DNA from: a virus
Lineage: Duplodnaviria; Caudoviricetes
Strand: one strand, 5' to 3'
Virus record (IMG/VR): IMGVR_UViG_3300029982_000009
Length of the DNA: 64,000 nt
The position numbers were made by a program, and so were the translations under genes. Shown here piece by piece: positions 1-64,000 of this stretch (position 1 is the first letter of the stretch; every line of letters starts with the position of its first letter). Below the pieces are notes generated by a model. That model was not told the origin of the DNA, made no database searches, and saw only the letters and a list, made by a program, of their open reading frames with translations.

Positions 1-39
1 AGCAATCAACACCCACTAATTAACTCAAAAGGAAAAATA

Positions 40-351
40 ATGCCAGAATCTTCTGCTAATGTTGTAACTCGAACAAAAATTAATACCAAGGTTATTCCAC
101 CAACATTATATTCGGTTGTTTATCTAACCGATGAAAAAACTAGTGCGGTGTTTGTTGCCGAAACTTTAATTAGAATTTTTAATTTTGATATCGAATCGGC
201 TGCGGTATTAACTGAGGAAATTAGTACAACGGGCTCCGGTGTAGCCGCCGAAAATCTCACCAAAGAAATTGCAACACATCTTACCGAGTTGGTTTTACGA
301 GATGCTCAACTTCAGAATTATCCCTTGCGGGTGGAAGTTAGGGCCGAATAA
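40..351 (+). CDS. clpS: ClpS-like ATP-dependent Clp protease adaptor homologue
   Basis: PPTLYSVVYL..D..T...FV.E.L..IF....E.A pattern and length match ClpS; AAGGA RBS upstream; N-degron pocket residues divergent. Confidence 0.7.
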   Translation: MPESSANVVTRTKINTKVIPPTLYSVVYLTDEKTSAVFVAETLIRIFNFDIESAAVLTEEISTTGSGVAAENLTKEIATHLTELVLRDAQLQNYPLRVEVRAE

Positions 352-449
352 TAAAATTTTTTTATTCTGCAGAGTAAATTAATTTTTTCAGGAATTAGCA
401 AAATTCCAATTATTGCAAGAGAAACCAAAATAACCAAAATTTCAATCAT
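318..449 (-). CDS. putative small membrane protein (43 aa)
   Basis: MIEILVILVSLAIIGILLIP hydrophobic stretch, GGGGG RBS and TAAATA motif (464-469) upstream; overlaps end of clpS-like gene. Confidence 0.35.
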   Translation of the reverse strand: MIEILVILVSLAIIGILLIPEKINLLCRIKKFYYSALTSTRKG

Positions 450-488
450 ATTAACCCCCGATATATTTATCGGAAATAGGAGAAACAT

Positions 489-722
489 ATGTCTCAAAAT
501 TCTCAAAATTCTTTCCTTCACGATTTCTTGCGCGGAACCAGTCGCTCTCTCACCTCTCGTCAGGCGCGTTCTTATTTTGGCATTTTAAATTTACGTGCGC
601 GTATTTCAGAGCTTCGCCAGCTTGGTCTGCAAGTCAATACAGATAAGACCACGGATGGTCGGACCAAATATTGGATTAGTTCACGGGACGTATGGGGTTC
701 CAAGGCACGACTTTTCGCGTAA
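489..722 (+). CDS. small winged helix-turn-helix DNA-binding protein
   Basis: LTSRQARSYFGILNLRARISELRQLG HTH-like pattern; AGGAG RBS. Confidence 0.6.
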   Translation: MSQNSQNSFLHDFLRGTSRSLTSRQARSYFGILNLRARISELRQLGLQVNTDKTTDGRTKYWISSRDVWGSKARLFA

Positions 723-741
723 ACTACCTCTACTCAACTAC

Positions 742-771
742 AAAAGCCGAGCTGATTTCAGCTCGGCTTTT
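742..771. terminator. intrinsic terminator-like inverted repeat
   Basis: AAAAGCCGAGCTGA-TT-TCAGCTCGGCTTTT, 14 bp arms, T-tract follows. Confidence 0.75.
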
Positions 772-799
772 CGTTTTTCAGGCCCCAAAAGTAGCTTTG

Positions 800-1000
800 T
801 AGGTTGTTGAAAACAAAGGCCCGATTTCACGAATATGACGCCGTATGGCCCTTTAAGGGGGCTAGACGTGGCTGGGTATGGCTAAAATAGCAGGGGCATA
901 TTGGGGCGATTTAAGTCCTTTGTTTTCAAGGGATCAGTTTTTTCTGGGTTTTCCCCATTCTTCTCTTGCATTCGATACCGAGATTTGTTATACTATATTT
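800..1000 (+). repeat. promoter-linked ~200 bp intergenic module, copy 1
   Basis: TTGAAAACAAAGG (807-819) ... AAGTCCTTTGTTTTCAA (913-929) ... TTGCAT-N17-TATACT; similar to 46335-46540 and 61590-61800. Confidence 0.85.
966..994 (+). promoter_or_regulatory. sigma70-type early promoter
   Basis: TTGCAT (966-971), 17 nt, TATACT (989-994). Confidence 0.8.
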
Positions 1001-1020
1001 GTTGGTAAGGAGAGTAAAAC

Positions 1021-1197
1021 ATGGCTGCTACCTGCAAACGCAAAGACGACGATTTTCATATGTATTCGATTCCCGAGTTTCTCGTGGGTGAGTTTGACAA
1101 ACTGCTAGAAATCGCGCAAAATGCGCCATTTATGTCTTCGACTAAATGGGACGCGGAAGATCTGTTAAATGAAAAATTTAGCAAATACAGGATCTAG
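1021..1197 (+). CDS. hypothetical protein (58 aa, not in ORF track)
   Basis: AAGGAG RBS, ATG 1021, MAATCKRKDDDFHMYSIPEF...KYRI, TAG 1195-1197. Confidence 0.7.
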   Translation: MAATCKRKDDDFHMYSIPEFLVGEFDKLLEIAQNAPFMSSTKWDAEDLLNEKFSKYRI

Positions 1198-1200
1198 ATA

Positions 1201-1229
1201 TTGCAATCGGATTCAGAATTTGCTATAAT
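1201..1229 (+). promoter_or_regulatory. sigma70-type early promoter
   Basis: TTGCAA-N17-TATAAT with TG extension, followed by TATTTCAGTGAGG. Confidence 0.8.
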
Positions 1230-1249
1230 TATTTCAGTGAGGGAAACGA

Positions 1250-1552
1250 ATGAGCATTGCAACTACGATTTTTGAACAACTCGGTGGTAATCGATTTGTG
1301 GGAATGACCGGTGCGAGAAATTTTATCTCGCGTGGAAATTCCCTGACTTTCAAAATTACTAAGGCTTGCAACAAAATCACGCATGTTGAAATTGAACTCA
1401 CTCACTCGGATACTTATCGGATGGTGATGTATAATTGCCGTCATACGAAAAATGGTTTCAAGCAACAAATTGTTCGGGATATTTCTCCGGTCTACGCCGG
1501 CCAACTGCAAGGTATTTTTACAGAAGAAACTGGGCTCTACACAAGGCTGTAA
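1250..1552 (+). CDS. conserved phage hypothetical protein
   Basis: IFEQLGGNRFVGMTGA ... F...TGLYTRL pattern recurrent in phage early proteins; RBS and promoter upstream. Confidence 0.75.
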   Translation: MSIATTIFEQLGGNRFVGMTGARNFISRGNSLTFKITKACNKITHVEIELTHSDTYRMVMYNCRHTKNGFKQQIVRDISPVYAGQLQGIFTEETGLYTRL

Positions 1553-1566
1553 TTGAAAGGAAATCG

Positions 1567-1860
1567 ATGACACTGCAAGAATATGTAAATAACGGATCCG
1601 GTAGTTTTGCCACGATGTTCACCCCGGGAGATTTCATTATTTTTACCACCGGTGCTGGTATGTATCTAGGTGACAATAACACCTGGAATTTTCACCCGGG
1701 TCCGCTGCGCCAGGAATCGGATTGGGATGCCGCAACTAATATTGTCGGCGAAAAACTTTCTGCCATGATGAAGGCTGTTCTGCAAATGCACGTTATGGCG
1801 GTTAATCGCTATCCTTACGTAAATGAAGTTTTCGTTACGCCAAAAAGATCGACAATTTGA
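1567..1860 (+). CDS. hypothetical protein
   Basis: ORF-track 1435..1860 trimmed to ATG 1567 preceded by AAGGA. Confidence 0.65.
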   Translation: MTLQEYVNNGSGSFATMFTPGDFIIFTTGAGMYLGDNNTWNFHPGPLRQESDWDAATNIVGEKLSAMMKAVLQMHVMAVNRYPYVNEVFVTPKRSTI

Positions 1861-1868
1861 AACCTGTT

Positions 1869-2024
1869 ATGTCGCGCTCGGCCGGTAAACTGAGTATTAA
1901 ATTGCTAACACTCGTATGTACCTTTGTATTGTGCGCCTCTCTCATTTTAGTGCCGGATCAGATAAGCCATAGAACTATCTGCTTTATGCTGGCGATGGTA
2001 ATTTTTGTTCAAACCAACTTTTGA
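1869..2024 (+). CDS. small membrane protein (51 aa, not in ORF track)
   Basis: MSRSAGKLSIKLLTLVCTFVLCASLILV...FMLAMVIFVQTNF, two hydrophobic segments. Confidence 0.5.
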   Translation: MSRSAGKLSIKLLTLVCTFVLCASLILVPDQISHRTICFMLAMVIFVQTNF

Positions 2025-2053
2025 TTGACAACCACTAGTTAACCTGATACACT
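2025..2053 (+). promoter_or_regulatory. sigma70-type early promoter
   Basis: TTGACA-N17-TACACT. Confidence 0.75.
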
Positions 2054-2074
2054 GTAATTGAAAGGGAAATCATT

Positions 2075-2254
2075 ATGAAGAAGTCGAATTTGGTAGTTGT
2101 TGCAAAGAGCGAGTTTGAAAAGGCAAAGCAAACCGAAATTACTGTGGGTGAAGCCCACGCATTGTATGGAACCGGCGCGCATATTCTAATGCGGCCAGAC
2201 GGTACTATTAATTACCGAGATCCGGATTCAGACCGCGCAATTTTGTTCGATTAA
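2075..2254 (+). CDS. hypothetical protein (59 aa, not in ORF track)
   Basis: AAGGGA RBS, MKKSNLVVVAKSEFEK...ILFD. Confidence 0.65.
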   Translation: MKKSNLVVVAKSEFEKAKQTEITVGEAHALYGTGAHILMRPDGTINYRDPDSDRAILFD

Positions 2255-2274
2255 TTATTTTCTGGGAGCGTGCA

Positions 2275-3003
2275 ATGAGTGATACTACCCTAATTTCGTG
2301 CAATATTATCTGGGCAGCGGCGGTTGCTGCCCAGAGAATTAACGGGGCATATGTCAAACGGCATCTTAGTCTTACCATGTATGATCCTTATAACTGGGGT
2401 AAACTCGATCCAGATAATAGCAATAAATTAACAAATATCGCATTAATGCGGATTTTTATAAAATCTGGCATGACGGATGTGTCCGAGGATGATTTTGAAC
2501 AAGGAAAAATTATTCGTGATTATTTTTGCTCGTTAATTCATCTGGTGTTTTCAGATAATGCCGGTAAGTTTATTCGAGCTGCGATCACGGCCGCTACACT
2601 CACTGAGATTCCATTGGGAGATAAAACATTAGCCTTAATCGCGTCTTTGCCGAATATGTATTATGCTCGTATGGAGCAGGAATCTAATGAACGAGCTTAC
2701 GATGAGTTACTCGAAAAAAGTGTGCCGTTAAGCGTTTTATTTCCTGATCAGCTTACAAATAAGCTCCGAATCAAAATTGCTATAATGCAGCCGGTTGTGG
2801 GTTGTTCTTGTTCTTTTATTAAGGAAAGTGATATTACAGCAACGGTTACGGCTGATAACAGCCAATATTCACTTGTAAAATTTTGGGCAAATCCGCACAA
2901 CTGGGTAATCGGCGGGGAGTATGATATTTGTTGGTTTGGAAATAGCCAGTTAGACGGTAAGATAAGCAGGCTTTTGTCTGTCGTTCAGAAAGGTACGCTG
3001 TGA
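2275..3003 (+). CDS. conserved jumbo-phage hypothetical protein
   Basis: 242 aa ORF, GGGAG RBS, AAAVAAQRING.YVK N-terminal motif. Confidence 0.75.
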   Translation: MSDTTLISCNIIWAAAVAAQRINGAYVKRHLSLTMYDPYNWGKLDPDNSNKLTNIALMRIFIKSGMTDVSEDDFEQGKIIRDYFCSLIHLVFSDNAGKFIRAAITAATLTEIPLGDKTLALIASLPNMYYARMEQESNERAYDELLEKSVPLSVLFPDQLTNKLRIKIAIMQPVVGCSCSFIKESDITATVTADNSQYSLVKFWANPHNWVIGGEYDICWFGNSQLDGKISRLLSVVQKGTL

Positions 3004-3740
3004 GGAAAAAATTTGTTACTACCTCGATTGCACTTCAGATGCCTGTGAAAGAATTATTTGCATTAATGGATAAGGATTCGACCGAGGGTCAAACCCATAA
3101 AAATTGGTGTAAAATTTTCGATATCGACGGCATAAATTATGGTGGAAAATTACGTTCCATCAGATTGCAATGTATTAAAAGAAGTCCCGTTTGTTGTGAA
3201 TGTGGGCTCGTTGCGACGGATGCTAGTCTAGAAACCAACAAAACAAATCTTCCGAATGGATACCATTTCAATGTGTATTCTGCGAACGGAATTTTGTTTA
3301 CTATGGATCACATTTTTCCAGCATCATTGGGAGGGCCATCTGCTCTGGGTAATTTACAGACAATGTGCTCAACTTGCAACGGTAAGAAAAAGAACGATTT
3401 AGATTTCGGAAGGATTTTCACTATTCCGGAAAAGGAAATTAAGACAATATGCAGCAACATAAATCGCCAGCCACAAACAATCCCCACATTGCTGGGGCTG
3501 TTACTCTCACCATCGTTCAAGGAGAATCGGGAAGCGGTAAGAGCACTTGGGCGCGTGAGTATATCGACCAACACAGAGAAAGAAAAATTGTGCGGATTAA
3601 TCGAGATGATATTCGATCAATGTTACATTCATCCGATACCTCGTTGGAAAAAGATGTTGCTGCCGTTGAAGAGCTTCAAATTCGACATTTTTTATCTAAT
3701 GGCTATTCGGTTTTGCTGGACAATACCCATCTTTCTTTAA
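3000..3740 (+). CDS. HNH endonuclease
   Basis: CCEC ... TMDHIFP.S.GG.S..GNLQTMC..CN..K HNH signature; 3' part overlaps the next gene. Confidence 0.8.
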   Translation: MRKKFVTTSIALQMPVKELFALMDKDSTEGQTHKNWCKIFDIDGINYGGKLRSIRLQCIKRSPVCCECGLVATDASLETNKTNLPNGYHFNVYSANGILFTMDHIFPASLGGPSALGNLQTMCSTCNGKKKNDLDFGRIFTIPEKEIKTICSNINRQPQTIPTLLGLLLSPSFKENREAVRALGRVSISTNTEKEKLCGLIEMIFDQCYIHPIPRWKKMLLPLKSFKFDIFYLMAIRFCWTIPIFL

Positions 3741-4417
3741 GTTCTGTTTCAAGGTTGCAAAACATTGCTGCAAATATGAAAGTTTCTTCGTATATTCATC
3801 GAATGGAAACAAGCCTTGAAGATTGTATTCAGCATGATGAAGGCCGTATCGGTAAATCTCATGTTGGCCGAGCTGTAATTTGCCGCCAATTTCTTAAGAG
3901 TGGCAGGTTGCAACTTGATCCCAATAAAAAGATTGTGCTTGTAGATGTAGACGGTACCCTTGCCAATTCTACTGGAATCCGTAGTCCATACGATGAAGAT
4001 GCAGTAGGGAAGGATAGAGTTTATCCATTGATTGCTGCGTGGGTTCGTGAATTAGCTAAAGATCATACAATTTTAATTGTATCAGGCAGACATTCTACAT
4101 GCGGAGACGCGACTATTGCTTGGCTAAATTTTTATCAAATCCCATTTGATCATATCTTTATGCGGCACGGTTGGGATTCTAGACATGACTATATCGCAAA
4201 AAGTGAAATTCTCAACGAATTACTCGGCCTTGTGTCAAAGGAACAAATTCTAATGGCAATCGACGACAGATATCAGGTTGTTGAAAAAGCATGGCGGGCC
4301 AACGGTATTAAGTGTATTCCTGTTCGGGGAACTCCTCATCATTCATTAACCTGCCCAAATTTGGGAGTTGATTCGAAAAAAACCTGTGAACATTGCGGCG
4401 CGATTGGAAATTTCTAA
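3449..4417 (+). CDS. pseT: polynucleotide 5'-kinase/3'-phosphatase (T4 PseT-like)
   Basis: GESGSGKST Walker A + RINRDDIR kinase domain; VDVDGT HAD motif, SGR, IDDRYQV. Confidence 0.9.
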   Translation: MQQHKSPATNNPHIAGAVTLTIVQGESGSGKSTWAREYIDQHRERKIVRINRDDIRSMLHSSDTSLEKDVAAVEELQIRHFLSNGYSVLLDNTHLSLSSVSRLQNIAANMKVSSYIHRMETSLEDCIQHDEGRIGKSHVGRAVICRQFLKSGRLQLDPNKKIVLVDVDGTLANSTGIRSPYDEDAVGKDRVYPLIAAWVRELAKDHTILIVSGRHSTCGDATIAWLNFYQIPFDHIFMRHGWDSRHDYIAKSEILNELLGLVSKEQILMAIDDRYQVVEKAWRANGIKCIPVRGTPHHSLTCPNLGVDSKKTCEHCGAIGNF

Positions 4418-4481
4418 ATAAGAAACCCGCTAATTAATTGGAAATCGGACGAGTATGGTATTTAAGAAATAAGGAGTATTT

Positions 4482-5582
4482 ATGGCAATTTGGGAAACCT
4501 TTGCGACAAAGATTGAATTACTGCCCCACCCTAATGCAGATCGTATGCAGATCGGTCGAGCCGGCAAATTTCAAATTGTTGTTGGTATGGGACAATATCA
4601 AAATGGGGATGTGATCGTATTCGCGCCGGAGAGAGCAATTCTGCCGGATTCGTTGAAAAGCGAATATGTTAATTCAGCAACCGGTATTAGTTATCTAACC
4701 GGTTCCGAACATAATCGAGTTAAACAGGTTCGTCTGCGTGGAGAATTAAGTGAGGGAGTAACTCTGCCAATTGATTGGGTTCTTGCCACCGTCCCCGAAT
4801 GGAATGCGGTTGAGAATATCCCTCTTAATGTGGATATTTCAGAAAAATTAGGAATCTATAAATATCAGCCGGTAATTCCATATAATATGTCGGGAATTAT
4901 TAATTCATTTGACTCTGTTAATTTCGGGTCCCGAGCAGCCCACCACGACGTTGAACAATTTCGACTGTTTGCAGATGAATTTGTATTTGGTGAGGATTGT
5001 ATTACTTCAGAAAAAATTCACGGTTCTCAGGGAAATTTCTATTTTTCAAAGACAGGAGAAATCGGGGTAACTAGCAAGGGGATGAATGAGCGAGATCAAG
5101 TAATAGAGCGCTCGGAAAAGAATCTTTACTGGCAGGCATTAGAAAATTCTGGGTTAATCAACCTAGTAAAATGCGATCTATTAGAACCCGAAAGTATTGA
5201 TCTTAAAAATTTTGATGTTCAGTTTGTGGGGGAAGTTATTCCTTGTCAGCCTGGATATTCGTACGGACAAGATAAGCCGACAATTAAACTTTTTAGAATA
5301 CGAATCGACGGACGAGAGTTATCGGTTGATGAAATCGAAACAACGTTCGGTAAATCGTTTATTGAAAAGTATTGGGTGCCAATTTTATATCGTGGACCGT
5401 TTGATCCCAGTGTTTTTGAAAAACTAAGCGGCGGAATGGAAACAGTATCCGGTAAAAGTTTGCATATTCGAGAGGGAATTGTAATTACTCCCGCAGTGCC
5501 AAGAGTCGCCCGCCGTGGTTTTAATCTTTCGTTGAAATTTTTGAATCGAAAATATAAATCTTCAGATGAGGACCTGTCCTAA
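4482..5582 (+). CDS. RNA ligase, DRB0094-like family
   Basis: PHPNADR N-terminus, RLRGELSEG, SEKIHGS (motif I), VGEV, REGIVI motifs. Confidence 0.85.
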   Translation: MAIWETFATKIELLPHPNADRMQIGRAGKFQIVVGMGQYQNGDVIVFAPERAILPDSLKSEYVNSATGISYLTGSEHNRVKQVRLRGELSEGVTLPIDWVLATVPEWNAVENIPLNVDISEKLGIYKYQPVIPYNMSGIINSFDSVNFGSRAAHHDVEQFRLFADEFVFGEDCITSEKIHGSQGNFYFSKTGEIGVTSKGMNERDQVIERSEKNLYWQALENSGLINLVKCDLLEPESIDLKNFDVQFVGEVIPCQPGYSYGQDKPTIKLFRIRIDGRELSVDEIETTFGKSFIEKYWVPILYRGPFDPSVFEKLSGGMETVSGKSLHIREGIVITPAVPRVARRGFNLSLKFLNRKYKSSDEDLS

Positions 5583-5914
5583 TGATTTCTGAAGATTTAT
5601 ATAATACAACAATTAAAAATCTTCTTGCCATTAAGACGTATGCGGCAACGTTGTACGATGAATGGCAAGATGTACTTATCGAAGAACTAGGCACTGGATT
5701 AGTTAAACCGTCTTTTTGGGCCAGGAGTTCAAAACAAAAAGCAAACGTACTTTCTATGGAATTATTAGAGTCGGATATTTATATTAATGCTCGAAAATCA
5801 GGTGCGTTAAAAATTCCTGTGTCCTATCTTAACAATCCGGATTGGAAAAATTGCCTTCGGAAGAAATTAAAACGACGGAAAAATAAATTACTGATTGATA
5901 AATTGTCGGAGTAG
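5582..5914 (+). CDS. hypothetical protein, paralogue family B (ends LIDKLSE)
   Basis: LYDEWQ and C-terminal KLSE shared with 5917 and 6469. Confidence 0.75.
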   Translation: MISEDLYNTTIKNLLAIKTYAATLYDEWQDVLIEELGTGLVKPSFWARSSKQKANVLSMELLESDIYINARKSGALKIPVSYLNNPDWKNCLRKKLKRRKNKLLIDKLSE

Positions 5915-5916
5915 GT

Positions 5917-6243
5917 ATGATTCCCGTAGAAGTAGTTAAAATTGTTGCCGAAAATACCGAGTTAATCGAAAAAGAGATTGAACACATTTACGCCGAATGG
6001 CAGGCAATTAAATTGAAAAATTTAGGATATACCTGGGGGTTTGGACGTCGTTCAAAAGATACAACTATTCGACCAGTATATAATCGTAAATGGAATTTAA
6101 AATTTATCACTGTTAATAGTGGTCAGGGATGTGAATTTATTTTTCCTACTCGATGGATAAGCGATGAAAATTGGAAAATTGAAGCGATGCTCGGTATAAC
6201 CAACGAAGTAAATCTAGTATTGATTGAAAAATTATCGGAATAG
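5917..6243 (+). CDS. hypothetical protein, paralogue family B (ends LIEKLSE)
   Basis: IYAEWQAIKLKNLGYTWG aligned with 6469 ORF. Confidence 0.75.
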   Translation: MIPVEVVKIVAENTELIEKEIEHIYAEWQAIKLKNLGYTWGFGRRSKDTTIRPVYNRKWNLKFITVNSGQGCEFIFPTRWISDENWKIEAMLGITNEVNLVLIEKLSE

Positions 6244-6252
6244 GAAAATATT

Positions 6253-6468
6253 ATGACTTTTGACCCATTACAACTCGATGCACAATTACAGAGATGCGCT
6301 CAAGAACTACCCGAAGGCTACCGCATAGTCATACAAGTCGAACGGGATTCTGGGTGGGTTAATCTTATGGATCCGAATGGAGATTATGTCGAATACCCAT
6401 GCAATAATGAATATGGGTTAATCGAACAGGTAATGGATGCACTGGAATTTTCAAAAAGTTTGGTGTAA
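6253..6468 (+). CDS. hypothetical protein
   Basis: 71 aa ORF with AGGA RBS in tightly packed operon. Confidence 0.7.
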   Translation: MTFDPLQLDAQLQRCAQELPEGYRIVIQVERDSGWVNLMDPNGDYVEYPCNNEYGLIEQVMDALEFSKSLV

Positions 6469-6807
6469 ATGTGTTTACTAGAAAAACGAGTTCTTGCTGC
6501 AATACGCGATCGTGTAGAGATAGAAAACGAAATTGCCATAATTTATGACGAATACCAGCGGTTAAAACTTAAAATTTTAGGATATACCTGGGGAAACGAT
6601 GGTAATTATGGAACAACCTTTACGCAGGTCTCTGAGGTGTGCATAATAGAATCGATCACTGAAAAACATATCACTATTAACCCAAATAGATATAACGAAT
6701 TAGTAATGCCAACCGTTTGGGTAAGTAATCCGAATTGGCAGGATGAAGCGACAGAAATTTTAAAGGAAATACTAGGTCATAATTTGCTTGAAAAGTTATC
6801 TGAATAA
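6469..6807 (+). CDS. hypothetical protein, paralogue family B (ends LLEKLSE)
   Basis: IYDEYQRLKLKILGYTWG aligned with 5917 ORF. Confidence 0.75.
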   Translation: MCLLEKRVLAAIRDRVEIENEIAIIYDEYQRLKLKILGYTWGNDGNYGTTFTQVSEVCIIESITEKHITINPNRYNELVMPTVWVSNPNWQDEATEILKEILGHNLLEKLSE

Positions 6808-6816
6808 TGCTATAAT
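6788..6816 (+). promoter_or_regulatory. sigma70-type promoter, probably leaderless
   Basis: TTGAAA-N17-TATAAT, ATG 6 nt downstream. Confidence 0.65.
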
Positions 6817-6822
6817 AAAACT

Positions 6823-7194
6823 ATGAAAACTTGTTCTTCAATTACCGCAAATATTTTCGTTGGCCTCAGAGAGGCATATTCCGATAAGATTCAGACATTG
6901 GATGCCGCTCGGGATATTTTGCATAACTATTGTGATTCAAAAGGTTTATGCGTATCGCTAACACCAACGGAATTTATCTATACTAGCTCGGCAGATAAAA
7001 ATATAGATGGATTTGAACCCGGATTTATCGTAGGCTTAATTAATTATCCCTTGTATCCATCAACACCAGAAAAAATTTACGAACATGCAAGTATTCTTGC
7101 TAAAGAGTTATTGCTAATGTACGGGGAATTAAAGGTAACGGTCATTATGGAAGATAAAACCATAACGATAGAAAAGAGCGACTGCGATGGTTAA
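6823..7194 (+). CDS. conserved phage hypothetical protein
   Basis: TPTEFIYT...EPGFIVGLINYP motif. Confidence 0.75.
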   Translation: MKTCSSITANIFVGLREAYSDKIQTLDAARDILHNYCDSKGLCVSLTPTEFIYTSSADKNIDGFEPGFIVGLINYPLYPSTPEKIYEHASILAKELLLMYGELKVTVIMEDKTITIEKSDCDG

Positions 7195-8287
7195 ACTAGA
7201 TCAAATTATGAATGTCGATATCTTAGAAGAATTAATTAAGAATCGATTTATCTCGAGAAAATTTCATTCAACATTTCCTCTGGCAATTTTGAATTATACC
7301 CAGATCGCTCAATTTAGCAAGGATTTAGTCTGGGGTCCCGAAATGAATTCTTGCCGAGGTCTAATTTACCGTACGGATACGACAGAAATTGTTGCTAGAC
7401 CGTTTGCGAAATTTTGGAACTTAAATGACGCACGACATCCCGAGACTCTAGAGATTAATCTTCCTCCTGGAGTTCCCCTGTTAACGACTAAAATGGACGG
7501 ATCGTTAGGCATACTGTATTCGTGGGACAACCAAAATTATGTAGCAACTCGTGGTTCATTTGAATCAGACCAGGCTCATTGGGCAACCGAATGGCTGCAA
7601 AAAAAGTACCCCCGATTAAAACTTCCGCGGGATTATACTCTGTTAACCGAAGTTATTTTTTCAGAAAATAGAATAGTCGTGCAATACGATTTTGAAGGCC
7701 TTGTAACCCTAGGCGCAATTCACAATGAAACCGGTAAGGAATTATCGCGTTCGGATTTAAAATCATACTGCATCGCGAATGAATTACCGTTGGTTAAAGA
7801 TCACGTTAAAGACTTAAAAACTTGCGTAGCAGAAAATATTCGAAATCAGGAAGGATATGTTGCAACATACTCAACTGGGTTCAAAGTCAAAATTAAATTT
7901 GAAACCTATTGCCAATTGCATCGAATTTTGACGGGATTAAATCCGCATACTATCTGGGAAATGCATCGAGACGGAAAAAATGAAGAACTTCTTGCTTGGG
8001 CAGCAGATGAAATTATCCCCACCGAATTTAAGGCCTGGTTGAATAAATGGAATTTACAATTAACCAATGATTACTACAAAATACTATTTGTGGCTCAACG
8101 AATTCTAGATCGTAAACCGAGTGGAGGTACACGAAAAGATATCGCTGCATTTTTCTTACAGACCGATCACAAATATTATGCATCAATTTTATTTGGGTTG
8201 CTCGATGGTAAAGATGTGTCCGAAACTATTTGGAAATTGATTGAACCTAAATCAACCGATACTTTCAGAGAAGATATTGAAATATAA
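7187..8287 (+). CDS. RNA ligase 1 (T4 RnlA-like)
   Basis: CRGLI, RPFAKFWN, TTKMDGSLG (motif I), LTEVI, EGYV, KVKIK motifs. Confidence 0.88.
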   Translation: MVKLDQIMNVDILEELIKNRFISRKFHSTFPLAILNYTQIAQFSKDLVWGPEMNSCRGLIYRTDTTEIVARPFAKFWNLNDARHPETLEINLPPGVPLLTTKMDGSLGILYSWDNQNYVATRGSFESDQAHWATEWLQKKYPRLKLPRDYTLLTEVIFSENRIVVQYDFEGLVTLGAIHNETGKELSRSDLKSYCIANELPLVKDHVKDLKTCVAENIRNQEGYVATYSTGFKVKIKFETYCQLHRILTGLNPHTIWEMHRDGKNEELLAWAADEIIPTEFKAWLNKWNLQLTNDYYKILFVAQRILDRKPSGGTRKDIAAFFLQTDHKYYASILFGLLDGKDVSETIWKLIEPKSTDTFREDIEI

Positions 8288-8298
8288 AGGAAAACTAT

Positions 8299-8345
8299 TA
8301 GATAGAAAAGCAGTAAGAGGTTAACTCTTACTGCTTTTCTATCTA
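8299..8345. terminator. bidirectional terminator between convergent operons
   Basis: 21 bp perfect arms TAGATAGAAAAGCAGTAAGAG / CTCTTACTGCTTTTCTATCTA, 5 nt loop. Confidence 0.85.
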
Positions 8346-8353
8346 GCAATCGT

Positions 8354-11300
8354 TTAATGACAATTGCTTAGTGTAATACTGCCATTGATTCCTAATGTAA
8401 TTATTGCACCCCCGCCTAAGGTCATTGCACAGTTTCCCGGCGTTGTTGTGATTATATATGGGGCAGCGGCAATTGCGGAATTATTATATCCAGAAGCCGC
8501 CGCTAATGCATTAATGGTTTTTGTTGTACCCACCAAAATACCACCCGTATAAACGGTAGAACTAGTAGTGGGCGTCGTGCCATCTGTTGTATAATAGATG
8601 ATCGAGCCAGGAGTTGAATCGGTAATTATAACTGTTTGTGTAGTAGTATATACGCCTGCTATTGGATTGAATATAGGAGTTGCAGTCGTGGACGTGATGT
8701 TAATAGTATAGACGGCCGAACTCGTTGAAGAGTTATTGTATCCAATTTTAGTAGCAATTGCATACAACGTTTGTGTCGTTGATACGGTAACAGAACCCGT
8801 TACTTGGGTAGCTCCTGTGCAAGTTGTGGTATTGCATCCAGTAAATGTACCGGTTGTATTATACCAGATTGTAGCACCAGATGTTCCACTAGAGATAGAC
8901 ACCGTTTGTACCGAAGTATACGTTGCTGTTCCCGGTGAAAAAGTTGGCGCACTCGCAGTAGGTAGGTTGATTACATATGCGGCGGTGGCTATCGCGCTAT
9001 TTGAGTATCCCGGAGCTATTGCAATTGCTTTTACTGTTTCTGATACAGTAACCGAAATAGCACCCGTGTATAGAGTTGAGGATGGTGTCGGGGTTGTACC
9101 ATCTGTCGTGTAATAGAGTATTGCCCCCGGGGTTGTACTTGCAATAGTAACAGATTGTGTTCCAACATATGTTCCCGCTCCGGGGGTTAATGTTGGGAGA
9201 GCAGCCGCAGGTAGGTTAATTGTATAGGCCGCGGAAGTTATTGCAGAATTAGTATATCCTGCGTAGGTAACAATAGCATAGAGGGTTTCCGACGATGCAA
9301 CTGATACCGTACCCGTTACTTGGGTTGCACCCGTGCAAGTTGTGGTAGTGCAGCCAGTAAATGTACCGGTTGTATTATACCAGATTGTAGCACCGGTAGT
9401 GGAACTACTAATTGTAACTAATTGAATAGAAGTATATGTTCCCGCTGCAGGAGAAAAACTAGCCGATGCTGCCACCGGTGTTCCAATAACAAAGGCTGCC
9501 GAGCCTACCGGACTGTTTGTATAACCAGACGCTACTGCAAGCGCTTGGATAGTCTCGGAAACTGATACCGAAATAGGCGTAGAGTATAATGATGATGCTG
9601 TTGTTGGAGTACTTCCGTCTGTAGTATAGTAAATCGATGCTCCCGGAGTGGTTGACGTAATAGCAACACTCTGGGTACTGGTGTAGGTCCCCGCCACCGG
9701 TGAAAATGTTGGGGTGACAGCAACAGGTAAGCCTGCACTATAACAAGATGCCGCGTTAAAAGTTAATGGAGATCCCGCATTACCAGGTGTTCCGCCCATT
9801 GCTGCATAGCAGGCCTGTGCAGGAATAAGAGCCGCATGGCCGCCAGGACCACTGCCGCCAGTAACATCCGGTCCAATAGCCGGATAAGAAAGTGTCGTAC
9901 CCCACCAAGATGGTTTAGCACTCAAATAGAATGACGCGGGTAGTGTGTGTGTAAGCCCAGTTTTCCATACGATTGCACTAGAAATATTTCCGTAGTTTCC
10001 GTGTAAGGTAGCACTAGAGTATGCCAGTGTCGAATCAGCCGCATTGCCCGGTGCTGTAACCCCATCGTCCGCCGCTTCAGAATAGCCGAAGGACCATCCA
10101 TATACAAGGCTATCATAACTTCTGTTAACAGGATATTGTACAGCGTCGGTTTGTCCGGTACCACTATTATAAGGCGTTACGCCTACTCCGGGTCCAGGAC
10201 CATATCCAATATTATTTTCTTGCTCAGGGCCACCGATTACATTGCCTAACGCATTATTTCCTATTGAAAGCGTGGAAGCCTGAAATGCTCTAGCTCCCTG
10301 AAATGGATTACAGGTATGTCCCGATGTTAATGCGCTACAAACCTGTAATGTACTTCCGGAGGTAACTGTATTACGCCCTGCTGCTAATGGATACCCATTG
10401 TCTGAACTGCCGATTACCCAGTTACGATATTCTGTATTGCGTGTACTAGATCCCCAAATTGAGTCGAGATCAATGGTTGTCAGCACATTCCCTTCAAGCA
10501 AGTTAAATTCTGGATTTGCTCCATGGAAATCGATACCACCTATCATAAAGTTAGGTGAATTTTGATCAAATTCGCCTAGAGTATAGTTATAGCTGATTAC
10601 GTTACCAGATGGCCCTCGTTCAATGACTATGCAATCATGTCCTCTTTCGCATATATTATTTTCAATTTTCATTTTTGAGGTGTAGAAATCGATTTGACCA
10701 GTCGAATCGTAAGTACCAGGCTGGTGGAAAATAGCGTTTGAGAAGTAGTTGTTGCTAACCTCTCCGCCGTAGCTGTAATGGAAATCAAAATAGTCTGCAT
10801 CGGTGTAATTTACCTCGACTCCGTGTACAAAACAATTTTCGCACATCGAACCAAGAACATCGACACCAACGCTTGTAGTTGTTCCTGCATTTGTCGTATA
10901 TATTTGCAGATTCTCTACTCCGGCTTGTATTGCTGACGGAGAAAATGGTGTTGCTAAGGGAGCGGTAGTTGTTCCTGATCCGTATAGTGTCCAGGTACAA
11001 GTTCCGTCGGAAGTTGTTGAAAAAGACCCTGTGCCGCTTGTGCAATTATAAGGTCCATTACCGCCTGAACCTGTAGGCGCCGCGGTTTCCTGATAGATGT
11101 TTCCACCATTGGTAACGTTCGCGCCAGGGTAATATGTATGCGACGTTGCCCAGCTAGGCAACGTGGACCCAAACGTCCAGTATAGCCCAGGTGAAATGGT
11201 GATTGTGGTCCCGCTCACGCCGGTTACTAGAACGGTCTGCCCACTTGACCTATAACCTCCATATACATCGCAAAAGTTGCAGAAGCCTTCAGTACCAGTC

Positions 11301-11869
11301 GAATTTACGTTGTTGCCAAGAGAGTTTAATTCTGTGACTGTGAGTAACTTACCAACTGAGATATTGGTAGCACTGGCTACCGTGACACTAGTAGATCCGG
11401 CCGTTAGTCCGCTAGTAACCGCAGTATCATTGGCTGTACTTGGGAATGAGGATGAGCCAAGGATAATCGCACCATTGCCGCTTGAACCTGTAAAATTCAG
11501 AATTGTTGAATTCGCGCCCTGCCCATTAAGGTAGCAGTAACTTGGAACCGTTAATGTACCAGCGATCACAAAAGTACCGGCAGCCAGATTAACATATTTC
11601 TCGGCTCCTACCGATCCACCGCAAGCGGCTAAAGCCGTGTTTATAGCTGAGGTTTGATCACTACCTGTAGATGTAATGGTGCTACCTGCTTGTGTTGCTG
11701 TAGGAATACCTCCCGGTATGCCTGCTACGCTCCAATCAACCGCGCATCCTGTTGGGGTTGCGCCAGTGCAAGTTCCTGATCCATATGGATAAAGTAGTCC
11801 ACTCCACGCTTGGGCGTGGACTACACAAGGAAGAAGCATGAATACTAGTGCTATGAGAAATCGTTTCAT
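8354..11869 (-). CDS. signal-peptide-bearing beta-helix/pectate-lyase-like adhesin with five chitobiase C-terminal (FN3-associated) repeats
   Basis: MKRFLIALVFMLLPCVVHA signal peptide; AINTAL..C...YVNL.AGTF beta-helix cap; repeats TPTFSP.AGTYT.TQ.V.I...TPGA.IYYTTDG.TP. Confidence 0.8.
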   Translation of the reverse strand: MKRFLIALVFMLLPCVVHAQAWSGLLYPYGSGTCTGATPTGCAVDWSVAGIPGGIPTATQAGSTITSTGSDQTSAINTALAACGGSVGAEKYVNLAAGTFVIAGTLTVPSYCYLNGQGANSTILNFTGSSGNGAIILGSSSFPSTANDTAVTSGLTAGSTSVTVASATNISVGKLLTVTELNSLGNNVNSTGTEGFCNFCDVYGGYRSSGQTVLVTGVSGTTITISPGLYWTFGSTLPSWATSHTYYPGANVTNGGNIYQETAAPTGSGGNGPYNCTSGTGSFSTTSDGTCTWTLYGSGTTTAPLATPFSPSAIQAGVENLQIYTTNAGTTTSVGVDVLGSMCENCFVHGVEVNYTDADYFDFHYSYGGEVSNNYFSNAIFHQPGTYDSTGQIDFYTSKMKIENNICERGHDCIVIERGPSGNVISYNYTLGEFDQNSPNFMIGGIDFHGANPEFNLLEGNVLTTIDLDSIWGSSTRNTEYRNWVIGSSDNGYPLAAGRNTVTSGSTLQVCSALTSGHTCNPFQGARAFQASTLSIGNNALGNVIGGPEQENNIGYGPGPGVGVTPYNSGTGQTDAVQYPVNRSYDSLVYGWSFGYSEAADDGVTAPGNAADSTLAYSSATLHGNYGNISSAIVWKTGLTHTLPASFYLSAKPSWWGTTLSYPAIGPDVTGGSGPGGHAALIPAQACYAAMGGTPGNAGSPLTFNAASCYSAGLPVAVTPTFSPVAGTYTSTQSVAITSTTPGASIYYTTDGSTPTTASSLYSTPISVSVSETIQALAVASGYTNSPVGSAAFVIGTPVAASASFSPAAGTYTSIQLVTISSSTTGATIWYNTTGTFTGCTTTTCTGATQVTGTVSVASSETLYAIVTYAGYTNSAITSAAYTINLPAAALPTLTPGAGTYVGTQSVTIASTTPGAILYYTTDGTTPTPSSTLYTGAISVTVSETVKAIAIAPGYSNSAIATAAYVINLPTASAPTFSPGTATYTSVQTVSISSGTSGATIWYNTTGTFTGCNTTTCTGATQVTGSVTVSTTQTLYAIATKIGYNNSSTSSAVYTINITSTTATPIFNPIAGVYTTTQTVIITDSTPGSIIYYTTDGTTPTTSSTVYTGGILVGTTKTINALAAASGYNNSAIAAAPYIITTTPGNCAMTLGGGAIITLGINGSITLSNCH
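8447..9726 (-). repeat. five tandem ~85 aa chitobiase/beta-hexosaminidase C-terminal-type repeats (A-B-A-B-A)
   Basis: protein repeats visible; 84 bp near-identical DNA copies at 8795-8878 and 9311-9394. Confidence 0.85.
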
Positions 11870-11917
11870 ATATTTAACCTTTTTTGCGGCACGCCGTACA
11901 TGTGTCGCCGAGTTAAC

Positions 11918-14900
11918 TTACCACCCTTGGAACTCCGCGCTCCATCCAGCACCGCCATCTCCGCCCGTTCCGGATGTCGTATAGGTTGCCGCCGTGTAGC
12001 CGGAACCGCCCGACGCCGTGCAAGAGGCCAAAGCGCCTCCGCTCCACGTCGGGGTAACCGTCCCGCCCGACCCTCCGCCACCCAGAATGTTGAAAGTTAC
12101 ATTCGTCCCTGTGCCGCATCCTGCGCCAGCCTGTACCACCGTGCAACTGGACAGCGCCCCGGAAGTGACGCCCAGTGTTGCTTTGGGCTGGCTCGTGCAG
12201 GTCCCGCTTGTTGCCGCAGCCTCAGGCACGGTAACCAGGCCCCCAGGACCACCAGCCGTGTAGATGGATGGCCAAGTCGAAACGGCAGCTTGCGAGGAAA
12301 GAACTACGACACCCCCGCCTCCACCTGATCCTGCTCCTGTAGAGTTTGCAGCAGGAGGTGCGCCGTATCCTCCACTCGCGTCAATGATGCCCGTGTGAGT
12401 GCCGTCTGTACCCGTTATCGAGGCGCACATCAGGATGACAGGTGCTCCACCATTTCCGGCTGCTCCCCCTGTGCTACCTCCCTGCTTGCCACCCCCGCCA
12501 TAGGAATATAGGCCATCCAGCCCAGCTCCCAAGGCAAGGAAATTGTGCTTAAGGCCGGAGGAAAGCGTACCTCCATTTCCACCGTTTCCGCCGTTTGCTG
12601 CTCCTGCCGCTCCACCGCCAGTCGTACCAATATTGGTAGCGTAGTAATAGGGTAGCCCAGCAGTACCGGCAGCAGTGCCACCACCCGACCCACCGCCACC
12701 GCTGCTATCCATCGGGTAGCCATTTCCATATCCAGCCATTGCGCCATTCGCTTCAATCGTCCCTGCAATCGTGCAGGCGCCGGATACGTGGACGATCAAA
12801 CCTGCCGCAGAGTTCACCGTCACCGTGTTGCCATAAGGAACGGTGAAGGTCGTGTAATTATACTCGCCGCTCATGTTGCCGCTGGCGTTGGTGTTCGAGC
12901 CATTTGATCCGTCGCCAAAATATTGCAGCCAGCCGGGGACGTTCGGACTCATAGCCGATCCGGTGGCTGCAACGGTGCAACTGCCCCCCAACGTGCAAGT
13001 CTGCCCATTTACCGTGGTCGAACTGTTGGCCAGCGCAGAGTTAGGTATCGCGCTGGCGATCACTGACAAAGATGGTGTAGAGGCAGAGTTGCTCACCGTT
13101 GGAACCAGCCAGGAAGGCCAAGTGCCCGCCGAAGCTGCAAAGTTTGTAACCGTGCCGAATGAAGTGCATCCGGTGCCAGAGGCGCTGGCTCCACTTGGCC
13201 CGAACGTATAGGTGCAAGATGAACCGGCCCCCGCGTTGCCCGTCGACCCGGAAGTCAGTTGCCAGCTTTGCGTCGCCGGGTTGTAGCCGAGAATGTCTTC
13301 CGCCTGCTTGGCCTGGGCGCTATTCCAGCCCTGCGCGTTCAGCATGGGATAGGTCGCATTCCATGCCGCGCACTGTGCGCTTGTGCCGCAGCCAACAACC
13401 ACCGCCCCCATCTTGCTTCCTCCGTTGCCCCCATAAGGTGGCAACCCCATGAACAGTCCATCGCGATGAGGGCCGGAAAGCACCATTCCATACGGCGTAG
13501 TTAGTTGGCCGCGTCCGGGGATATACCCTGTTAAACTAACCGCTGGGTAACCGTCATAAAGTGTCGGATCGTTGTTGTTTGCAAACTGGCCCTCGTAATC
13601 GTTACTCCCGAATTGACCGGCTGATTGGAAGTAGAAATTGGAATGCTGGCCGCCTTCTTGATAGTTATTGAAGCCGAAATTCAACCCATTGATCTTGATT
13701 CTGAAATAATGCGGCTGCTCCAGCGTATCCCCCGTGGCGAACGTACCGACAACCGGAGTCGTGACGATTGCCGATCCATCCACAGCTCCGGTGGCCCCGT
13801 TGTAGACATTTAGAGTTCGTCCTTGCGGGTAGATGTGATACGGATTATTGTTCACAGCCACCACCGGCGTCCCGGTAATGCCCGCACCTGCATTTAAAAT
13901 AGTGCATCCTGAGAGCGCGGTGCCTACCACTGTGGGATAGATCATCGGCGCGGAAGTGTAAGTGATGCCTGTAATCTGGATGGTAGGAGGCGAGTTTACT
14001 GTGTAACTTGTGCCGCCAGTCGCTGTGCAAGCAGTAACTGCGCCGCCGCTCACCGACACCGTAGCCGTACCGCCTGAGCCTGTCAAGGCTGGGGCATAGC
14101 CATAGGACCGCGTATTGATGGTGCCGTTCACTCCGGCGCCGTTGTAAATCGTCAATGTGTTTCCGCTGGCACTGGAAACAATAGGATATATCACCCGGAC
14201 AGTTCCGTCCAGCCCACTCTCTCCGCTGACGGCCATCCCGTTCGTCACACCCGGAACTACCCAATCGGCATCCATACCAAAGCCATAACCGGTAAGTCCG
14301 CCCGCAGCTACTGTCGAGTTATTTGTGAGAGGGTAATTCATCACATCCACGGTGATGTGCGTCCCGTCCGGCACTGCCGTGATATGAGAGCATTGCCAAC
14401 TAGGGTCCACCTTGTCGAACATGCAGACCGTCTGGCCGGTACTGAATCCTGTCGAACTGGCAACAGGGATCGTCACGTTGGACAGCGGCATGGTGTTCGT
14501 GCCGCCCGTTTGGGAGCCGGTGGTTATAGCCGCCGTGGTCGTCGTTGTGGCAGTTGTCAGGCCAAACGTTGAGTCCCAATTGGCTGCGCTGGAGCCGGTA
14601 AATGTGCCTGCACTGATGCCTGAGATATACCCTGCGTTGTAGCCATGCGTAACGTCAATCATGGCCAAGTCGTTCCCCCAGCTTCCGGTGACTCCCTGAG
14701 TCTGCGTGAGGGCAAATGTGCAGGTAGCTCCGCAGGTCTGTGTATTGAGCCTGCCCTCTGGAACATTCCCCGTCTCTCCCAGGCGTGAGCGCCATTCCAG
14801 GCCCTCGTTCTGTGCTAAACCTTGGCCCACACTAAAGGCTCCTGTAAGGAGCGGTATCGAGTCACCTGGCGCATAACTGGTCAAGCTGATGTTATGCCCA

Positions 14901-16222
14901 GCCTGCGAACCCGACGAATGCACCCACATCTGGGTAATCATAGTATTCAGACTGGTTTCATCCCCGTCAAAATCTCGCGTACCCCCGAAAACGGATTGTT
15001 GAAGATTAAGCGCGGCAGCAGGATGCGGAGTATTGCCGCTTCCGGCACTGGTAATCGTTTGAGCAAACAGGGGCTGGGCATAGTGCCGATTATCCCCAAG
15101 TGACATGCCACCATTACAAATCACCTGCGGTGGACCCCATCTATAATCAGTCACACAACCGCTAGTAGTTGTGGCGGCAGGCCCATTCACTGGAATGCCA
15201 TAATCTGTCGTATTTCCCATGCCCCAGGGCTGTGCTTCCGTCTGCGCATAGTTCGCGGGAGCCAGAATGGAACAGGCAACCGACGGAGCGGCGAGGCACG
15301 CCAGAAACGAGTTGGCAATGCCGTTGTTCCCCGTTCCTGCTGGGGTTTGCTGCTGCGCTGCGTTGATCTGGCCGTTCGTAGTGCCAGCCACGACGGTGCC
15401 TGGGAATGTGCCATTGCCAGTGGACCCGCCCAGGGTAATAGACGGTGCGCCGGTGCCAACGCTTAAACCTCCTGGGAGCGTGTTTAATTGTGATGGTCCG
15501 CTACCAGTCTGTGCTCCGTTTGTCATCGCGTTCCAAGTTGTCGAGCCGCCTGGTCCGCATCCAGTGCCGTCTGCTTTGGCATAAAGTCCTGTGCAACTTC
15601 CGCTTGCCCCTCCAATAATTACTGGGTTCACTAGTCCGGATCCTAGAGGTCCAGAGAATAAGGCCTCACCGCCTGAATTATACATCGTTAATAACGGGGT
15701 ACCGGAACCTATAATTATATTAGTAGCCTGGAAGTTACCCCCTGGTGTGGTTGACGTACCATTTGCAGGTAATGCAGCATTAGCGGTCGCTTGGGCGGCA
15801 GTTTCTGCGGTAATAGCTCTGGCGGTTTCACCTGAAAAAATAGTTCGTTCATCGGTTATCGATGTTATCACACTAGCATTTGTTAGAACAATCGCAACAG
15901 GAATATCGGTTACACCAAAATTCGTCGTTTTCACTGCGGGTACGCACGATGCCGAGGTATTAAGATAGATATAATTTAGGGATGAGGCAGTAAGTGTTAA
16001 TGTCCCTCCGCTATATATAAATATTGACCCTTGGCAGTTAACAGTTCCAGCCGATATTTCTGCTTGCAATCCTGTGCCAGCGGTAACCCAATACCCGGGC
16101 GCAGTACCGTTAGAATATTTTGCATTAAGCGCAGAAATTGGAGCAATTTGAGTCGCTGGATTCTGCGCAAGGCTAAAGGGGCCTATACAGGCTAACATTA
16201 TTGATAAAATTATTTTTCTCAT
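11918..16222 (-). CDS. signal-peptide-bearing Gly/Thr-rich tail-fibre-like protein
   Basis: MRKIILSIMLACIGPFSLA signal peptide; Gly-rich GGxGG C-terminus; overlaps baseplate wedge stop (ATGA); GC-rich body. Confidence 0.75.
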   Translation of the reverse strand: MRKIILSIMLACIGPFSLAQNPATQIAPISALNAKYSNGTAPGYWVTAGTGLQAEISAGTVNCQGSIFIYSGGTLTLTASSLNYIYLNTSASCVPAVKTTNFGVTDIPVAIVLTNASVITSITDERTIFSGETARAITAETAAQATANAALPANGTSTTPGGNFQATNIIIGSGTPLLTMYNSGGEALFSGPLGSGLVNPVIIGGASGSCTGLYAKADGTGCGPGGSTTWNAMTNGAQTGSGPSQLNTLPGGLSVGTGAPSITLGGSTGNGTFPGTVVAGTTNGQINAAQQQTPAGTGNNGIANSFLACLAAPSVACSILAPANYAQTEAQPWGMGNTTDYGIPVNGPAATTTSGCVTDYRWGPPQVICNGGMSLGDNRHYAQPLFAQTITSAGSGNTPHPAAALNLQQSVFGGTRDFDGDETSLNTMITQMWVHSSGSQAGHNISLTSYAPGDSIPLLTGAFSVGQGLAQNEGLEWRSRLGETGNVPEGRLNTQTCGATCTFALTQTQGVTGSWGNDLAMIDVTHGYNAGYISGISAGTFTGSSAANWDSTFGLTTATTTTTAAITTGSQTGGTNTMPLSNVTIPVASSTGFSTGQTVCMFDKVDPSWQCSHITAVPDGTHITVDVMNYPLTNNSTVAAGGLTGYGFGMDADWVVPGVTNGMAVSGESGLDGTVRVIYPIVSSASGNTLTIYNGAGVNGTINTRSYGYAPALTGSGGTATVSVSGGAVTACTATGGTSYTVNSPPTIQITGITYTSAPMIYPTVVGTALSGCTILNAGAGITGTPVVAVNNNPYHIYPQGRTLNVYNGATGAVDGSAIVTTPVVGTFATGDTLEQPHYFRIKINGLNFGFNNYQEGGQHSNFYFQSAGQFGSNDYEGQFANNNDPTLYDGYPAVSLTGYIPGRGQLTTPYGMVLSGPHRDGLFMGLPPYGGNGGSKMGAVVVGCGTSAQCAAWNATYPMLNAQGWNSAQAKQAEDILGYNPATQSWQLTSGSTGNAGAGSSCTYTFGPSGASASGTGCTSFGTVTNFAASAGTWPSWLVPTVSNSASTPSLSVIASAIPNSALANSSTTVNGQTCTLGGSCTVAATGSAMSPNVPGWLQYFGDGSNGSNTNASGNMSGEYNYTTFTVPYGNTVTVNSAAGLIVHVSGACTIAGTIEANGAMAGYGNGYPMDSSGGGGSGGGTAAGTAGLPYYYATNIGTTGGGAAGAANGGNGGNGGTLSSGLKHNFLALGAGLDGLYSYGGGGKQGGSTGGAAGNGGAPVILMCASITGTDGTHTGIIDASGGYGAPPAANSTGAGSGGGGGVVVLSSQAAVSTWPSIYTAGGPGGLVTVPEAAATSGTCTSQPKATLGVTSGALSSCTVVQAGAGCGTGTNVTFNILGGGGSGGTVTPTWSGGALASCTASGGSGYTAATYTTSGTGGDGGAGWSAEFQGW

Positions 16223-19200
16223 GAAATCCTCAAATTAAGATTGTTTAGACTAGTTACGACAGAGATATTTTTTACTGTAGCCGCTGATATAAAAATTTCA
16301 TATGGGTTGCAGACAATTTGCTCTAACGCACCATACGAAAGATTTCCTGCATTTGGAACTAGATGAACCGCATTAATAATATTGGTCATATTCGACAAAA
16401 TATAGTTAGATAGTTGTGCCCAGAAAAATGTTTGGCCAAAATTAAAATTACCAATTGTAAAAAAATTATTTACAAGAGTAATAATTTGGCTTGCAATTTC
16501 GCCGGCACCCACTGCACTATTTGGGTTTGCTACGGCCACAAATGTTGCCTGAACCGAGGGGTCGGCTTTATCACCAAAAAGTGGAACAAACTGAGCCGAA
16601 TTAAAAATTAATTCATCAGATACCATTTTGTAATTATTAAGATCATTAAAATCGTTTGATAGCGTCTCGGTTGTTGGTGGTGTTGGTAATGCTATTTGTC
16701 CCGTTTGATCTGTTATGTATTGTTGATATGCGGTAGCATAACTTGATTCGAGACAATACATATCTATAATGTTCGACGGACTAGGATCTATTCTACGATT
16801 ATCAGACGCATTATGCTGATATTGAAATTTTAAATTTTGTCGTCCTACATAATACGAATATGTTAAAGTACTTCCTGGCTGATTAAGTGTTGTTTTAGTT
16901 GCTAAACTCCCAACCCTTGATATCTGATAAAATTGAAGAGTTGAGAGGCAAAAAATAATTGCTCCATTTGCATACGAGTATAAATTATTATTTATGTCCG
17001 TGGGTAAATTAACAACAACTACCTGATTAGCTCCAGAGCTTATTAATTTTGTAGTAGATTGCGAGTTATCGGTTACTAAAAATATAAAATTACTATCAGA
17101 CACACAATCTTTAAAGAAAAAAGGGTCAGTGGGAATACCAGTATATGCTAGCCCTGCATATTGAATTTGCACCCTACTATTATCAATTAAACCATTAATT
17201 TCATCAACGACTGCGTAAACATCTACTGATATATCGTTCGGTAATCCGAGGTTAACGGCAACGCCGGGCGCACTGTTAGTTTCTAAGATTATTATCTGAT
17301 CGGTTAGTGTAGACGCGTTGGTTGGATCGTATACCTTAGCATTAGGATCAAAATAAAAGGTTGTTTGCTGTTCAGATCCAAAATAATAGGCATTTGATTG
17401 TTGATATACAGTAAAAGTTGTAGTACTCGTTGGTACGAACGCCAATAGCCAATCGTTTGTATTAATCGCCGCTGGACTCATCGGAGCAATAAACTGGGAA
17501 CCATAAATTGCTGGGCTAAAATTTAATGGTAATGTGTTATCTAAACTCCATGAAAGAGTGTATGAATTATATGATAGAGCTACCGCATTTCCATTAGTTA
17601 AATAGGTGATTAATTTTTGAATTAAATTACTCGGTAATACGGGAATGTATAATGGTAAAATGCCGGTTAATAATGCCCCGGTAGGAATTTTTTGCGATAG
17701 TAAAATTGCTCCACTACCGTCAACATTTATCCCATTCATTGAGATCGAGTTTCCGATGCCAGCCGAATCAGCAGAAGTAATAGCCGCATAAATTATAGAT
17801 TTCTGATTCAATAATTGGGAAGACGAAGTGATTAGATTATTGTTAATGTCAAAAAATTGACCAGTGGGAGCGGTAAATTGTAATAATGATCCAATTTTCA
17901 GAATTGATGAATGCGAGACGGGCGCGAAACGTCCATCGTTTATTGTAATTAGATTGCCGGTGGCAACATCACTTATCCATCCAGAGCTAGAAGTATTGTC
18001 AGTTAACACTAAATTCCAGGCGGTCGCTGCCGAGGGAATAGTGATTGGATAATTACTGGGATTAAGGACAAACGACAGCGTATTATTAGACGATATTAGC
18101 GAGGTTATCTGACTTTCTACAATTGTTGCTAAATTATTTTGATTTGCATAGGTATAATTATTTGTTATAACTGACGGATCTGTATATATAAAACCATCGT
18201 CACAAAAAACATTTGTGCTACTAAATTTTCCAGTTGGATCAATTACATCGAGATATCGACTTACTCCGCTAGCCGTCCTATTGATTGCTTTTAATTGTAA
18301 AATATTGCTATATTTTGTAAAGGGAAAAGAGTTATAATCTTGACCATTTACCATTCTATTTTGCGAGTAGAAACTTTGGGGTGCCTTTAATTTAATATTT
18401 GCTAACGATTCGGTACCCGCACTATTACCTACGGTGTATTGTAAACTCGCATTGATTGTTAATAGCTGTGTACGATTTGTCTTACTCGTATAGTTAATAG
18501 GAAAAGATAAATTGGACATTTCTGAAGGATTAATTCTATATGTTAGCCCATTAGATGAACGAGTAAAGCATATAAAATTACCTTGAGGAATTGCTCCAAA
18601 AACACCGTCACCGAAGATTAAAGTAATAGCATCGTTGATTTGATTAGTTACAGAAAAAATTGTTTGCTGCTGCGATGGAAGATTATTGAAAGCTGTATTT
18701 TCTCCGTAAATTGTTTGTACCTGAGTCCATTCTGTAATTGTTCCGTCTGTATTAAGTTGATATAGCCATACATCCGAGTTATTAACGCCGGTTTGGGATA
18801 AATTGATAGATGTATTAGGTAACCCAGATGCAATACTAAAAGTTTGCGACGACAATGTTCCCTGTTTAAAATAGAGAAAATACCCCGTATTTTGGCTAGC
18901 AAATCCTAGTCCATCATTTTCATAAAGAAGATTAAAAGTAGAAGTGTGTTCGGGGTCGATTTCATATATAAATGTTTCGCCAACAGAAGTAGGGTTAACT
19001 ATTTCAAAATTTGTACTTGAACTATTAATAGATGCTGTGAATGCATATGGCGGCGCCTGTCCTGCCGACGAAGACAAGCCGTATTCTGAATAATTAATTC
19101 CATTAATTACATTTGTATTACCAGGATTGCCAATGGTTTGAGAACTAATTAAAACTGCATTGATAATAGTATTCCACTGATCTTGCCAGTTTCTATTAGT

Positions 19201-19641
19201 GCGATCATTCCAATTAATTGTTATTCCATTAAGATTATTTCCTAGCGAATCATATACATTATCGTTAACAGAAAGACTATTTATTTTTAGATAGCCATTT
19301 GCAGCTAAATTTCGACTCGGAATATAATTAACAAGATTAGCCAGATAATTAATAGAATTTCTACTTTGCGCAGTAGGAAGAAAGTTTTCTCTCGCATTCA
19401 TATCATAACGAAAGGACATACTTTGTCCCATAAATGCAATTAGATCAATTAATGCCGTGAACTCGCTGCTTTCAATATAATCATTGAAATTTTCTGGATT
19501 TTTTAGTTGCAAATAATTTATGAACGATTTTCGTAGTGTGGAAAAATCGTACGACGCGAGATTCGGGCTGCCCATAGAAGTATAGAAAGCCTGCCAATCT
19601 TGAATGCCAAAAGCCGTTGTTGCTTGCAGTGATGTTCCCAT
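16219..19641 (-). CDS. baseplate wedge subunit (gp6-like)
   Basis: YDFSTLRKSFINYL...FNDYIESSEF.ALIDLIAF.GQ...FR.DMNARENFL.TA N-terminus; ES...IK..AP..F.SQNRMV...DY. Confidence 0.85.
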   Translation of the reverse strand: MGTSLQATTAFGIQDWQAFYTSMGSPNLASYDFSTLRKSFINYLQLKNPENFNDYIESSEFTALIDLIAFMGQSMSFRYDMNARENFLPTAQSRNSINYLANLVNYIPSRNLAANGYLKINSLSVNDNVYDSLGNNLNGITINWNDRTNRNWQDQWNTIINAVLISSQTIGNPGNTNVINGINYSEYGLSSSAGQAPPYAFTASINSSSTNFEIVNPTSVGETFIYEIDPEHTSTFNLLYENDGLGFASQNTGYFLYFKQGTLSSQTFSIASGLPNTSINLSQTGVNNSDVWLYQLNTDGTITEWTQVQTIYGENTAFNNLPSQQQTIFSVTNQINDAITLIFGDGVFGAIPQGNFICFTRSSNGLTYRINPSEMSNLSFPINYTSKTNRTQLLTINASLQYTVGNSAGTESLANIKLKAPQSFYSQNRMVNGQDYNSFPFTKYSNILQLKAINRTASGVSRYLDVIDPTGKFSSTNVFCDDGFIYTDPSVITNNYTYANQNNLATIVESQITSLISSNNTLSFVLNPSNYPITIPSAATAWNLVLTDNTSSSGWISDVATGNLITINDGRFAPVSHSSILKIGSLLQFTAPTGQFFDINNNLITSSSQLLNQKSIIYAAITSADSAGIGNSISMNGINVDGSGAILLSQKIPTGALLTGILPLYIPVLPSNLIQKLITYLTNGNAVALSYNSYTLSWSLDNTLPLNFSPAIYGSQFIAPMSPAAINTNDWLLAFVPTSTTTFTVYQQSNAYYFGSEQQTTFYFDPNAKVYDPTNASTLTDQIIILETNSAPGVAVNLGLPNDISVDVYAVVDEINGLIDNSRVQIQYAGLAYTGIPTDPFFFKDCVSDSNFIFLVTDNSQSTTKLISSGANQVVVVNLPTDINNNLYSYANGAIIFCLSTLQFYQISRVGSLATKTTLNQPGSTLTYSYYVGRQNLKFQYQHNASDNRRIDPSPSNIIDMYCLESSYATAYQQYITDQTGQIALPTPPTTETLSNDFNDLNNYKMVSDELIFNSAQFVPLFGDKADPSVQATFVAVANPNSAVGAGEIASQIITLVNNFFTIGNFNFGQTFFWAQLSNYILSNMTNIINAVHLVPNAGNLSYGALEQIVCNPYEIFISAATVKNISVVTSLNNLNLRIS

Positions 19642-19646
19642 ATGAT

Positions 19647-19652
19647 TATTTA
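19647..19652 (-). promoter_or_regulatory. late promoter TAAATA, 5 nt before ATG
   Basis: TAAATA-N5-ATG, same geometry at several other late genes. Confidence 0.7.
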
Positions 19653-19707
19653 TGCTCTAGATACAAGACGGTTAATTCATTAATGAATTCGCGGCTGACA
19701 GGATGGG

Positions 19708-20082
19708 TTAGAAATCACTAGACAGTTCAGAATTGAAGTTCACTATTAGTTGATCCGTTTCATTTGTGTTAACATATTGAATAATTACTGTTACTGTAAT
19801 TGTATGTTGTCCCTGAGTAAGATCGAGACTTACTAATGTTATTCTAGGATCGTTATTAATGATTGAACTAATGTTAGCACTAATGTCATCTAAATCGGTC
19901 TGTGTTATATTATCGAATAATTTATCCCAAATTATGCATCCGAAATTAGGTTGCATAAGACGTTGCCCACGCCGAGTTTTTAACGCATTCAATAAATCCT
20001 GCTGAATAAGTTTCCTATCGGTAAGAACAAATTTCTTTTGAGCATCTGACGATACCGTTGAAAAGCCTGAATATATTGACAT
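19708..20082 (-). CDS. baseplate wedge protein (gp25/GPW-like)
   Basis: LI.QDLLNAL.TR.G.R.M.PNFGC.IWD.LFD ... DPRI motif. Confidence 0.9.
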   Translation of the reverse strand: MSIYSGFSTVSSDAQKKFVLTDRKLIQQDLLNALKTRRGQRLMQPNFGCIIWDKLFDNITQTDLDDISANISSIINNDPRITLVSLDLTQGQHTITVTVIIQYVNTNETDQLIVNFNSELSSDF

Positions 20083-20091
20083 AGTTTACCC

Positions 20092-20463
20092 TTACATTGT
20101 TGGCTTGCTAGCGGCAATCATTTGCGCTAATTGGGTTTTAGAATAAGACACGCCAGGTTGATTGGGTGATTGGGGATTATTAAGTGTTACGTTTCCGGTT
20201 TGATTATCCATGCCTGTTATTTTAAAATTGGTCGGCTGGTTTGTGGGCCCCGATGGCAATTGGATTGTAGATCCTCGAGTTGATAATTGCTGGGAAATTG
20301 CGGGATCAATTGGTTTTACCGCTTGAGAATTTGTGTTTATATTTGCAGAATTTGCCACGCCTGGGGTAGCTGTCTTTATATTGTTTTTAAGTCCAGATTG
20401 ATTAACCGACGGTGCTAACCCTGGTATTGACGGTAAATCTTCAAATAATTCTATTATTCTCAT
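20092..20463 (-). CDS. hypothetical late protein with MRIIELFE N-terminus
   Basis: TATAAATA and AAGGTG upstream; low-complexity Pro/Asn/Gln body. Confidence 0.7.
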   Translation of the reverse strand: MRIIELFEDLPSIPGLAPSVNQSGLKNNIKTATPGVANSANINTNSQAVKPIDPAISQQLSTRGSTIQLPSGPTNQPTNFKITGMDNQTGNVTLNNPQSPNQPGVSYSKTQLAQMIAASKPTM

Positions 20464-20489
20464 TTATATCACCTTATTTGTATTTATAC

Positions 20490-22889
20490 TCATCCCAATA
20501 CAGCTTTGATTCCGGATAGCGCCCCGGCGTAAATTGGAGTAGATGCTTTTTGGGGCGTGGCGGCATTACTCGGTGCAGTTGGTGATGAAACAGATACGGG
20601 TGTAGCCGCTGATATGAGGTTAATCTCGTGACTGTCATCAAACCGAATACATTGTAATTCTTGGGTGAAAACACCGTTGGCTATCTTGTTAGTTATTTCT
20701 AAAACTCGATAGTAACCGCTAAAAACATTACGATGATATACAACATTATTACTTTTATCTGGTGGGGTAATTAATCCACTTGAAAGATCTATATCCCTGG
20801 GAATTAGGAAATTGAGATTCATGTAAATTTCTCCACTATTGAACATAATTCCTCCAGGTGCTCCGCTCGCTTCTGTTATATATGGTACTAAGGTTGAATT
20901 TGCTGATGGATTTAGAAATAGTCCATCTTGCTTAATATAATCAGGGTCACCGTTAACAGTTAATCTAACCGATAACATTTCTGCGGGAGCATAAATTGTC
21001 GCAGCGACATCTGCCGCTGTAGTTCTTTCGGGAGTTTGCTCGGCCGTTATATTAGTTGATTTGATACTACTTGGTGCTGCCGATAGAACTCTAGAGGCGT
21101 TTACTGCTGTACCTTTTTGAGCTATTACATATGTTGAATTAGATGCGGTTGGTTGATCTGCCGGAGTCGATGATCCTGTTCCTTGCTGCTTAGTACTCTT
21201 ATTAGCAACTTGGGTATATGTTAAAAAAGCAGTTTTGAATTCCATATCAAAGTTAAGAATTTCGGTATTTTTGCCGGTTAATATATAGTTATATTCTTTT
21301 AAAACTCGCAACGCCGGAGTCTGATTAGGTACTTCAAATATTTTTGCGTTATCGATTATATATGGTTTTACGATGTATCGATAATTAGCCGCGTATTTTC
21401 CACGTAAAAAATCATAACCAAGAATTGTTGTTTCGCTGCTAATCATGAACCATTGAAACGGTCCTTGTAATTGTTTAATCGCTTCCTTAATTCCGATATC
21501 TGTTGTCGGGTCGCCCGATACTAAATTTGCCATATTAATTATGTCGCTTATTTTTTTCTCGAATACTTTAATTTGATTGGTTATATACTCACTACTTATA
21601 ATTAAAGTATTAATTGAATCAAGAATACTAGCGCCGACGCCAAATCGTACAATACTATGGCCAGATGAACTGCCATCAGGGTTAAAATATACCTGGTTAA
21701 CCGCGGTTATTCCAGGCCCAATAGATGTTGTTGAAATTTCACCCGTTGTTACTGTTTGCCCATTAATATTAGCGGTAGTTGTTGCATTTTTAATTGCATG
21801 TGTTTGCCCAAGGTTATATGCATAATTATTTGCCATTACCTGTATCGGTGTTGCCCCAGATGTCATTTTTGCATCTTTAGGGGCAGACGTTGTATTTGTA
21901 TATACAGGATTTACAAACAAACTTGCTCCAATATTAATATTTGATGAACTCGAGCTAAGTTCTGTACTTATCTGAGGTAAACATATAATTTCATAATTAT
22001 CTGCTACTGTATATGTATTTGTATCTACATAATGTTTTTGATGCTGATTCAATGAATATGCTAATCCATCGCAGTAATTTTGCACTGTGCTGCTGTTAGA
22101 AATTTCAACCATCGAATCAATTCTTCCGGCTATTTCTGTATTTGATAATTCATTAATTGGAATTGCTGTAATTTTATAGGTTGCTCCGGTGGATCCCGCT
22201 TTAATTTCCATGTTGGCTAATACTATTGGAATATATTTAGTTGTTCCTGCAATAGTATTGAGTGAACCATCATCAAAAAATCCATTAAATGAGATTTTAA
22301 GTAAGTATGGTAGTTGACAATAGTTATACTCGTTTATAGATTGGCAAAAATCATAAAGATTTTCAATTAAGTCCATTCCATTTGGTTCTATTATATCGAA
22401 AGTTATATTTGTTGCATTTGACCCACGATTTTCTTGATTTTGGCCGGCTATAGTCTTCATATCAAGATTATCAATGCCTAAATCTGTAGGGAAATATGTT
22501 GATAATTTATTTGTACCCATTCCTCCTGATTGACAAATAGTTGTCCAATCTGACGGTACATACCGTTGTGCAGCCATCATTAATGCATGTAATTTTGGGG
22601 TAGTAACTTGTAATGTTATTAACGGGGTATAACTTGCATAAGAGTTAAGCAAATTGGGCCTAATAGAGCTGTTTGCAGTAGCAGACGTCGTGGATAATTG
22701 TTGATCATCTAAATTTTTGTCGGCTGCGCCTTGTGATCGGAATGATGCTAATTGATTTTGAGAATTATTAACTTGGGCTACCAACGCCGCAGGTGGGGTG
22801 TTAAGAGCAGAAACTTCGTTTGCTACCGCAGCTTTTTTCTTTGCAATAATCTCTTCTAAACTTAGTCCTTCATTTGTATTAATTGCCAT
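20490..22889 (-). CDS. tail/baseplate hub-associated structural protein
   Basis: N.L..YASYT..ITL, I.EP.G..L, G.Y.V..I.N....GVFTQ.L pattern of contractile-tail hub proteins; position in tail operon. Confidence 0.65.
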   Translation of the reverse strand: MAINTNEGLSLEEIIAKKKAAVANEVSALNTPPAALVAQVNNSQNQLASFRSQGAADKNLDDQQLSTTSATANSSIRPNLLNSYASYTPLITLQVTTPKLHALMMAAQRYVPSDWTTICQSGGMGTNKLSTYFPTDLGIDNLDMKTIAGQNQENRGSNATNITFDIIEPNGMDLIENLYDFCQSINEYNYCQLPYLLKISFNGFFDDGSLNTIAGTTKYIPIVLANMEIKAGSTGATYKITAIPINELSNTEIAGRIDSMVEISNSSTVQNYCDGLAYSLNQHQKHYVDTNTYTVADNYEIICLPQISTELSSSSSNINIGASLFVNPVYTNTTSAPKDAKMTSGATPIQVMANNYAYNLGQTHAIKNATTTANINGQTVTTGEISTTSIGPGITAVNQVYFNPDGSSSGHSIVRFGVGASILDSINTLIISSEYITNQIKVFEKKISDIINMANLVSGDPTTDIGIKEAIKQLQGPFQWFMISSETTILGYDFLRGKYAANYRYIVKPYIIDNAKIFEVPNQTPALRVLKEYNYILTGKNTEILNFDMEFKTAFLTYTQVANKSTKQQGTGSSTPADQPTASNSTYVIAQKGTAVNASRVLSAAPSSIKSTNITAEQTPERTTAADVAATIYAPAEMLSVRLTVNGDPDYIKQDGLFLNPSANSTLVPYITEASGAPGGIMFNSGEIYMNLNFLIPRDIDLSSGLITPPDKSNNVVYHRNVFSGYYRVLEITNKIANGVFTQELQCIRFDDSHEINLISAATPVSVSSPTAPSNAATPQKASTPIYAGALSGIKAVLG

Positions 22890-22891
22890 TT

Positions 22892-23197
22892 TTAAAGTTC
22901 CAATGCTGCTTTGACTGCCGATGGATCGGGTATATAAATTGCAGTACCCGCGGTAAAATTACCTAACGGGTCAGCAGATAACGTTCCTGGATTTCGTTGA
23001 GCAAAAATCCACCAGAGTTCGGCATATCCATAAAGATCAAACGCCATTAGATCCGGGCGAGAATCATATGCATCGCTTATTACTACTAAATTATCAGATG
23101 GACTAGCTGGGACATATCGCGGCGTCCAGGTATTTAATATTCCATTAGCTGAAATAGATGTATCGTAGTATGCACTTGCGCTAGTATAAGTAGTCAT
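22892..23197 (-). CDS. LysM-like baseplate wedge protein (gp53-like)
   Basis: YDSRPDLMAFDLYG..ELWWIFAQRNP motif. Confidence 0.8.
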   Translation of the reverse strand: MTTYTSASAYYDTSISANGILNTWTPRYVPASPSDNLVVISDAYDSRPDLMAFDLYGYAELWWIFAQRNPGTLSADPLGNFTAGTAIYIPDPSAVKAALEL

Positions 23198-23203
23198 GAT
23201 TTC

Positions 23204-24244
23204 CTAAAGTTGTATATCGCTAAGGCTAGTATCAGCTTGCGTTTCGATTGTGGGGAAGTCACCGCTTTTTGTGTTCGTGCTAACCGCAGTGTTATCACTT
23301 CCTAATATAACTGTTGGTGAGTTAGCTGAAAACCCAGAAAACGATGGAATAGCAGACGGTGTTAGACTAGAAATGGTTCCATTTAAAGATGGGGATAAAT
23401 CAGGATTTGGACCTAAAAGTCGGGTAGTTCCGTTAGAAAAATTTTGCAAACCAAATTGCGAGGCAAATAATCGGCTAAACACGGGTACAACAGAAATATT
23501 AACAGTCATCTGACACGGAATTTTAGTTATTTCTCCGTTTAATCCTGGTAATGCAACGGTAACATAATCGACATTGTCGGGAAAAGTAGTAGTAACGTTA
23601 GTAACAACAACCGGAAGACTATCTAACCCTACAAACCCGATGCCTGTTAAATTGACAATTAATGGCGGCGCTCCTGCTAAGTTAATTTTTCCGGATCCCG
23701 CGCTTGCGTCATTTCCGGTAAACATCATAGTTAGGCAACGAAGAAAGTGGATTGCCGCAACTACATATTGGCCCTCATATGGGGTTCTAACGACAAAATC
23801 ACCACTTATATCAAAAGGCTTAATTTCACTATTTTTGTACGAGTGATATGTAAAATTACTATGAGTAACAGCTTGATTCTCATATGTTGAAGAAAATGAA
23901 AGAGGAACTGACGGCTGAAAGGGGAAGACGACGCCATTTGTTTGATTAAGAATTTTTAATAAAGTATTTGCTGGGTCTCTATAAAAAATTGCAGGACTTC
24001 CTGACAGCATACTGATTTTAACTCGTTTATCATTACCCGAAGCGCCATTAAATGTTACTTTGGGGGTAGTGGCTTTTAATGATGGTATATTTAAGCTCGA
24101 TACTCTTGAAGTACTAGGAAACATTGTTCCTATTTGCGTCGGGGTAAATGATGTTACTGAGTCAACTCCCGATGCATCTGTTACAGATGGAGTCGGCGCA
24201 AATTGATCTTCACTTTGACTCATATCTGGCAATGGAATTTGCAT
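23204..24244 (-). CDS. baseplate/tail-tube initiator-like protein (gp48/gp54-like)
   Basis: GVVFPFQP...Y......HSNF..H.Y.NS...I.G.F ... AAIHFLR..T.MF.G ... PP...L.G. Confidence 0.65.
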   Translation of the reverse strand: MQIPLPDMSQSEDQFAPTPSVTDASGVDSVTSFTPTQIGTMFPSTSRVSSLNIPSLKATTPKVTFNGASGNDKRVKISMLSGSPAIFYRDPANTLLKILNQTNGVVFPFQPSVPLSFSSTYENQAVTHSNFTYHSYKNSEIKPFDISGDFVVRTPYEGQYVVAAIHFLRCLTMMFTGNDASAGSGKINLAGAPPLIVNLTGIGFVGLDSLPVVVTNVTTTFPDNVDYVTVALPGLNGEITKIPCQMTVNISVVPVFSRLFASQFGLQNFSNGTTRLLGPNPDLSPSLNGTISSLTPSAIPSFSGFSANSPTVILGSDNTAVSTNTKSGDFPTIETQADTSLSDIQL

Positions 24245-24251
24245 TTTTTTC

Positions 24252-24280
24252 TTGACCCCGGAAGCAACTTATGTTAATAT
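24252..24280 (+). promoter_or_regulatory. possible sigma70 promoter for late sigma factor gene
   Basis: TTGACC-N17-TAATAT; GTTAATATTAAC palindrome (24273-24284) overlaps the -10. Confidence 0.45.
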
Positions 24281-24329
24281 TAACTTATAACATATTTATG
24301 CTTAAAATGTAAGTAGTACGGGGGACCCC

Positions 24330-25193
24330 ATTAAAGTTAATTATTTAAATAATCGTGATTTACTCAAGGAAATTCATCTTTCAAAGAATTCATATTGCTC
24401 TTATCGAAATGTTGAATTAGATCATCAATATGATGTTATTATATTTGATGTTACAGAAATATCGAATAGTATTCAGACAGCTAAGATCAATAGAGCAGCT
24501 AGAATTTTTCGGGAAACTGCAAATAAGATAGACCCAGCTAGTATCTTAGATACTGATTTAGTTTTTCGTGTTATGACTTGGGAACATATTCCGATGTTAC
24601 CGCCTAAGAAAACTATTGAAGAAAAGTTGGCTTCTGCATCTTCTGGTCTAAGCATTAATAAATTTTTTGAAGATAACGAAGAAGAAGATGTGGTAGAATT
24701 AGACGCAGAGATTGAAACTTTAATACAGACAAATATTAAAGCCGATCATATACGTATTAATTTTCCTCCATTTTTTCATTATAGATTAGATGAATTAGGT
24801 AATGCATTTCAGGTAGGCAAAAGCCATTGGATCGGGGAGTTTGATTCGGGATCATTTTGTAAGACGCAAGGTAATTTAACAGATACTTTGGCTCGTATGA
24901 TTATGAAATTAGTTGAAAAATACGCATCGAAAGGAAATTGGCGTAATTATTCATATCGAGAAGAATTTGAAGGCCAGGCTATTATGCAGTTAATTCAGGT
25001 TTGTCTTCAGTTTGATGAAAGTAAGAGCAGTAATCCATTTTCATTTTTTACGACCGTTGCTAGAAATGCATTTTTACGTATTTTAAACATTGAAAAGAAA
25101 AATCAGCAGATTAGAGACAAACTTCTAATAGATAACCATATGAATCCTTCCTATAGCGCAACAAGCCAGGCCGCAATTTTCGAGAGTGAGTAA
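24330..25193 (+). CDS. late-transcription sigma factor (T4 gp55-like), ATT start
   Basis: KVNYLNNRDLLKEIH N-terminus in frame 81 codons upstream of the ORF-track ATG; NWRNYSYREEF...QFDESKSSNPFSFFTT...NAFLRILNIEKKNQ.IRD.LL gp55-like core. Confidence 0.85.
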   Translation: MKVNYLNNRDLLKEIHLSKNSYCSYRNVELDHQYDVIIFDVTEISNSIQTAKINRAARIFRETANKIDPASILDTDLVFRVMTWEHIPMLPPKKTIEEKLASASSGLSINKFFEDNEEEDVVELDAEIETLIQTNIKADHIRINFPPFFHYRLDELGNAFQVGKSHWIGEFDSGSFCKTQGNLTDTLARMIMKLVEKYASKGNWRNYSYREEFEGQAIMQLIQVCLQFDESKSSNPFSFFTTVARNAFLRILNIEKKNQQIRDKLLIDNHMNPSYSATSQAAIFESE

Positions 25194-25201
25194 ATATTAT
25201 C

Positions 25202-26221
25202 ATGAGTGAATTGTTTAGGAAAGCTGCTATTTTCGGGGATATTCATCTTGGGCTTAAAGGAAACGGGCTTGTTCATAATGAAGATTGTTTAAATTTTATT
25301 AGATGGTTTTCGGAAACCGCAATATCTGAAGGCTGTGATATTTGTATTTTCTTAGGTGATTATTTTCATAATCGAAATAATACAAATCTTGTTACAATGA
25401 ATTATGGATTGCAGGGATTACGAATTTTAAGTGATTCGTTTGCTCGAGTTATTATGATCACCGGAAATCATGATCTTTATTATAAAGACAAACGAACAGT
25501 TAGTAGCGTATCTTGGGCTAACCACATTCCGAATATCGAAATTATAAATGAATGGACACAAATGGGCGATGTTATCTTTGCACCCTGGATGGTCCAGGAT
25601 GAATATAAAAAGATTTCGGTAGAAAAAGCAAAATATCTGATGTGCCACGCCGAGATTCCTAATTTCTTAATGAATGCTCAGACGGCAATGCCTGAGGTTG
25701 GCGAAATACGTGCAAAGAATTTTTCTGGATTCGAGCACGTATATAGTGGGCATTTTCATATGAGACAAACTCAAGGTAATATCACCTATATCGGTAATGC
25801 TTTCCCGCATAATTATACAGATGCCGGGGATGATTCTAGAGGAATGATGATTTTACCATATGGGCAAGAGCCAACTTTTTTGTCCTGGCCGGATGCTCCA
25901 AAATATAGAGTTGTTAAAATTAGTGATTTAGTTGTTGATCCCTCTTCATACCTACCAGCGCATAGTTATATTAAATTGGTCTTAGATACGGCAATATCAT
26001 ATGAAGAGGCCAGTTATTTAAAGGAAACTTTAGTGAAGGAATATGAATTGCGCGAAATGTCGTTGGTACCGGTTAAAAAAGATATGTACGCCGAAGATCT
26101 AGCAAATGGCGGCAATATTTCTTTTCAATCGGTTGATTCTATTGTGCAGGGACAAATAACAGCAATTAATAGTGATTTTTACGACTCTAATCTTTTATTA
26201 AGTATCTATAGAGAATTGTGA
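25202..26221 (+). CDS. recombination endonuclease subunit (gp47/Mre11/SbcD-like)
   Basis: GDIHLG, LGDYFH, GNHD, GHFH metallophosphoesterase motifs. Confidence 0.92.
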   Translation: MSELFRKAAIFGDIHLGLKGNGLVHNEDCLNFIRWFSETAISEGCDICIFLGDYFHNRNNTNLVTMNYGLQGLRILSDSFARVIMITGNHDLYYKDKRTVSSVSWANHIPNIEIINEWTQMGDVIFAPWMVQDEYKKISVEKAKYLMCHAEIPNFLMNAQTAMPEVGEIRAKNFSGFEHVYSGHFHMRQTQGNITYIGNAFPHNYTDAGDDSRGMMILPYGQEPTFLSWPDAPKYRVVKISDLVVDPSSYLPAHSYIKLVLDTAISYEEASYLKETLVKEYELREMSLVPVKKDMYAEDLANGGNISFQSVDSIVQGQITAINSDFYDSNLLLSIYREL

Positions 26222-26222
26222 A

Positions 26223-26576
26223 ATGAAAGAAATTTTTATTTTTGGGTCAAATTTGCTGGGAATTCACGGAAAAGGCGCGGCATTATATGCCCGACAACAG
26301 TGTGGAGCAATTTATGGGCAGGGGAACGGCCTTCAAGGCAATTCTTATGCAATTCCCACTAAAGATGGAAGGCTGAAACCATTGCCATTATCTAATATTC
26401 AATCATATGTAGACGAATTTTTAATTTTTTCCGAAACACATCCTGAATTAACGTTTAGATTAACTCCGATTGGAACGGGATTAGCAGGATATAAACATTC
26501 GCAAATCGCTCCTATGTTTAGCGGTGTATCAAAAAATGTAATTATTCCCGAGGAATGGAAAATTTATTTATGCTAA
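26223..26576 (+). CDS. macrodomain-like protein (A1S_2505-type phage family)
   Basis: FIFGSNLLGIHGKGAAL ... SYAIPTK ... TPIGTGLAGY. Confidence 0.6.
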   Translation: MKEIFIFGSNLLGIHGKGAALYARQQCGAIYGQGNGLQGNSYAIPTKDGRLKPLPLSNIQSYVDEFLIFSETHPELTFRLTPIGTGLAGYKHSQIAPMFSGVSKNVIIPEEWKIYLC

Positions 26577-28345
26577 AATTAAAAAATCTTAAGATGAAAA
26601 ATTTCCTTTCTTTTGGAAATGCAGTACAAGAAATTGATCTTAATAGAGAAGAGTTAGTGCTTATACTAGGTGAAAATTTAGATATGGGCGGCGAAGATGC
26701 GGGCAGTAGAAATGGCGTAGGGAAAACAGGAATTCTTAATGGAATTTCTTATGCGTTATTTGGCTGGGCAGTATCTAATATTAAGAAAGAACATTTGATA
26801 AACAAATCAAATGGGAAAAATATGGAAGTTTCTTTAGATTTCGAATCGAATGGTAAGACATATAAAATAGTTCGAGGGCGTCGTCCAAATAATTTAGAAT
26901 TTTATGTTAGCGGAACTAAACAACAAGTGTGTGAAAATTCTGCCGACGATGATGCTCAAGGGGATAGTAGAGAGACACAGCTTGAAATAGAAAAAATCTT
27001 AGGCATGAGTCAGGCTATGTTTTGCCAGGTTGTTGCGCTTAATACATATACTGTTCCTTTTTTATTCCAGCGTGTGCATGAACAACGGGCAATTATTGAA
27101 CAGTTATTGGGCATTACCTTGTTATCAGAAAAAGCGGAAAAATTAAAGAAAGATATTAAATCGGTTAACGAGCAAATTGTTAAAGAACAAATACGAATTA
27201 AAAGTACGGAAGAAGCAAATACTCGTATTCAAATGCAAATTAATTCGTTACTAACGAAACAAAAAAAGTGGGCTTTAAATCATACCAGCTCTTTGGTTGA
27301 ATTAGAAGAAGCAATTTCTTTTTTGTCGACCATTGATATTGAAAAAGAATTAGTGTTGTACGAGTTGTGGGATGAATACAAAATCTTAAAAAGTTACAAG
27401 GCAGAATTAGCCGATTCCCTTCGGCAAGAAAAAATATTACTAACAAAAGAAGATAAAAAACAGATATCACTTCAATTAGATCTTGATAGTTTAAAAGATC
27501 AATGCTGTCATACATGCCATCAAAAATTACAGACAGATGTTCACACCACACTTCTTAATAATAAACAGATAGAATATGAACGAGTGACCTCGGAAAAATT
27601 AAGATTGGAGCAAACCATTGCAGATTTAGAACGTCGGCTAGCCGATTTTCCGATGATAGAAGTTCCAATTCAGCCGTCTTATGATACAATAGCCGAAGCA
27701 TACGATCATAAAAATAAATTGAGTCTTTTAATGCAACAATATGAAACGGCTAAAAATAGTGAAGATCCATATAAAGATTCAATTTTTGATATGAAAAATT
27801 CTGCACTTGAAACAATAGATTTTTCGACCATGAATGAATTAACAAAATTTAACGAACATCAAGAATTCTTATTAAAATTACTGGTTAATAAAGACAGTTT
27901 TATTCGAAAAAAGATAATTGATCAAAATTTAAGTTATTTAAATTCAAGGTTAGATCATTATCTAACTAAACTAGGGTTGCCGCATAGTGTAATTTTTGAA
28001 AATGACCTTAGCGTTTCTATTAATGAGTTAGGACGAGAATTAAGTCCTGGCAATTTAAGTAGGGGAGAAATGGCAAGGCTTTCATTGGGATTAAGTCTTA
28101 GTTTCCGAGATGTGTATGAGAATTTATATCAGAAAATTAATTTATTTTTTGCAGATGAAATTCTCGATAATGGGCTAGATATTTTAGGTGGATTAGATGC
28201 AATGAATTTGCTAAGAGATCTAACTAGAGATCAAGGAAAATCAGTTTGGTTAATTTCACATAAGGATGAATTAATTTCAAAAGCAAACACAATTTGTAAA
28301 ATTATTAAAGAAAGCGGGTTTTCAACCATTAGTTTCGATGAATAA
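26555..28345 (+). CDS. recombination ATPase subunit (gp46/Rad50/SbcC-like)
   Basis: MKNFLSFGN, NGVGKT Walker A, CHTC zinc hook, LSRGE signature, FADEILD Walker B, ISH. Confidence 0.92.
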   Translation: MENLFMLKLKNLKMKNFLSFGNAVQEIDLNREELVLILGENLDMGGEDAGSRNGVGKTGILNGISYALFGWAVSNIKKEHLINKSNGKNMEVSLDFESNGKTYKIVRGRRPNNLEFYVSGTKQQVCENSADDDAQGDSRETQLEIEKILGMSQAMFCQVVALNTYTVPFLFQRVHEQRAIIEQLLGITLLSEKAEKLKKDIKSVNEQIVKEQIRIKSTEEANTRIQMQINSLLTKQKKWALNHTSSLVELEEAISFLSTIDIEKELVLYELWDEYKILKSYKAELADSLRQEKILLTKEDKKQISLQLDLDSLKDQCCHTCHQKLQTDVHTTLLNNKQIEYERVTSEKLRLEQTIADLERRLADFPMIEVPIQPSYDTIAEAYDHKNKLSLLMQQYETAKNSEDPYKDSIFDMKNSALETIDFSTMNELTKFNEHQEFLLKLLVNKDSFIRKKIIDQNLSYLNSRLDHYLTKLGLPHSVIFENDLSVSINELGRELSPGNLSRGEMARLSLGLSLSFRDVYENLYQKINLFFADEILDNGLDILGGLDAMNLLRDLTRDQGKSVWLISHKDELISKANTICKIIKESGFSTISFDE

Positions 28346-28346
28346 C

Positions 28347-28379
28347 AAAATGCCTGAAGATTAACTCTTCAGGCATTTT
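28347..28379. terminator. bidirectional terminator
   Basis: AAAATGCCTGAAGA-TTAAC-TCTTCAGGCATTTT between convergent genes. Confidence 0.8.
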
Positions 28380-28751
28380 TCATTCTGATACTTCTAATGT
28401 TCTATCTGTACTAGAACTAATTAATTCTCGTAATGGTTTTGCTAAAATTATGCAGCCGTCGCTTGCGGTATGATTAACATTGGAATTATCTCCATGAATC
28501 ATAAATCCTGTCCGTCCAAACGTATTAGTACCGAATGTTGGGGTAAGATGAGTTACCAATAAGCCTTTCCCTCCAGGATCATCGACGAATGTCTGTATAG
28601 TCCATAATCCTTGGGGAATAGGTCCGTGGTTTTTAATTTGCTGCTCTGAAGAATTATCTAGATCTGCGCCATTACCGCTATAACCTTTTCCAATTAATTT
28701 TCCAGATGGATCTATTAGATTTCCAGTTGTTTGTTCATATTTCCAAGACAT
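28380..28751 (-). CDS. Tlde1/DUF2778-like L,D-transpeptidase-fold protein
   Basis: GYSG...GPIP.G.W.I...GRTGFMIHGDN.....ASDGCII. Confidence 0.75.
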   Translation of the reverse strand: MSWKYEQTTGNLIDPSGKLIGKGYSGNGADLDNSSEQQIKNHGPIPQGLWTIQTFVDDPGGKGLLVTHLTPTFGTNTFGRTGFMIHGDNSNVNHTASDGCIILAKPLRELISSSTDRTLEVSE

Positions 28752-28763
28752 TATTATCTCCTC

Positions 28764-30998
28764 TTATGCATTTTGCGCCGAACTACCTAACTGAACAGAG
28801 CTTGCTCCTAGATCATAATATGAACTAGCAGTCGTTCCATTCGCATCAGCGGTTCTAGCCCCGGTATTAGACGGTAGATTATGTAAAATTTTATAAAGGT
28901 TTGCAGCGCCACCGACCCCCACTAAGTGGGCCGCCATTAAAAATCCACCACGATCTTCAATAGAGCTATTACTATTTAAAACATTCATTGATGATAATGA
29001 TTGACAATTTTTTTTCATTAATTGTAGCATGGCCTGTTCTTGGGCCATTGTGTTACTAAACCAAGATTGAGAAGAATTGCATCCATTTAATCCTGACCAA
29101 TTTGCTGGATTACTAATAACCTGAGAATTAGTTCCGTGTTTAGAACTACCGGGTTTTAAATAACCACATGTTTCTAAAGCGGCTGCTCCAAATTGATATT
29201 TTCCTACAAATCCTAATTGATTTTGGGCTGAATAATTTCCACCCGATTCACGCTGCCCAATTTGAGCCATAAGCGCCTGTGTTTCCTTTACAGTGAGACC
29301 GCAAACTGGCCCAACTACTGGTTGTTTAGCGATGTCTGCTTCTGTTATTGAATGCCCTTTTGTTGTTCCTCTCACGCCTGATCTTGTTGTTCCTGTTTGC
29401 GGTCGAGTAATTTCTGATCCTGAGAAAGTTCCTTGTGTAACATTAAATGTTTTGATACCGTTTATTTCGTGCCCAGGCCAGGGTTCATGCGCCGGCGCCC
29501 TTTCACATATAGATTTAAAATTACCAGTTTGCCACCATGCTAGTGAGCCAGCAAGCTGTCCTACTTCTAACTGATTATTTGTTTCTATCGCACCGGGGTC
29601 AGATACTTGCGAAGGTTGCCCACCGTTAAGATTAACTGGAGCTGCGGTTACATTAAAAGCTGCGCCTGCGGTTATATTGGTTGCTGCTTTTGATGATAAT
29701 GAAATAGCGCCACCGGACCCTATTTTAATATCACCCGTAGAATTATAAATGGTAGACGCCCGTTGAGAACGAGCAGAAAATGTACCAGCACTATCGATTT
29801 TAGTATCTGATCCACTATGCATTTTGATACTGCCCGCAGCATTTAGATTAATATCTTTGTCAGCGTGGAAATTAATATTTCCTTGGCTGCGTACAGAAAA
29901 ATCCGAGGCAGAAAAAATATCTATAAAGCCAGAAGGGGATAACTCTACCCAAGCGGTTCCCGAACTGTTAATAACATAAATTTGACCATTTGTATCATCT
30001 AATAGAATTTCATTGCCTGAGGTTGATCGAATTCTTATACCTTGATCTTGGCCGTCAATAGTGCCGTCATCCATGACAAATTGATGACCTCCGGTACGAT
30101 AAGCACACGATAATGCTTTTGTTAATGCCGGGTCATCTACTTGTGGGTTTGAATTTACATAATTGTTAATTAAATCAATTATGGTAGCACTTTGCGTAAC
30201 ATTTGCAAAACTACTTAACCTACCGGGAGTACTTATACCAAATACCTGACTAGGATTTTCTCTAATGCTGGAAGCACTAGTACTGCCGCGGATAAAATCA
30301 AATGCCAATCCTTGTATTCCTAATTGTTTCGATTGAAATACCTGGGGAACCATTTGTACAGAGGTTACTGCGGTAGGACTAACATTTGCCTGCGCGGTTA
30401 AAACTGGTTCACTTACCGGCAAACGATATGGAATTTCTTGCTGCCCAGCCACATTCAATTGAATATATTGTTGTAACATCGTATGTGTTGGTATTGCGTT
30501 AGCACCTGATGGTTGCCAGATATATCCGCCATCATTGGGGCCAGTGGATGCTGTTACCGCACCAATAGCGGGAACCATGTGCGCGTTAACTGATTCTTGG
30601 ATGCAGGCAAACCAATATCCTTGAGACACATCACCGTTCACAAAAATAATTAGTACCTGCCCGTTTAGATCTGGTGGTACAGCCCAGAAGCCGTACGATT
30701 GAAAACTATTTTCATCGGTGTTATTAAAATCTATAGTAGGATCTATATATGAATCAACTGATACACGCTGCCGTGTCTGTCCTCGAAAAGGGCTAGCATA
30801 TGATACCGTAATCCATCCCAATGGATCATTTTCATTTGCCGCTCCAAATTGGGGAATGTACACTTGCAGCCGTCCGCTTCTAGTCGGATCAATATTATTT
30901 TTGATTATACCTATATAGGGACCCGGACTACGAAATTGGCCGGAATTATCGGATCGAGTATATGGTGCTGCCTTACTTCCTATACGTCTATTTTCCAT
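28764..30998 (-). CDS. baseplate hub/spike (gp5/VgrG-like) with C-terminal lysozyme-like domain
   Basis: IKNNIDPTRSGRLQVYIP OB-fold, SYGFWAVPPD, GHQFVMDDG, beta-repeat region, RESGGNYSA.N..G..GKYQF. Confidence 0.85.
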   Translation of the reverse strand: MENRRIGSKAAPYTRSDNSGQFRSPGPYIGIIKNNIDPTRSGRLQVYIPQFGAANENDPLGWITVSYASPFRGQTRQRVSVDSYIDPTIDFNNTDENSFQSYGFWAVPPDLNGQVLIIFVNGDVSQGYWFACIQESVNAHMVPAIGAVTASTGPNDGGYIWQPSGANAIPTHTMLQQYIQLNVAGQQEIPYRLPVSEPVLTAQANVSPTAVTSVQMVPQVFQSKQLGIQGLAFDFIRGSTSASSIRENPSQVFGISTPGRLSSFANVTQSATIIDLINNYVNSNPQVDDPALTKALSCAYRTGGHQFVMDDGTIDGQDQGIRIRSTSGNEILLDDTNGQIYVINSSGTAWVELSPSGFIDIFSASDFSVRSQGNINFHADKDINLNAAGSIKMHSGSDTKIDSAGTFSARSQRASTIYNSTGDIKIGSGGAISLSSKAATNITAGAAFNVTAAPVNLNGGQPSQVSDPGAIETNNQLEVGQLAGSLAWWQTGNFKSICERAPAHEPWPGHEINGIKTFNVTQGTFSGSEITRPQTGTTRSGVRGTTKGHSITEADIAKQPVVGPVCGLTVKETQALMAQIGQRESGGNYSAQNQLGFVGKYQFGAAALETCGYLKPGSSKHGTNSQVISNPANWSGLNGCNSSQSWFSNTMAQEQAMLQLMKKNCQSLSSMNVLNSNSSIEDRGGFLMAAHLVGVGGAANLYKILHNLPSNTGARTADANGTTASSYYDLGASSVQLGSSAQNA

Positions 30999-31025
30999 TT
31001 ATTCCTCTATACTCGTATTTATAAA

Positions 31026-31682
31026 TTACCAAATATGCTTAATAGCCCAATGAATAAATCCGTGTGGGTTATTCACATCTGTAAGTAATTGATTTGTTTG
31101 CCCTGTGATTTTTACACTATTATCTAATAAACTATTAATGTGCTCGGGCATTTGTTTTATGTTATTATCAGTTTCGAACGAATCAAGATCAGATAAATTT
31201 TTAGTGACCTGAGTAAGTACTGGATTGAAATTTTTTACGGTACCATTTGTTGTTATTAAAAAATCATTTACATTTGTTGATATAGAATCGGTATTTTTAG
31301 AAATTTGGGGAACCGCAGCATTAACTAACGTTATTGTGTCATTTGCAGACGCAGTTAATGAATTAATATTATCTAACATAGTATTGATTTTTTTAGTAGA
31401 AACAGGGGCGACATTGTCGAAATATGTTTTTTCACTAAGCGCAGCATTATTAAGATTGTAAAGTGTAGTATGCAGATCCCACAAATCTTGATTAAGCACT
31501 ACTATCGGGCCAGAAGGAGAATTTATAGTTGAAAGGAGCGTATCTATTTTTTTAGTTAATTGATATTCTTCTATTGGGGTTGCTATGAAAAATATTCCCA
31601 TTGATATTGCGCAGAAGGTAATAGCTAGCCAACCTAAAATTTTTGAACATGTAAGAATTTTATTTTCCATATTATTCCTCAA
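31026..31682 (-). CDS. membrane-anchored coiled-coil protein (spanin- or MlaD-like)
   Basis: N-terminal TM helix followed by heptad-like Asn/Thr-rich segment. Confidence 0.5.
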   Translation of the reverse strand: MRNNMENKILTCSKILGWLAITFCAISMGIFFIATPIEEYQLTKKIDTLLSTINSPSGPIVVLNQDLWDLHTTLYNLNNAALSEKTYFDNVAPVSTKKINTMLDNINSLTASANDTITLVNAAVPQISKNTDSISTNVNDFLITTNGTVKNFNPVLTQVTKNLSDLDSFETDNNIKQMPEHINSLLDNSVKITGQTNQLLTDVNNPHGFIHWAIKHIW

Positions 31683-31716
31683 TTAAAAAGGGACCCGATG
31701 AGGTCCCTTTTTAATT
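31681..31716. terminator. intrinsic terminator-like hairpin
   Basis: AATTAAAAAGGGACC-CGATGA-GGTCCCTTTTTAATT. Confidence 0.75.
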
Positions 31717-31730
31717 AACTAAAAATTAAT

Positions 31731-32162
31731 TTATGCAACTGGTACAGCGGTAACAACCTTAGGAATAACGGCAAGAATTGCATCTAGCTCGCCAATGAAA
31801 AGGTCAACATAGTTAGTAATAGTAGCAACTTTAGCTGAATTTTTGATAGCCGCTAACGATAGTAATGCTCCTAAATTTGTCTTAAGTGCGTTAAGTGCGT
31901 CAGATAGATTTGTGCTTGCGTCTTCGGCCTGAATGAATTTAGTTGCTAACACTAGACCATTCTGAATGACGGTGACGGCAGCGGTAACTTCAGCATCAAC
32001 AGATGTTCCGCCGACAGAAGTAACAATACTTTCAAGAATTGGGCTTACAAAAGCAATATCGGTTTCTGCAACCTGTGCCCAAGATGGTTCTGATTTGAAT
32101 AGTTTCTTAAATAGGTTTTCGATATCTTCGAAGTGAGTTTTAAAAGATAAAATAAAAGACAT
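31731..32162 (-). CDS. hypothetical protein (amphipathic helical)
   Basis: ORF-track 31731..32294; AAGGAG RBS favours ATG at 32162. Confidence 0.65.
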   Translation of the reverse strand: MSFILSFKTHFEDIENLFKKLFKSEPSWAQVAETDIAFVSPILESIVTSVGGTSVDAEVTAAVTVIQNGLVLATKFIQAEDASTNLSDALNALKTNLGALLSLAAIKNSAKVATITNYVDLFIGELDAILAVIPKVVTAVPVA

Positions 32163-32271
32163 GTTGATCTCCTTAATAGTTACAATTGTTTTTTCAATTG
32201 TGTTGTTTAAAATTGTTTCTGAAACAGCTTTCTGCACAGTTTCAACTGGTGACGTATGAGAGAGAAAATGA

Positions 32272-32829
32272 CTAAATATGTTTTTTAATGTCATAAGGAA
32301 TGCCCGCCGCGTGCATCAAGGTTTGAATCAATGGATCAGTTGATACATAACTTTCAGTTTTAATTCCCGCCGCCTGTTTTAAATTATCAATTGGCCTATT
32401 AATTTGTTCTCTGTAGTTACGCGGGCTTAACGGAACAAATAATTTTAAATTCTTTTCGGATAATGGATGATATTCGTCATCCATATATTTAAATTTCCAT
32501 TCATTTTGTTTTAGTTGTGACGCAGCCGATAAGTCTGAAATTAGTTGGAATATCTGGGTAATGAGGCGTCTTCGTCGTAAAATTTCTACATAAACTAAAT
32601 AGCTACCGGGTTTAATTTCTGATGCAGAAATGTCGGCATCCAAAATAAAATCGTAACCATTTTCAAAAAAACCAATTACATCAAGAGCTGCTCGCTTATC
32701 ATTAACCAAGAAACTTATAACGGCAATTTCATCATCTTTACCAATTTTAGAGCAAAATTCGTCGATGTGGATCGAGGGCTCGAGCACGAATTTTAAATCA
32801 GAGATTTCAAAAGATTCTAATACTTTCAT
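32272..32829 (-). CDS. conserved jumbo-phage hypothetical protein
   Basis: IHIDEF.SKIG.DDEI.V.SF...FFE.GYDFILDAD.S motif; TATAAATA and GGGAG upstream of ATG 32829. Confidence 0.75.
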   Translation of the reverse strand: MKVLESFEISDLKFVLEPSIHIDEFCSKIGKDDEIAVISFLVNDKRAALDVIGFFENGYDFILDADISASEIKPGSYLVYVEILRRRRLITQIFQLISDLSAASQLKQNEWKFKYMDDEYHPLSEKNLKLFVPLSPRNYREQINRPIDNLKQAAGIKTESYVSTDPLIQTLMHAAGIPYDIKKHI

Positions 32830-32862
32830 TTCACTCCCATGCAACTATATTTATAGTCTAAG

Positions 32863-33414
32863 CTATTGGGCAGCCTGATTTTGTTCTTCGGCCGCTTTCT
32901 GTGCGCCCGCGTGAGTATCAAGATCTTCTGAGTAGGCTTTCTCAATATTAGTTGAGTCGATATCATCCATATCGATTTCAGAATCCATAATTTCTTCGCT
33001 TCCTTGGGTAATGTCTTTCATTAGGAATCGTGGCATATTGATAGTTATTAGCCAAACAAGCATTTTTTTAAGTTTTGCTTTTTTAATTTTTGGACGAAAA
33101 TCATCGGCGTCTTCAATTTTTACAGGATATACAAGCCATGCTTTTCTATACCCAACTTTAACTCCATATGGTAATAATCTAGAGGCGCCGGATGGGTCCG
33201 GCATTTTGGATAACGGTGATGAAAATGTACATTGGACTCGGTATGCAGCAATTTCGGGGCCCGCTACTAACTCTAGTGTCTTCCAATTATGAAAGGCATA
33301 TAACCCATTTTCATCAATAACTCGTTCAAATTCTCGAAGAATAGACATAGCGCTTGCACTTATTGAGACTTGCCTAATATTATCGAGAATTTCGCTTATT
33401 TTAATATTTGCCAT
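32863..33414 (-). CDS. conserved jumbo-phage hypothetical protein
   Basis: L.EFERV.DE.GLYAF.NW...ELV.GP...MPDP.GA.RL motif; GATAAATA upstream. Confidence 0.75.
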   Translation of the reverse strand: MANIKISEILDNIRQVSISASAMSILREFERVIDENGLYAFHNWKTLELVAGPEIAAYRVQCTFSSPLSKMPDPSGASRLLPYGVKVGYRKAWLVYPVKIEDADDFRPKIKKAKLKKMLVWLITINMPRFLMKDITQGSEEIMDSEIDMDDIDSTNIEKAYSEDLDTHAGAQKAAEEQNQAAQ

Positions 33415-33555
33415 TGTTATCCTTCACGCATATTTATCAATGAATATCCCACGAACTTAGTTCGCATACAAGTATTTAGCATTTTTAAAGGAATAATTTG
33501 CATTGAAATGCTGCCGGTAAATACTTGGCAGGGTAATTTAGGGGAGACACTTCAT

Positions 33556-34308
33556 ATGTCGAGAACCAAAAAGGTACGCTCCAACAACGAGTTTTCAGAA
33601 TCAACTAAGAAAAACAACCCAGATACCGCTCATTATACAATTAAAACAGGAATTAAAAAGGCTGTTCAAATTATCCCACGCAATATTCACCAAGAAGAAT
33701 ATCTCGAGTATTTATTAAACCCAGAAAAAATGATTGTAATAGTACAAGGTCCAGCCGGCACTGGAAAAACAGTTATGGCGATGCTTGCTGCAATTAAGGC
33801 ATTTAGTGAAAAAAAAGTAAATAAAATTATTTTATGCCGTCCTTCAGTTGGAACCGATGATGAAAATCTCGGATTTCTACCGGGTGATATTAATGAAAAA
33901 TTAGCGCCGTGGCTTCAGGCATTATTTGATGTTCTTTTAGAGTATTTTTCTGCTAAAGAATTGGCAACAATGATTGAAAATAAACGGATCGAATGTTTAC
34001 CATTGATGTATGTGCGCGGACGAAATATTTCATCGTTCGTAATTTTAGATGAATCTCAAAATTGTTCTAAAAAACAAATTCTTGCTTTAGGTACTAGATT
34101 GTGTGAAGGTTCCAAATTAGTATTAACGGGAGATAATGATCAATCAGATAAACGTAGCGGAGATAATGGATTAAAATATTTTTCAGAGTCACTTAAAAAA
34201 TACGGTAGAAGTGAGTTTATTGCCAGTATTGAATTTTCGGAAAACGATATTGAAAGGCACCCTGTTGTAAAAGAAGTAATCGACATATTTAGAAAAGGGG
34301 AAGAATAA
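33556..34308 (+). CDS. phoH: PhoH-like ATPase
   Basis: GPAGTGKT, RPSV, GFLPG, RGR, LDESQN, GD..QSD, RHP motifs; start trimmed to ATG 33556 after GGGGAG. Confidence 0.93.
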   Translation: MSRTKKVRSNNEFSESTKKNNPDTAHYTIKTGIKKAVQIIPRNIHQEEYLEYLLNPEKMIVIVQGPAGTGKTVMAMLAAIKAFSEKKVNKIILCRPSVGTDDENLGFLPGDINEKLAPWLQALFDVLLEYFSAKELATMIENKRIECLPLMYVRGRNISSFVILDESQNCSKKQILALGTRLCEGSKLVLTGDNDQSDKRSGDNGLKYFSESLKKYGRSEFIASIEFSENDIERHPVVKEVIDIFRKGEE

Positions 34309-34316
34309 AATAAGAT

Positions 34317-34346
34317 AAAAACGGTGGCCTGACGGCCACCGTTTTT
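34317..34346. terminator. bidirectional terminator
   Basis: AAAAACGGTGGCC-TGAC-GGCCACCGTTTTT. Confidence 0.8.
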
Positions 34347-34908
34347 ATGATTCCAATATTGGATCAAAGCATTGCCGACATCGCGCCTCGTAAAGAGTAT
34401 CTGCCCCAACTAATACTCGACTAGTATCAGTGCTTAATCGTTGCGAATGAATTGCGGGTTCCCCGCATTTTACGCATACGGCTGATAATTTAATAACTTC
34501 GTCAGCAATAGCCATCAATTCTGGTATAGGATGAAATGGTTCCCCAGCAAAAGTTGTATCGAGTCCAGCGATAATAACTCTTTTTCCGGCACGTGCTAGT
34601 TCAATAGAAAATGATATTAGTTCATCCCCAAAAAATTGCGCTTCGTCAATTCCTATTACATCAAAATTATTAAGACATATTCCGGCAATAGTTTTTAGCT
34701 CGCCAGTAGTTTGAACTGTTTTCGCGGAGAAAGTTAATTTGCTGTGTGATGCAATATCGGTTACATTATATCTATTATCGATATTTGGTTTGAAACATTG
34801 TATTCGTTGTTTTGCAAAGGTAGCTCGGCGCAGCCGCCTTATTAATTCTTCGGATTTTCCTGAGAACATTGGCCCAGTTATTACTTCTATCCTACCGCTT
34901 TTCATCAT
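34345..34908 (-). CDS. tdk: thymidine kinase
   Basis: GPMFSGKSEELIRR, IDEAQF, AGLD..F.GEPF, C..C, YEARCRQC. Confidence 0.95.
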   Translation of the reverse strand: MMKSGRIEVITGPMFSGKSEELIRRLRRATFAKQRIQCFKPNIDNRYNVTDIASHSKLTFSAKTVQTTGELKTIAGICLNNFDVIGIDEAQFFGDELISFSIELARAGKRVIIAGLDTTFAGEPFHPIPELMAIADEVIKLSAVCVKCGEPAIHSQRLSTDTSRVLVGADTLYEARCRQCFDPILES

Positions 34909-35377
34909 GATCCTTTGATTCCGATATTAGTGTTTCTATTTGTTGCATTTGCTCGTTAAAAAATATTAATCCCCACTGAAATACTTTTTTTCTATCGGCA
35001 ATAGCCATAATACCCATTATGCGATCTTCTAAAATTTCATCTATAAAACCACACGAATTGGTTTCTTTAAACTGATCCGCGATAAAACCTTTTTTATCAA
35101 TATAACTGTGCGTTAACACTGCATTTGGGTGGGTATGAATAGTTCCAAAATATTTTAAATTTGTGCCCGCTTCTATTTCTTCCTCCGCACTCTGATAGGA
35201 AATTCCACGGGGGTTAGTTCTGTTAACCGATAAGTCGTCTAAGGCATAGATATAGAGCGTATCCATAACTTGCTTACCTAGTATGGCAGATATGCATTCG
35301 TTTGGATACGCTCTTAGCGCTTTTTGTTTAAATTCATTAACGATATCGTTATGAATAACAACTTGAGTTATGAACAA
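34892..35377 (-). CDS. JAB/MPN (JAMM) metalloprotease-like protein
   Basis: AYPNEC...GTIHTHPN....HS..D = E...HxH...S..D. Confidence 0.75.
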   Translation of the reverse strand: MFITQVVIHNDIVNEFKQKALRAYPNECISAILGKQVMDTLYIYALDDLSVNRTNPRGISYQSAEEEIEAGTNLKYFGTIHTHPNAVLTHSYIDKKGFIADQFKETNSCGFIDEILEDRIMGIMAIADRKKVFQWGLIFFNEQMQQIETLISESKDHDEKR

Positions 35378-35380
35378 GAA

Positions 35381-35677
35381 TTATTCCTCTGTGGTTAATT
35401 GCACCGCATCTAATTGTTCCGGATAAATTGCGTGAAAGTAGTCATATACATCTGAATAATTATCAGACGCAAATCGTGAATAATCACGGCATTTCTCTAT
35501 AGTTTTCTTTTTAAGATTTAACACGGTATCAGCTCTGTTTAATTCGGTAGCTCGCAAATTACGAACTAATGAGATATGTTCGTCCCTAGCTAAATTTCGT
35601 GAATCCGAGAAAAAATCTTTTTGACTAGTTGCCTTTTCATTAAGCGGTGCGATGAAAAATGTTGAAACTAAAAACAT
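35381..35677 (-). CDS. hypothetical protein
   Basis: 98 aa ORF with AAGGAG RBS. Confidence 0.7.
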   Translation of the reverse strand: MFLVSTFFIAPLNEKATSQKDFFSDSRNLARDEHISLVRNLRATELNRADTVLNLKKKTIEKCRDYSRFASDNYSDVYDYFHAIYPEQLDAVQLTTEE

Positions 35678-35687
35678 TTATTGCTCC

Positions 35688-36614
35688 TTATGTAAGTTGT
35701 GATAATTCGATAAGCACTGCGCTGCAAAGAATTTCGGCATCTGCGCATACTGGTATTTGAACCATTGCTTTACGAATAATTAGAATAGCTTGGTCAGTTA
35801 ATTCATTAGTATTACCCCATAAATCTAAATTATCATAGCAGAATCGGAAGAATGATTCTAATTCTTCTGGCCGAATTTGCTCGCAAATTAATTTACGTGC
35901 CTCTCTAATTTTTCCAGCCTTGAATAATGCGATAGCATCAATTTTATAATCACTTGATGAAGTACTTTCGTTTTGTTTCAACAGTTTTCCATCGACCGAA
36001 TTTAATTGACAGCTATTAATACCTTTTCGCAGGTCTGGCCAAGTGCCCCTTACATAGTCATCTAGGGTATCAAGGTCAAAGTCGATATTTTCTGTTAAAA
36101 GAATCTCTGCTAATTTAGAAGTAAAATCGGTAACATCCATTTTACAGATTTCAAGACTCTGTGTTCTACTGTGAATTGCCGGAATAATTCGATTTGGATA
36201 ATTACAGGTGAGGATGAATCGACTGGAGGATGCGTACTGCTCAAGAATACCCCTTAGTGCTGCTTGAGCAACGGGCGTTAGCCCGTCGGATTCGTCTAGA
36301 ACCACAACCTTCATTGTACCAAAGGGCATTGTGCTGGCAAAGGTTGTAATACGATCTCGCATAGTATCGATATTTCGTTCACGACTAGCGTTAATCCATA
36401 AAACGTCATATGGATCAATATGCAATTCGTTAATTAACATTGCGGCGGCGCTTGATTTACCGGTTCCGGGACTGCCATGTAGCAAGAGGTTCGGTAGATC
36501 TTTATTTTTTACAAATGCTTCGATCTGCAATTTTTGTTGTGGATTACTGAAAACATATTCCGAGAGTGTCTTAGGTCGATAACGTTCAGTCCAAAGACTA
36601 TGTTCAATATTCAT
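35688..36614 (-). CDS. sliding-clamp loader subunit (gp44/RFC small subunit-like)
   Basis: W.ERYRPKTL, GSPGTGKS, INAS, LDESD.LT..AQAALR, SR motif, DLRK.IN. Confidence 0.93.
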   Translation of the reverse strand: MNIEHSLWTERYRPKTLSEYVFSNPQQKLQIEAFVKNKDLPNLLLHGSPGTGKSSAAAMLINELHIDPYDVLWINASRERNIDTMRDRITTFASTMPFGTMKVVVLDESDGLTPVAQAALRGILEQYASSSRFILTCNYPNRIIPAIHSRTQSLEICKMDVTDFTSKLAEILLTENIDFDLDTLDDYVRGTWPDLRKGINSCQLNSVDGKLLKQNESTSSSDYKIDAIALFKAGKIREARKLICEQIRPEELESFFRFCYDNLDLWGNTNELTDQAILIIRKAMVQIPVCADAEILCSAVLIELSQLT

Positions 36615-36627
36615 AAGTCAATTATAC

Positions 36628-36999
36628 TTATTCCTTTCCATCAAAGCAAGAGATTTTTGCTAATTCATCTGAGTTAGAATATCCTAAAATTGCCTTAGGA
36701 TCTGCCCGACGGATGACAATATTTTGTTCTTTAAGTTGTACACCTCTAGACCACCGCCCGTGTTCCACTAATACCCATTGTCCCGGAATAAGATCATGAT
36801 TATCGTGGCCAACCGCATAGACTTTAGCCCACCGTGCATGAATACCACGGGATTTTTTATCATCGTCGATCAAGACAATTCCCATTGGGGTAATTTGTTC
36901 TCCAAAATATAAATCTTGAATAAGAACGTCCTTATGCAACGGAATAATTTCCTTAGCCGAAATAATCGGGGGAATTTCGTTTTGCTTCATTTCTTCCAT
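36628..36999 (-). CDS. groES: co-chaperonin GroES-like
   Basis: I.PLH..VLI...T..GIVL......A.VYAVG......G..VL pattern. Confidence 0.75.
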   Translation of the reverse strand: MEEMKQNEIPPIISAKEIIPLHKDVLIQDLYFGEQITPMGIVLIDDDKKSRGIHARWAKVYAVGHDNHDLIPGQWVLVEHGRWSRGVQLKEQNIVIRRADPKAILGYSNSDELAKISCFDGKE

Positions 37000-37268
37000 T
37001 ATTTCCTACCTTTTTTGTGGTGCTCGGGAAAATCAATTGGCTCTTCAGTCGATGTTGCATCCGATTTAGCTTGTGAAGATACTGGCTTATTTGATGGAAC
37101 CGTGGCATGTAGTTTAGCTGCTACCGGAGTTACCTGTGTTTGCTCTTCTTTAGCAGTAATTTTCTTAGATGGTTTTAATCCTACAGGTGTGGCATTTGGA
37201 TTTTGGTTTCTCATTGCCGACATATCAATCTTTTTGCCTAAGGCAGTTGTTACATAATGTTTTCCCAT
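36999..37268 (-). CDS. hypothetical protein
   Basis: T..GK.IDM..MR..N....VG motif; AAGGAG RBS. Confidence 0.7.
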   Translation of the reverse strand: MGKHYVTTALGKKIDMSAMRNQNPNATPVGLKPSKKITAKEEQTQVTPVAAKLHATVPSNKPVSSQAKSDATSTEEPIDFPEHHKKGRK

Positions 37269-37790
37269 TTATTTCTCCTTTAAAAATTCTTTATAATCTA
37301 GATTATAGAGTAGAGCATCAACGCGATGTATTTTTAATAAAAACAAACAATAAGATGAGCAAGAACTCCCACGGCCAACACCCCAGACAATATTATTTTT
37401 TTCGGCCGTATCTCGTAGATATTTAAGATATCGTAATAAATTTAATAAATTAAATTTTTTGTATAGCGTTAATTCTTCTTGCACTCTAAGTCGTTGGTCG
37501 TCGGTTGCGCACTGATTATATAGCCATAATTCGATATCAAATTGTGAATATTCTTCTGGCATTAACCAGATCTGTTGAAGCTGAGTATGATATTCTTCTG
37601 GAGTAGTTTCTCGAATATTATTCCATAAATTAACATTCGGCATAGCAAGAAAAGTTTCTTTTTTTGCTTGAATATATTTTTGCCCATTTTTCAAGAATAT
37701 ATTTTCAAAATCTAAATCGGGGTTTTTACGAAGTGCCTCGCAGATTTCTTCTTCTGTATATTCGATTTCACCATACTCGTCAATTTGCAT
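37269..37790 (-). CDS. stand-alone DNA polymerase III alpha-like fragment
   Basis: RVQEEL......LLRYL.YL.D......IVWGVGRGSS.SSY.LFLL.IH.VD...YNL resembles DnaE palm region. Confidence 0.75.
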   Translation of the reverse strand: MQIDEYGEIEYTEEEICEALRKNPDLDFENIFLKNGQKYIQAKKETFLAMPNVNLWNNIRETTPEEYHTQLQQIWLMPEEYSQFDIELWLYNQCATDDQRLRVQEELTLYKKFNLLNLLRYLKYLRDTAEKNNIVWGVGRGSSCSSYCLFLLKIHRVDALLYNLDYKEFLKEK

Positions 37791-38470
37791 TACTTATCCT
37801 TATCGTCGTCTTTCTTAATTCCACCTTCTAAAACAAATATTTTTGGATTTTTCTTTTTTGTTTCAGGATCAAAAATAATTTCTAATAATTCTTCGTCTTC
37901 ATCATTGGAAGTATTTTCTAATATATCTGCATATATAGTATCCCAATCGAGGTCTAAATCTTTCCAGGAAATATTATCGGCTGTTTGCTTAATATCCGCG
38001 GTTGTAATATCTGATCTATCCCACCAGGCGGTTGGGTGTTCGTCTGTAATATATGCGTAATCTGGAAAATTATTGTAGTCTTCGATGGTGTACATTATAT
38101 TATCGGATAGCTCACTTCCAATTATAACACTTTCTATTTCAAAATTCTCTTCTGTTATTGCAGAAAATTTTTGAAATAACATAATGCCGAGGATTTGATC
38201 ATATGGCTCTTCCGGTAAAAACACTAGATGATTATTGCCAAACATTTCCGATAATTTTAAAATATGTGGATTTTCGGAATTTAATATAATACTATTTTCA
38301 AAAATTTCTCTCATAAAAAATAAAATTCGTTGGAGAGCGATATTCTGATAATTGCTATTTTCTGTAGCAGTAATAACATTAACCTTCATTGTATACCGAT
38401 TTGGCAGAAGTCTATCACCATCACAAATAATAGCAGAAAAATTTAAATCGTAACTAAGTCTAACATTCAT
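37790..38470 (-). CDS. conserved jumbo-phage hypothetical protein
   Basis: LPEEPYDQI.GIMLF.K motif; acidic C-terminus. Confidence 0.7.
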   Translation of the reverse strand: MNVRLSYDLNFSAIICDGDRLLPNRYTMKVNVITATENSNYQNIALQRILFFMREIFENSIILNSENPHILKLSEMFGNNHLVFLPEEPYDQILGIMLFQKFSAITEENFEIESVIIGSELSDNIMYTIEDYNNFPDYAYITDEHPTAWWDRSDITTADIKQTADNISWKDLDLDWDTIYADILENTSNDEDEELLEIIFDPETKKKNPKIFVLEGGIKKDDDKDK

Positions 38471-38479
38471 AAGAGGCCC

Positions 38480-38722
38480 CTATCCGATGTTAAGTACACA
38501 CCCATCATTATCGTCTTCTTCTTTTTTCATATTACGTTTTTTTGTATATTCTTCTAATTTTTTATCAGAACGCTCACTCTGCTCGTCGATATATTGGCCT
38601 AACAGATTCTGGGCTTGCAGTGATAAATTTTGATTTAATGAAAATATAATTTTTTGAAGAGCTAGTATTTTTGAATCTAGCTCTTCATCCGTTAATTTTT
38701 CTAGTAATACATCTATTCCCAT
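38480..38722 (-). CDS. hypothetical protein
   Basis: 80 aa helical ORF in operon. Confidence 0.65.
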   Translation of the reverse strand: MGIDVLLEKLTDEELDSKILALQKIIFSLNQNLSLQAQNLLGQYIDEQSERSDKKLEEYTKKRNMKKEEDDNDGCVLNIG

Positions 38723-39274
38723 TTATCGTCCTGTACTACCAAATCCTAAATCAGCACGATTTGAAGTTGGTAATTCATTAACTTCGACAATATCAACATT
38801 TGTTTTTACTTCTACCGGAATCATTTGAACGATTTTATCTCCGGCTTTTACCGTATAATTTACTTTATTGTGGTTAGTAAGTAATACTTTAAGTTCACCG
38901 GTATACCCGGCATCAATTACTCCGCCCGATACCGTGATTCCTTTAACTGCCATACTTGATCGATCTCGATATAATAGACCATAATTAATACCTGTTTCGA
39001 CTAGCCGAATATCAGCGCGAATATAATTTTCGTTGTTAAATGGATTTACAAAAAGAAGTTTTTCAAACATAGTTCTCGGCTGCCGTAGGACAACATCATA
39101 ATCTTCTTCAGCGTCTACGTACCGGGCACTAACAAAGGTATTTACAAGTGTAACTGTATTCTTATTTAAAACGGTATCTTCGGCGGCATATAGATCAAAG
39201 CCTAAATCTTCACCTGCAGTTGATACCGTTGGTAGAATTGCATGTGCGGCTAATTTCTTTACTAACAGTGGCAT
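38723..39274 (-). CDS. dut: trimeric dUTPase with insertion
   Basis: GFDLYA, RSS, GVIDAGYTGE, GDKIVQ, RADLGFGSTG motifs. Confidence 0.93.
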   Translation of the reverse strand: MPLLVKKLAAHAILPTVSTAGEDLGFDLYAAEDTVLNKNTVTLVNTFVSARYVDAEEDYDVVLRQPRTMFEKLLFVNPFNNENYIRADIRLVETGINYGLLYRDRSSMAVKGITVSGGVIDAGYTGELKVLLTNHNKVNYTVKAGDKIVQMIPVEVKTNVDIVEVNELPTSNRADLGFGSTGR

Positions 39275-39295
39275 AAATTAAATCTCCTATTAATA

Positions 39296-39324
39296 ATTAT
39301 AACATTACTAATAGGAGGTGTCAA
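39296..39324 (-). promoter_or_regulatory. sigma70-type early promoter for the dUTPase operon
   Basis: TTGACA-N17-TATAAT on minus strand. Confidence 0.8.
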
Positions 39325-39325
39325 T

Positions 39326-40072
39326 CTAAAGTGTTGTTAAGTGTGCATATGACCAAATTGAGGTATTGCCTGTGTATTCTCCGACGCAAACATATATGTT
39401 TCCGTTGCCGTATGCAAGTTGCCCAGGTGTATCTGAAGGAATACCTACAGATGTTGGTACATATGATTTTGCAACGCTCAAACTATTTTTACGAGTAAGA
39501 ATCCAGTTTGTTCCGTCAGGACTACCTAAGGTAAGCGTATGTGGGCCAGCAGCATTAAATGTTAATACGTTGGTTACCGAATTAAAGCCAGTAATACTAT
39601 TCCCGTGCTGGACTGCTAATCCGCCGAAACTTAAATTATGACTAGAATCTACCGCAGTTACATACAATGTCAATTCGGAATAACCTAAATTTGGAAAATT
39701 TGTAGGATTAACTGTGGTGGTAACATTACCAGTCCCCGCAAGAGATACCTCATGAAATGTGCCTAATGTAAAATCAAAATTTTCTGTGGCCGAAGTAGTT
39801 AATGATCCATGATTATAAATCTGTAAGCCGAAATCATTTAATTCTGTATTTGATATCGGCATCCCGCCCATATTATTAATATTTGCATTTGCTCCATAGG
39901 TAAGTGCAGATTTAACTACCACCTTATTAATTAAATCATTAATTTCCGCAGCGGTTTCGGCGAAATTGTTCAGAGTGGCAAGAAAATTACTACGAAAGCC
40001 TTGGGTACTCTGATTCACACCCGCTACAGGATAGGTTGGATCGATTGAATTTGGATTAATTTGTGATGCCAT
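39326..40072 (-). CDS. virion structural protein
   Basis: M.S.IN..SID.TYPVAG.NQSTQGFR.NF N-terminus; TATAAATA and AGGAG upstream. Confidence 0.7.
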   Translation of the reverse strand: MASQINPNSIDPTYPVAGVNQSTQGFRSNFLATLNNFAETAAEINDLINKVVVKSALTYGANANINNMGGMPISNTELNDFGLQIYNHGSLTTSATENFDFTLGTFHEVSLAGTGNVTTTVNPTNFPNLGYSELTLYVTAVDSSHNLSFGGLAVQHGNSITGFNSVTNVLTFNAAGPHTLTLGSPDGTNWILTRKNSLSVAKSYVPTSVGIPSDTPGQLAYGNGNIYVCVGEYTGNTSIWSYAHLTTL

Positions 40073-40092
40073 ATTATTATCTCCTAATGTAT

Positions 40093-42885
40093 TTATACCC
40101 CAACTATTCTGCGATAATCCAATGGGGAATTTTTAAATTTTAGATAAATGCTGCCTTCATCTTGATGTAAAAATTTATCGCTAGTATCAACAAAAGTAAC
40201 ATTATAGAAAGTAGTAGAGTCTCCGATATCTATCTCTTCTGTGGAAATATTAATGCCTGCTTCTGTTGTTAATATTATGCCTAGTTCGGTTAACATATCG
40301 AATATGCTGCTTACTTTGGTGAATTCTGTTATTTCCGATAAACTCCAAGTATTTGTTTCTGTGTTCCAATTTTGCAAAATACCGTAGTTCCAAACATATC
40401 TATCAGTTTCTGCAAAAATTGTATTAAGCGGCCTATTATTATCATAGTATTGTTGTAGATAGAATAATATTTTTTGCCCCTGCCCAGGATTAACGTAGAC
40501 AAGCGGAATTGCGGGTACAAAACCCAATATTTCACCATTTGGCTGAGTATCAGTCATCCAAGTCGGGAGGAAGTTTTCATCAAATCCACTTAACGTTGTA
40601 TTAAGCTGATTAATCATATTTGGAATAGTCGGTGGATATAGCGTTTCATAATTGGCTGTCGTTATACTACCCGAATATGAATTACCGGCTAAATCGGTGT
40701 ATGAGTCTAATGGTTGAATGTAGATGATTTCGTAACCATCAGTTGTACTCTGGGCCCATTTAAGATTAGTAAATAGAAAAGTTTTTCGATGGTAATATTT
40801 GTCCAATGAGGCTGCAATTTCCGCAGGTGTTACTGCTGCAATTCCATATCCGATTAACATTCTTATAGTATTTTGAATGCCAAAATAAAAATCTTGCTGG
40901 CGATAAATTGCAGAGTTTGGAATTATTGCTTGGTCCAATAATGGTGTGAATAATGTTTCGCTATCCTCGTCGTTTAATAAAAATTCTAGGCTCAAATTTG
41001 TTTTCGGTGATGTATTATATGATGAGATCGGTGACGGCACTAAATTAAGAGTAAATGTTTGTGAAGTTTTTGCAAGATATTGGAAGTCTTTGTTCACAAT
41101 ATTATTGGGACCGGGTAAATCTGTTTCTGGAACCATTGACGATTTATTCGATCCTACAATAGCCGTTATGGTAAATGTGAATTGAAGGTCAAATTCTGTT
41201 TTATCGTTTAATAAGGTACAATCATTGAAACTAAAATATTGGAAGCTGGGGCTGCCAACTAAATCACCGTTCGATAATACTCTTAATCCGGTAGGTATCA
41301 TCCCGTCGATTAATGAATAATTAATTGGATTTCCTGGGGTTATTGCCGATCTTTCGGTTATTATGACCGGTGGAATTGCTAGATAATTGCTGCCTGTGTT
41401 GGTTAAGATTATATTTGATATACCGCCATTGTAGACTAGAACGGTTGCGCTAGCAGGTGATGTTTCTCCCGTTAGCCCAAATCCAACCAACGCGGAATCA
41501 TAAAATTCTCCGGTTGATAGTACATTAACCGTGTCAATTCCAAAGTTAAGATCAATAATTGCATTCAGCCCATTGGGATTATTCCATATAATATTAGAAA
41601 GATTTGGTAATTCTGTATATTGTTGAACCCCTGGGCTTATACTAACAGATGATATAGATCCATTGGAGGTATTTCCAGTAACGACAATATTTGCATTCGA
41701 AGAATTAATTCCCCCGGTAACAATGAACCATTCCCCAATGTTAAAATTGCTTCCCCCATTAATAATGGTAGCATCTATTACTTTTAATGTTGCATTTGCA
41801 GTCGCGCCGCCTGCAATTTGCGGTGTAGTAGATTCTAAAATTTCTGCTTTAAATGAAATTGTGCTAGGGACTCCCGGAGTCACGTTGCCAATATTAATAG
41901 GACTTGTCCATTGCACATTTTTTTGGTATGGACTTTCAACAGTAAGATACACGGGAAGAATAGTTTGATATGGATTAATTCCAGATGTCGGTTCAGTAAC
42001 TTTTTTGTAGGCTCTTACATTAAATTCATATGGGGAAGCATTGCTATAATAATTATCGACATAGCCGGTTAACCAGCCGGTATTTGCATTAAGCGATAAA
42101 TTACTATTGGGAAAAACATTTCCATTAATTAATTGGTAATTAATAGTATTGTTTTCATAATCTACCGCTTCAAATTGATGTTGTAAAAAATTGCCTGTTA
42201 TATTTCCGATATTAATATATTTTCCTTCATCTGATTCTAGAAAAATCGGAGAATAATAACTGCCGGAGGATGCTACGGTTAACGTAAAATTTGCAGTAAG
42301 ATTAGAACCGTATGCGGCGGTAAAAGAAAAAGTATTAGAAGACATGCTTAGAGAAATATTTGGCTTGCCAACTTCGATATTAGGATAAATTGCAGGAGTA
42401 TCATATAATACTGCGGGATTAATATACCCAGAAATATATCCGGATGAATCAATAGTAAGATTTCCCGGCAAGCCGCCGGATGAAAGACTAATATTAGGCG
42501 TGAATGGTAAACCGGCAATTGGCGCAATATTGGCCGACATCCAGGCTCCTGCTGGAAAAATTCCTAGATTTGCATTAGGAAAAATATCTAATAATTCAAC
42601 ATTAGATACACAAATTGAAAACGTTCTATCGGCTATTGAATTATTATCAGTTGCTCTAATAGTAAATGAATATGTTCCGGGTAGATTTTCGGAATTCGCC
42701 ATACCCCATATACTAGGAATAAATTGATTTTGCTTGGGAAGAGCTAATGTTACTCCGCTAGGTAACGATCCAGCAATAATATTATAGGTTGCTGTATTGC
42801 TAGCATTACAGTTTAGGTTAACAGAAAAGGTGTTACCTAAATTTACATTAGCGATATATCCTGGGGCTGTTATCCATGTTGGCAT
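40093..42885 (-). CDS. large virion structural protein with putative Ig-like repeats
   Basis: repeated Y.LI.G.LP.GL.L...G.I.G.P units; TAAATA-N5-ATG. Confidence 0.7.
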   Translation of the reverse strand: MPTWITAPGYIANVNLGNTFSVNLNCNASNTATYNIIAGSLPSGVTLALPKQNQFIPSIWGMANSENLPGTYSFTIRATDNNSIADRTFSICVSNVELLDIFPNANLGIFPAGAWMSANIAPIAGLPFTPNISLSSGGLPGNLTIDSSGYISGYINPAVLYDTPAIYPNIEVGKPNISLSMSSNTFSFTAAYGSNLTANFTLTVASSGSYYSPIFLESDEGKYINIGNITGNFLQHQFEAVDYENNTINYQLINGNVFPNSNLSLNANTGWLTGYVDNYYSNASPYEFNVRAYKKVTEPTSGINPYQTILPVYLTVESPYQKNVQWTSPINIGNVTPGVPSTISFKAEILESTTPQIAGGATANATLKVIDATIINGGSNFNIGEWFIVTGGINSSNANIVVTGNTSNGSISSVSISPGVQQYTELPNLSNIIWNNPNGLNAIIDLNFGIDTVNVLSTGEFYDSALVGFGLTGETSPASATVLVYNGGISNIILTNTGSNYLAIPPVIITERSAITPGNPINYSLIDGMIPTGLRVLSNGDLVGSPSFQYFSFNDCTLLNDKTEFDLQFTFTITAIVGSNKSSMVPETDLPGPNNIVNKDFQYLAKTSQTFTLNLVPSPISSYNTSPKTNLSLEFLLNDEDSETLFTPLLDQAIIPNSAIYRQQDFYFGIQNTIRMLIGYGIAAVTPAEIAASLDKYYHRKTFLFTNLKWAQSTTDGYEIIYIQPLDSYTDLAGNSYSGSITTANYETLYPPTIPNMINQLNTTLSGFDENFLPTWMTDTQPNGEILGFVPAIPLVYVNPGQGQKILFYLQQYYDNNRPLNTIFAETDRYVWNYGILQNWNTETNTWSLSEITEFTKVSSIFDMLTELGIILTTEAGINISTEEIDIGDSTTFYNVTFVDTSDKFLHQDEGSIYLKFKNSPLDYRRIVGV

Positions 42886-42900
42886 ATTGATATTTATGCC

Positions 42901-42934
42901 GACAAAGAAACGGCACTAGTGCCGTTTCTTTGTC
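42901..42934. terminator. perfect 34 bp palindrome, probable terminator
   Basis: GACAAAGAAACGGCACT|AGTGCCGTTTCTTTGTC. Confidence 0.7.
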
Positions 42935-42936
42935 AG

Positions 42937-43131
42937 TTACATGCTTAAGGTTTTTAAAAATTGCCGTTCTATTAGATATCTAGCCGCTGCCCAGGCAGAT
43001 TCTTCATTATGTGTCATTCCGGATAATAGAAAAATTTCGTGGGAAGAACGGTGAACTATTTCGTAAAATTTTCCAATTTTACGGCATCGTGCAGTCGTAT
43101 ATATAGTAGATACAAATTCTTTATCGGTCAT
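42937..43131 (-). CDS. small paralogue family A
   Basis: MTDKEFVSTIYTTA...EESAWAAA...FLKTLSM; ATGA overlap start. Confidence 0.7.
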   Translation of the reverse strand: MTDKEFVSTIYTTARCRKIGKFYEIVHRSSHEIFLLSGMTHNEESAWAAARYLIERQFLKTLSM

Positions 43132-43346
43132 TGCGAAAATTGTTCTAAAACTATAAGCTGAGTGGTTTTCCATGCAATTCCCCATAATTCTGAATGGCCA
43201 ATAATTCCCGAAGGAAAAAATTTGGTTGGAGTTAACCGAGTGAATTCTTCCGGCTCATCACCGATGCTTGCAATATACGCATAGCCGCCAAACCAATAGC
43301 ATTTTGCATTTGGATAAATCGCTTTAACCTGCTCTTTGTATGTCAT
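43128..43346 (-). CDS. small paralogue family A
   Basis: MTYKEQVKAIYPNA...LWGIAW...LEQFSQ. Confidence 0.7.
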   Translation of the reverse strand: MTYKEQVKAIYPNAKCYWFGGYAYIASIGDEPEEFTRLTPTKFFPSGIIGHSELWGIAWKTTQLIVLEQFSQ

Positions 43347-43567
43347 TCTGTGAATTTGTCTATCATATCTTCCGCAATTTTTGTATATGCGTTTTGCCAA
43401 GCGGCCTGCTCGTCGGCATACAACATACTAATTGCCTTATCATATTGCCCATATGAATCAACGTATTCTTCTCGCGGATCCGAGCAAATTATTTGGAAGA
43501 AATAATTATGCCATTCAATACATTTTGAATTTGGAAAAATCTTTTGAACTTGTTTTTTGTAATTCAT
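43343..43567 (-). CDS. small paralogue family A
   Basis: MNYKKQVQKIFPNS...AAWQNAY...IDKFTE. Confidence 0.7.
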   Translation of the reverse strand: MNYKKQVQKIFPNSKCIEWHNYFFQIICSDPREEYVDSYGQYDKAISMLYADEQAAWQNAYTKIAEDMIDKFTE

Positions 43568-43608
43568 TCTGAGAATCCCCAAATTCTAGTATTAATTTTA
43601 AGAATTTT

Positions 43609-43824
43609 TTAAAATCGGTAAACAATCCTACCTAAAGAGAGCGAATACGGAGAAAGTTCAACCTGAACGAAATCCCCTGGTTCAAGACGAATATTGTTTT
43701 TACGCATTCTGCCGCCTAGGTAACCAATGACTGTTTGTCCACCAGGAATTTCTACAATCCATGTTGTGTTGGGAAGAGTTTTAACGATTTTACCTTTTAA
43801 TTCGACTAGATCAACTGATGCCAC
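43609..43824 (-). CDS. infA: translation initiation factor IF-1
   Basis: G.IV..LPNT...VE...G..V...L.GRMRKN.IR...GD.V.VELSPY.L..GRIVYR; AGGAG RBS, GTG start. Confidence 0.93.
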   Translation of the reverse strand: MASVDLVELKGKIVKTLPNTTWIVEIPGGQTVIGYLGGRMRKNNIRLEPGDFVQVELSPYSLSLGRIVYRF

Positions 43825-43836
43825 GTTACTCCTGAT

Positions 43837-44037
43837 TCATTTTGAAAATTGGGTTAAAATTTTTGAGTTAATTGTTTTAGCAGCCCATTGCCATGCCATT
43901 TCTTCACTGATAAAACTAATTGCTAATATTTGTTCTACTTTAATTATAACATATTTAGTGTATTGATGCGTGGAAGAATTATCATTGGTGCATTTTGCGT
44001 CTGGATAAATCGATAATACAAATTCTTTATCGGTCAT
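43837..44037 (-). CDS. small paralogue family A
   Basis: MTDKEFVLSIYPDA...EEMAWQWAA...LTQFSK. Confidence 0.75.
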   Translation of the reverse strand: MTDKEFVLSIYPDAKCTNDNSSTHQYTKYVIIKVEQILAISFISEEMAWQWAAKTINSKILTQFSK

Positions 44038-44234
44038 TGCGCTAACCTATCTATTAATCGATCCGATAAAATCGCTGCCGCCGTCGTCCAGGCTTCTTCC
44101 TCGTTTTCGGCGATAACCGAAAATAAGAAAGGCCACTCCCCACGAAAAAATCCGTAGTGTCCTTTTAAAATAGATACCCCTGGGGAAATTCTAATTTTAG
44201 GGCATATTGAAATAGCTAGATCTTTATCAGTCAT
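44034..44234 (-). CDS. small paralogue family A
   Basis: MTDKDLAISICP...EEEAWTTAA...IDRLAQ. Confidence 0.75.
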   Translation of the reverse strand: MTDKDLAISICPKIRISPGVSILKGHYGFFRGEWPFLFSVIAENEEEAWTTAAAILSDRLIDRLAQ

Positions 44235-44481
44235 GATTGTAATGCCATAAAAAATTCCGCTTCTCTGAGGTTTTTAAACGGACCATATTCATATGTTTCA
44301 CCGGTATTATATACTACTTCAACCTTTATTTTACGGCAAAAATTCATACGATAATACAGAATTAATTCTGGGTAATTATTAATAGTTTTAACTATCGTTG
44401 GATTTTTACGAAGGATCACGAATAAAATGAAGACAATCGTGAAACATATATATATATCGCATAAAATATTAATATAATCAT
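44231..44481 (-). pseudogene. membrane protein gene apparently frameshifted in an (AT)6 tract
   Basis: ATG 44481 (ATGA overlap) is out of frame with the downstream ORF; removing one AT unit from 44446-44457 gives an 82 aa protein with an N-terminal TM helix. Confidence 0.5.
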
Positions 44482-44681
44482 TCTGATAATCTTGCTTGCA
44501 GCTCGGCATTAATAAAATTTTTTGCACTGCGCCACGCATCGGCGGCAGTCGAACACCAGGCTGATATTGCTTCCTTGTCGGAACGACCCGAAAAACTAAT
44601 ATTAAAGCATCCTAAAAATTGGTTGTGCCGAACATATGCACCGGGATAAATCGATAGCACGAATTCTTTATTGTTGTTCAT
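44478..44681 (-). CDS. small paralogue family A
   Basis: MNNNKEFVLSIYPGA...ADAWRSA...QARLSE. Confidence 0.75.
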   Translation of the reverse strand: MNNNKEFVLSIYPGAYVRHNQFLGCFNISFSGRSDKEAISAWCSTAADAWRSAKNFINAELQARLSE

Positions 44682-44896
44682 TCTGATAATCTTTCAACTA
44701 AGTTTTCATTGATCTTATCGGCCGCATCTTTCCAGGCATCGCTAGATGTTTTACTCCATTTCGATAGCGGATAAGGAAATACATCTACTATATTAGCATA
44801 CTTCTCAATGCGCCAACCATTAAACAGTGGGCTGAGATAGGCTCGCGCATATGGATATTGAGCGAGAACAATTTTTTTATTCGGGTTCTGCATCAT
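44678..44896 (-). CDS. small paralogue family A
   Basis: MMQNPNKKIVLAQYPYA...SDAWKDAA...VERLSE. Confidence 0.75.
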   Translation of the reverse strand: MMQNPNKKIVLAQYPYARAYLSPLFNGWRIEKYANIVDVFPYPLSKWSKTSSDAWKDAADKINENLVERLSE

Positions 44897-45105
44897 TCTG
44901 ATAGACATCGTAAAAATTGCCATTCGATCCTTTCAATTGTATCTTCCCATGCAAATTCTTCGTCACACCCCCAACTTGACAGCGTCGCGCCGGAATTATT
45001 TTGAAGTATTCTCCAGATCGGCTTGCCTGTGACGGGTGAACGGCCAGATACCGCAATCGCGTCCGGATAAACTGCCCGGACGCGATTTATTAGTACGCTT
45101 TTCAT
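44893..45105 (-). CDS. small paralogue family A
   Basis: RVRAVYPDA...EEFAWEDT...LRCLSE. Confidence 0.75.
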   Translation of the reverse strand: MKSVLINRVRAVYPDAIAVSGRSPVTGKPIWRILQNNSGATLSSWGCDEEFAWEDTIERIEWQFLRCLSE

Positions 45106-46283
45106 TATTTGATCGCTTTCAGCAGGATAGTATCTGCATTCATGCTTTCCCGCAATGAAGTTTCTACCGCCTTGATATTATCGAACCACTTGAACGCTCC
45201 AACCTTGCTCATACTGTTAAACTGCTTTAGTTGTTCGGCGATCTTGCGCAGCGTTTTCGACGTGCTCTTGGTCGGGTCCATGTTAAGAATTTTGTTGCCC
45301 TTAACGTCAAGTGTTGAATTCGGAAGAGCAACATAGCGTCCAATTTTTCTCGTCTTGGTATTTAGAACCCATAATACGGTTGACTTGAGAATTTGAACAG
45401 GGTCAATGCTAGTGAGATGCATTTCCGGCTGAACCTGAAGGAAGCGCAACTTGCTAACAACCTTATCAGGAGTTGTCATCTTCTTCTTGCGGGACTTGCG
45501 CGTGCTCTTCTTGACGATACCGAAACCGGTAATGTCAGTGATGGCTGTTTCCCACCAGGCAACCGATGCTTTCAATTCGCGCTTGCCAAGATGCGCATAC
45601 GCTTCGTTGATTTCATCATTCTTGCCAGCAAGTGCAATCTTGAATTCCGAAAGATACACATTTGCAAACTCAATCAGATCCTTGGTACGATTACCAGGGG
45701 CAGTCGTTTTCGGATCATGCAAAATCTGCATGATATTTCGTTCCGACTTCTGATAATTCGATTCAACGAACTGGTCGAACGCGGCGTTGATCTCACCCTT
45801 CACCCGACGCAATTTTGCGTCAATGAAGTCTTGAATATTCGGCTTCGCGACCCCGTCAACTGCCGGAACTGAAACTTTCATATTTTCAAGGCATTTGCGC
45901 AGGTCACGAACAATAAACTTGCTTTCACGGAATCGTATCTTGAATCCCATCTGAATCATGCGGATCATCCAAGCCGATGCGTGCGGAATTTGCAACTTGC
46001 TCTTTTTTAATGCCTGAACTAATTCTGGCATATTGTTTGAAACGGCCAAGGCTTTCAGAGCAAGCTCGTGACCATGATCGTCATCCTGGGTTGCTGTATA
46101 CCAGGCAAATGCTGCGAGCAGTTGGCGATCATATTCATCCTGGGACCACTGCGCCTGCTCTTCAACGGAAGGCCAATAGGGCTCGTCAAGGCCGATATAC
46201 TTCGCCCCTTCTCCCTTGAAACGGAGTATCGGGGTTGGCTTTACATGCTCTGGCTTGAATGATCTTTTTACTGTCTTCGTCAT
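45105..46283 (-). CDS. conserved T4-like phage hypothetical protein
   Basis: KL.F......L.SIDP..I......LWV.NTKTRK.GRYVA...L.VKG..I......S..KTLRK C-terminal motif. Confidence 0.8.
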   Translation of the reverse strand: MTKTVKRSFKPEHVKPTPILRFKGEGAKYIGLDEPYWPSVEEQAQWSQDEYDRQLLAAFAWYTATQDDDHGHELALKALAVSNNMPELVQALKKSKLQIPHASAWMIRMIQMGFKIRFRESKFIVRDLRKCLENMKVSVPAVDGVAKPNIQDFIDAKLRRVKGEINAAFDQFVESNYQKSERNIMQILHDPKTTAPGNRTKDLIEFANVYLSEFKIALAGKNDEINEAYAHLGKRELKASVAWWETAITDITGFGIVKKSTRKSRKKKMTTPDKVVSKLRFLQVQPEMHLTSIDPVQILKSTVLWVLNTKTRKIGRYVALPNSTLDVKGNKILNMDPTKSTSKTLRKIAEQLKQFNSMSKVGAFKWFDNIKAVETSLRESMNADTILLKAIK

Positions 46284-46289
46284 GATTTA

Positions 46290-46318
46290 AATATACAAGA
46301 ATACGATACACTTGTCAA
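46290..46318 (-). promoter_or_regulatory. sigma70-type promoter, leaderless
   Basis: TTGACA-N17-TATATT, ATG 6 nt downstream. Confidence 0.75.
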
Positions 46319-46334
46319 CCACTATTTTCAGATT

Positions 46335-46540
46335 TTTAAGTTGTTGATTTTAAAGGGCCGATATCGTAAATATGGCGCCGTATGGCCCCAATATGACCCC
46401 AGGAGTAGCTGAGTACCATCATTATAGTGGGGTCATATTGGGGCGATATAAGTCCTTTGTTTTCAATGGCGCATTTTTCTTGGTTTTTAGGCTGATTTCG
46501 CTTGCATTCGGTACCGGAGTTTGCTATACTTATTTTAGTG
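46335..46540 (+). repeat. promoter-linked ~200 bp intergenic module, copy 2
   Basis: same boxes as copy 1; internal 17 bp perfect inverted repeat 46385-46401/46428-46444; TTGCAT (46502)-N17-TATACT (46525). Confidence 0.85.
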
Positions 46541-46574
46541 AATGGAACAGAGCTAACGAAGCAGAAGTTGGCTG

Positions 46575-46603
46575 TTGACAAGAATCAGGAACTTTGCTAC
46601 ACT
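46575..46603 (+). promoter_or_regulatory. sigma70-type early promoter
   Basis: TTGACA-N17-TACACT. Confidence 0.8.
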
Positions 46604-46631
46604 TAACAAGTAGTGAAAGGGGTAACACCGC

Positions 46632-47669
46632 ATGGCAACAGTGAAAATCATTCAGGGTTCGTATCGCAACCAGGAAATCAAAAACCAAACGTTTACGCTG
46701 ATTAATGGGTACGTGGAAACGCCGAATTCGAAGCATGTTACGGTCGAAGGAACAAAACTTTGTGGCCGTCCGACAGCTCGAATTCGCGTGAAGAGCCAGA
46801 AGGATTTTGTCATTGCCGGCACGGTTGAAACGGTTGATGATCAGATTTCTGTTGAAGAGGAATCCTCTGAGCCGGAAGTTGTTGAAACAGATGCAGCCGT
46901 ACTTGCGCGTATCAGTGATAGGTTTCAGATTTTAACTGAACTGACCCAGGGTGCTCTCACTGGAGATATTCGCGCATTGTTTGTAACCGGCGCCCCGGGA
47001 GTTGGAAAGACTTTCGGTGTTGAAAAGACGCTGCAAGATGCGGGGTTGGTTGAAATTTTTTCCGATCTTCCTCCTCGGTATGAAGTTATTTCTGGTGCAA
47101 TGTCTGCGGTCGGTATGTATATGAAGTTGTACGAATTCCGTGACGATAACAATGTTCTCGTCATTGACGATTGCGATTCGGTTTTTACCGACGAACTTTG
47201 CTTGAACCTGCTGAAAGCTGCATTGGATACGAGCAAGCGCCGCATGATTCACTGGAACGTGGATTCGGTTTCACTTCGGAAGGGTGATTGCCCTAACCAA
47301 TTTGAGTTCAAGGGTTCTATTATCTTCATTTCGAACATTAACTTCAAGAAGGTTCGTTCTGAGCGTATGCGTAACCATCTCGAGGCCCTCATGAGCCGTT
47401 CGCATTTTCTTGATCTTACTGTTCATACGGATCGCGAAAAGTTGCTCAGAATTGAAGACCTGGTTACGAATCATAAGATGCTTTCCCAGTTCAAACTGTC
47501 CGATAAAATGAGCGCAAAGGTTATGAAGTTCGTGCGTGATAACGCTTCGAAATTTAACGAGCTTAGCCTGCGCACTGTCATTAAATTGGCCGGTCTCGCC
47601 AGGACGTTCGACGAGAATGACAAGTGGATGCGAGTTGCTGAACTTTCTATGATGGGAAACCAATTTTAA
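46632..47669 (+). CDS. AAA-family ATPase (conserved T4-like phage family)
   Basis: GAPGVGKT Walker A, VLVIDDCD Walker B, LNLLKAALD, F.F.G.IIFISN, AL.SR. Confidence 0.88.
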   Translation: MATVKIIQGSYRNQEIKNQTFTLINGYVETPNSKHVTVEGTKLCGRPTARIRVKSQKDFVIAGTVETVDDQISVEEESSEPEVVETDAAVLARISDRFQILTELTQGALTGDIRALFVTGAPGVGKTFGVEKTLQDAGLVEIFSDLPPRYEVISGAMSAVGMYMKLYEFRDDNNVLVIDDCDSVFTDELCLNLLKAALDTSKRRMIHWNVDSVSLRKGDCPNQFEFKGSIIFISNINFKKVRSERMRNHLEALMSRSHFLDLTVHTDREKLLRIEDLVTNHKMLSQFKLSDKMSAKVMKFVRDNASKFNELSLRTVIKLAGLARTFDENDKWMRVAELSMMGNQF

Positions 47670-47703
47670 AATAGTGGGATTTAAATCCCACTATTTTAAA
47701 ATT
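47662..47703. terminator. perfect 42 bp palindrome
   Basis: AATTTTAAAATAGTGGGATTT|AAATCCCACTATTTTAAAATT. Confidence 0.7.
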
Positions 47704-47718
47704 AAAGGAGATGCTTAA

Positions 47719-47916
47719 ATGAAAAATGGTGTTTACGAGATTACCGATCCTATCAATGTTAAGAAGGTTTCGGATGAATTGGGCAACATTGTTACCGGTA
47801 AGGGTGGCGCTGAAATTAACATTAATGGAATTACCATTGCAGGTAATAGAGTTACCATTCGATGGGACAACCTATCTAGAGAGGTAAATATGGTTGTTTT
47901 GTCGTCTGCTAATTGA
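47719..47916 (+). CDS. hypothetical protein
   Basis: AAGGAG RBS, 65 aa. Confidence 0.7.
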   Translation: MKNGVYEITDPINVKKVSDELGNIVTGKGGAEININGITIAGNRVTIRWDNLSREVNMVVLSSAN

Positions 47917-48114
47917 GACGTCTGTTCTTCTTGCGGTCAAAATATGAACGCCGAAAACCTATAATTAAATGGCAAACAAAACAGATAAGAATGCGAAAAT
48001 TTAAGTTATTCTAGCTAGTTAAGTCGAATGCAAGATTAATGAGATGCGTGTTGCTGCTCTTTTTTGAAGAGTGGGAAACAATTTTAATCCATTAATTAAA
48101 GAAAGGATTGTATT

Positions 48115-48615
48115 ATGGTAAAATATTTAATACTCGCCTACAAGGCTGATAATGAAGATTACTGTATGGGGTGTCACGTGGCCTCCTACTCGTCCGATTT
48201 TCAGTATTTAAATACCACCGACCGCGAGGAGGCTCTTCGTTTCCTTGTGGATAAAATTACTTACAAAGTCGAGGACCGCGAATATGGCTATGACTTTACC
48301 ATTTTCATCGATGGCAAGACCTCGGAGTACAACAATCTTAATGGTGAAACTACAGATTATGACAATCTTATCACCAATTCCGAAGGTGAGTATGACTACG
48401 ACGAAGAGCCCGGTCGAAAACTCATGGCTGATGCAAGAGCCACGATTAAGCGTAACGAATTCGACGCGTTGGCAAAGGCCGCGGCCGCCGCACGCCGAGC
48501 TCAAACCGAGGCGGAAGAAGCATATAAGATTGAAGAAGCACGTAAAGAGCGGGAGAGGGAAGCGCATGATCGGAAAGAATTCGAACGCCTAACAGCAAAA
48601 TTTGGCGGTAAATAA
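48115..48615 (+). CDS. hypothetical protein with C-terminal coiled coil
   Basis: AAGGA RBS; E/R/A-rich C-terminus. Confidence 0.7.
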   Translation: MVKYLILAYKADNEDYCMGCHVASYSSDFQYLNTTDREEALRFLVDKITYKVEDREYGYDFTIFIDGKTSEYNNLNGETTDYDNLITNSEGEYDYDEEPGRKLMADARATIKRNEFDALAKAAAAARRAQTEAEEAYKIEEARKEREREAHDRKEFERLTAKFGGK

Positions 48616-48797
48616 TGAAACGATTGATTGCTTTTTGGAAAGCGCTAACCGGTGGATACGATTGCCAGGTATGCGGGCGATCGGGGTGTAAGCCCGTTGA
48701 CTATACCGATGGTTCAACTCATTGGAGTTGTTATAATGGATGCCGTTATTGGGAGTACGACGACGGCACCATCGAACGTATGCTAGACGGCCTGTAA
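48615..48797 (+). CDS. small Cys-rich (zinc-ribbon-like) protein
   Basis: CQVC...C...C..GC. Confidence 0.6.
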   Translation: MKRLIAFWKALTGGYDCQVCGRSGCKPVDYTDGSTHWSCYNGCRYWEYDDGTIERMLDGL

Positions 48798-48847
48798 AAA
48801 CATTTTGGAATTGCCCAAGGTAGAAAGAAGGATTATGTTCTTCATTA

Positions 48848-49084
48848 ATGGCAAATAATTTGGGAAAGTCGAATATAATGGCATCGAAGATTTCGCAGTA
48901 TGCAAAAGAACAAGTAAAATACCACTATCCCACCGCCCGAGTGATGCGCTGTGGATCCTGGTGTAAAATAATAACACACCTCGGTAAACCATTGCAGCCA
49001 GCTTGGAGTTCAAATTCCAATCGTACTTGGAGGGAAACATGGATCTGCTTGCAGGAGCTACTATTGAAGAGATTATCTCAGTAG
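48848..49084 (+). CDS. small paralogue family A
   Basis: KEQVKYHYPTA...TWRETW...LKRLSQ; alternative start 48878. Confidence 0.7.
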   Translation: MANNLGKSNIMASKISQYAKEQVKYHYPTARVMRCGSWCKIITHLGKPLQPAWSSNSNRTWRETWICLQELLLKRLSQ

Positions 49085-49293
49085 AAGCGAAGAATAAAAT
49101 TCTTGCAATGTTTCCGAATGCCGTTACGAAAAAGGCATATCTCTTAGACAATGGATATCGAATTGTTGAATCCAATGCCAACTATCCTACTAGCACATTG
49201 CTTTCTGATAAATTTTCGCATTCAATAGATACTGCCTGGATAGATTCTTGGTATTATATTCAGGAAAAGATAGTAGAAAGATTGTCGATATGA
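49039..49293 (+). CDS. small paralogue family A
   Basis: GGAGGG RBS; KNKILAMFPNA...DTAWIDSW...VERLSI. Confidence 0.7.
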   Translation: MDLLAGATIEEIISVEAKNKILAMFPNAVTKKAYLLDNGYRIVESNANYPTSTLLSDKFSHSIDTAWIDSWYYIQEKIVERLSI

Positions 49294-49520
49294 CCGAAGC
49301 AGAAAGAAAAATGCGAGAATTTAGACCCGGATGTTATTTAAAATACAATCCTTCCGGTAGATTTCAAATTCATCGATCCAATTTGTCTTGGTATGCCGGG
49401 TATACTGGATATAATGCACTTGGCATCGAATCAAAAACCAAGGACGGTGCCTGGGAAAACGCATTATCATTATATCAATTGGGTGAAGATCTATTGTTAA
49501 TTCGGGTATTAAGCCAATGA
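49290..49520 (+). CDS. small paralogue family A
   Basis: ATGA overlap; DGAWENA...IRVLSQ. Confidence 0.7.
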   Translation: MTEAERKMREFRPGCYLKYNPSGRFQIHRSNLSWYAGYTGYNALGIESKTKDGAWENALSLYQLGEDLLLIRVLSQ

Positions 49521-49726
49521 ATTACAAAGCAAAAGTTAGGGAAATTTATCCCAAGGCAAATTGGATATTCGAGATTAGAACTTCTAACGGCGAACAAAAA
49601 ATTTTATTTAGGATTTTTTTAACTCCGACTCGATCTCTGTATCCGGCTGATAAAAACCTAGAACTTGCATGGAAAAATGCATATGAGCATTGCGAGCAAG
49701 AATTGTTAAAACGATTGGAGCAATAA
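49517..49726 (+). CDS. small paralogue family A
   Basis: MNYKAKVREIYPKA...ELAWKNAY...LKRLEQ. Confidence 0.75.
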   Translation: MNYKAKVREIYPKANWIFEIRTSNGEQKILFRIFLTPTRSLYPADKNLELAWKNAYEHCEQELLKRLEQ

Positions 49727-49974
49727 TGTCTTCTCCGAAACAACGGATGATTAAAGAAAAAGTCGTTAAAATTTACCCTGATGCCAAATTGCGTCGCAAG
49801 TATGGAATATATTATCGAGTTTTTCGCTCGCCTATGCTAGATTCTTGGATGGAGGAACCAGGCCTATTAACTTTTTGCACCCCAATTGATGGTTGGTTCA
49901 GATCATCCGACAAGGCGTGGGAGTATGCCTGGAAAGAAATACAAACAGATTTAATTGAGAGGTTTGCATATTGA
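49726..49974 (+). CDS. small paralogue family A
   Basis: KEKVVKIYPDA...DKAWEYAW...IERFAY. Confidence 0.75.
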   Translation: MSSPKQRMIKEKVVKIYPDAKLRRKYGIYYRVFRSPMLDSWMEEPGLLTFCTPIDGWFRSSDKAWEYAWKEIQTDLIERFAY

Positions 49975-50486
49975 AAAATATTTTTCTATCTTCAGATGCC
50001 CATTTTTCGCATCGTAACATTATTAAGTATTGCGATAGACCATTTTTTTATGTCGAAGAAATGAATGAGCGACTCATTCAGAACTGGAATGAGGTTGTTC
50101 GAAATGATGATGAAGTTTATTATTTAGGTGATTTTGGATTACACAGTCCTGAAGTGCTTATGCCATTTAGAAATCGATTAAATGGTAATTGGAAAATGTT
50201 TATCGGCGGCAATCATGATCGAAATTCATTATTGCAAAGTCCGGGACTAGCCGAGCAAGTAGTTAAATTCAGTGAGAAAAAAGTTGTTAATTTTGAACTA
50301 GACGGTATTCCTTTATGGTTAAGTCATTGCCCAGCAAATGTTCTACCTAACGATCCAATTAATCTTTACGGGCACACTCACGATCATGTTCCTATGCTAG
50401 CGGGTAACAACCGTAAAATTAACATTGGGGTTGACGCTTGGAATTTATATCCAGTAGCTTGGGAGCAAATTAAAGCCTTGCTATAA
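49971..50486 (+). CDS. calcineurin-like metallophosphoesterase
   Basis: SDAHFSH, LGDF, GGNHD, GHTH, NIGVDAW; TTG start. Confidence 0.88.
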   Translation: MKNIFLSSDAHFSHRNIIKYCDRPFFYVEEMNERLIQNWNEVVRNDDEVYYLGDFGLHSPEVLMPFRNRLNGNWKMFIGGNHDRNSLLQSPGLAEQVVKFSEKKVVNFELDGIPLWLSHCPANVLPNDPINLYGHTHDHVPMLAGNNRKINIGVDAWNLYPVAWEQIKALL

Positions 50487-50488
50487 TT

Positions 50489-51097
50489 TTAGGAGCCCTC
50501 TTCAATATTAAAATAGTTAGATGCATCCTGAATATAATACCGACTTAACGCAAAATAATTTCCATGAATAATAATTTCATTGCCGGAGGCTAACGCTTCC
50601 GGCAAATTGTCGTGTCTAAAACCCAAATTCTTAATGAAAGTTAATGCTTCTTCATGTGTTGGAATATTTCCGCGTTTTGAAAATGGATTTCTCGGGGCAA
50701 TCCAATTATGTAATTCTTTTTGAACAAGTCGACTAATACCGATATCCGAAACATGCTGACTCCAAGTAAAAGAAAATCCATCCTCTGGAAAAATCAAATA
50801 TGGATTTCCGAATAGGTAGACTTCTGTTATATTTGGTGTGCAGCTTCTTGAATTTGATCTTAACGCGGTAAATCCGTTTGTTTTAAGAATATGATCCAGC
50901 ATCGCCTGCTCTTGTAATGATTGCCCTAGCGGCATTCTAGTATTAGGTGTCGCCGCATTAAAAAATGGTTTTCTTGTATCAATACCACGATATAAAAATG
51001 TATTAGCGGCTTTGACACCGGAAATAAATTCCTTACAGGAATCATTTATTCGGGTTAATGTATCATTTATACTGATTTCAAATTCGTCGGCTTTCAT
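50489..51097 (-). CDS. putative ADP-ribosyltransferase-fold protein, paralogue 1
   Basis: FLYRG...LRSNSRSCT...FG.PY.IFP..GF.FTWS...GNEI.I.G.Y. Confidence 0.6.
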   Translation of the reverse strand: MKADEFEISINDTLTRINDSCKEFISGVKAANTFLYRGIDTRKPFFNAATPNTRMPLGQSLQEQAMLDHILKTNGFTALRSNSRSCTPNITEVYLFGNPYLIFPEDGFSFTWSQHVSDIGISRLVQKELHNWIAPRNPFSKRGNIPTHEEALTFIKNLGFRHDNLPEALASGNEIIIHGNYFALSRYYIQDASNYFNIEEGS

Positions 51098-51227
51098 GTA
51101 ATTATTTAGCTCGATTACGAGATAAGCCCGTATTGTTCTTAAGAGCCACGGATGTAGCGAGTTAGAATTAAGATATACCTTTTAAGCTCTTAATTGTTAT
51201 ATTTTTCATAAATGGCTAAATATATTT

Positions 51228-51415
51228 ATGTTCAAGTCATTCAAATATCGATTAACTCCAACCAAAGAACAAGAGAAAACTCTTGTGGAATGGCAAGGGC
51301 AGTTGAGATTTGTTTGGAATAATTTTCTTAAGCAAAATATTGATAGATATCAATTGGAAAAGAGATTCATCTTGGAAACAGGAAGCCACTTCTCTTTAGA
51401 GAAGTGGTAGTTCAC
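51228..51415 (+). mobile_element. tnpB: internally deleted IS200/IS605-family tnpB remnant with right end
   Basis: MFKSFKYRLTPTKEQ..TL...G..RFVWN HTH_OrfB-like start joined to GAAGCCACTTCTC-TTTA-GAGAAGTGG-TAGTTCAC right-end hairpin. Confidence 0.75.
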
Positions 51416-51443
51416 CGAATTACCTCATCGCATAAATATCTAT

Positions 51444-52376
51444 ATGACAACTTTTCCAGAACTTAATCCAGGCGAAACGACAAGTTTTCCGAGAGGACAG
51501 GCCCCCGAAATTCAAGCCAATCTTTTTTCAACGTATTCTAGGGTTGATAGAAACAGACTTATACAAGTGTGCAAATTTATCGAAGAACATTGCTCCGAAT
51601 TTTTAGCATCGGCCAAAGCCGCCAATAGATTTTTATATCGAGGAATTAAAACTTATGATTCGCCTTCAAAAATTTTTTTAGGCAGCCCACGCAATGACCG
51701 ACGTTCTAGAGATACCGATCCAGCGGTTCAGTTAATAGTCGATGAATATTTAACATTGCAAGGATTTAAAGCACTACGATCAAATAGTATTTTTTGCACT
51801 GGAGAAGAGCAGAATGCGTTGACATATGGCGATCCATATATTATTTTTCCTATTAATGGATTTGAGTATACCTGGAGCCTAGAGCATCTTGATTGGGTTA
51901 TTCAACCGCGCTTCTTATCCCCGAATTATAGTGCCCTGCGAAATATTTTTAACGACATCTATTATAGTACCCGAGACGATACACACAAGGCAACCCTTGC
52001 AAATATTGCTATAAAAAATGCTGTGGAAATATATGTTAAGCCTTTTACGTGGGGCGGTAGCGGAGATGGCTATTTTTATGATCTTGCCCAGTTAAGAAAG
52101 TTTATGCAAATTGCTGCAAAATTATCGGCAACTGTTGAAGAAGTTCGTCATTATTTTACACCCGAATTAAGAGCAAAAATTAATAGACTAATATCAAATT
52201 CACTTAATCCAAAAATTGCATCCCAACAATTTGTCAAACTGAATAAATTATTGAAAACTCGGCTAGATACCGCGATTAAATTAGATCACGAAGTTATGAT
52301 TCACGGTTCGTACGTAGCAGTAGAGTCAAATAAATTTAATGAAGCATTGGGTCAATATTTTCTTAATATTAATTAG
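51444..52376 (+). CDS. putative ADP-ribosyltransferase-fold protein, paralogue 2 (with insertion)
   Basis: FLYRG...LRSNSIFCT...YG.PY.IFP..GF.YTWS...DHEV.IHG.Y. Confidence 0.6.
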   Translation: MTTFPELNPGETTSFPRGQAPEIQANLFSTYSRVDRNRLIQVCKFIEEHCSEFLASAKAANRFLYRGIKTYDSPSKIFLGSPRNDRRSRDTDPAVQLIVDEYLTLQGFKALRSNSIFCTGEEQNALTYGDPYIIFPINGFEYTWSLEHLDWVIQPRFLSPNYSALRNIFNDIYYSTRDDTHKATLANIAIKNAVEIYVKPFTWGGSGDGYFYDLAQLRKFMQIAAKLSATVEEVRHYFTPELRAKINRLISNSLNPKIASQQFVKLNKLLKTRLDTAIKLDHEVMIHGSYVAVESNKFNEALGQYFLNIN

Positions 52377-53062
52377 GGCCGCCTACCAGAAAGTTTTGGA
52401 TATTTTCTACCTATTCCCGCAATAGCTTTTGTTTTAACACCCTTCATAATAGATTGCGCTTCTGGACTATTTGGAGACAGCAGGAAATTATTTAATTTTC
52501 TGCGGGCAATATCTAGATCTTGATCAATCATATTTTCATTATTCTGTACTAACGAAAAATATCGCCCAAATAATAATTCATATAATGCTATATTCTGTTT
52601 AACAGAAGAATATGCTTCCTGGAAATAATCAAGGTCTACTTTGCGTTTATCTGCACGATCTAGTGCCGTTTGATATCTTGATTCTATTCTCGCTCTTGCA
52701 ATAGATTCGTCAACGTCTACAAATATCATGAATGTTTGATAATAACATTCTTTTAATTTTTTGTTCAATCGAATTATTACGTCTGCATTTCTTCCGGTAG
52801 TATTAATAATTAATCCTAAATAATCATTGGCCCATAGATTAAAACGTTTTTCGGTAGTTTTACCGGCTGTCTCATAATCTGATAATGTTTTTAAATGTAG
52901 TTTGGTTCGATCTATATCTAATTGTTTGAATCCTCGGGTCTCGAGACCAAATTCTTTTTCAATGGTAGTTTTTCCACTACCGGGCGACCCGACTAAAAAT
53001 ATAGCCTTAAAGTTAAAATTATCGTGGACGCCCTCATTTAAAATCGCTTCAGATATTTTCAT
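52373..53062 (-). CDS. P-loop kinase (zeta-toxin/AAA_33-like)
   Basis: EGVHD...FKAIFLVGSPGSGKT, IINTTG, MIFVDV....A..R. Confidence 0.75.
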   Translation of the reverse strand: MKISEAILNEGVHDNFNFKAIFLVGSPGSGKTTIEKEFGLETRGFKQLDIDRTKLHLKTLSDYETAGKTTEKRFNLWANDYLGLIINTTGRNADVIIRLNKKLKECYYQTFMIFVDVDESIARARIESRYQTALDRADKRKVDLDYFQEAYSSVKQNIALYELLFGRYFSLVQNNENMIDQDLDIARRKLNNFLLSPNSPEAQSIMKGVKTKAIAGIGRKYPKLSGRRP

Positions 53063-53075
53063 ATTAATATTTAGT

Positions 53076-53744
53076 CTAGTCTGTTATGCCAAAATATTTT
53101 CTAGCTGCCTCGCCATACAACGACCCACTAATAGCGATGTATTGGCCATTGATTATTATTTCGTTTCCAATTCTAAGAGCCATATCAAAATGCTTATTGC
53201 CGAAAAATTCCCATTTATCAACAAATTTTTTAGCTTCATCACGGGTGATAGCATCTATTCTTCTCGAATCATTAAAATCTTTTAGTTCCCAATATAGATT
53301 GGAATTACTTCCGATATCCTTAATTCTTGCACTCCAGGTAAAATTAAAACCTGTCAACGGAAAAATTAAATAAGTTGCTCCAAATGACATTTCCACTTTC
53401 GACGTGGTACAAATAGAATTTTTTCGTAGGGCGGGAAAGTTATTCAATTCAAATATATGATCCAAGAGTTGTTGTCCATATGGGCTAGCCCATATGGACA
53501 ACCTACTTATGGGTGTAAGCCCGTGGAAAATAACAGGCCGGTTACTGATACCTCCAATACCCCGATATAAAAAGGTATTATTCTTCTGCATAATAGGTAG
53601 TACATCACAATGTGTTGTTATAAAATCGAGAACTTTTTCTAATTTTTCTGAGTTGTAATTTTTAATGCCACCGTAGTTATCGGCCCAGTCATCTACTGTA
53701 CTGGTATTAATGTCACTCGGATTTATTATTTCGTATATTTTCAT
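53076..53744 (-). CDS. putative ADP-ribosyltransferase-fold protein, paralogue 3
   Basis: FLYRG...LRKNSICTT...FG..Y.IFP..GF.FTWS...GNEI.I.G.Y. Confidence 0.6.
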   Translation of the reverse strand: MKIYEIINPSDINTSTVDDWADNYGGIKNYNSEKLEKVLDFITTHCDVLPIMQKNNTFLYRGIGGISNRPVIFHGLTPISRLSIWASPYGQQLLDHIFELNNFPALRKNSICTTSKVEMSFGATYLIFPLTGFNFTWSARIKDIGSNSNLYWELKDFNDSRRIDAITRDEAKKFVDKWEFFGNKHFDMALRIGNEIIINGQYIAISGSLYGEAARKYFGITD

Positions 53745-53749
53745 TGTAC

Positions 53750-54424
53750 CTAGCCTGTTATCCCAAAATATTCTTTAACTGCATAGATATATGGATAATC
53801 TGATGATTTAATAGCAACATATTGCCCATTAATTGTAATTTCATTACCTACCCAAAGAGCTTGATCGAAATTATTATTTCGAAAGTCCCACTTTTTAATA
53901 AATTTATTTGCGGCATCCTGGTCTAATCGATTAATTCCTATATAGGAATTATATAATTTTTTCAGCTCATTATAAATTTCATTATTACCACCTACATCTT
54001 TTATAATTTTGCTCCAGGTAAAATTAAATCCATTCACCGGAAAAATATAATATATTTTTCCAAAATTTACATATTCATCGGGTTTGGTAGTTGCACATAT
54101 TGAATTTCTTCTTAATGAAATAAATCCTGTTAGCTTAAATATTTTATCTAATATCCATTGTTGATCTTTTCCCATACCATACGGTTCCCGCGTAACCGGG
54201 GTCGCCCCCAGAAAAATAGTCGGCGAGGGCGCGTTAATTCCGCGATATAAAAATTTATTCTTTGATTGCATATCTTTTACGGCCTGACTACAATGTTTAG
54301 ATATAAATTCGAAAACATGTTCCAATTTTTCTTGCTCGTAATTTTTAAAACCACCAAACCCGTTGGTCCAAACATCGAGGTTATCCTCGTCTTCAATTGG
54401 TTTCAATAATTCGAATATTTTCAT
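53750..54424 (-). CDS. putative ADP-ribosyltransferase-fold protein, paralogue 4
   Basis: FLYRG...LRRNSICAT...FG..Y.IFP..GF.FTWS...GNEI.I.G.Y. Confidence 0.6.
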   Translation of the reverse strand: MKIFELLKPIEDEDNLDVWTNGFGGFKNYEQEKLEHVFEFISKHCSQAVKDMQSKNKFLYRGINAPSPTIFLGATPVTREPYGMGKDQQWILDKIFKLTGFISLRRNSICATTKPDEYVNFGKIYYIFPVNGFNFTWSKIIKDVGGNNEIYNELKKLYNSYIGINRLDQDAANKFIKKWDFRNNNFDQALWVGNEITINGQYVAIKSSDYPYIYAVKEYFGITG

Positions 54425-55071
54425 TATATTCCTATACCAAATCGTTTTACTAGTTCGGTATGATACTTATCGGCCAATGCGATATATTGACCATGAATAG
54501 TAATTTCATTTTTACTGTGCAGAGCCATTGCAAAATTATTTTTTGAGAATTGCCAGTATTTAACAAATTTTTTTGGAGAACTAACTAGCTTTTCGCGTGC
54601 CAACGAACTTGCCAATTCGTTATTTGCTCCAATATCTTCAATTTTTGGACTCCATGTAAAATCAAAACCCTTAACGGGAAAAATATGATATAATTTACCG
54701 AATCCGTATAAATCTGTATTGCTGCCCGTGCAACAGATGCTATTTGAGCGTAATGAAGAAAATCCACACTGTTGTAATATTTTATCTAACAGCGGTTGAT
54801 CATATTCCGCGCTGTATGATTCACGCGCTGTCGGCGTTATACCATGAAATACATTGGGTACGCCAACATCATACCCTATTCGACGATATAAAAATGTTTG
54901 CGTATCTTGCATGGCTGTAACAGCTTTTTTACAGTGCTTATCAATAAAATTCATTATTTCTCTAGTAGGAGAGTTGTATACTTTTTGCCCGCCATGCGTT
55001 TCATCCCATAAGTCATCCGGATTCTCTTTTTCAAAATCTTTAAATGGTTTCATTAATTTATTTAGTCGCAT
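54424..55071 (-). CDS. putative ADP-ribosyltransferase-fold protein, paralogue 5
   Basis: FLYRR...LRSNSICCT...FG..Y.IFP..GF.FTWS...KNEI.IHG.Y; start trimmed to ATG 55071. Confidence 0.6.
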   Translation of the reverse strand: MRLNKLMKPFKDFEKENPDDLWDETHGGQKVYNSPTREIMNFIDKHCKKAVTAMQDTQTFLYRRIGYDVGVPNVFHGITPTARESYSAEYDQPLLDKILQQCGFSSLRSNSICCTGSNTDLYGFGKLYHIFPVKGFDFTWSPKIEDIGANNELASSLAREKLVSSPKKFVKYWQFSKNNFAMALHSKNEITIHGQYIALADKYHTELVKRFGIGI

Positions 55072-55117
55072 ATTATATTTATTGACTTTTATTAGAAATA
55101 TAATGTATAATAAAAAC

Positions 55118-55663
55118 ATGAAGAATTATACAAATATTATGCTCGATCTCGAGACCTGTGGAACTATTCCAAATGCGAAAGTATTATCAATTTCTGCGGT
55201 AGCATTTGATCCGTTTGATTATACAGCAGATTTATCAGATAATCCAACCTTAGATTTATTGCTGTCTTTAGACGATCAGGAGAATCGTTATGAAGATCCC
55301 GCAACTCTAGAGTGGTGGGCCAAGCAAGATCCATCGGTTATTGAAAAGATTTTCAGCGATACCGGACGGGTATCAGTTGAACATGCACTAGCCCAGTTAA
55401 CCAAATTTGTATGGAATAAGGACCGACTTTGGGCACAAGGAATCGCAGTTGATTTTCCAATGCTTGATAATTTATATCGAGAACACAGCAAGAATATTCC
55501 TTGGCAGTATTGGCGTGTAACAGATAGCAGAACATTACGTGCATTGACGACTACACAAGAATATCCGGCTAGTCATGACTCGCTCGACGATTGCCGTCAG
55601 CAAATTAGAGCAGTCACAGAAGCATTGCATAAATTGGGTGTTGAAGAATTTTCCCGCAAGTAA
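55118..55663 (+). CDS. 3'-5' exonuclease (DEDDh, ExoVIII-like)
   Basis: MLDLET, VDF.ML, DSRT, HDSLDDC; leaderless after TTGACT-N18-TATAAT. Confidence 0.88.
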   Translation: MKNYTNIMLDLETCGTIPNAKVLSISAVAFDPFDYTADLSDNPTLDLLLSLDDQENRYEDPATLEWWAKQDPSVIEKIFSDTGRVSVEHALAQLTKFVWNKDRLWAQGIAVDFPMLDNLYREHSKNIPWQYWRVTDSRTLRALTTTQEYPASHDSLDDCRQQIRAVTEALHKLGVEEFSRK

Positions 55664-55682
55664 TTTGCTATATAAGACAAGT

Positions 55683-55704
55683 GAAGGAGCCAATTGGCTC
55701 CTTC
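55683..55704. terminator. perfect 22 bp palindrome between convergent genes
   Basis: GAAGGAGCCAA|TTGGCTCCTTC. Confidence 0.65.
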
Positions 55705-55705
55705 C

Positions 55706-56428
55706 TTAGTCTGTGACTTTAATTCCGTTTGGCCCTAGATTTCCGCTAACGCCTATTTTTGATAACTCTAAGGTATTAGGATGATTGCCGAAATATCTGA
55801 ACAATAGGTGCTCAATATCTTTATATTGTCCAATTTCTAATGCACTACTAAATTCTTCTAACATTAGATTATACCGATAAAAGACCAACGCTGTTCGATC
55901 AGCCGGCCAACTCCACAATCTCGACATAAACTGAAAATTTAACCCACCGGTAACCTGTGCTGGAAATTGGCTATTTCTTCGGGCGGCAAACATATATTTG
56001 TTCCTATGTTCAAACGTTTCCACTGAGAACCCGTCGGATAAAAAATACCTTCCACTCAATTTAAATACTCGATCAATATTTTCTAATAATTTCGGCCGGC
56101 TAACTACAAAATCTAAGGTCTTACCAGTTACAAGTAATTCTGTATACGATTTTACAACATCCCAATTATCGGTTGATTTATAAATTTGTTGAACCTGGAT
56201 ATCGGTATTATAATTAATAAGTCCTAATAGATACGGTTTAAGAATTGCAGATTCTTCTTCTGTAATACTGCTTTCCCCACTGCTTTCGGAAAGAATAATT
56301 TGCGCATCGGGAATTTTATCTTTCACACTTTTTAATGTATTAATAGTTTGCTCTAATCGTTGTTCGGCAGAATAGACACCATGCTTGGTATGCAATGCGC
56401 TACCGATTAAAAATAAAGTTTTGATCAT
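55706..56428 (-). CDS. putative glycosyltransferase-like protein
   Basis: F.I.SA......Y..EQR.EQT..T..SV..KIP...I.L.ESS...FKLSGRY pattern. Confidence 0.45.
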   Translation of the reverse strand: MIKTLFLIGSALHTKHGVYSAEQRLEQTINTLKSVKDKIPDAQIILSESSGESSITEEESAILKPYLLGLINYNTDIQVQQIYKSTDNWDVVKSYTELLVTGKTLDFVVSRPKLLENIDRVFKLSGRYFLSDGFSVETFEHRNKYMFAARRNSQFPAQVTGGLNFQFMSRLWSWPADRTALVFYRYNLMLEEFSSALEIGQYKDIEHLLFRYFGNHPNTLELSKIGVSGNLGPNGIKVTD

Positions 56429-56429
56429 A

Positions 56430-57269
56430 TTACTCCAAATTGAAAAGATATGGATTAGCCTGCGCCAATCGATTTCTATAAAAAATATAATGTTCTAATA
56501 ATTCATGGCGCCCACCGGAGATTGCCGCGGTTTTTATGTCGGACAACGAGCGCAGTTCATCTAAGATATGAGGCGGCAATTTTGTTTTATTTAGTAATTC
56601 ATCCCGTGTATAACGGTAATGTTCTACCTTTATATTATGATTTGTATTAATAAAGACACTAAACAGCCGTTCTACGACAAAGGTAAAATAAGGGAGTGCG
56701 GCGTTAGGTCCATAATGAGCGGCGGTTTTAAACATCATATCGTAATCGGCTGAATCCGTTTTTACCATATCGATAAAAAACTTTAAAAAATCAATATACT
56801 GTTTCCAAAATATTTTATTTCCAACAAAATAATTACAAAGCGCGAATGTCTCTGAATCCATCCAAAGTTTATTTAAATCTACAGATATGTGCATCTTATT
56901 AAGATTTCGTTGAATCAAATCTTTTAGTCCGGGATGACAATTCTCGCCTTGAGTAATTACACTAGGAGATAGACTTTCATTAATCGGAGTTGGATTAATA
57001 AAATAGACATCGGCTCGATTCGGATCTATTTCGATAAAATCGATAAATTGCTGGCCAGTAATATTAGTCTTTGCTTCAAACTTTGGACTAACAAATCCCC
57101 ATAGATCTAATCCGTGCTGTAATGCATATGTCTGTCCTGGTTCAAAAGATTGGTATTCACATAATTCGGGATGCAAATTTTCTAAATTATTATAGGGAAC
57201 AAACGGCAATTTAACTTTTTCCAGTTGTTCCTTTAGATAACATATTTGATATACTTGTATTTTGCTCAT
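56430..57269 (-). CDS. putative glycosyltransferase-like protein
   Basis: YQI.Y, EL.EY, WGFVS.KF, F..CNYFVG...FW, ERLF pattern. Confidence 0.45.
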   Translation of the reverse strand: MSKIQVYQICYLKEQLEKVKLPFVPYNNLENLHPELCEYQSFEPGQTYALQHGLDLWGFVSPKFEAKTNITGQQFIDFIEIDPNRADVYFINPTPINESLSPSVITQGENCHPGLKDLIQRNLNKMHISVDLNKLWMDSETFALCNYFVGNKIFWKQYIDFLKFFIDMVKTDSADYDMMFKTAAHYGPNAALPYFTFVVERLFSVFINTNHNIKVEHYRYTRDELLNKTKLPPHILDELRSLSDIKTAAISGGRHELLEHYIFYRNRLAQANPYLFNLE

Positions 57270-57302
57270 GTAATATTATAGCACATTGAAATAAATACTT
57301 AT

Positions 57303-58013
57303 ATGAAAATTGCAGAATTATTATTTGAGGGTGGTAATGCCTTTGTTGGCGACTTAGCTGTAATTCGTATTGCTAGAGCCCAAGTAAAACCTACGGTCGC
57401 TTTTCTAGAGGGTATTACCGGTCTCTCGCTTTTGAATAACATGCTCGGATCAACGGGTATTAAAGAAACGAGTGGAGATATCGATCTAGCAGTTGATAGG
57501 TCGGAAATAACTAAAGATGAATTATTAGTTACTATCAGACAATGGACAGATGCTCATAATATGACGGCCGTTATGCCTGCAAAAAAATTAGGCAGTAGTG
57601 TAACGATGCGTTGCCCGATCTCTGGCAACCCGAAAAATGGTTTCGTTCAGGTAGATTTAATGTTTGTATCCGACATTGAATTTGCGAGATGGGCAATTCG
57701 TGCGAATCCTGATAGTAAATATAAAAATCTAGTAAAGAATAAGCTATTATATAATCTTGCAAAGTCGATGAATTTACGATATCAAGAGCAGGAAGGATTA
57801 ACTACTCTTGACACAAAGAAACTTCTTAAAAATGGCAATAATCCAGATTTCATTGCGAAAAAATTATTGAATGCTAAAGCAACGAGAAAAGATATTGAGT
57901 CAGTTGAAAGTATAATGGCTGCATTGAAAAATGATCCTAAAAAAGAGGAAAAACTTCGATTTGCTTATCCTGCGGTATTGGCAGAAGTCGGAGTTGATTT
58001 GAGATCGATATGA
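57303..58013 (+). CDS. Pol-beta-superfamily nucleotidyltransferase
   Basis: LGSTG.K..SGDIDLAVD (GS...DxD) and FVQVDLMF third Asp. Confidence 0.75.
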   Translation: MKIAELLFEGGNAFVGDLAVIRIARAQVKPTVAFLEGITGLSLLNNMLGSTGIKETSGDIDLAVDRSEITKDELLVTIRQWTDAHNMTAVMPAKKLGSSVTMRCPISGNPKNGFVQVDLMFVSDIEFARWAIRANPDSKYKNLVKNKLLYNLAKSMNLRYQEQEGLTTLDTKKLLKNGNNPDFIAKKLLNAKATRKDIESVESIMAALKNDPKKEEKLRFAYPAVLAEVGVDLRSI

Positions 58014-58597
58014 AAATATGCGAAATTGAGAACTCAACTCCTCTGGAACGATTGGAGATGGCAGAAATGGTAGCAAATAATATTCAAGACAATTGTTCTA
58101 CGGCTATCAAGTCATTTAATGTATGTCAGAATCTTTTGTTTTCCGGAATTTATAACCACACCGAATTTTCATTTACCAGCCACTCGCCGGAACATAGAAC
58201 GCCCAGAGGTATGTCAAAAGAGCAACAACTCTATCTTGATTCATGCCTAAGAATAATGGGGTTTACTGCATTACGAAGTAATAGTATGTTTTGCATTGCC
58301 GATTATATGCAAGCTAAAAATTTTGGAGAATTGTATATAATTTTTCCTTGTGATGGATTCTCGTTTACATGGAGTAAGAAACGAAAATATATGTCCTGGA
58401 TTAATACCCCGCATGGTCCTTTACTTGCTAGCAGAGCTGATGCGTCGGCAACAATTTCTATTTTTGGATTAAAGAATAAAAATTTTGTCAATGCGGTTAA
58501 CTCGGGGAATGAAATATTAATACATGGTGACTATTATGCGTTGAAAGTATATACAGATGGCGCCGCACGGGTTTTGAAAAAATTAGGTATATTCTAG
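58010..58597 (+). CDS. putative ADP-ribosyltransferase-fold protein, paralogue 6 (Arg lost)
   Basis: LLFSG...LRSNSMFC...FG..Y.IFP..GF.FTWS...GNEI.IHG.Y. Confidence 0.55.
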   Translation: MKICEIENSTPLERLEMAEMVANNIQDNCSTAIKSFNVCQNLLFSGIYNHTEFSFTSHSPEHRTPRGMSKEQQLYLDSCLRIMGFTALRSNSMFCIADYMQAKNFGELYIIFPCDGFSFTWSKKRKYMSWINTPHGPLLASRADASATISIFGLKNKNFVNAVNSGNEILIHGDYYALKVYTDGAARVLKKLGIF

Positions 58598-58609
58598 GTA
58601 AATACTAAT

Positions 58610-60112
58610 ATGCGATACTTTGAATTGTTTGAATCGAGTCGAGGAATTTTTGTAAGAACCCAGGAAGCCGCAGCGGGCAAAACTATTACGGTTTCAAATA
58701 AGGAAGGAGAAGTTTTAACGGCAATCGGAAATTATCTTCTTCCCGAGACTGGATTGTTTTATGCAAATGATGATGTTTCCAGCCTTCCGGCTAAAGCAAG
58801 ATTGCTGCCTTTAGGCGAGCAGAAAAAATTATTAAAGACCGGGCAGCAAAAAGTAATGGATGCATTGGAACAATATAAAATCACCGCAAAAATTTTACCC
58901 GCCAATTGGCATATTACGAATACTGCGGGAAGAGCGGCAATGATTACTCTCTGGACAAATAGCCGTAATCAAAAAGTTGCGTTTGTAAAACTATTTGTAT
59001 CCAAGAGTCCGAGTGCAATCCCATTTTATTGGAGCAATAGCAATTTCGCTCGAGATACCGGGTTTGCATTATCAAATGATGCTCAACAAAAATCTGAATT
59101 AAATCTTAAACCATTAACCGTTGTTGGGGTCGATGCGAGATTTACAATTGACGATCTATTGGAACAAATTGACGAAAATATTATAACCCATACCGAACTT
59201 CCTTTAGAAGTAATTGAGCAGGTGCCCAAACTTCTTAAGAATATTCAAGTCGGGTTTTCAAGTCCTATTGCAAATGCAGCCCAGTATATTAGTTCATATG
59301 AAGTTGATTTAGGTGAAACCGGGGCTCCGATTGCATTAATGACCGGTCATTTTATATCCGGCGCATACCAACAAGTTGAGGAACAATTATTGAAGCCAAT
59401 GGGATCAAGCTGGGCAAAGATTAAAACCTGCTCTTTTCCGATGGCAGGCAACGAACAGTTGGTAGATAGTTATTTAAACATTGACGCTGATACAAAATTA
59501 GGTATTAGTTCAAAAAATTCTAAAGGCGGCGCCGCTGCTAGCATTACAAGTTTATCCTCGGTAATTGAAAAAAATCCTGAAAGATTTAAAGATCTTGTTA
59601 AAAAGAAAAAATACAAATATCTATTTAATGTAATTAATCTTTTAAAGAATAAATCCGCAATTGATGGTCCACTTGAATTAGGTGTTATGTATGGAATTAT
59701 TGACGCCGCTGATTTGATTAAAATTAAGGCGGCCATTGATGATCCCAATCTTGTTAAAACCGACGTAACTAAAAAGCTGCAAAAATTGTTGGCCAATAAA
59801 ATTTATAACCCAGTTACCACAAGTCCTAATTATACTGTCGGGTTGCATCTTCTTACGGTAGTTGCTCATTTAGTAACTGCTCACCTTAATGAGCAAGAAG
59901 ATTTAGTTACCGAATTTTTCAAAGCTATCTTAGCTAGGTCAAATATGATTCAGGTAATGACCAAAATAAGTAAGACCGGAACCGGGGCAGCATTCACAGA
60001 TTTCAATGTTATCTGGCCACCAGTATTTCAGGGAAAGGTCCAATTTCAGTCCCAAAAAGCGTATTCAGCGAGTGCAAGGCCAAACGGACGAATATGTTTT
60101 AAAATTCACTAA
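58610..60112 (+). CDS. hypothetical late protein, possible PD-(D/E)xK nuclease C-terminal domain
   Basis: E..AP.AL...LVDSY......GISSK..GG motif spacing; TAAATA-N5-ATG. Confidence 0.5.
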   Translation: MRYFELFESSRGIFVRTQEAAAGKTITVSNKEGEVLTAIGNYLLPETGLFYANDDVSSLPAKARLLPLGEQKKLLKTGQQKVMDALEQYKITAKILPANWHITNTAGRAAMITLWTNSRNQKVAFVKLFVSKSPSAIPFYWSNSNFARDTGFALSNDAQQKSELNLKPLTVVGVDARFTIDDLLEQIDENIITHTELPLEVIEQVPKLLKNIQVGFSSPIANAAQYISSYEVDLGETGAPIALMTGHFISGAYQQVEEQLLKPMGSSWAKIKTCSFPMAGNEQLVDSYLNIDADTKLGISSKNSKGGAAASITSLSSVIEKNPERFKDLVKKKKYKYLFNVINLLKNKSAIDGPLELGVMYGIIDAADLIKIKAAIDDPNLVKTDVTKKLQKLLANKIYNPVTTSPNYTVGLHLLTVVAHLVTAHLNEQEDLVTEFFKAILARSNMIQVMTKISKTGTGAAFTDFNVIWPPVFQGKVQFQSQKAYSASARPNGRICFKIH

Positions 60113-60147
60113 CGAAAAGCCCACCTATCTAGGTGGGCTTTTCGTTA
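60110..60147. terminator. bidirectional terminator
   Basis: 18 bp arms TAACGAAAAGCCCACCTA-TC-TAGGTGGGCTTTTCGTTA. Confidence 0.8.
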
Positions 60148-60231
60148 ACTGGTTGTTCAATATTATCAATTTTCTATTTTAATTTTCAAATCGTCAGGTC
60201 ATATTTTCCTCATTCCAAAATTAAAACTTTT

Positions 60232-60663
60232 TTATCCAATAGGAAATAAATGTGGGATAATCGGCTGCTTCGGACGATTACGTTGCAAAAATAAATTATG
60301 AGTAGCAAACGGTGTAACAATTGAGGCATCCGTAGCTAACCACACTCTAGCGAGCCTACGATGCCCATGCCGATTTAGATATCGTGCGGCAAAATAATCA
60401 ACGCCGACCATTCCGCCTTCAAATCCTATCAGTGCCGCAGTATGATTTGTAATCTTGCTGGGCAAAAAATCTTCACGGTCGTGATCGTTTCCCGTTAGCA
60501 TGTATCGAGTAGAAAATGTATCTAGCCCTCGAGCAGTAATGTCAGCCCCAAGTAAAATCTTTTCAGATCGATCAAGATTTGGTGTGGGGACCGATGGCAG
60601 TTCTTGCGCTGCAAGTGACATAGCCGCTAGCGAAAGTGCCAGAATACCAATGTGTGCTCTCAT
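60232..60663 (-). CDS. secreted/membrane protein with signal peptide
   Basis: MRAHIGILALSLAAMSLAA.ELPS.P...R.LD..ST motif. Confidence 0.7.
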   Translation of the reverse strand: MRAHIGILALSLAAMSLAAQELPSVPTPNLDRSEKILLGADITARGLDTFSTRYMLTGNDHDREDFLPSKITNHTAALIGFEGGMVGVDYFAARYLNRHGHRRLARVWLATDASIVTPFATHNLFLQRNRPKQPIIPHLFPIG

Positions 60664-60664
60664 A

Positions 60665-60886
60665 TTACCCCTTCTTTTTCGGCGTCGAATCAAACTGGAT
60701 TTCTGCGATTCGAATTTGCGGTTCGTTTGCACTATTAACGAACGCAGTGATTTTCAGCCACTTATTGTCCGTGAATACAATAACATTTTCACAATCTCCC
60801 GATCGAACAATTTCCAGGTGCCTAACGTTCGAGGTAATAAATGTGGTGATTGAATGTGGTCCTTCTGCAATAATCGGATCTGTCAT
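60665..60886 (-). CDS. hypothetical protein
   Basis: AAGGA RBS, 73 aa. Confidence 0.65.
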   Translation of the reverse strand: MTDPIIAEGPHSITTFITSNVRHLEIVRSGDCENVIVFTDNKWLKITAFVNSANEPQIRIAEIQFDSTPKKKG

Positions 60887-60901
60887 ATGTTCCTTTCTGA
60901 G

Positions 60902-61225
60902 TTAGCAAAGGTAATTCGCACCGTACAAATTAACTGCGGTTCCCCAGCCGAAATTGGCATCAAAAATATTTCCGCGCACATGCTTTGCCGCAGCGGCCCA
61001 GCTAGCGGCCCTGTAGATGTCGCCGGCTTGCTTGTCAATGAAGCAATAAACGCTTCTGCTGCCTTGGTCACTTTTAATGACCTTAAAAAACTTCCCGCCA
61101 TTAGAAATTTCGATAATGGACGGCGTGAGATTCTTGAAGTTTTCGGCATAATATTTGTTCGTTTCGTCTTGAATCTTGGCAACAAAACCAACCACCTGAG
61201 CAGCAACCTTTTCGTTAGCTTTCAT
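60902..61225 (-). CDS. conserved phage hypothetical protein
   Basis: RSVYCFIDK..GDIYRAASW.A.AK.VRGNI motif; start trimmed to ATG 61225 below promoter. Confidence 0.75.
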   Translation of the reverse strand: MKANEKVAAQVVGFVAKIQDETNKYYAENFKNLTPSIIEISNGGKFFKVIKSDQGSRSVYCFIDKQAGDIYRAASWAAAAKHVRGNIFDANFGWGTAVNLYGANYLC

Positions 61226-61244
61226 CCATTCCCTCACTGAAATA

Positions 61245-61273
61245 AGTGTATCAAAAATCAGATCACTTGTCAA
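61245..61273 (-). promoter_or_regulatory. sigma70-type early promoter
   Basis: TTGACA-N17-TACACT then TATTTCAGTGAGG. Confidence 0.8.
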
Positions 61274-61280
61274 CCGAAAA

Positions 61281-61580
61281 TTACAATTGATTTTTATATT
61301 TCTGCTTTCCCATCCACCATTCGTCGGAAACGGAGTCATACAACGGATGACGATAATCATCCTCATCCCATTCGCCGCCGCACAAATATTCGCTTTCGGT
61401 ATTGCCCGCACGATCCGGCCCCTCGCCGTTTTCGCTATAGCCGTACGAATCAAATCCTTCGTCGTCATCGTAGCATTCAGGATTAATACCGTTACCGCGT
61501 CCTCCGCCATTTTTTGCCCACCAATTTTGATCCTTGGCATACCAACGGCTTACGGTCGGACTGTATTTTCCTACGCTCAT
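61281..61580 (-). CDS. acidic conserved phage hypothetical protein
   Basis: GKYSPTV...EGFDSYGY...DRAG..E..Y motif. Confidence 0.75.
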   Translation of the reverse strand: MSVGKYSPTVSRWYAKDQNWWAKNGGGRGNGINPECYDDDEGFDSYGYSENGEGPDRAGNTESEYLCGGEWDEDDYRHPLYDSVSDEWWMGKQKYKNQL

Positions 61581-61589
61581 ATCTTATTT

Positions 61590-61800
61590 CCTCACTGAAA
61601 TAAGTATAGCAAAGTTCGGTACCGAATGCAAGCGAAAAATGATCGGAAAACACAAAAAATGATCTGTTGAAAATAAAGGACTTATATTGCCCCAAAATGC
61701 CACCAATTTTTTCGACAATATAATGCTACTCCAGAGGCTAATTGGGGCCCTGCTGGGGTAAAATCAGGAAATCGGTCCTTTAAAATCAACACTTTACCGA
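61590..61800 (-). repeat. promoter-linked ~200 bp intergenic module, copy 3 (inverted)
   Basis: reverse complement carries the same boxes and TTGCAT (61631)-N17-TATACT (61608). Confidence 0.85.
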
Positions 61801-61814
61801 TGTAAAAATTGCAG

Positions 61815-61843
61815 TTGACATCGTGATCGTCATTTGCTATAAT
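61815..61843 (+). promoter_or_regulatory. sigma70-type early promoter
   Basis: TTGACA-N17-TATAAT then TATTTCAGTGAGG. Confidence 0.85.
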
Positions 61844-61865
61844 TATTTCAGTGAGGAGAACAACT

Positions 61866-62114
61866 ATGCCGGATCAATCAGTTGCCCCGAAAAAGTTCAT
61901 CATTCAGATTCCCATGTATCGTGGGAAAGGGCGAAATAAGTCCTTTGTTTGCAACTGGTATGTGACTGGCTTCTCATGGCGCAATATGTCCGACGCAGAA
62001 CCCAACAAAATTCAGTATGGCGCGGATCGTTCTAGAGCTATTTCGATGGGGAAAATCACTGCGCAAGACCGGCTCTCGCAGTTTAGGCTTATCGGGGAAG
62101 TGGTTCCCGAATAA
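61866..62114 (+). CDS. hypothetical protein
   Basis: GAGGAG RBS; start trimmed to ATG 61866. Confidence 0.7.
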   Translation: MPDQSVAPKKFIIQIPMYRGKGRNKSFVCNWYVTGFSWRNMSDAEPNKIQYGADRSRAISMGKITAQDRLSQFRLIGEVVPE

Positions 62115-62121
62115 ATTTTGG

Positions 62122-62150
62122 TTGACAATGTATTCGAATTTTGCTATAAT
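62122..62150 (+). promoter_or_regulatory. sigma70-type early promoter
   Basis: TTGACA-N17-TATAAT. Confidence 0.85.
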
Positions 62151-62177
62151 TGGTTTAGTGAATGAGAAAGAGGTTTC

Positions 62178-62321
62178 ATGAGAAATCGATTGCTCTGGTG
62201 TTCGCAGGTGTTGGTGCTTACCTCAGCGTGCGCACTATTAACACACTTTCCCATTACCGCGATGTGTTGCGTAATTACATCTGCCGTAATTGGATTTTTT
62301 TCTGTAATTTTTGGTAGGTAA
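62178..62321 (+). CDS. small membrane protein (47 aa, not in ORF track)
   Basis: GAGG RBS; MRNRLLWCSQVLVLTSACALL...IGFFSVIFGR. Confidence 0.55.
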   Translation: MRNRLLWCSQVLVLTSACALLTHFPITAMCCVITSAVIGFFSVIFGR

Positions 62322-62324
62322 CGG

Positions 62325-62353
62325 TTGACAAGTAAATCCAAGTTTGCTATACT
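62325..62353 (+). promoter_or_regulatory. sigma70-type early promoter with ~110 nt leader
   Basis: TTGACA-N17-TATACT. Confidence 0.8.
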
Positions 62354-62463
62354 GATTATGTTGATGAGATAAACGTAACGGAAATGACGACTGATCATTC
62401 CGTTATAAAAGTTAACCCGGTGACTGCAAAGCAGCGCCCCAACCGAAAAGGACAAATTCAATT

Positions 62464-63108
62464 ATGAGTAATGTAGACACAAAGCTGTTCACTGTTGCCG
62501 GTACTTCACTTTCTAACGGTTCCTACAAGGCGCGTTTCGCGCAGGACGTTGCTGGACGTGTTAAGATGCTGGAGCGTTATGGCGACACCGATGTTGTACT
62601 GGTCGAGCTGCCCAATCCTATGACCAAGACTGATGCCATTGCATTCCTGCAGGAAGCGAAGCCCGTGGGCGTTAATCTCGAAGCACTTGCCTCCAAGGAA
62701 ACTTCATTGGTTGTGCGTAGCACTCCTCGCGCTACCAAGGCAACGAAGACCGATGAAGAGAAGGCTGCTGCGAAGCTCGCCAAGGAAACGGCAAAGGCCG
62801 CGAAGGTATTTGAGCGTGCCGCGGCAAAGGCAGCGAAGGAGCTCGCCCGTGCTAATGCAAAGATTGTGAAGGATGCCGAGAAGGCAACGAAGGCGGCCGC
62901 AAAGGCTGCTGCGAAGCCGGTTGCTCCCGTACTTCCGACGCCGGTCAAGCCGGTAGGTCCTGAGCCCATTGAGAAGCGTCCGGTTGCCGCCGACTCGCTG
63001 GTTACTACCATTGTCAATTCCGCTCGCAAGGGTCATTCGATCCGCGCCAAGGCGCAATCTGCACTAACCTCCACTCCCCAGGTTGCAACCGTCAACGACG
63101 TAGCCTAA
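62464..63108 (+). CDS. Ala/Lys-rich histone H1-like protein with conserved N-terminal domain
   Basis: FTVAGTS...K.RFA.D...R.K.L...G.TD..L.ELP.PMTK domain followed by AAKA repeats. Confidence 0.75.
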   Translation: MSNVDTKLFTVAGTSLSNGSYKARFAQDVAGRVKMLERYGDTDVVLVELPNPMTKTDAIAFLQEAKPVGVNLEALASKETSLVVRSTPRATKATKTDEEKAAAKLAKETAKAAKVFERAAAKAAKELARANAKIVKDAEKATKAAAKAAAKPVAPVLPTPVKPVGPEPIEKRPVAADSLVTTIVNSARKGHSIRAKAQSALTSTPQVATVNDVA

Positions 63109-63122
63109 TTCGAAAATCAATT

Positions 63123-63157
63123 AAAATAACGGGCTGACAGATTCAGCCCGTTATTTT
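63123..63157 (+). terminator. intrinsic terminator
   Basis: AAAATAACGGGCTGA-CAGAT-TCAGCCCGTTATTTT. Confidence 0.8.
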
Positions 63158-63181
63158 TATGGTAATTCAAGGAAAAATCAT

Positions 63182-63397
63182 ATGAAGCTATTTTGGGGAT
63201 TGATTGAAACCGCATCGCCGCATCGTCATACGTTTGATAAAGATAAATGGAAACTTGTTTCGGAATTTAAATCTGTAAGAATATATCGCGATTCACTGTA
63301 TAACGAACGGTCAGATGGGCATGTATTGCTCTACACGAATACCTGTCTTACCTGTGGGGATTTTCTAGAAAAGCAATTAGTTCAAATACCGGAATAG
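63182..63397 (+). CDS. hypothetical protein
   Basis: AAGGA RBS; H.H...C..CG possible zinc ribbon. Confidence 0.65.
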   Translation: MKLFWGLIETASPHRHTFDKDKWKLVSEFKSVRIYRDSLYNERSDGHVLLYTNTCLTCGDFLEKQLVQIPE

Positions 63398-63409
63398 AAG
63401 GCCATTTAA

Positions 63410-63634
63410 ATGGATAGACGATTTGTTATGCAATGCGGCGCCTGTGGCGCACATCTTTATCGGAACTGTTGCAGTGGGTATGATCCGTACGACCGTTGTC
63501 CGGCTTGCAGCAAATTTTTGAATACCGGAAGTCGTTCGTTATCTCTTGTGCGTACTGAGCAATACGTATCTACATCGGTATGGTATAATCCAGGCACATG
63601 GTTTTCTGGTAAATGGGTACCAATTGTGAACTAA
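63410..63634 (+). CDS. small zinc-finger protein
   Basis: CGAC...CC...CPAC. Confidence 0.65.
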   Translation: MDRRFVMQCGACGAHLYRNCCSGYDPYDRCPACSKFLNTGSRSLSLVRTEQYVSTSVWYNPGTWFSGKWVPIVN

Positions 63635-63645
63635 GGACATTATAT

Positions 63646-64000: not shown

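Follow-up and report, generated by a model that had tools for sequence, protein, structure and literature searches.

Six paralogous proteins with a predicted ADP-ribosyltransferase fold, probably carried in the virion of an uncultured T4-like giant phage

Six related genes in the window

The window, the whole 64,000 nt stretch of DNA analysed here, comes from an uncultured T4-like giant phage. It carries six open reading frames (ORFs) that are paralogs, aligning end to end with pairwise identities of 32–38% and 32 invariant columns. Paralogs A (50489–51097, 202 aa), C (53076–53744, 222 aa), D (53750–54424, 224 aa) and E (54424–55071, 215 aa) are on the minus strand, and paralogs B (51444–52376, 310 aa) and F (58010–58597, 195 aa) are on the plus strand. 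The longest ORF for paralog E extends to 55119, but 55071 is the likeliest start, and separate gene calling on an identical contig also gives 215 aa.

The initial annotation described a six-member family with ordered motifs, and the alignment and a profile built from the six copies agree with it. The shared motifs are, in order, L-Y-R-G, L-R-x-N-S, Y-x-I-F-P-x-x-G-F-x-F-T-W-S and E-I/V-x-I-x-G-x-Y. Two details of that description were also recovered, namely a G, K or D two residues before the Glu (G/D/G/G/K/G in the six copies) and the loss of the first-position Arg in one copy, paralog F, which reads L-L-F-S-G with Ser in its place. Searched against the whole window, the six-copy profile retrieves exactly these six frames (E 4e-75 to 5e-107) and no seventh copy, and no additional copy lies within 9 kb past the window end.

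The family corresponds to phrog_11975 (E 3e-22 for paralog A, which matches the family profile at E 9e-82, and E 8e-36 for paralog B), which is unannotated and has no Pfam model. In metagenomes it comprises 5,236 clusters at 50% identity (E≤1e-3), on contigs of up to 360 kb. Genomes carry 6 to 17 copies. Relatives include a 2,645-residue protein with five ART-like modules, and fusions to GNAT or to a zeta kinase.

Late-promoter-like boxes and operon organisation

The window contains 13 instances of the pattern TAAATA-N5-ATG where 2.2 would be expected, including one before a gp6-like baseplate wedge gene. Late expression, as originally proposed, fits these starts, which the paralogs have in common with baseplate genes. 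The further claim that all six genes are under TAAATA promoters stands only in part. Paralogs A (box at 51103–51108, minus strand, 5 nt before the ATG; full pattern 51095–51108), B (box at 51433–51438, plus strand; full pattern 51433–51446) and E (box at 55076–55081, minus strand, 4 nt before the revised ATG at 55071) each have their own box. Paralog E heads an operon in which it is followed by paralog D, which has no promoter of its own, by paralog C, which starts 6 nt after the paralog D stop and likewise has no box, and finally by a kinase gene that has the pattern again (box at 53068–53073, minus strand). The ATG of paralog F overlaps the stop of an upstream nucleotidyltransferase gene, and it is the latter that carries the box (57292–57297, plus strand, same pattern).

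Neighbouring genes

The kinase gene (52373–53062, minus strand) predicts a zeta-toxin-like P-loop kinase (Pfam Zeta_toxin, E 5e-13; phrog_12810, E 2e-19) that begins MKISE. Its homolog in Agrobacterium phage Atu_ph07 forms the central portion of gp53 (778/790 aa), in which it is fused to the ART-like domain. The gene translationally coupled to paralog F (57303–58013, plus strand) predicts a Pol-beta-fold nucleotidyltransferase with the leader MKIAE and a G-S...D-I-D motif. Its atlas structure has a TM score of 0.90 to DUF6267, it is homologous to Atu_ph07 gp65 (E 3e-10), and another phage contig has a DUF6267 gene immediately upstream of a family member. Both partners are conserved and have homologs detected in Atu_ph07 virions (see below), in line with the earlier suggestion that other cargo enzymes are interleaved with the paralogs. 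The last gene of the plus-strand operon (58610–60112) has the TAAATA-N5-ATG pattern at 58599–58612, and predicts a 500-aa product that belongs to no known family and has a related leader, MRYFE. A strong terminator-like hairpin is present at 60110–60147.

A Rv2179c-like 3′-5′ exoribonuclease gene, with a sigma-70-like rather than a late promoter, and a calcineurin-like phosphoesterase gene are also nearby, and neither product has the leader. In Atu_ph07, gp66 of the same array has a weak, below-cut-off match to RNA ligase (E 0.002).

Predicted fold

The AlphaFold2 (AF2) model of paralog D has a pLDDT of 92.6 and a pTM of 0.89. In an exhaustive VIA search, its top match was BC2332 from Bacillus cereus (2aua, Z 5.6), followed by Arr (Z 4.8); when the top 500 Foldseek matches were re-aligned, 2aua reached Z 6.5 and all 26 listed matches with Z≥2.2 belonged to the ART superfamily, all structural Z scores being below 8, a range where scores may reflect a common arrangement. 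Further VIA matches were cholix toxin, exotoxin A, diphtheria toxin, AvrPphF, DarT, tankyrase, PARP16, TreX, CopC, OspC3, CteC, Tpt1 and SopF, and ARTs make up about half of the 50 matches listed. The model of paralog B (pLDDT 90.9) has the same core order plus helices at 160–279.

No Pfam match was found for any of 72 family members at E≤5, no sequence profile of a known ART family matches the phage family, and the PDB sequence profile search gave no match. Foldseek against PDB and Swiss-Prot gave nothing significant. The nearest named lead in an atlas sequence-feature search was DUF2441 (0.83), and BC2332 presumably represents this same family (PF10386). DUF2441 is placed in the Pfam ART clan (PMC7955679), and its model has no match in Atu_ph07. 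The ART-like fold first proposed from motifs is borne out at modest Z, with matches for paralog D almost exclusively in the ART superfamily. The models support assigning the six proteins to the ADP-ribosyltransferase-fold superfamily, of which, as modelled, the family forms a large branch, specific to phages and as yet unannotated.

BC2332 aligns over 123–125 residues (rmsd 3.7–4.2) with 10–11% identity, and the DUF2441 profile matches no family member. It is a bacterial protein of unknown function that has neither the leader nor a packaging context. Arr (2hw2, 9iaf; Z 4.3–4.8) resembles the family in being a minimal ART core of about the same size, and R61 of the family falls near its first-position His, as judged from alignment ranges only. 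However, Arr is an H-Y-D enzyme acting on an antibiotic; it shares neither an S-x-S nor a Glu strand motif with the family, and the sequences do not match.

Conserved residues and the variable insert

Among 72 members, R79, R105 and E195 are invariant, and N107 and S108 are conserved in 69 and 68, respectively. The R61 column holds Arg in 64, His in 5 and Ser in 3. Alternation of Arg and His is classic for the first position of the ART triad. Aligned by hhalign with eight ModA/ModB sequences, the family gave a weak score of 23.8 (P 0.008), which none of 40 column shuffles reached, with L-Y-R-G opposite the L-Y-R-G of ModB and E195 opposite the second Glu of E-Q-E. Strand order and this weak profile alignment weakly suggest that Y-R-G, S-N-S and the lone Glu occupy the R-S-E triad positions. 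The S-T-S motif position reads S-N-S, and the canonical [QE]-x-E lacks its first Glu/Gln.

Variation is confined to a single helical insert directly before the Glu strand, where mean pairwise identity is 0.23 compared with 0.41–0.51 in the core. Paralog B has a four-helix insertion of about 100 aa that follows the fourth core strand and precedes the Glu strand.

The incomplete [QE]-x-E, the Arg missing from one copy here and the His or Ser found at that column in 8 of 72 members would suit internal head or ejection proteins that have an ART-like fold without being enzymes, serving as DNA-condensing filler or as defence inhibitors like T4 IPI. T4 internal proteins are diverse, leader-tagged, non-enzymatic cargo (PMC3012670), and 6–17 copies per genome and high mass spectrometry coverage in Atu_ph07 would also be in keeping with this. 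However, invariance of R79, R105 and E195, and near invariance of N107 and S108, among members about 30% identical, held across a family with over 5,000 clusters and with variability limited to one insert, is the pattern of an active site, unlike that of a filler or a binding surface, and a non-enzymatic role is considered improbable.

If enzymes, the proteins might have nucleic acid, NAD-derived nucleotides or small molecules as substrates instead of host proteins, in the manner of DarT (DNA), Tpt1/KptA (RNA 2′-phosphate) and Arr (rifampin), and form one toolkit with a co-packaged kinase, nucleotidyltransferase, phosphoesterase and exoribonuclease. The closest solved structures are BC2332, Arr, DarT and Tpt1 rather than protein-targeting toxins, but Z differs by only about 1–3 units between ART clades, too little to place the family, and Y-R-G, S-x-S and E-hydrophobic-x-hydrophobic-x-G-x-Y resemble protein-modifying R-S-E enzymes such as ModB. 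R79 and R105 could hold phosphates. The Atu_ph07 fusion to a zeta-like kinase, the coupling, in this phage and one other, to a Pol-beta nucleotidyltransferase, and the below-cut-off RNA-ligase match of gp66 point in the same direction, as do the nearby exoribonuclease and phosphoesterase genes, although the last two lack the leader and the exoribonuclease promoter is sigma-70-like. Such substrates are judged rather unlikely, and ADP-ribosylation of host molecules is preferred.

The N-terminal leader

Most copies were said to carry an M-K-I-x-E leader. The exact motif is present in paralogs C (MKIYE), D (MKIFE) and F (MKICE) but not in A (MKADE), B (MTTFPE) or E (MRLNK), so that "most" was an overstatement. 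Across the 72 members, however, M1 is found in all, Ile or Leu at position 3 in 67 and E5 in 68, defining a short M-[KR]-[IL]-x-E tail outside the fold; the paralog D model shows residues 1–4 as disordered. The same tag is found on unrelated neighbouring proteins, here and on other contigs. K-[VI]-x-E-S is retained at internal module junctions of the 2,645-aa relative, and the motif is hence no artefact of translation starts. Family members in Atu_ph07 begin MRWEQLTE or MKWHQLTE, and RsoM2USA_404 begins MTTFKEYLTE, which is similar to MKTYQEFIAE, the capsid-targeting sequence of T4. T4 Alt (N-terminus MELITELFDE in the T4 record) is made late, loses six residues by cleavage after I-T-E (I-T-E-6), and is packaged in about 40 copies and injected (PMC5694885).

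Homologs in Atu_ph07 virions

Ten consecutive family members, gp54–gp63, are present in Atu_ph07. Numbering of gp55–gp63 was set by exact molecular-weight matches, and gp54, whose CDS is incomplete in the locus, was assigned from gene order and a length of 490 aa. All ten are listed in the ESI-MS/MS table of Atu_ph07 virions with 3–15 unique peptides and 12–47% coverage, as are gp53, in which an ART-like domain is joined to the zeta kinase (31 peptides), and the nucleotidyltransferase homolog gp65 (10 peptides) (PMC6102473 Table S5). These homologs, and the resemblance of the leader to the Alt propeptide, favour the packaging originally suggested. The six proteins are probably head cargo that is delivered to the host, since they appear to be made late and are tagged like T4 Alt.

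The virions were purified by PEG only, and the table includes a few low-count non-structural proteins (RecA-like, SSB, RNR) and terminase. The detections could then be carry-over of late cytoplasmic enzymes that stay outside the virion, with an N-terminal motif that serves translation or stability, M-K starts being common in AT-rich genomes. Nevertheless, 7–31 unique peptides were recorded for both partners and for nine of the ten members (gp55 has 3), whereas obvious contaminants have 1–3 (PMC6102473 Table S5). The leader motif also fits the T4 protease site and the Alt propeptide, and is kept at junctions of the five-module polyprotein, where translation initiation is irrelevant. A purely cytoplasmic location is thought very improbable.

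Proposed function and relation to known systems

Paralogy, fold class, motif conservation, late-type starts and the virion-detected homologs of Atu_ph07 point, with moderate confidence, to late-made, leader-tagged ART-fold enzymes that would be packaged in the head, injected, and ADP-ribosylate host molecules with a different target for each paralog. Transcription would be late, from TAAATA-N5-ATG starts as for baseplate genes. The M-[KR]-[IL]-x-E tail would be a propeptide like MELITE of T4 Alt, targeting the protein to the prohead core and then being removed by a gp21-type head protease; the window contains no head protease gene. Mature enzymes of about 190–300 residues would lie beside the DNA and enter the host at infection, with the zeta-like kinase and the Pol-beta-type nucleotidyltransferase, which carry the same tail, delivered alongside. 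The Y-R-G and S-N-S strands, together with the invariant Glu, would most likely bind NAD+, with ADP-ribose most likely being transferred to host molecules. The poorly conserved helical insert sits where R-S-E enzymes have their target-recognition loop and may give each paralog a separate target.

T4 Alt, ModA and ModB are likewise phage-encoded ART-fold proteins, the fold being predicted in the present case. ModB shares the L-Y-R-G-I strand with the family, its Glu strand reads E-hydrophobic-x-I...G-x-Y, and the profile alignment to ModA/ModB is weak yet in register. In contrast, sequences of the family are not significantly similar to Alt, are not matched by PF26816, the Pfam model for ModA/ModB, and read G/K-N/H-E and S-N-S instead of E-x-E and S-T-S. 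The family also differs in the variable helical insert ahead of the Glu strand, and in consisting of single domains of about 200 aa in 6–17 copies per genome, compared with one 682-aa Alt. The system had been put forward as undescribed; it is new at the family level, but the principle is already that of T4 Alt.

ART-PolyVal (PF18760) comprises ART-fold modules of phage polyvalent proteins that are predicted to be injected, and some relatives of the present family are also multi-module. Its Foldseek matches to the family are weak (E 0.08–0.6), no profile matches, and it is not an R-S-E-type motif family. T4 IPI–III and the capsid-targeting sequence provide a further parallel, a short tag ending in (I/L)-x-E on unrelated, fast-diversifying cargo, which in T4 is cut by the head protease. 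The tag is mostly 5 residues (M-K-I-x-E) in the family compared with 10 in the T4 internal proteins, and the cargo has enzyme-like folds whereas those of T4 are small and basic.

Six paralogs in a T4-superfamily phage

The phage represented by the window is an uncultured member of the T4 superfamily. Among its products are a baseplate wedge protein resembling gp6 (phrog_10646, E 1e-244), a gp25-like protein, a hub like gp5 and a nuclease like gp46. Many metagenomic contigs, the largest of 293 kb, contain its sequence. The six-member family with shared motifs that was proposed in the initial annotation is present, with all six ORFs found and the motifs in the order listed there. These are paralogs A (50489-51097, minus strand), B (51444-52376, plus strand), C (53076-53744), D (53750-54424) and E (54424-55071), all minus strand, and F (58010-58597, plus strand). 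They align end to end with 32-38% identity and 32 invariant columns. The likeliest start of paralog E is 55071 (MRLNK), not 55119: a TAAATA box lies 4 nt upstream of the former, and the protein is 215 residues long in an independent gene call.

Searched across the window, a profile built from the six copies hit their own reading frames alone (E 4e-75 to 5e-107), and an identical longer contig had no seventh copy in the 9 kb past the window's end. A count of seven members was thus not reproduced, as the profile and the 9-kb extension yield six copies only. The island that carries them had no megablast match in cultured phages.

Predicted fold

Paralog D was modelled with AlphaFold2 from a 72-sequence alignment of family members (pLDDT 92.6, pTM 0.89). 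One of the 72 rows, that of paralog E, was taken as 54472-55119 and is therefore extended at the N-terminus and lacks the last 16 residues, which does not affect the conclusions. A Foldseek search of the model against the PDB returned nothing significant (best E 0.19), and against Swiss-Prot models only weak rows for OspC and DarT. The top ranks of an exhaustive VIA-align search were BC2332 (2aua; Z 5.6) and Arr (Z 4.8), followed at lower ranks by cholix toxin, exotoxin A, diphtheria toxin, AvrPphF-ORF2, DarT, tankyrase, PARP16, TreX, CopC, OspC3, CteC, Tpt1 and SopF, and about half of the best 50 rows listed are structures of the ART superfamily. When the top 500 Foldseek chains were re-aligned, all 26 of the listed rows with Z of at least 2.2 belonged to this superfamily, with 2aua again best (Z 6.5). 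Every structural Z is below 8, singly in a range that the tool calls unremarkable, and the argument for an ART fold is drawn from the near-exclusive enrichment for one superfamily and not from single scores.

The nearest named lead in an atlas search was DUF2441 (PF10386), and BC2332 is presumably itself a DUF2441 protein. DUF2441 is listed within the Pfam ART clan (PMC7955679). On the enrichment and this lead, an ART-like fold with a split beta-sheet core is accepted for the predicted structure, in agreement with the earlier assignment, the matches of paralog D being near-exclusively to the ART superfamily at modest Z. [quoted passage not shown]

A model of paralog B was tried as a replicate of the fold search and returned only generic helical bundles. 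Its four-helix insert of about 100 residues filled the hit list, which is therefore uninformative on the core.

Motifs and ART class

The ART triad consists of H/R on strand 1, Y/S on strand 2 and E/D/Q at the start of strand 5. In the model of paralog D, which is used for numbering, Y60-R61-G62 lies within strand 60-63, N107-S108 follows a helix and stands right before core strand 109-112, and the invariant E195 opens the penultimate strand (196-199). The order and approximate spacing of R61, S108 and E195, the candidate triad residues, fit the R-S-E triad in this model. R79, R105, P129, W137, E195 and G200 are invariant across the 72 members. The aromatic-Arg motif [YF]-R is found in 64 of the 72, and the R61 column contains R in 64, H in 5 and S in 3, the copy with Ser in the window being paralog F. 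Alternation of R and H is typical of the first ART position. The putative S-T-S position reads S-N-S, a variant, with S106 in 51, N107 in 69 and S108 in 68 of the 72. From the [QE]-x-E motif only the second Glu is retained, and the residue two before it is G in 41, K in 6, H in 6 and E in 4 members. That this residue is non-standard had been noted from the six copies, where it reads G/D/G/G/K/G; the first Glu/Gln is absent and mostly replaced by Gly.

T4 ModB, as given in the T4 record, has an identical L-Y-R-G-I and a similar Glu strand. An hhalign comparison of the family with eight ModA/ModB sequences gave a single, weak collinear alignment (score 23.8, P 0.008) that brings both the R motif and the E motif into register, and all 40 column-shuffled controls scored lower; the comparison profile is thin, the ModB homolog search having given only six proteins. 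This profile alignment is supportive but weak. Because the first Glu/Gln is missing, the serine motif is the S-N-S variant and the closest structural matches are to ARTs acting on small molecules or nucleic acid, the designation 'R-S-E-like' is held to be likely by a small margin, and formal membership of the R-S-E clade is treated as putative.

Two cysteines are near-invariant in the 72-member alignment, C45 in 68 members and the C111 column in 63. Cysteines are not known to belong to any ART motif, and candidate roles for these two are a disulfide, metal binding or a redox switch.

Variable segment

Mean pairwise identity among the six copies is 0.41-0.51 in two core blocks versus 0.23 in residues 140-188, a helical segment immediately before the Glu strand. 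Paralog B and many relatives have it in enlarged form, as a four-helix bundle of about 100 residues. The segment sits at the place of the R-S-E target-recognition (ARTT) loop, and would set target choice.

Family size and relatives

All six copies match phrog_11975 (E 3e-18 to 8e-36), whose function label is 'unknown'. Pfam scans detected no ART family in the six copies, the 72 members or 20 longer relatives, and neither the six copies nor the 72 aligned members (scanned at E<=5) matched any family at all. A PDB sequence-profile search with the six copies likewise gave nothing at E<=10. Profile tests place the family outside Alt/Mod, DUF2441, Arr and ART-PolyVal.

An exhaustive profile search recovered 5,236 clusters (50% identity) at E<=1e-3, all of them unnamed and many on contigs of 100-360 kb, with 6-17 copies per giant-phage genome. 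Among cultured phages the family was found only in the jumbo phages Atu_ph07 and Ralstonia RsoM2USA. The relatives include fusions to a zeta-toxin-like kinase (phrog_12810 and a 778-aa protein of Atu_ph07), fusions to a GNAT domain and two-module proteins. The only further Pfam match among the longer relatives was to a GNAT domain, in one fusion and, weakly, in a 2,645-residue protein. The latter, encoded at 4001-11938 of a locus on a 357-kb phage contig, contains five ART-like modules joined by short linkers and may be a polyprotein that the head protease cuts apart.

Virion detection of homologs in Atu_ph07

Packaging is the best-supported part of the reading; the window's phage is uncultured and the mass spectrometry data come from homologs. 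A profile search of Atu_ph07 found family members in ten consecutive genes. Calculated masses agree with those published for gp55-gp63 to 0.01 kDa, which fixes the gp numbering. The CDS of gp54 is cut in the locus, so it was placed by gene order and its length of 490 aa (a BFVD entry of 490 aa matches the model). In the published virion ESI-MS/MS table each of gp54-gp63 is identified by 3-15 unique peptides at 12-47% coverage, and gp53, an ART-like/zeta-kinase fusion, is represented by 31 peptides (PMC6102473 Table S5). The stock analysed was PEG-purified, and a few replication proteins are present at low counts. The authors described 29 virion proteins of unknown nature among CDS 31-76 and made no connection to ARTs (PMC6102473).

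Both partner enzymes in the window have counterparts in this array. The zeta-toxin-like kinase (52373-53062, minus strand) has its homolog in the middle part of gp53 (E 4e-21), and the Pol-beta-fold nucleotidyltransferase (57303-58013, plus strand) has one in gp65 (E 3e-10), which is also virion-detected.

Two further genes of the array are leads only, as their matches are below the cut-off. The product of gp67 (756-1475 of the Atu_ph07 locus), detected in virions at 67% coverage, weakly matches LPD3, a polyvalent-protein domain (E 0.004), and that of gp66 (1562-2536), with a K-x-D-G start, weakly matches RNA ligase (E 0.002).

N-terminal leader

Across the 72 members, M1 is found in all, I/L at position 3 in 67 and Glu at position 5 in 68, and residues 1-4 are disordered in the paralog D model. 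An M-K-I-x-E leader had been ascribed to most copies; it holds for C, D and F, which carry exact forms (MKIYE, MKIFE and MKICE), and is degenerate in A, B and E. The partner enzymes begin MKISE and MKIAE. In the window, M-[KR]-[ILVYF]-x-E is found on paralogs C, D and F, the kinase, the nucleotidyltransferase and a 500-residue protein encoded from 58610, and also on two structural-module genes, one of which carries the phrog label 'virion structural protein'.

T4 Alt, which starts MELITELFDE, loses a propeptide of exactly six residues (MELITE) at I-T-E-6 (PMC5694885); the leader here ends (I/L)-x-E. The T4 internal-protein targeting sequence is MKTYQEFIAE, and RsoM2USA_404 starts MTTFKEYLTE. 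Members in Atu_ph07, which has a gp21 homolog, start MRWEQLTE or MKWHQLTE, with an L-x-E ending, and on other metagenomic jumbo-phage contigs MRINEI, MRIYEI and MKINEI occur on members and on unrelated neighbours. The module junctions of the five-module ORF read K-K-V-N-E-S, K-K-V-I-E-S and L-G-L-N-E-S. With K-[VI]-x-E-S at internal junctions, the leader motif is kept where translation initiation is no explanation. We infer that the leader is cleaved.

Late-type gene starts

TAAATA-N5-ATG occurs 13 times in the window versus 2.2 expected, and precedes the gp6-like wedge gene and another large structural gene as well as paralogs A and B, the kinase, the nucleotidyltransferase and the gene for the 500-residue protein. 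The initial annotation placed all six copies under TAAATA promoters. A and B have their own box and E a variant with N4 spacing, while C and D have none and follow E in an operon of which the kinase is the last gene, and F overlaps the nucleotidyltransferase stop. A strong hairpin (60110-60147) marks the end of the plus-strand operon.

Comparison with T4 Alt

T4 Alt was long the single textbook ADP-ribosyltransferase carried in a phage head. The window's proteins resemble it in the logic of a late-made, propeptide-tagged, head-carried ART, predicted here from sequence and homologs. They would represent a new family of ART-fold proteins that has expanded and is packaged along with a kinase and a nucleotidyltransferase, with a mode of work already known from Alt. 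The Alt logic would extend to a whole family of thousands of sequence clusters with no Pfam model and no functional label, members of which were already present, unrecognised, in the published Atu_ph07 virion proteome. In a jumbo-phage survey by Iyer et al., group 2 phages are stated to encode 'several ARTs' (PMC7824862), which may include these proteins.

A joint reading is offered tentatively, as a possible and not a probable account. Of the effector families that have gone unrecognised in giant T4-like phages, this would be among the largest, consisting of head-packaged, multi-paralog, minimal ART-fold enzymes in which a swappable helical insert sets the target, injected with the zeta-like kinase and DUF6267 nucleotidyltransferase as one module. 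The chemistry would be new among phage ARTs, with nucleic acid or NAD-derived nucleotides as possible substrates, or phosphorylation coupled to ADP-ribosylation as another example, and in some phages the enzymes would be made as polyproteins cut by the head protease. 

If the ART-like enzymes are active, they would form a large, naturally diversified set of effectors for first-minute host takeover or counter-defence. A cultured model exists in Atu_ph07 on Agrobacterium tumefaciens C58, and the conserved short leader would serve as a marker for injected cargo in metagenomic phage genomes.

Other genes in and near the island

The nucleotidyltransferase, which is DUF6267-like, lies directly upstream of paralog F with an ATGA overlap (57303-58597), and the same order, DUF6267 then ART-like, is repeated in an unrelated 360-kb phage contig (8724-10591 of the locus examined). 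Recurrence of the order and the gp65 homolog in the Atu_ph07 array suggest that the two are a functional pair.

The 500-residue protein (58610-60112, plus strand) has an MRYFE leader and a late-type start. Neither Pfam nor PHROG matched it, Atu_ph07 and RsoM2USA lack a homolog, and in the atlas it falls only in unnamed viral clusters; it is a candidate for further cargo.

Between A and B, a 60-residue ORF (51228-51410, plus strand) with TAAATA-N5-ATG upstream predicts a truncated TnpB/IS605-type transposase (HTH_OrfB_IS605, Pfam E 2e-14) that ends after the N-terminal domain. It is probably an insertion remnant, and the insertion may have helped to rearrange the island. Two plus-strand genes lack the leader, one for a calcineurin-like phosphoesterase (49971-50486; phrog_547, E 1e-43) and one for an Rv2179c-like 3'-5' exoribonuclease (55126-55663; Pfam E 2e-30) with a near-consensus sigma-70-like promoter at 55082-55111. 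Two adjacent mid-island genes of 240 and 279 residues (55706-57269, minus strand) have no leader, Pfam match, PHROG match or late-type start.

Elsewhere in the window, a 1,434-residue ORF (11918-16222, minus strand) has 55-58% G+C versus about 36% for the genome. It is flanked by the gene for a CHB_HEX_C/Fn3-repeat protein and by the baseplate wedge gene, and probably encodes a fibre or repeat protein of odd composition.
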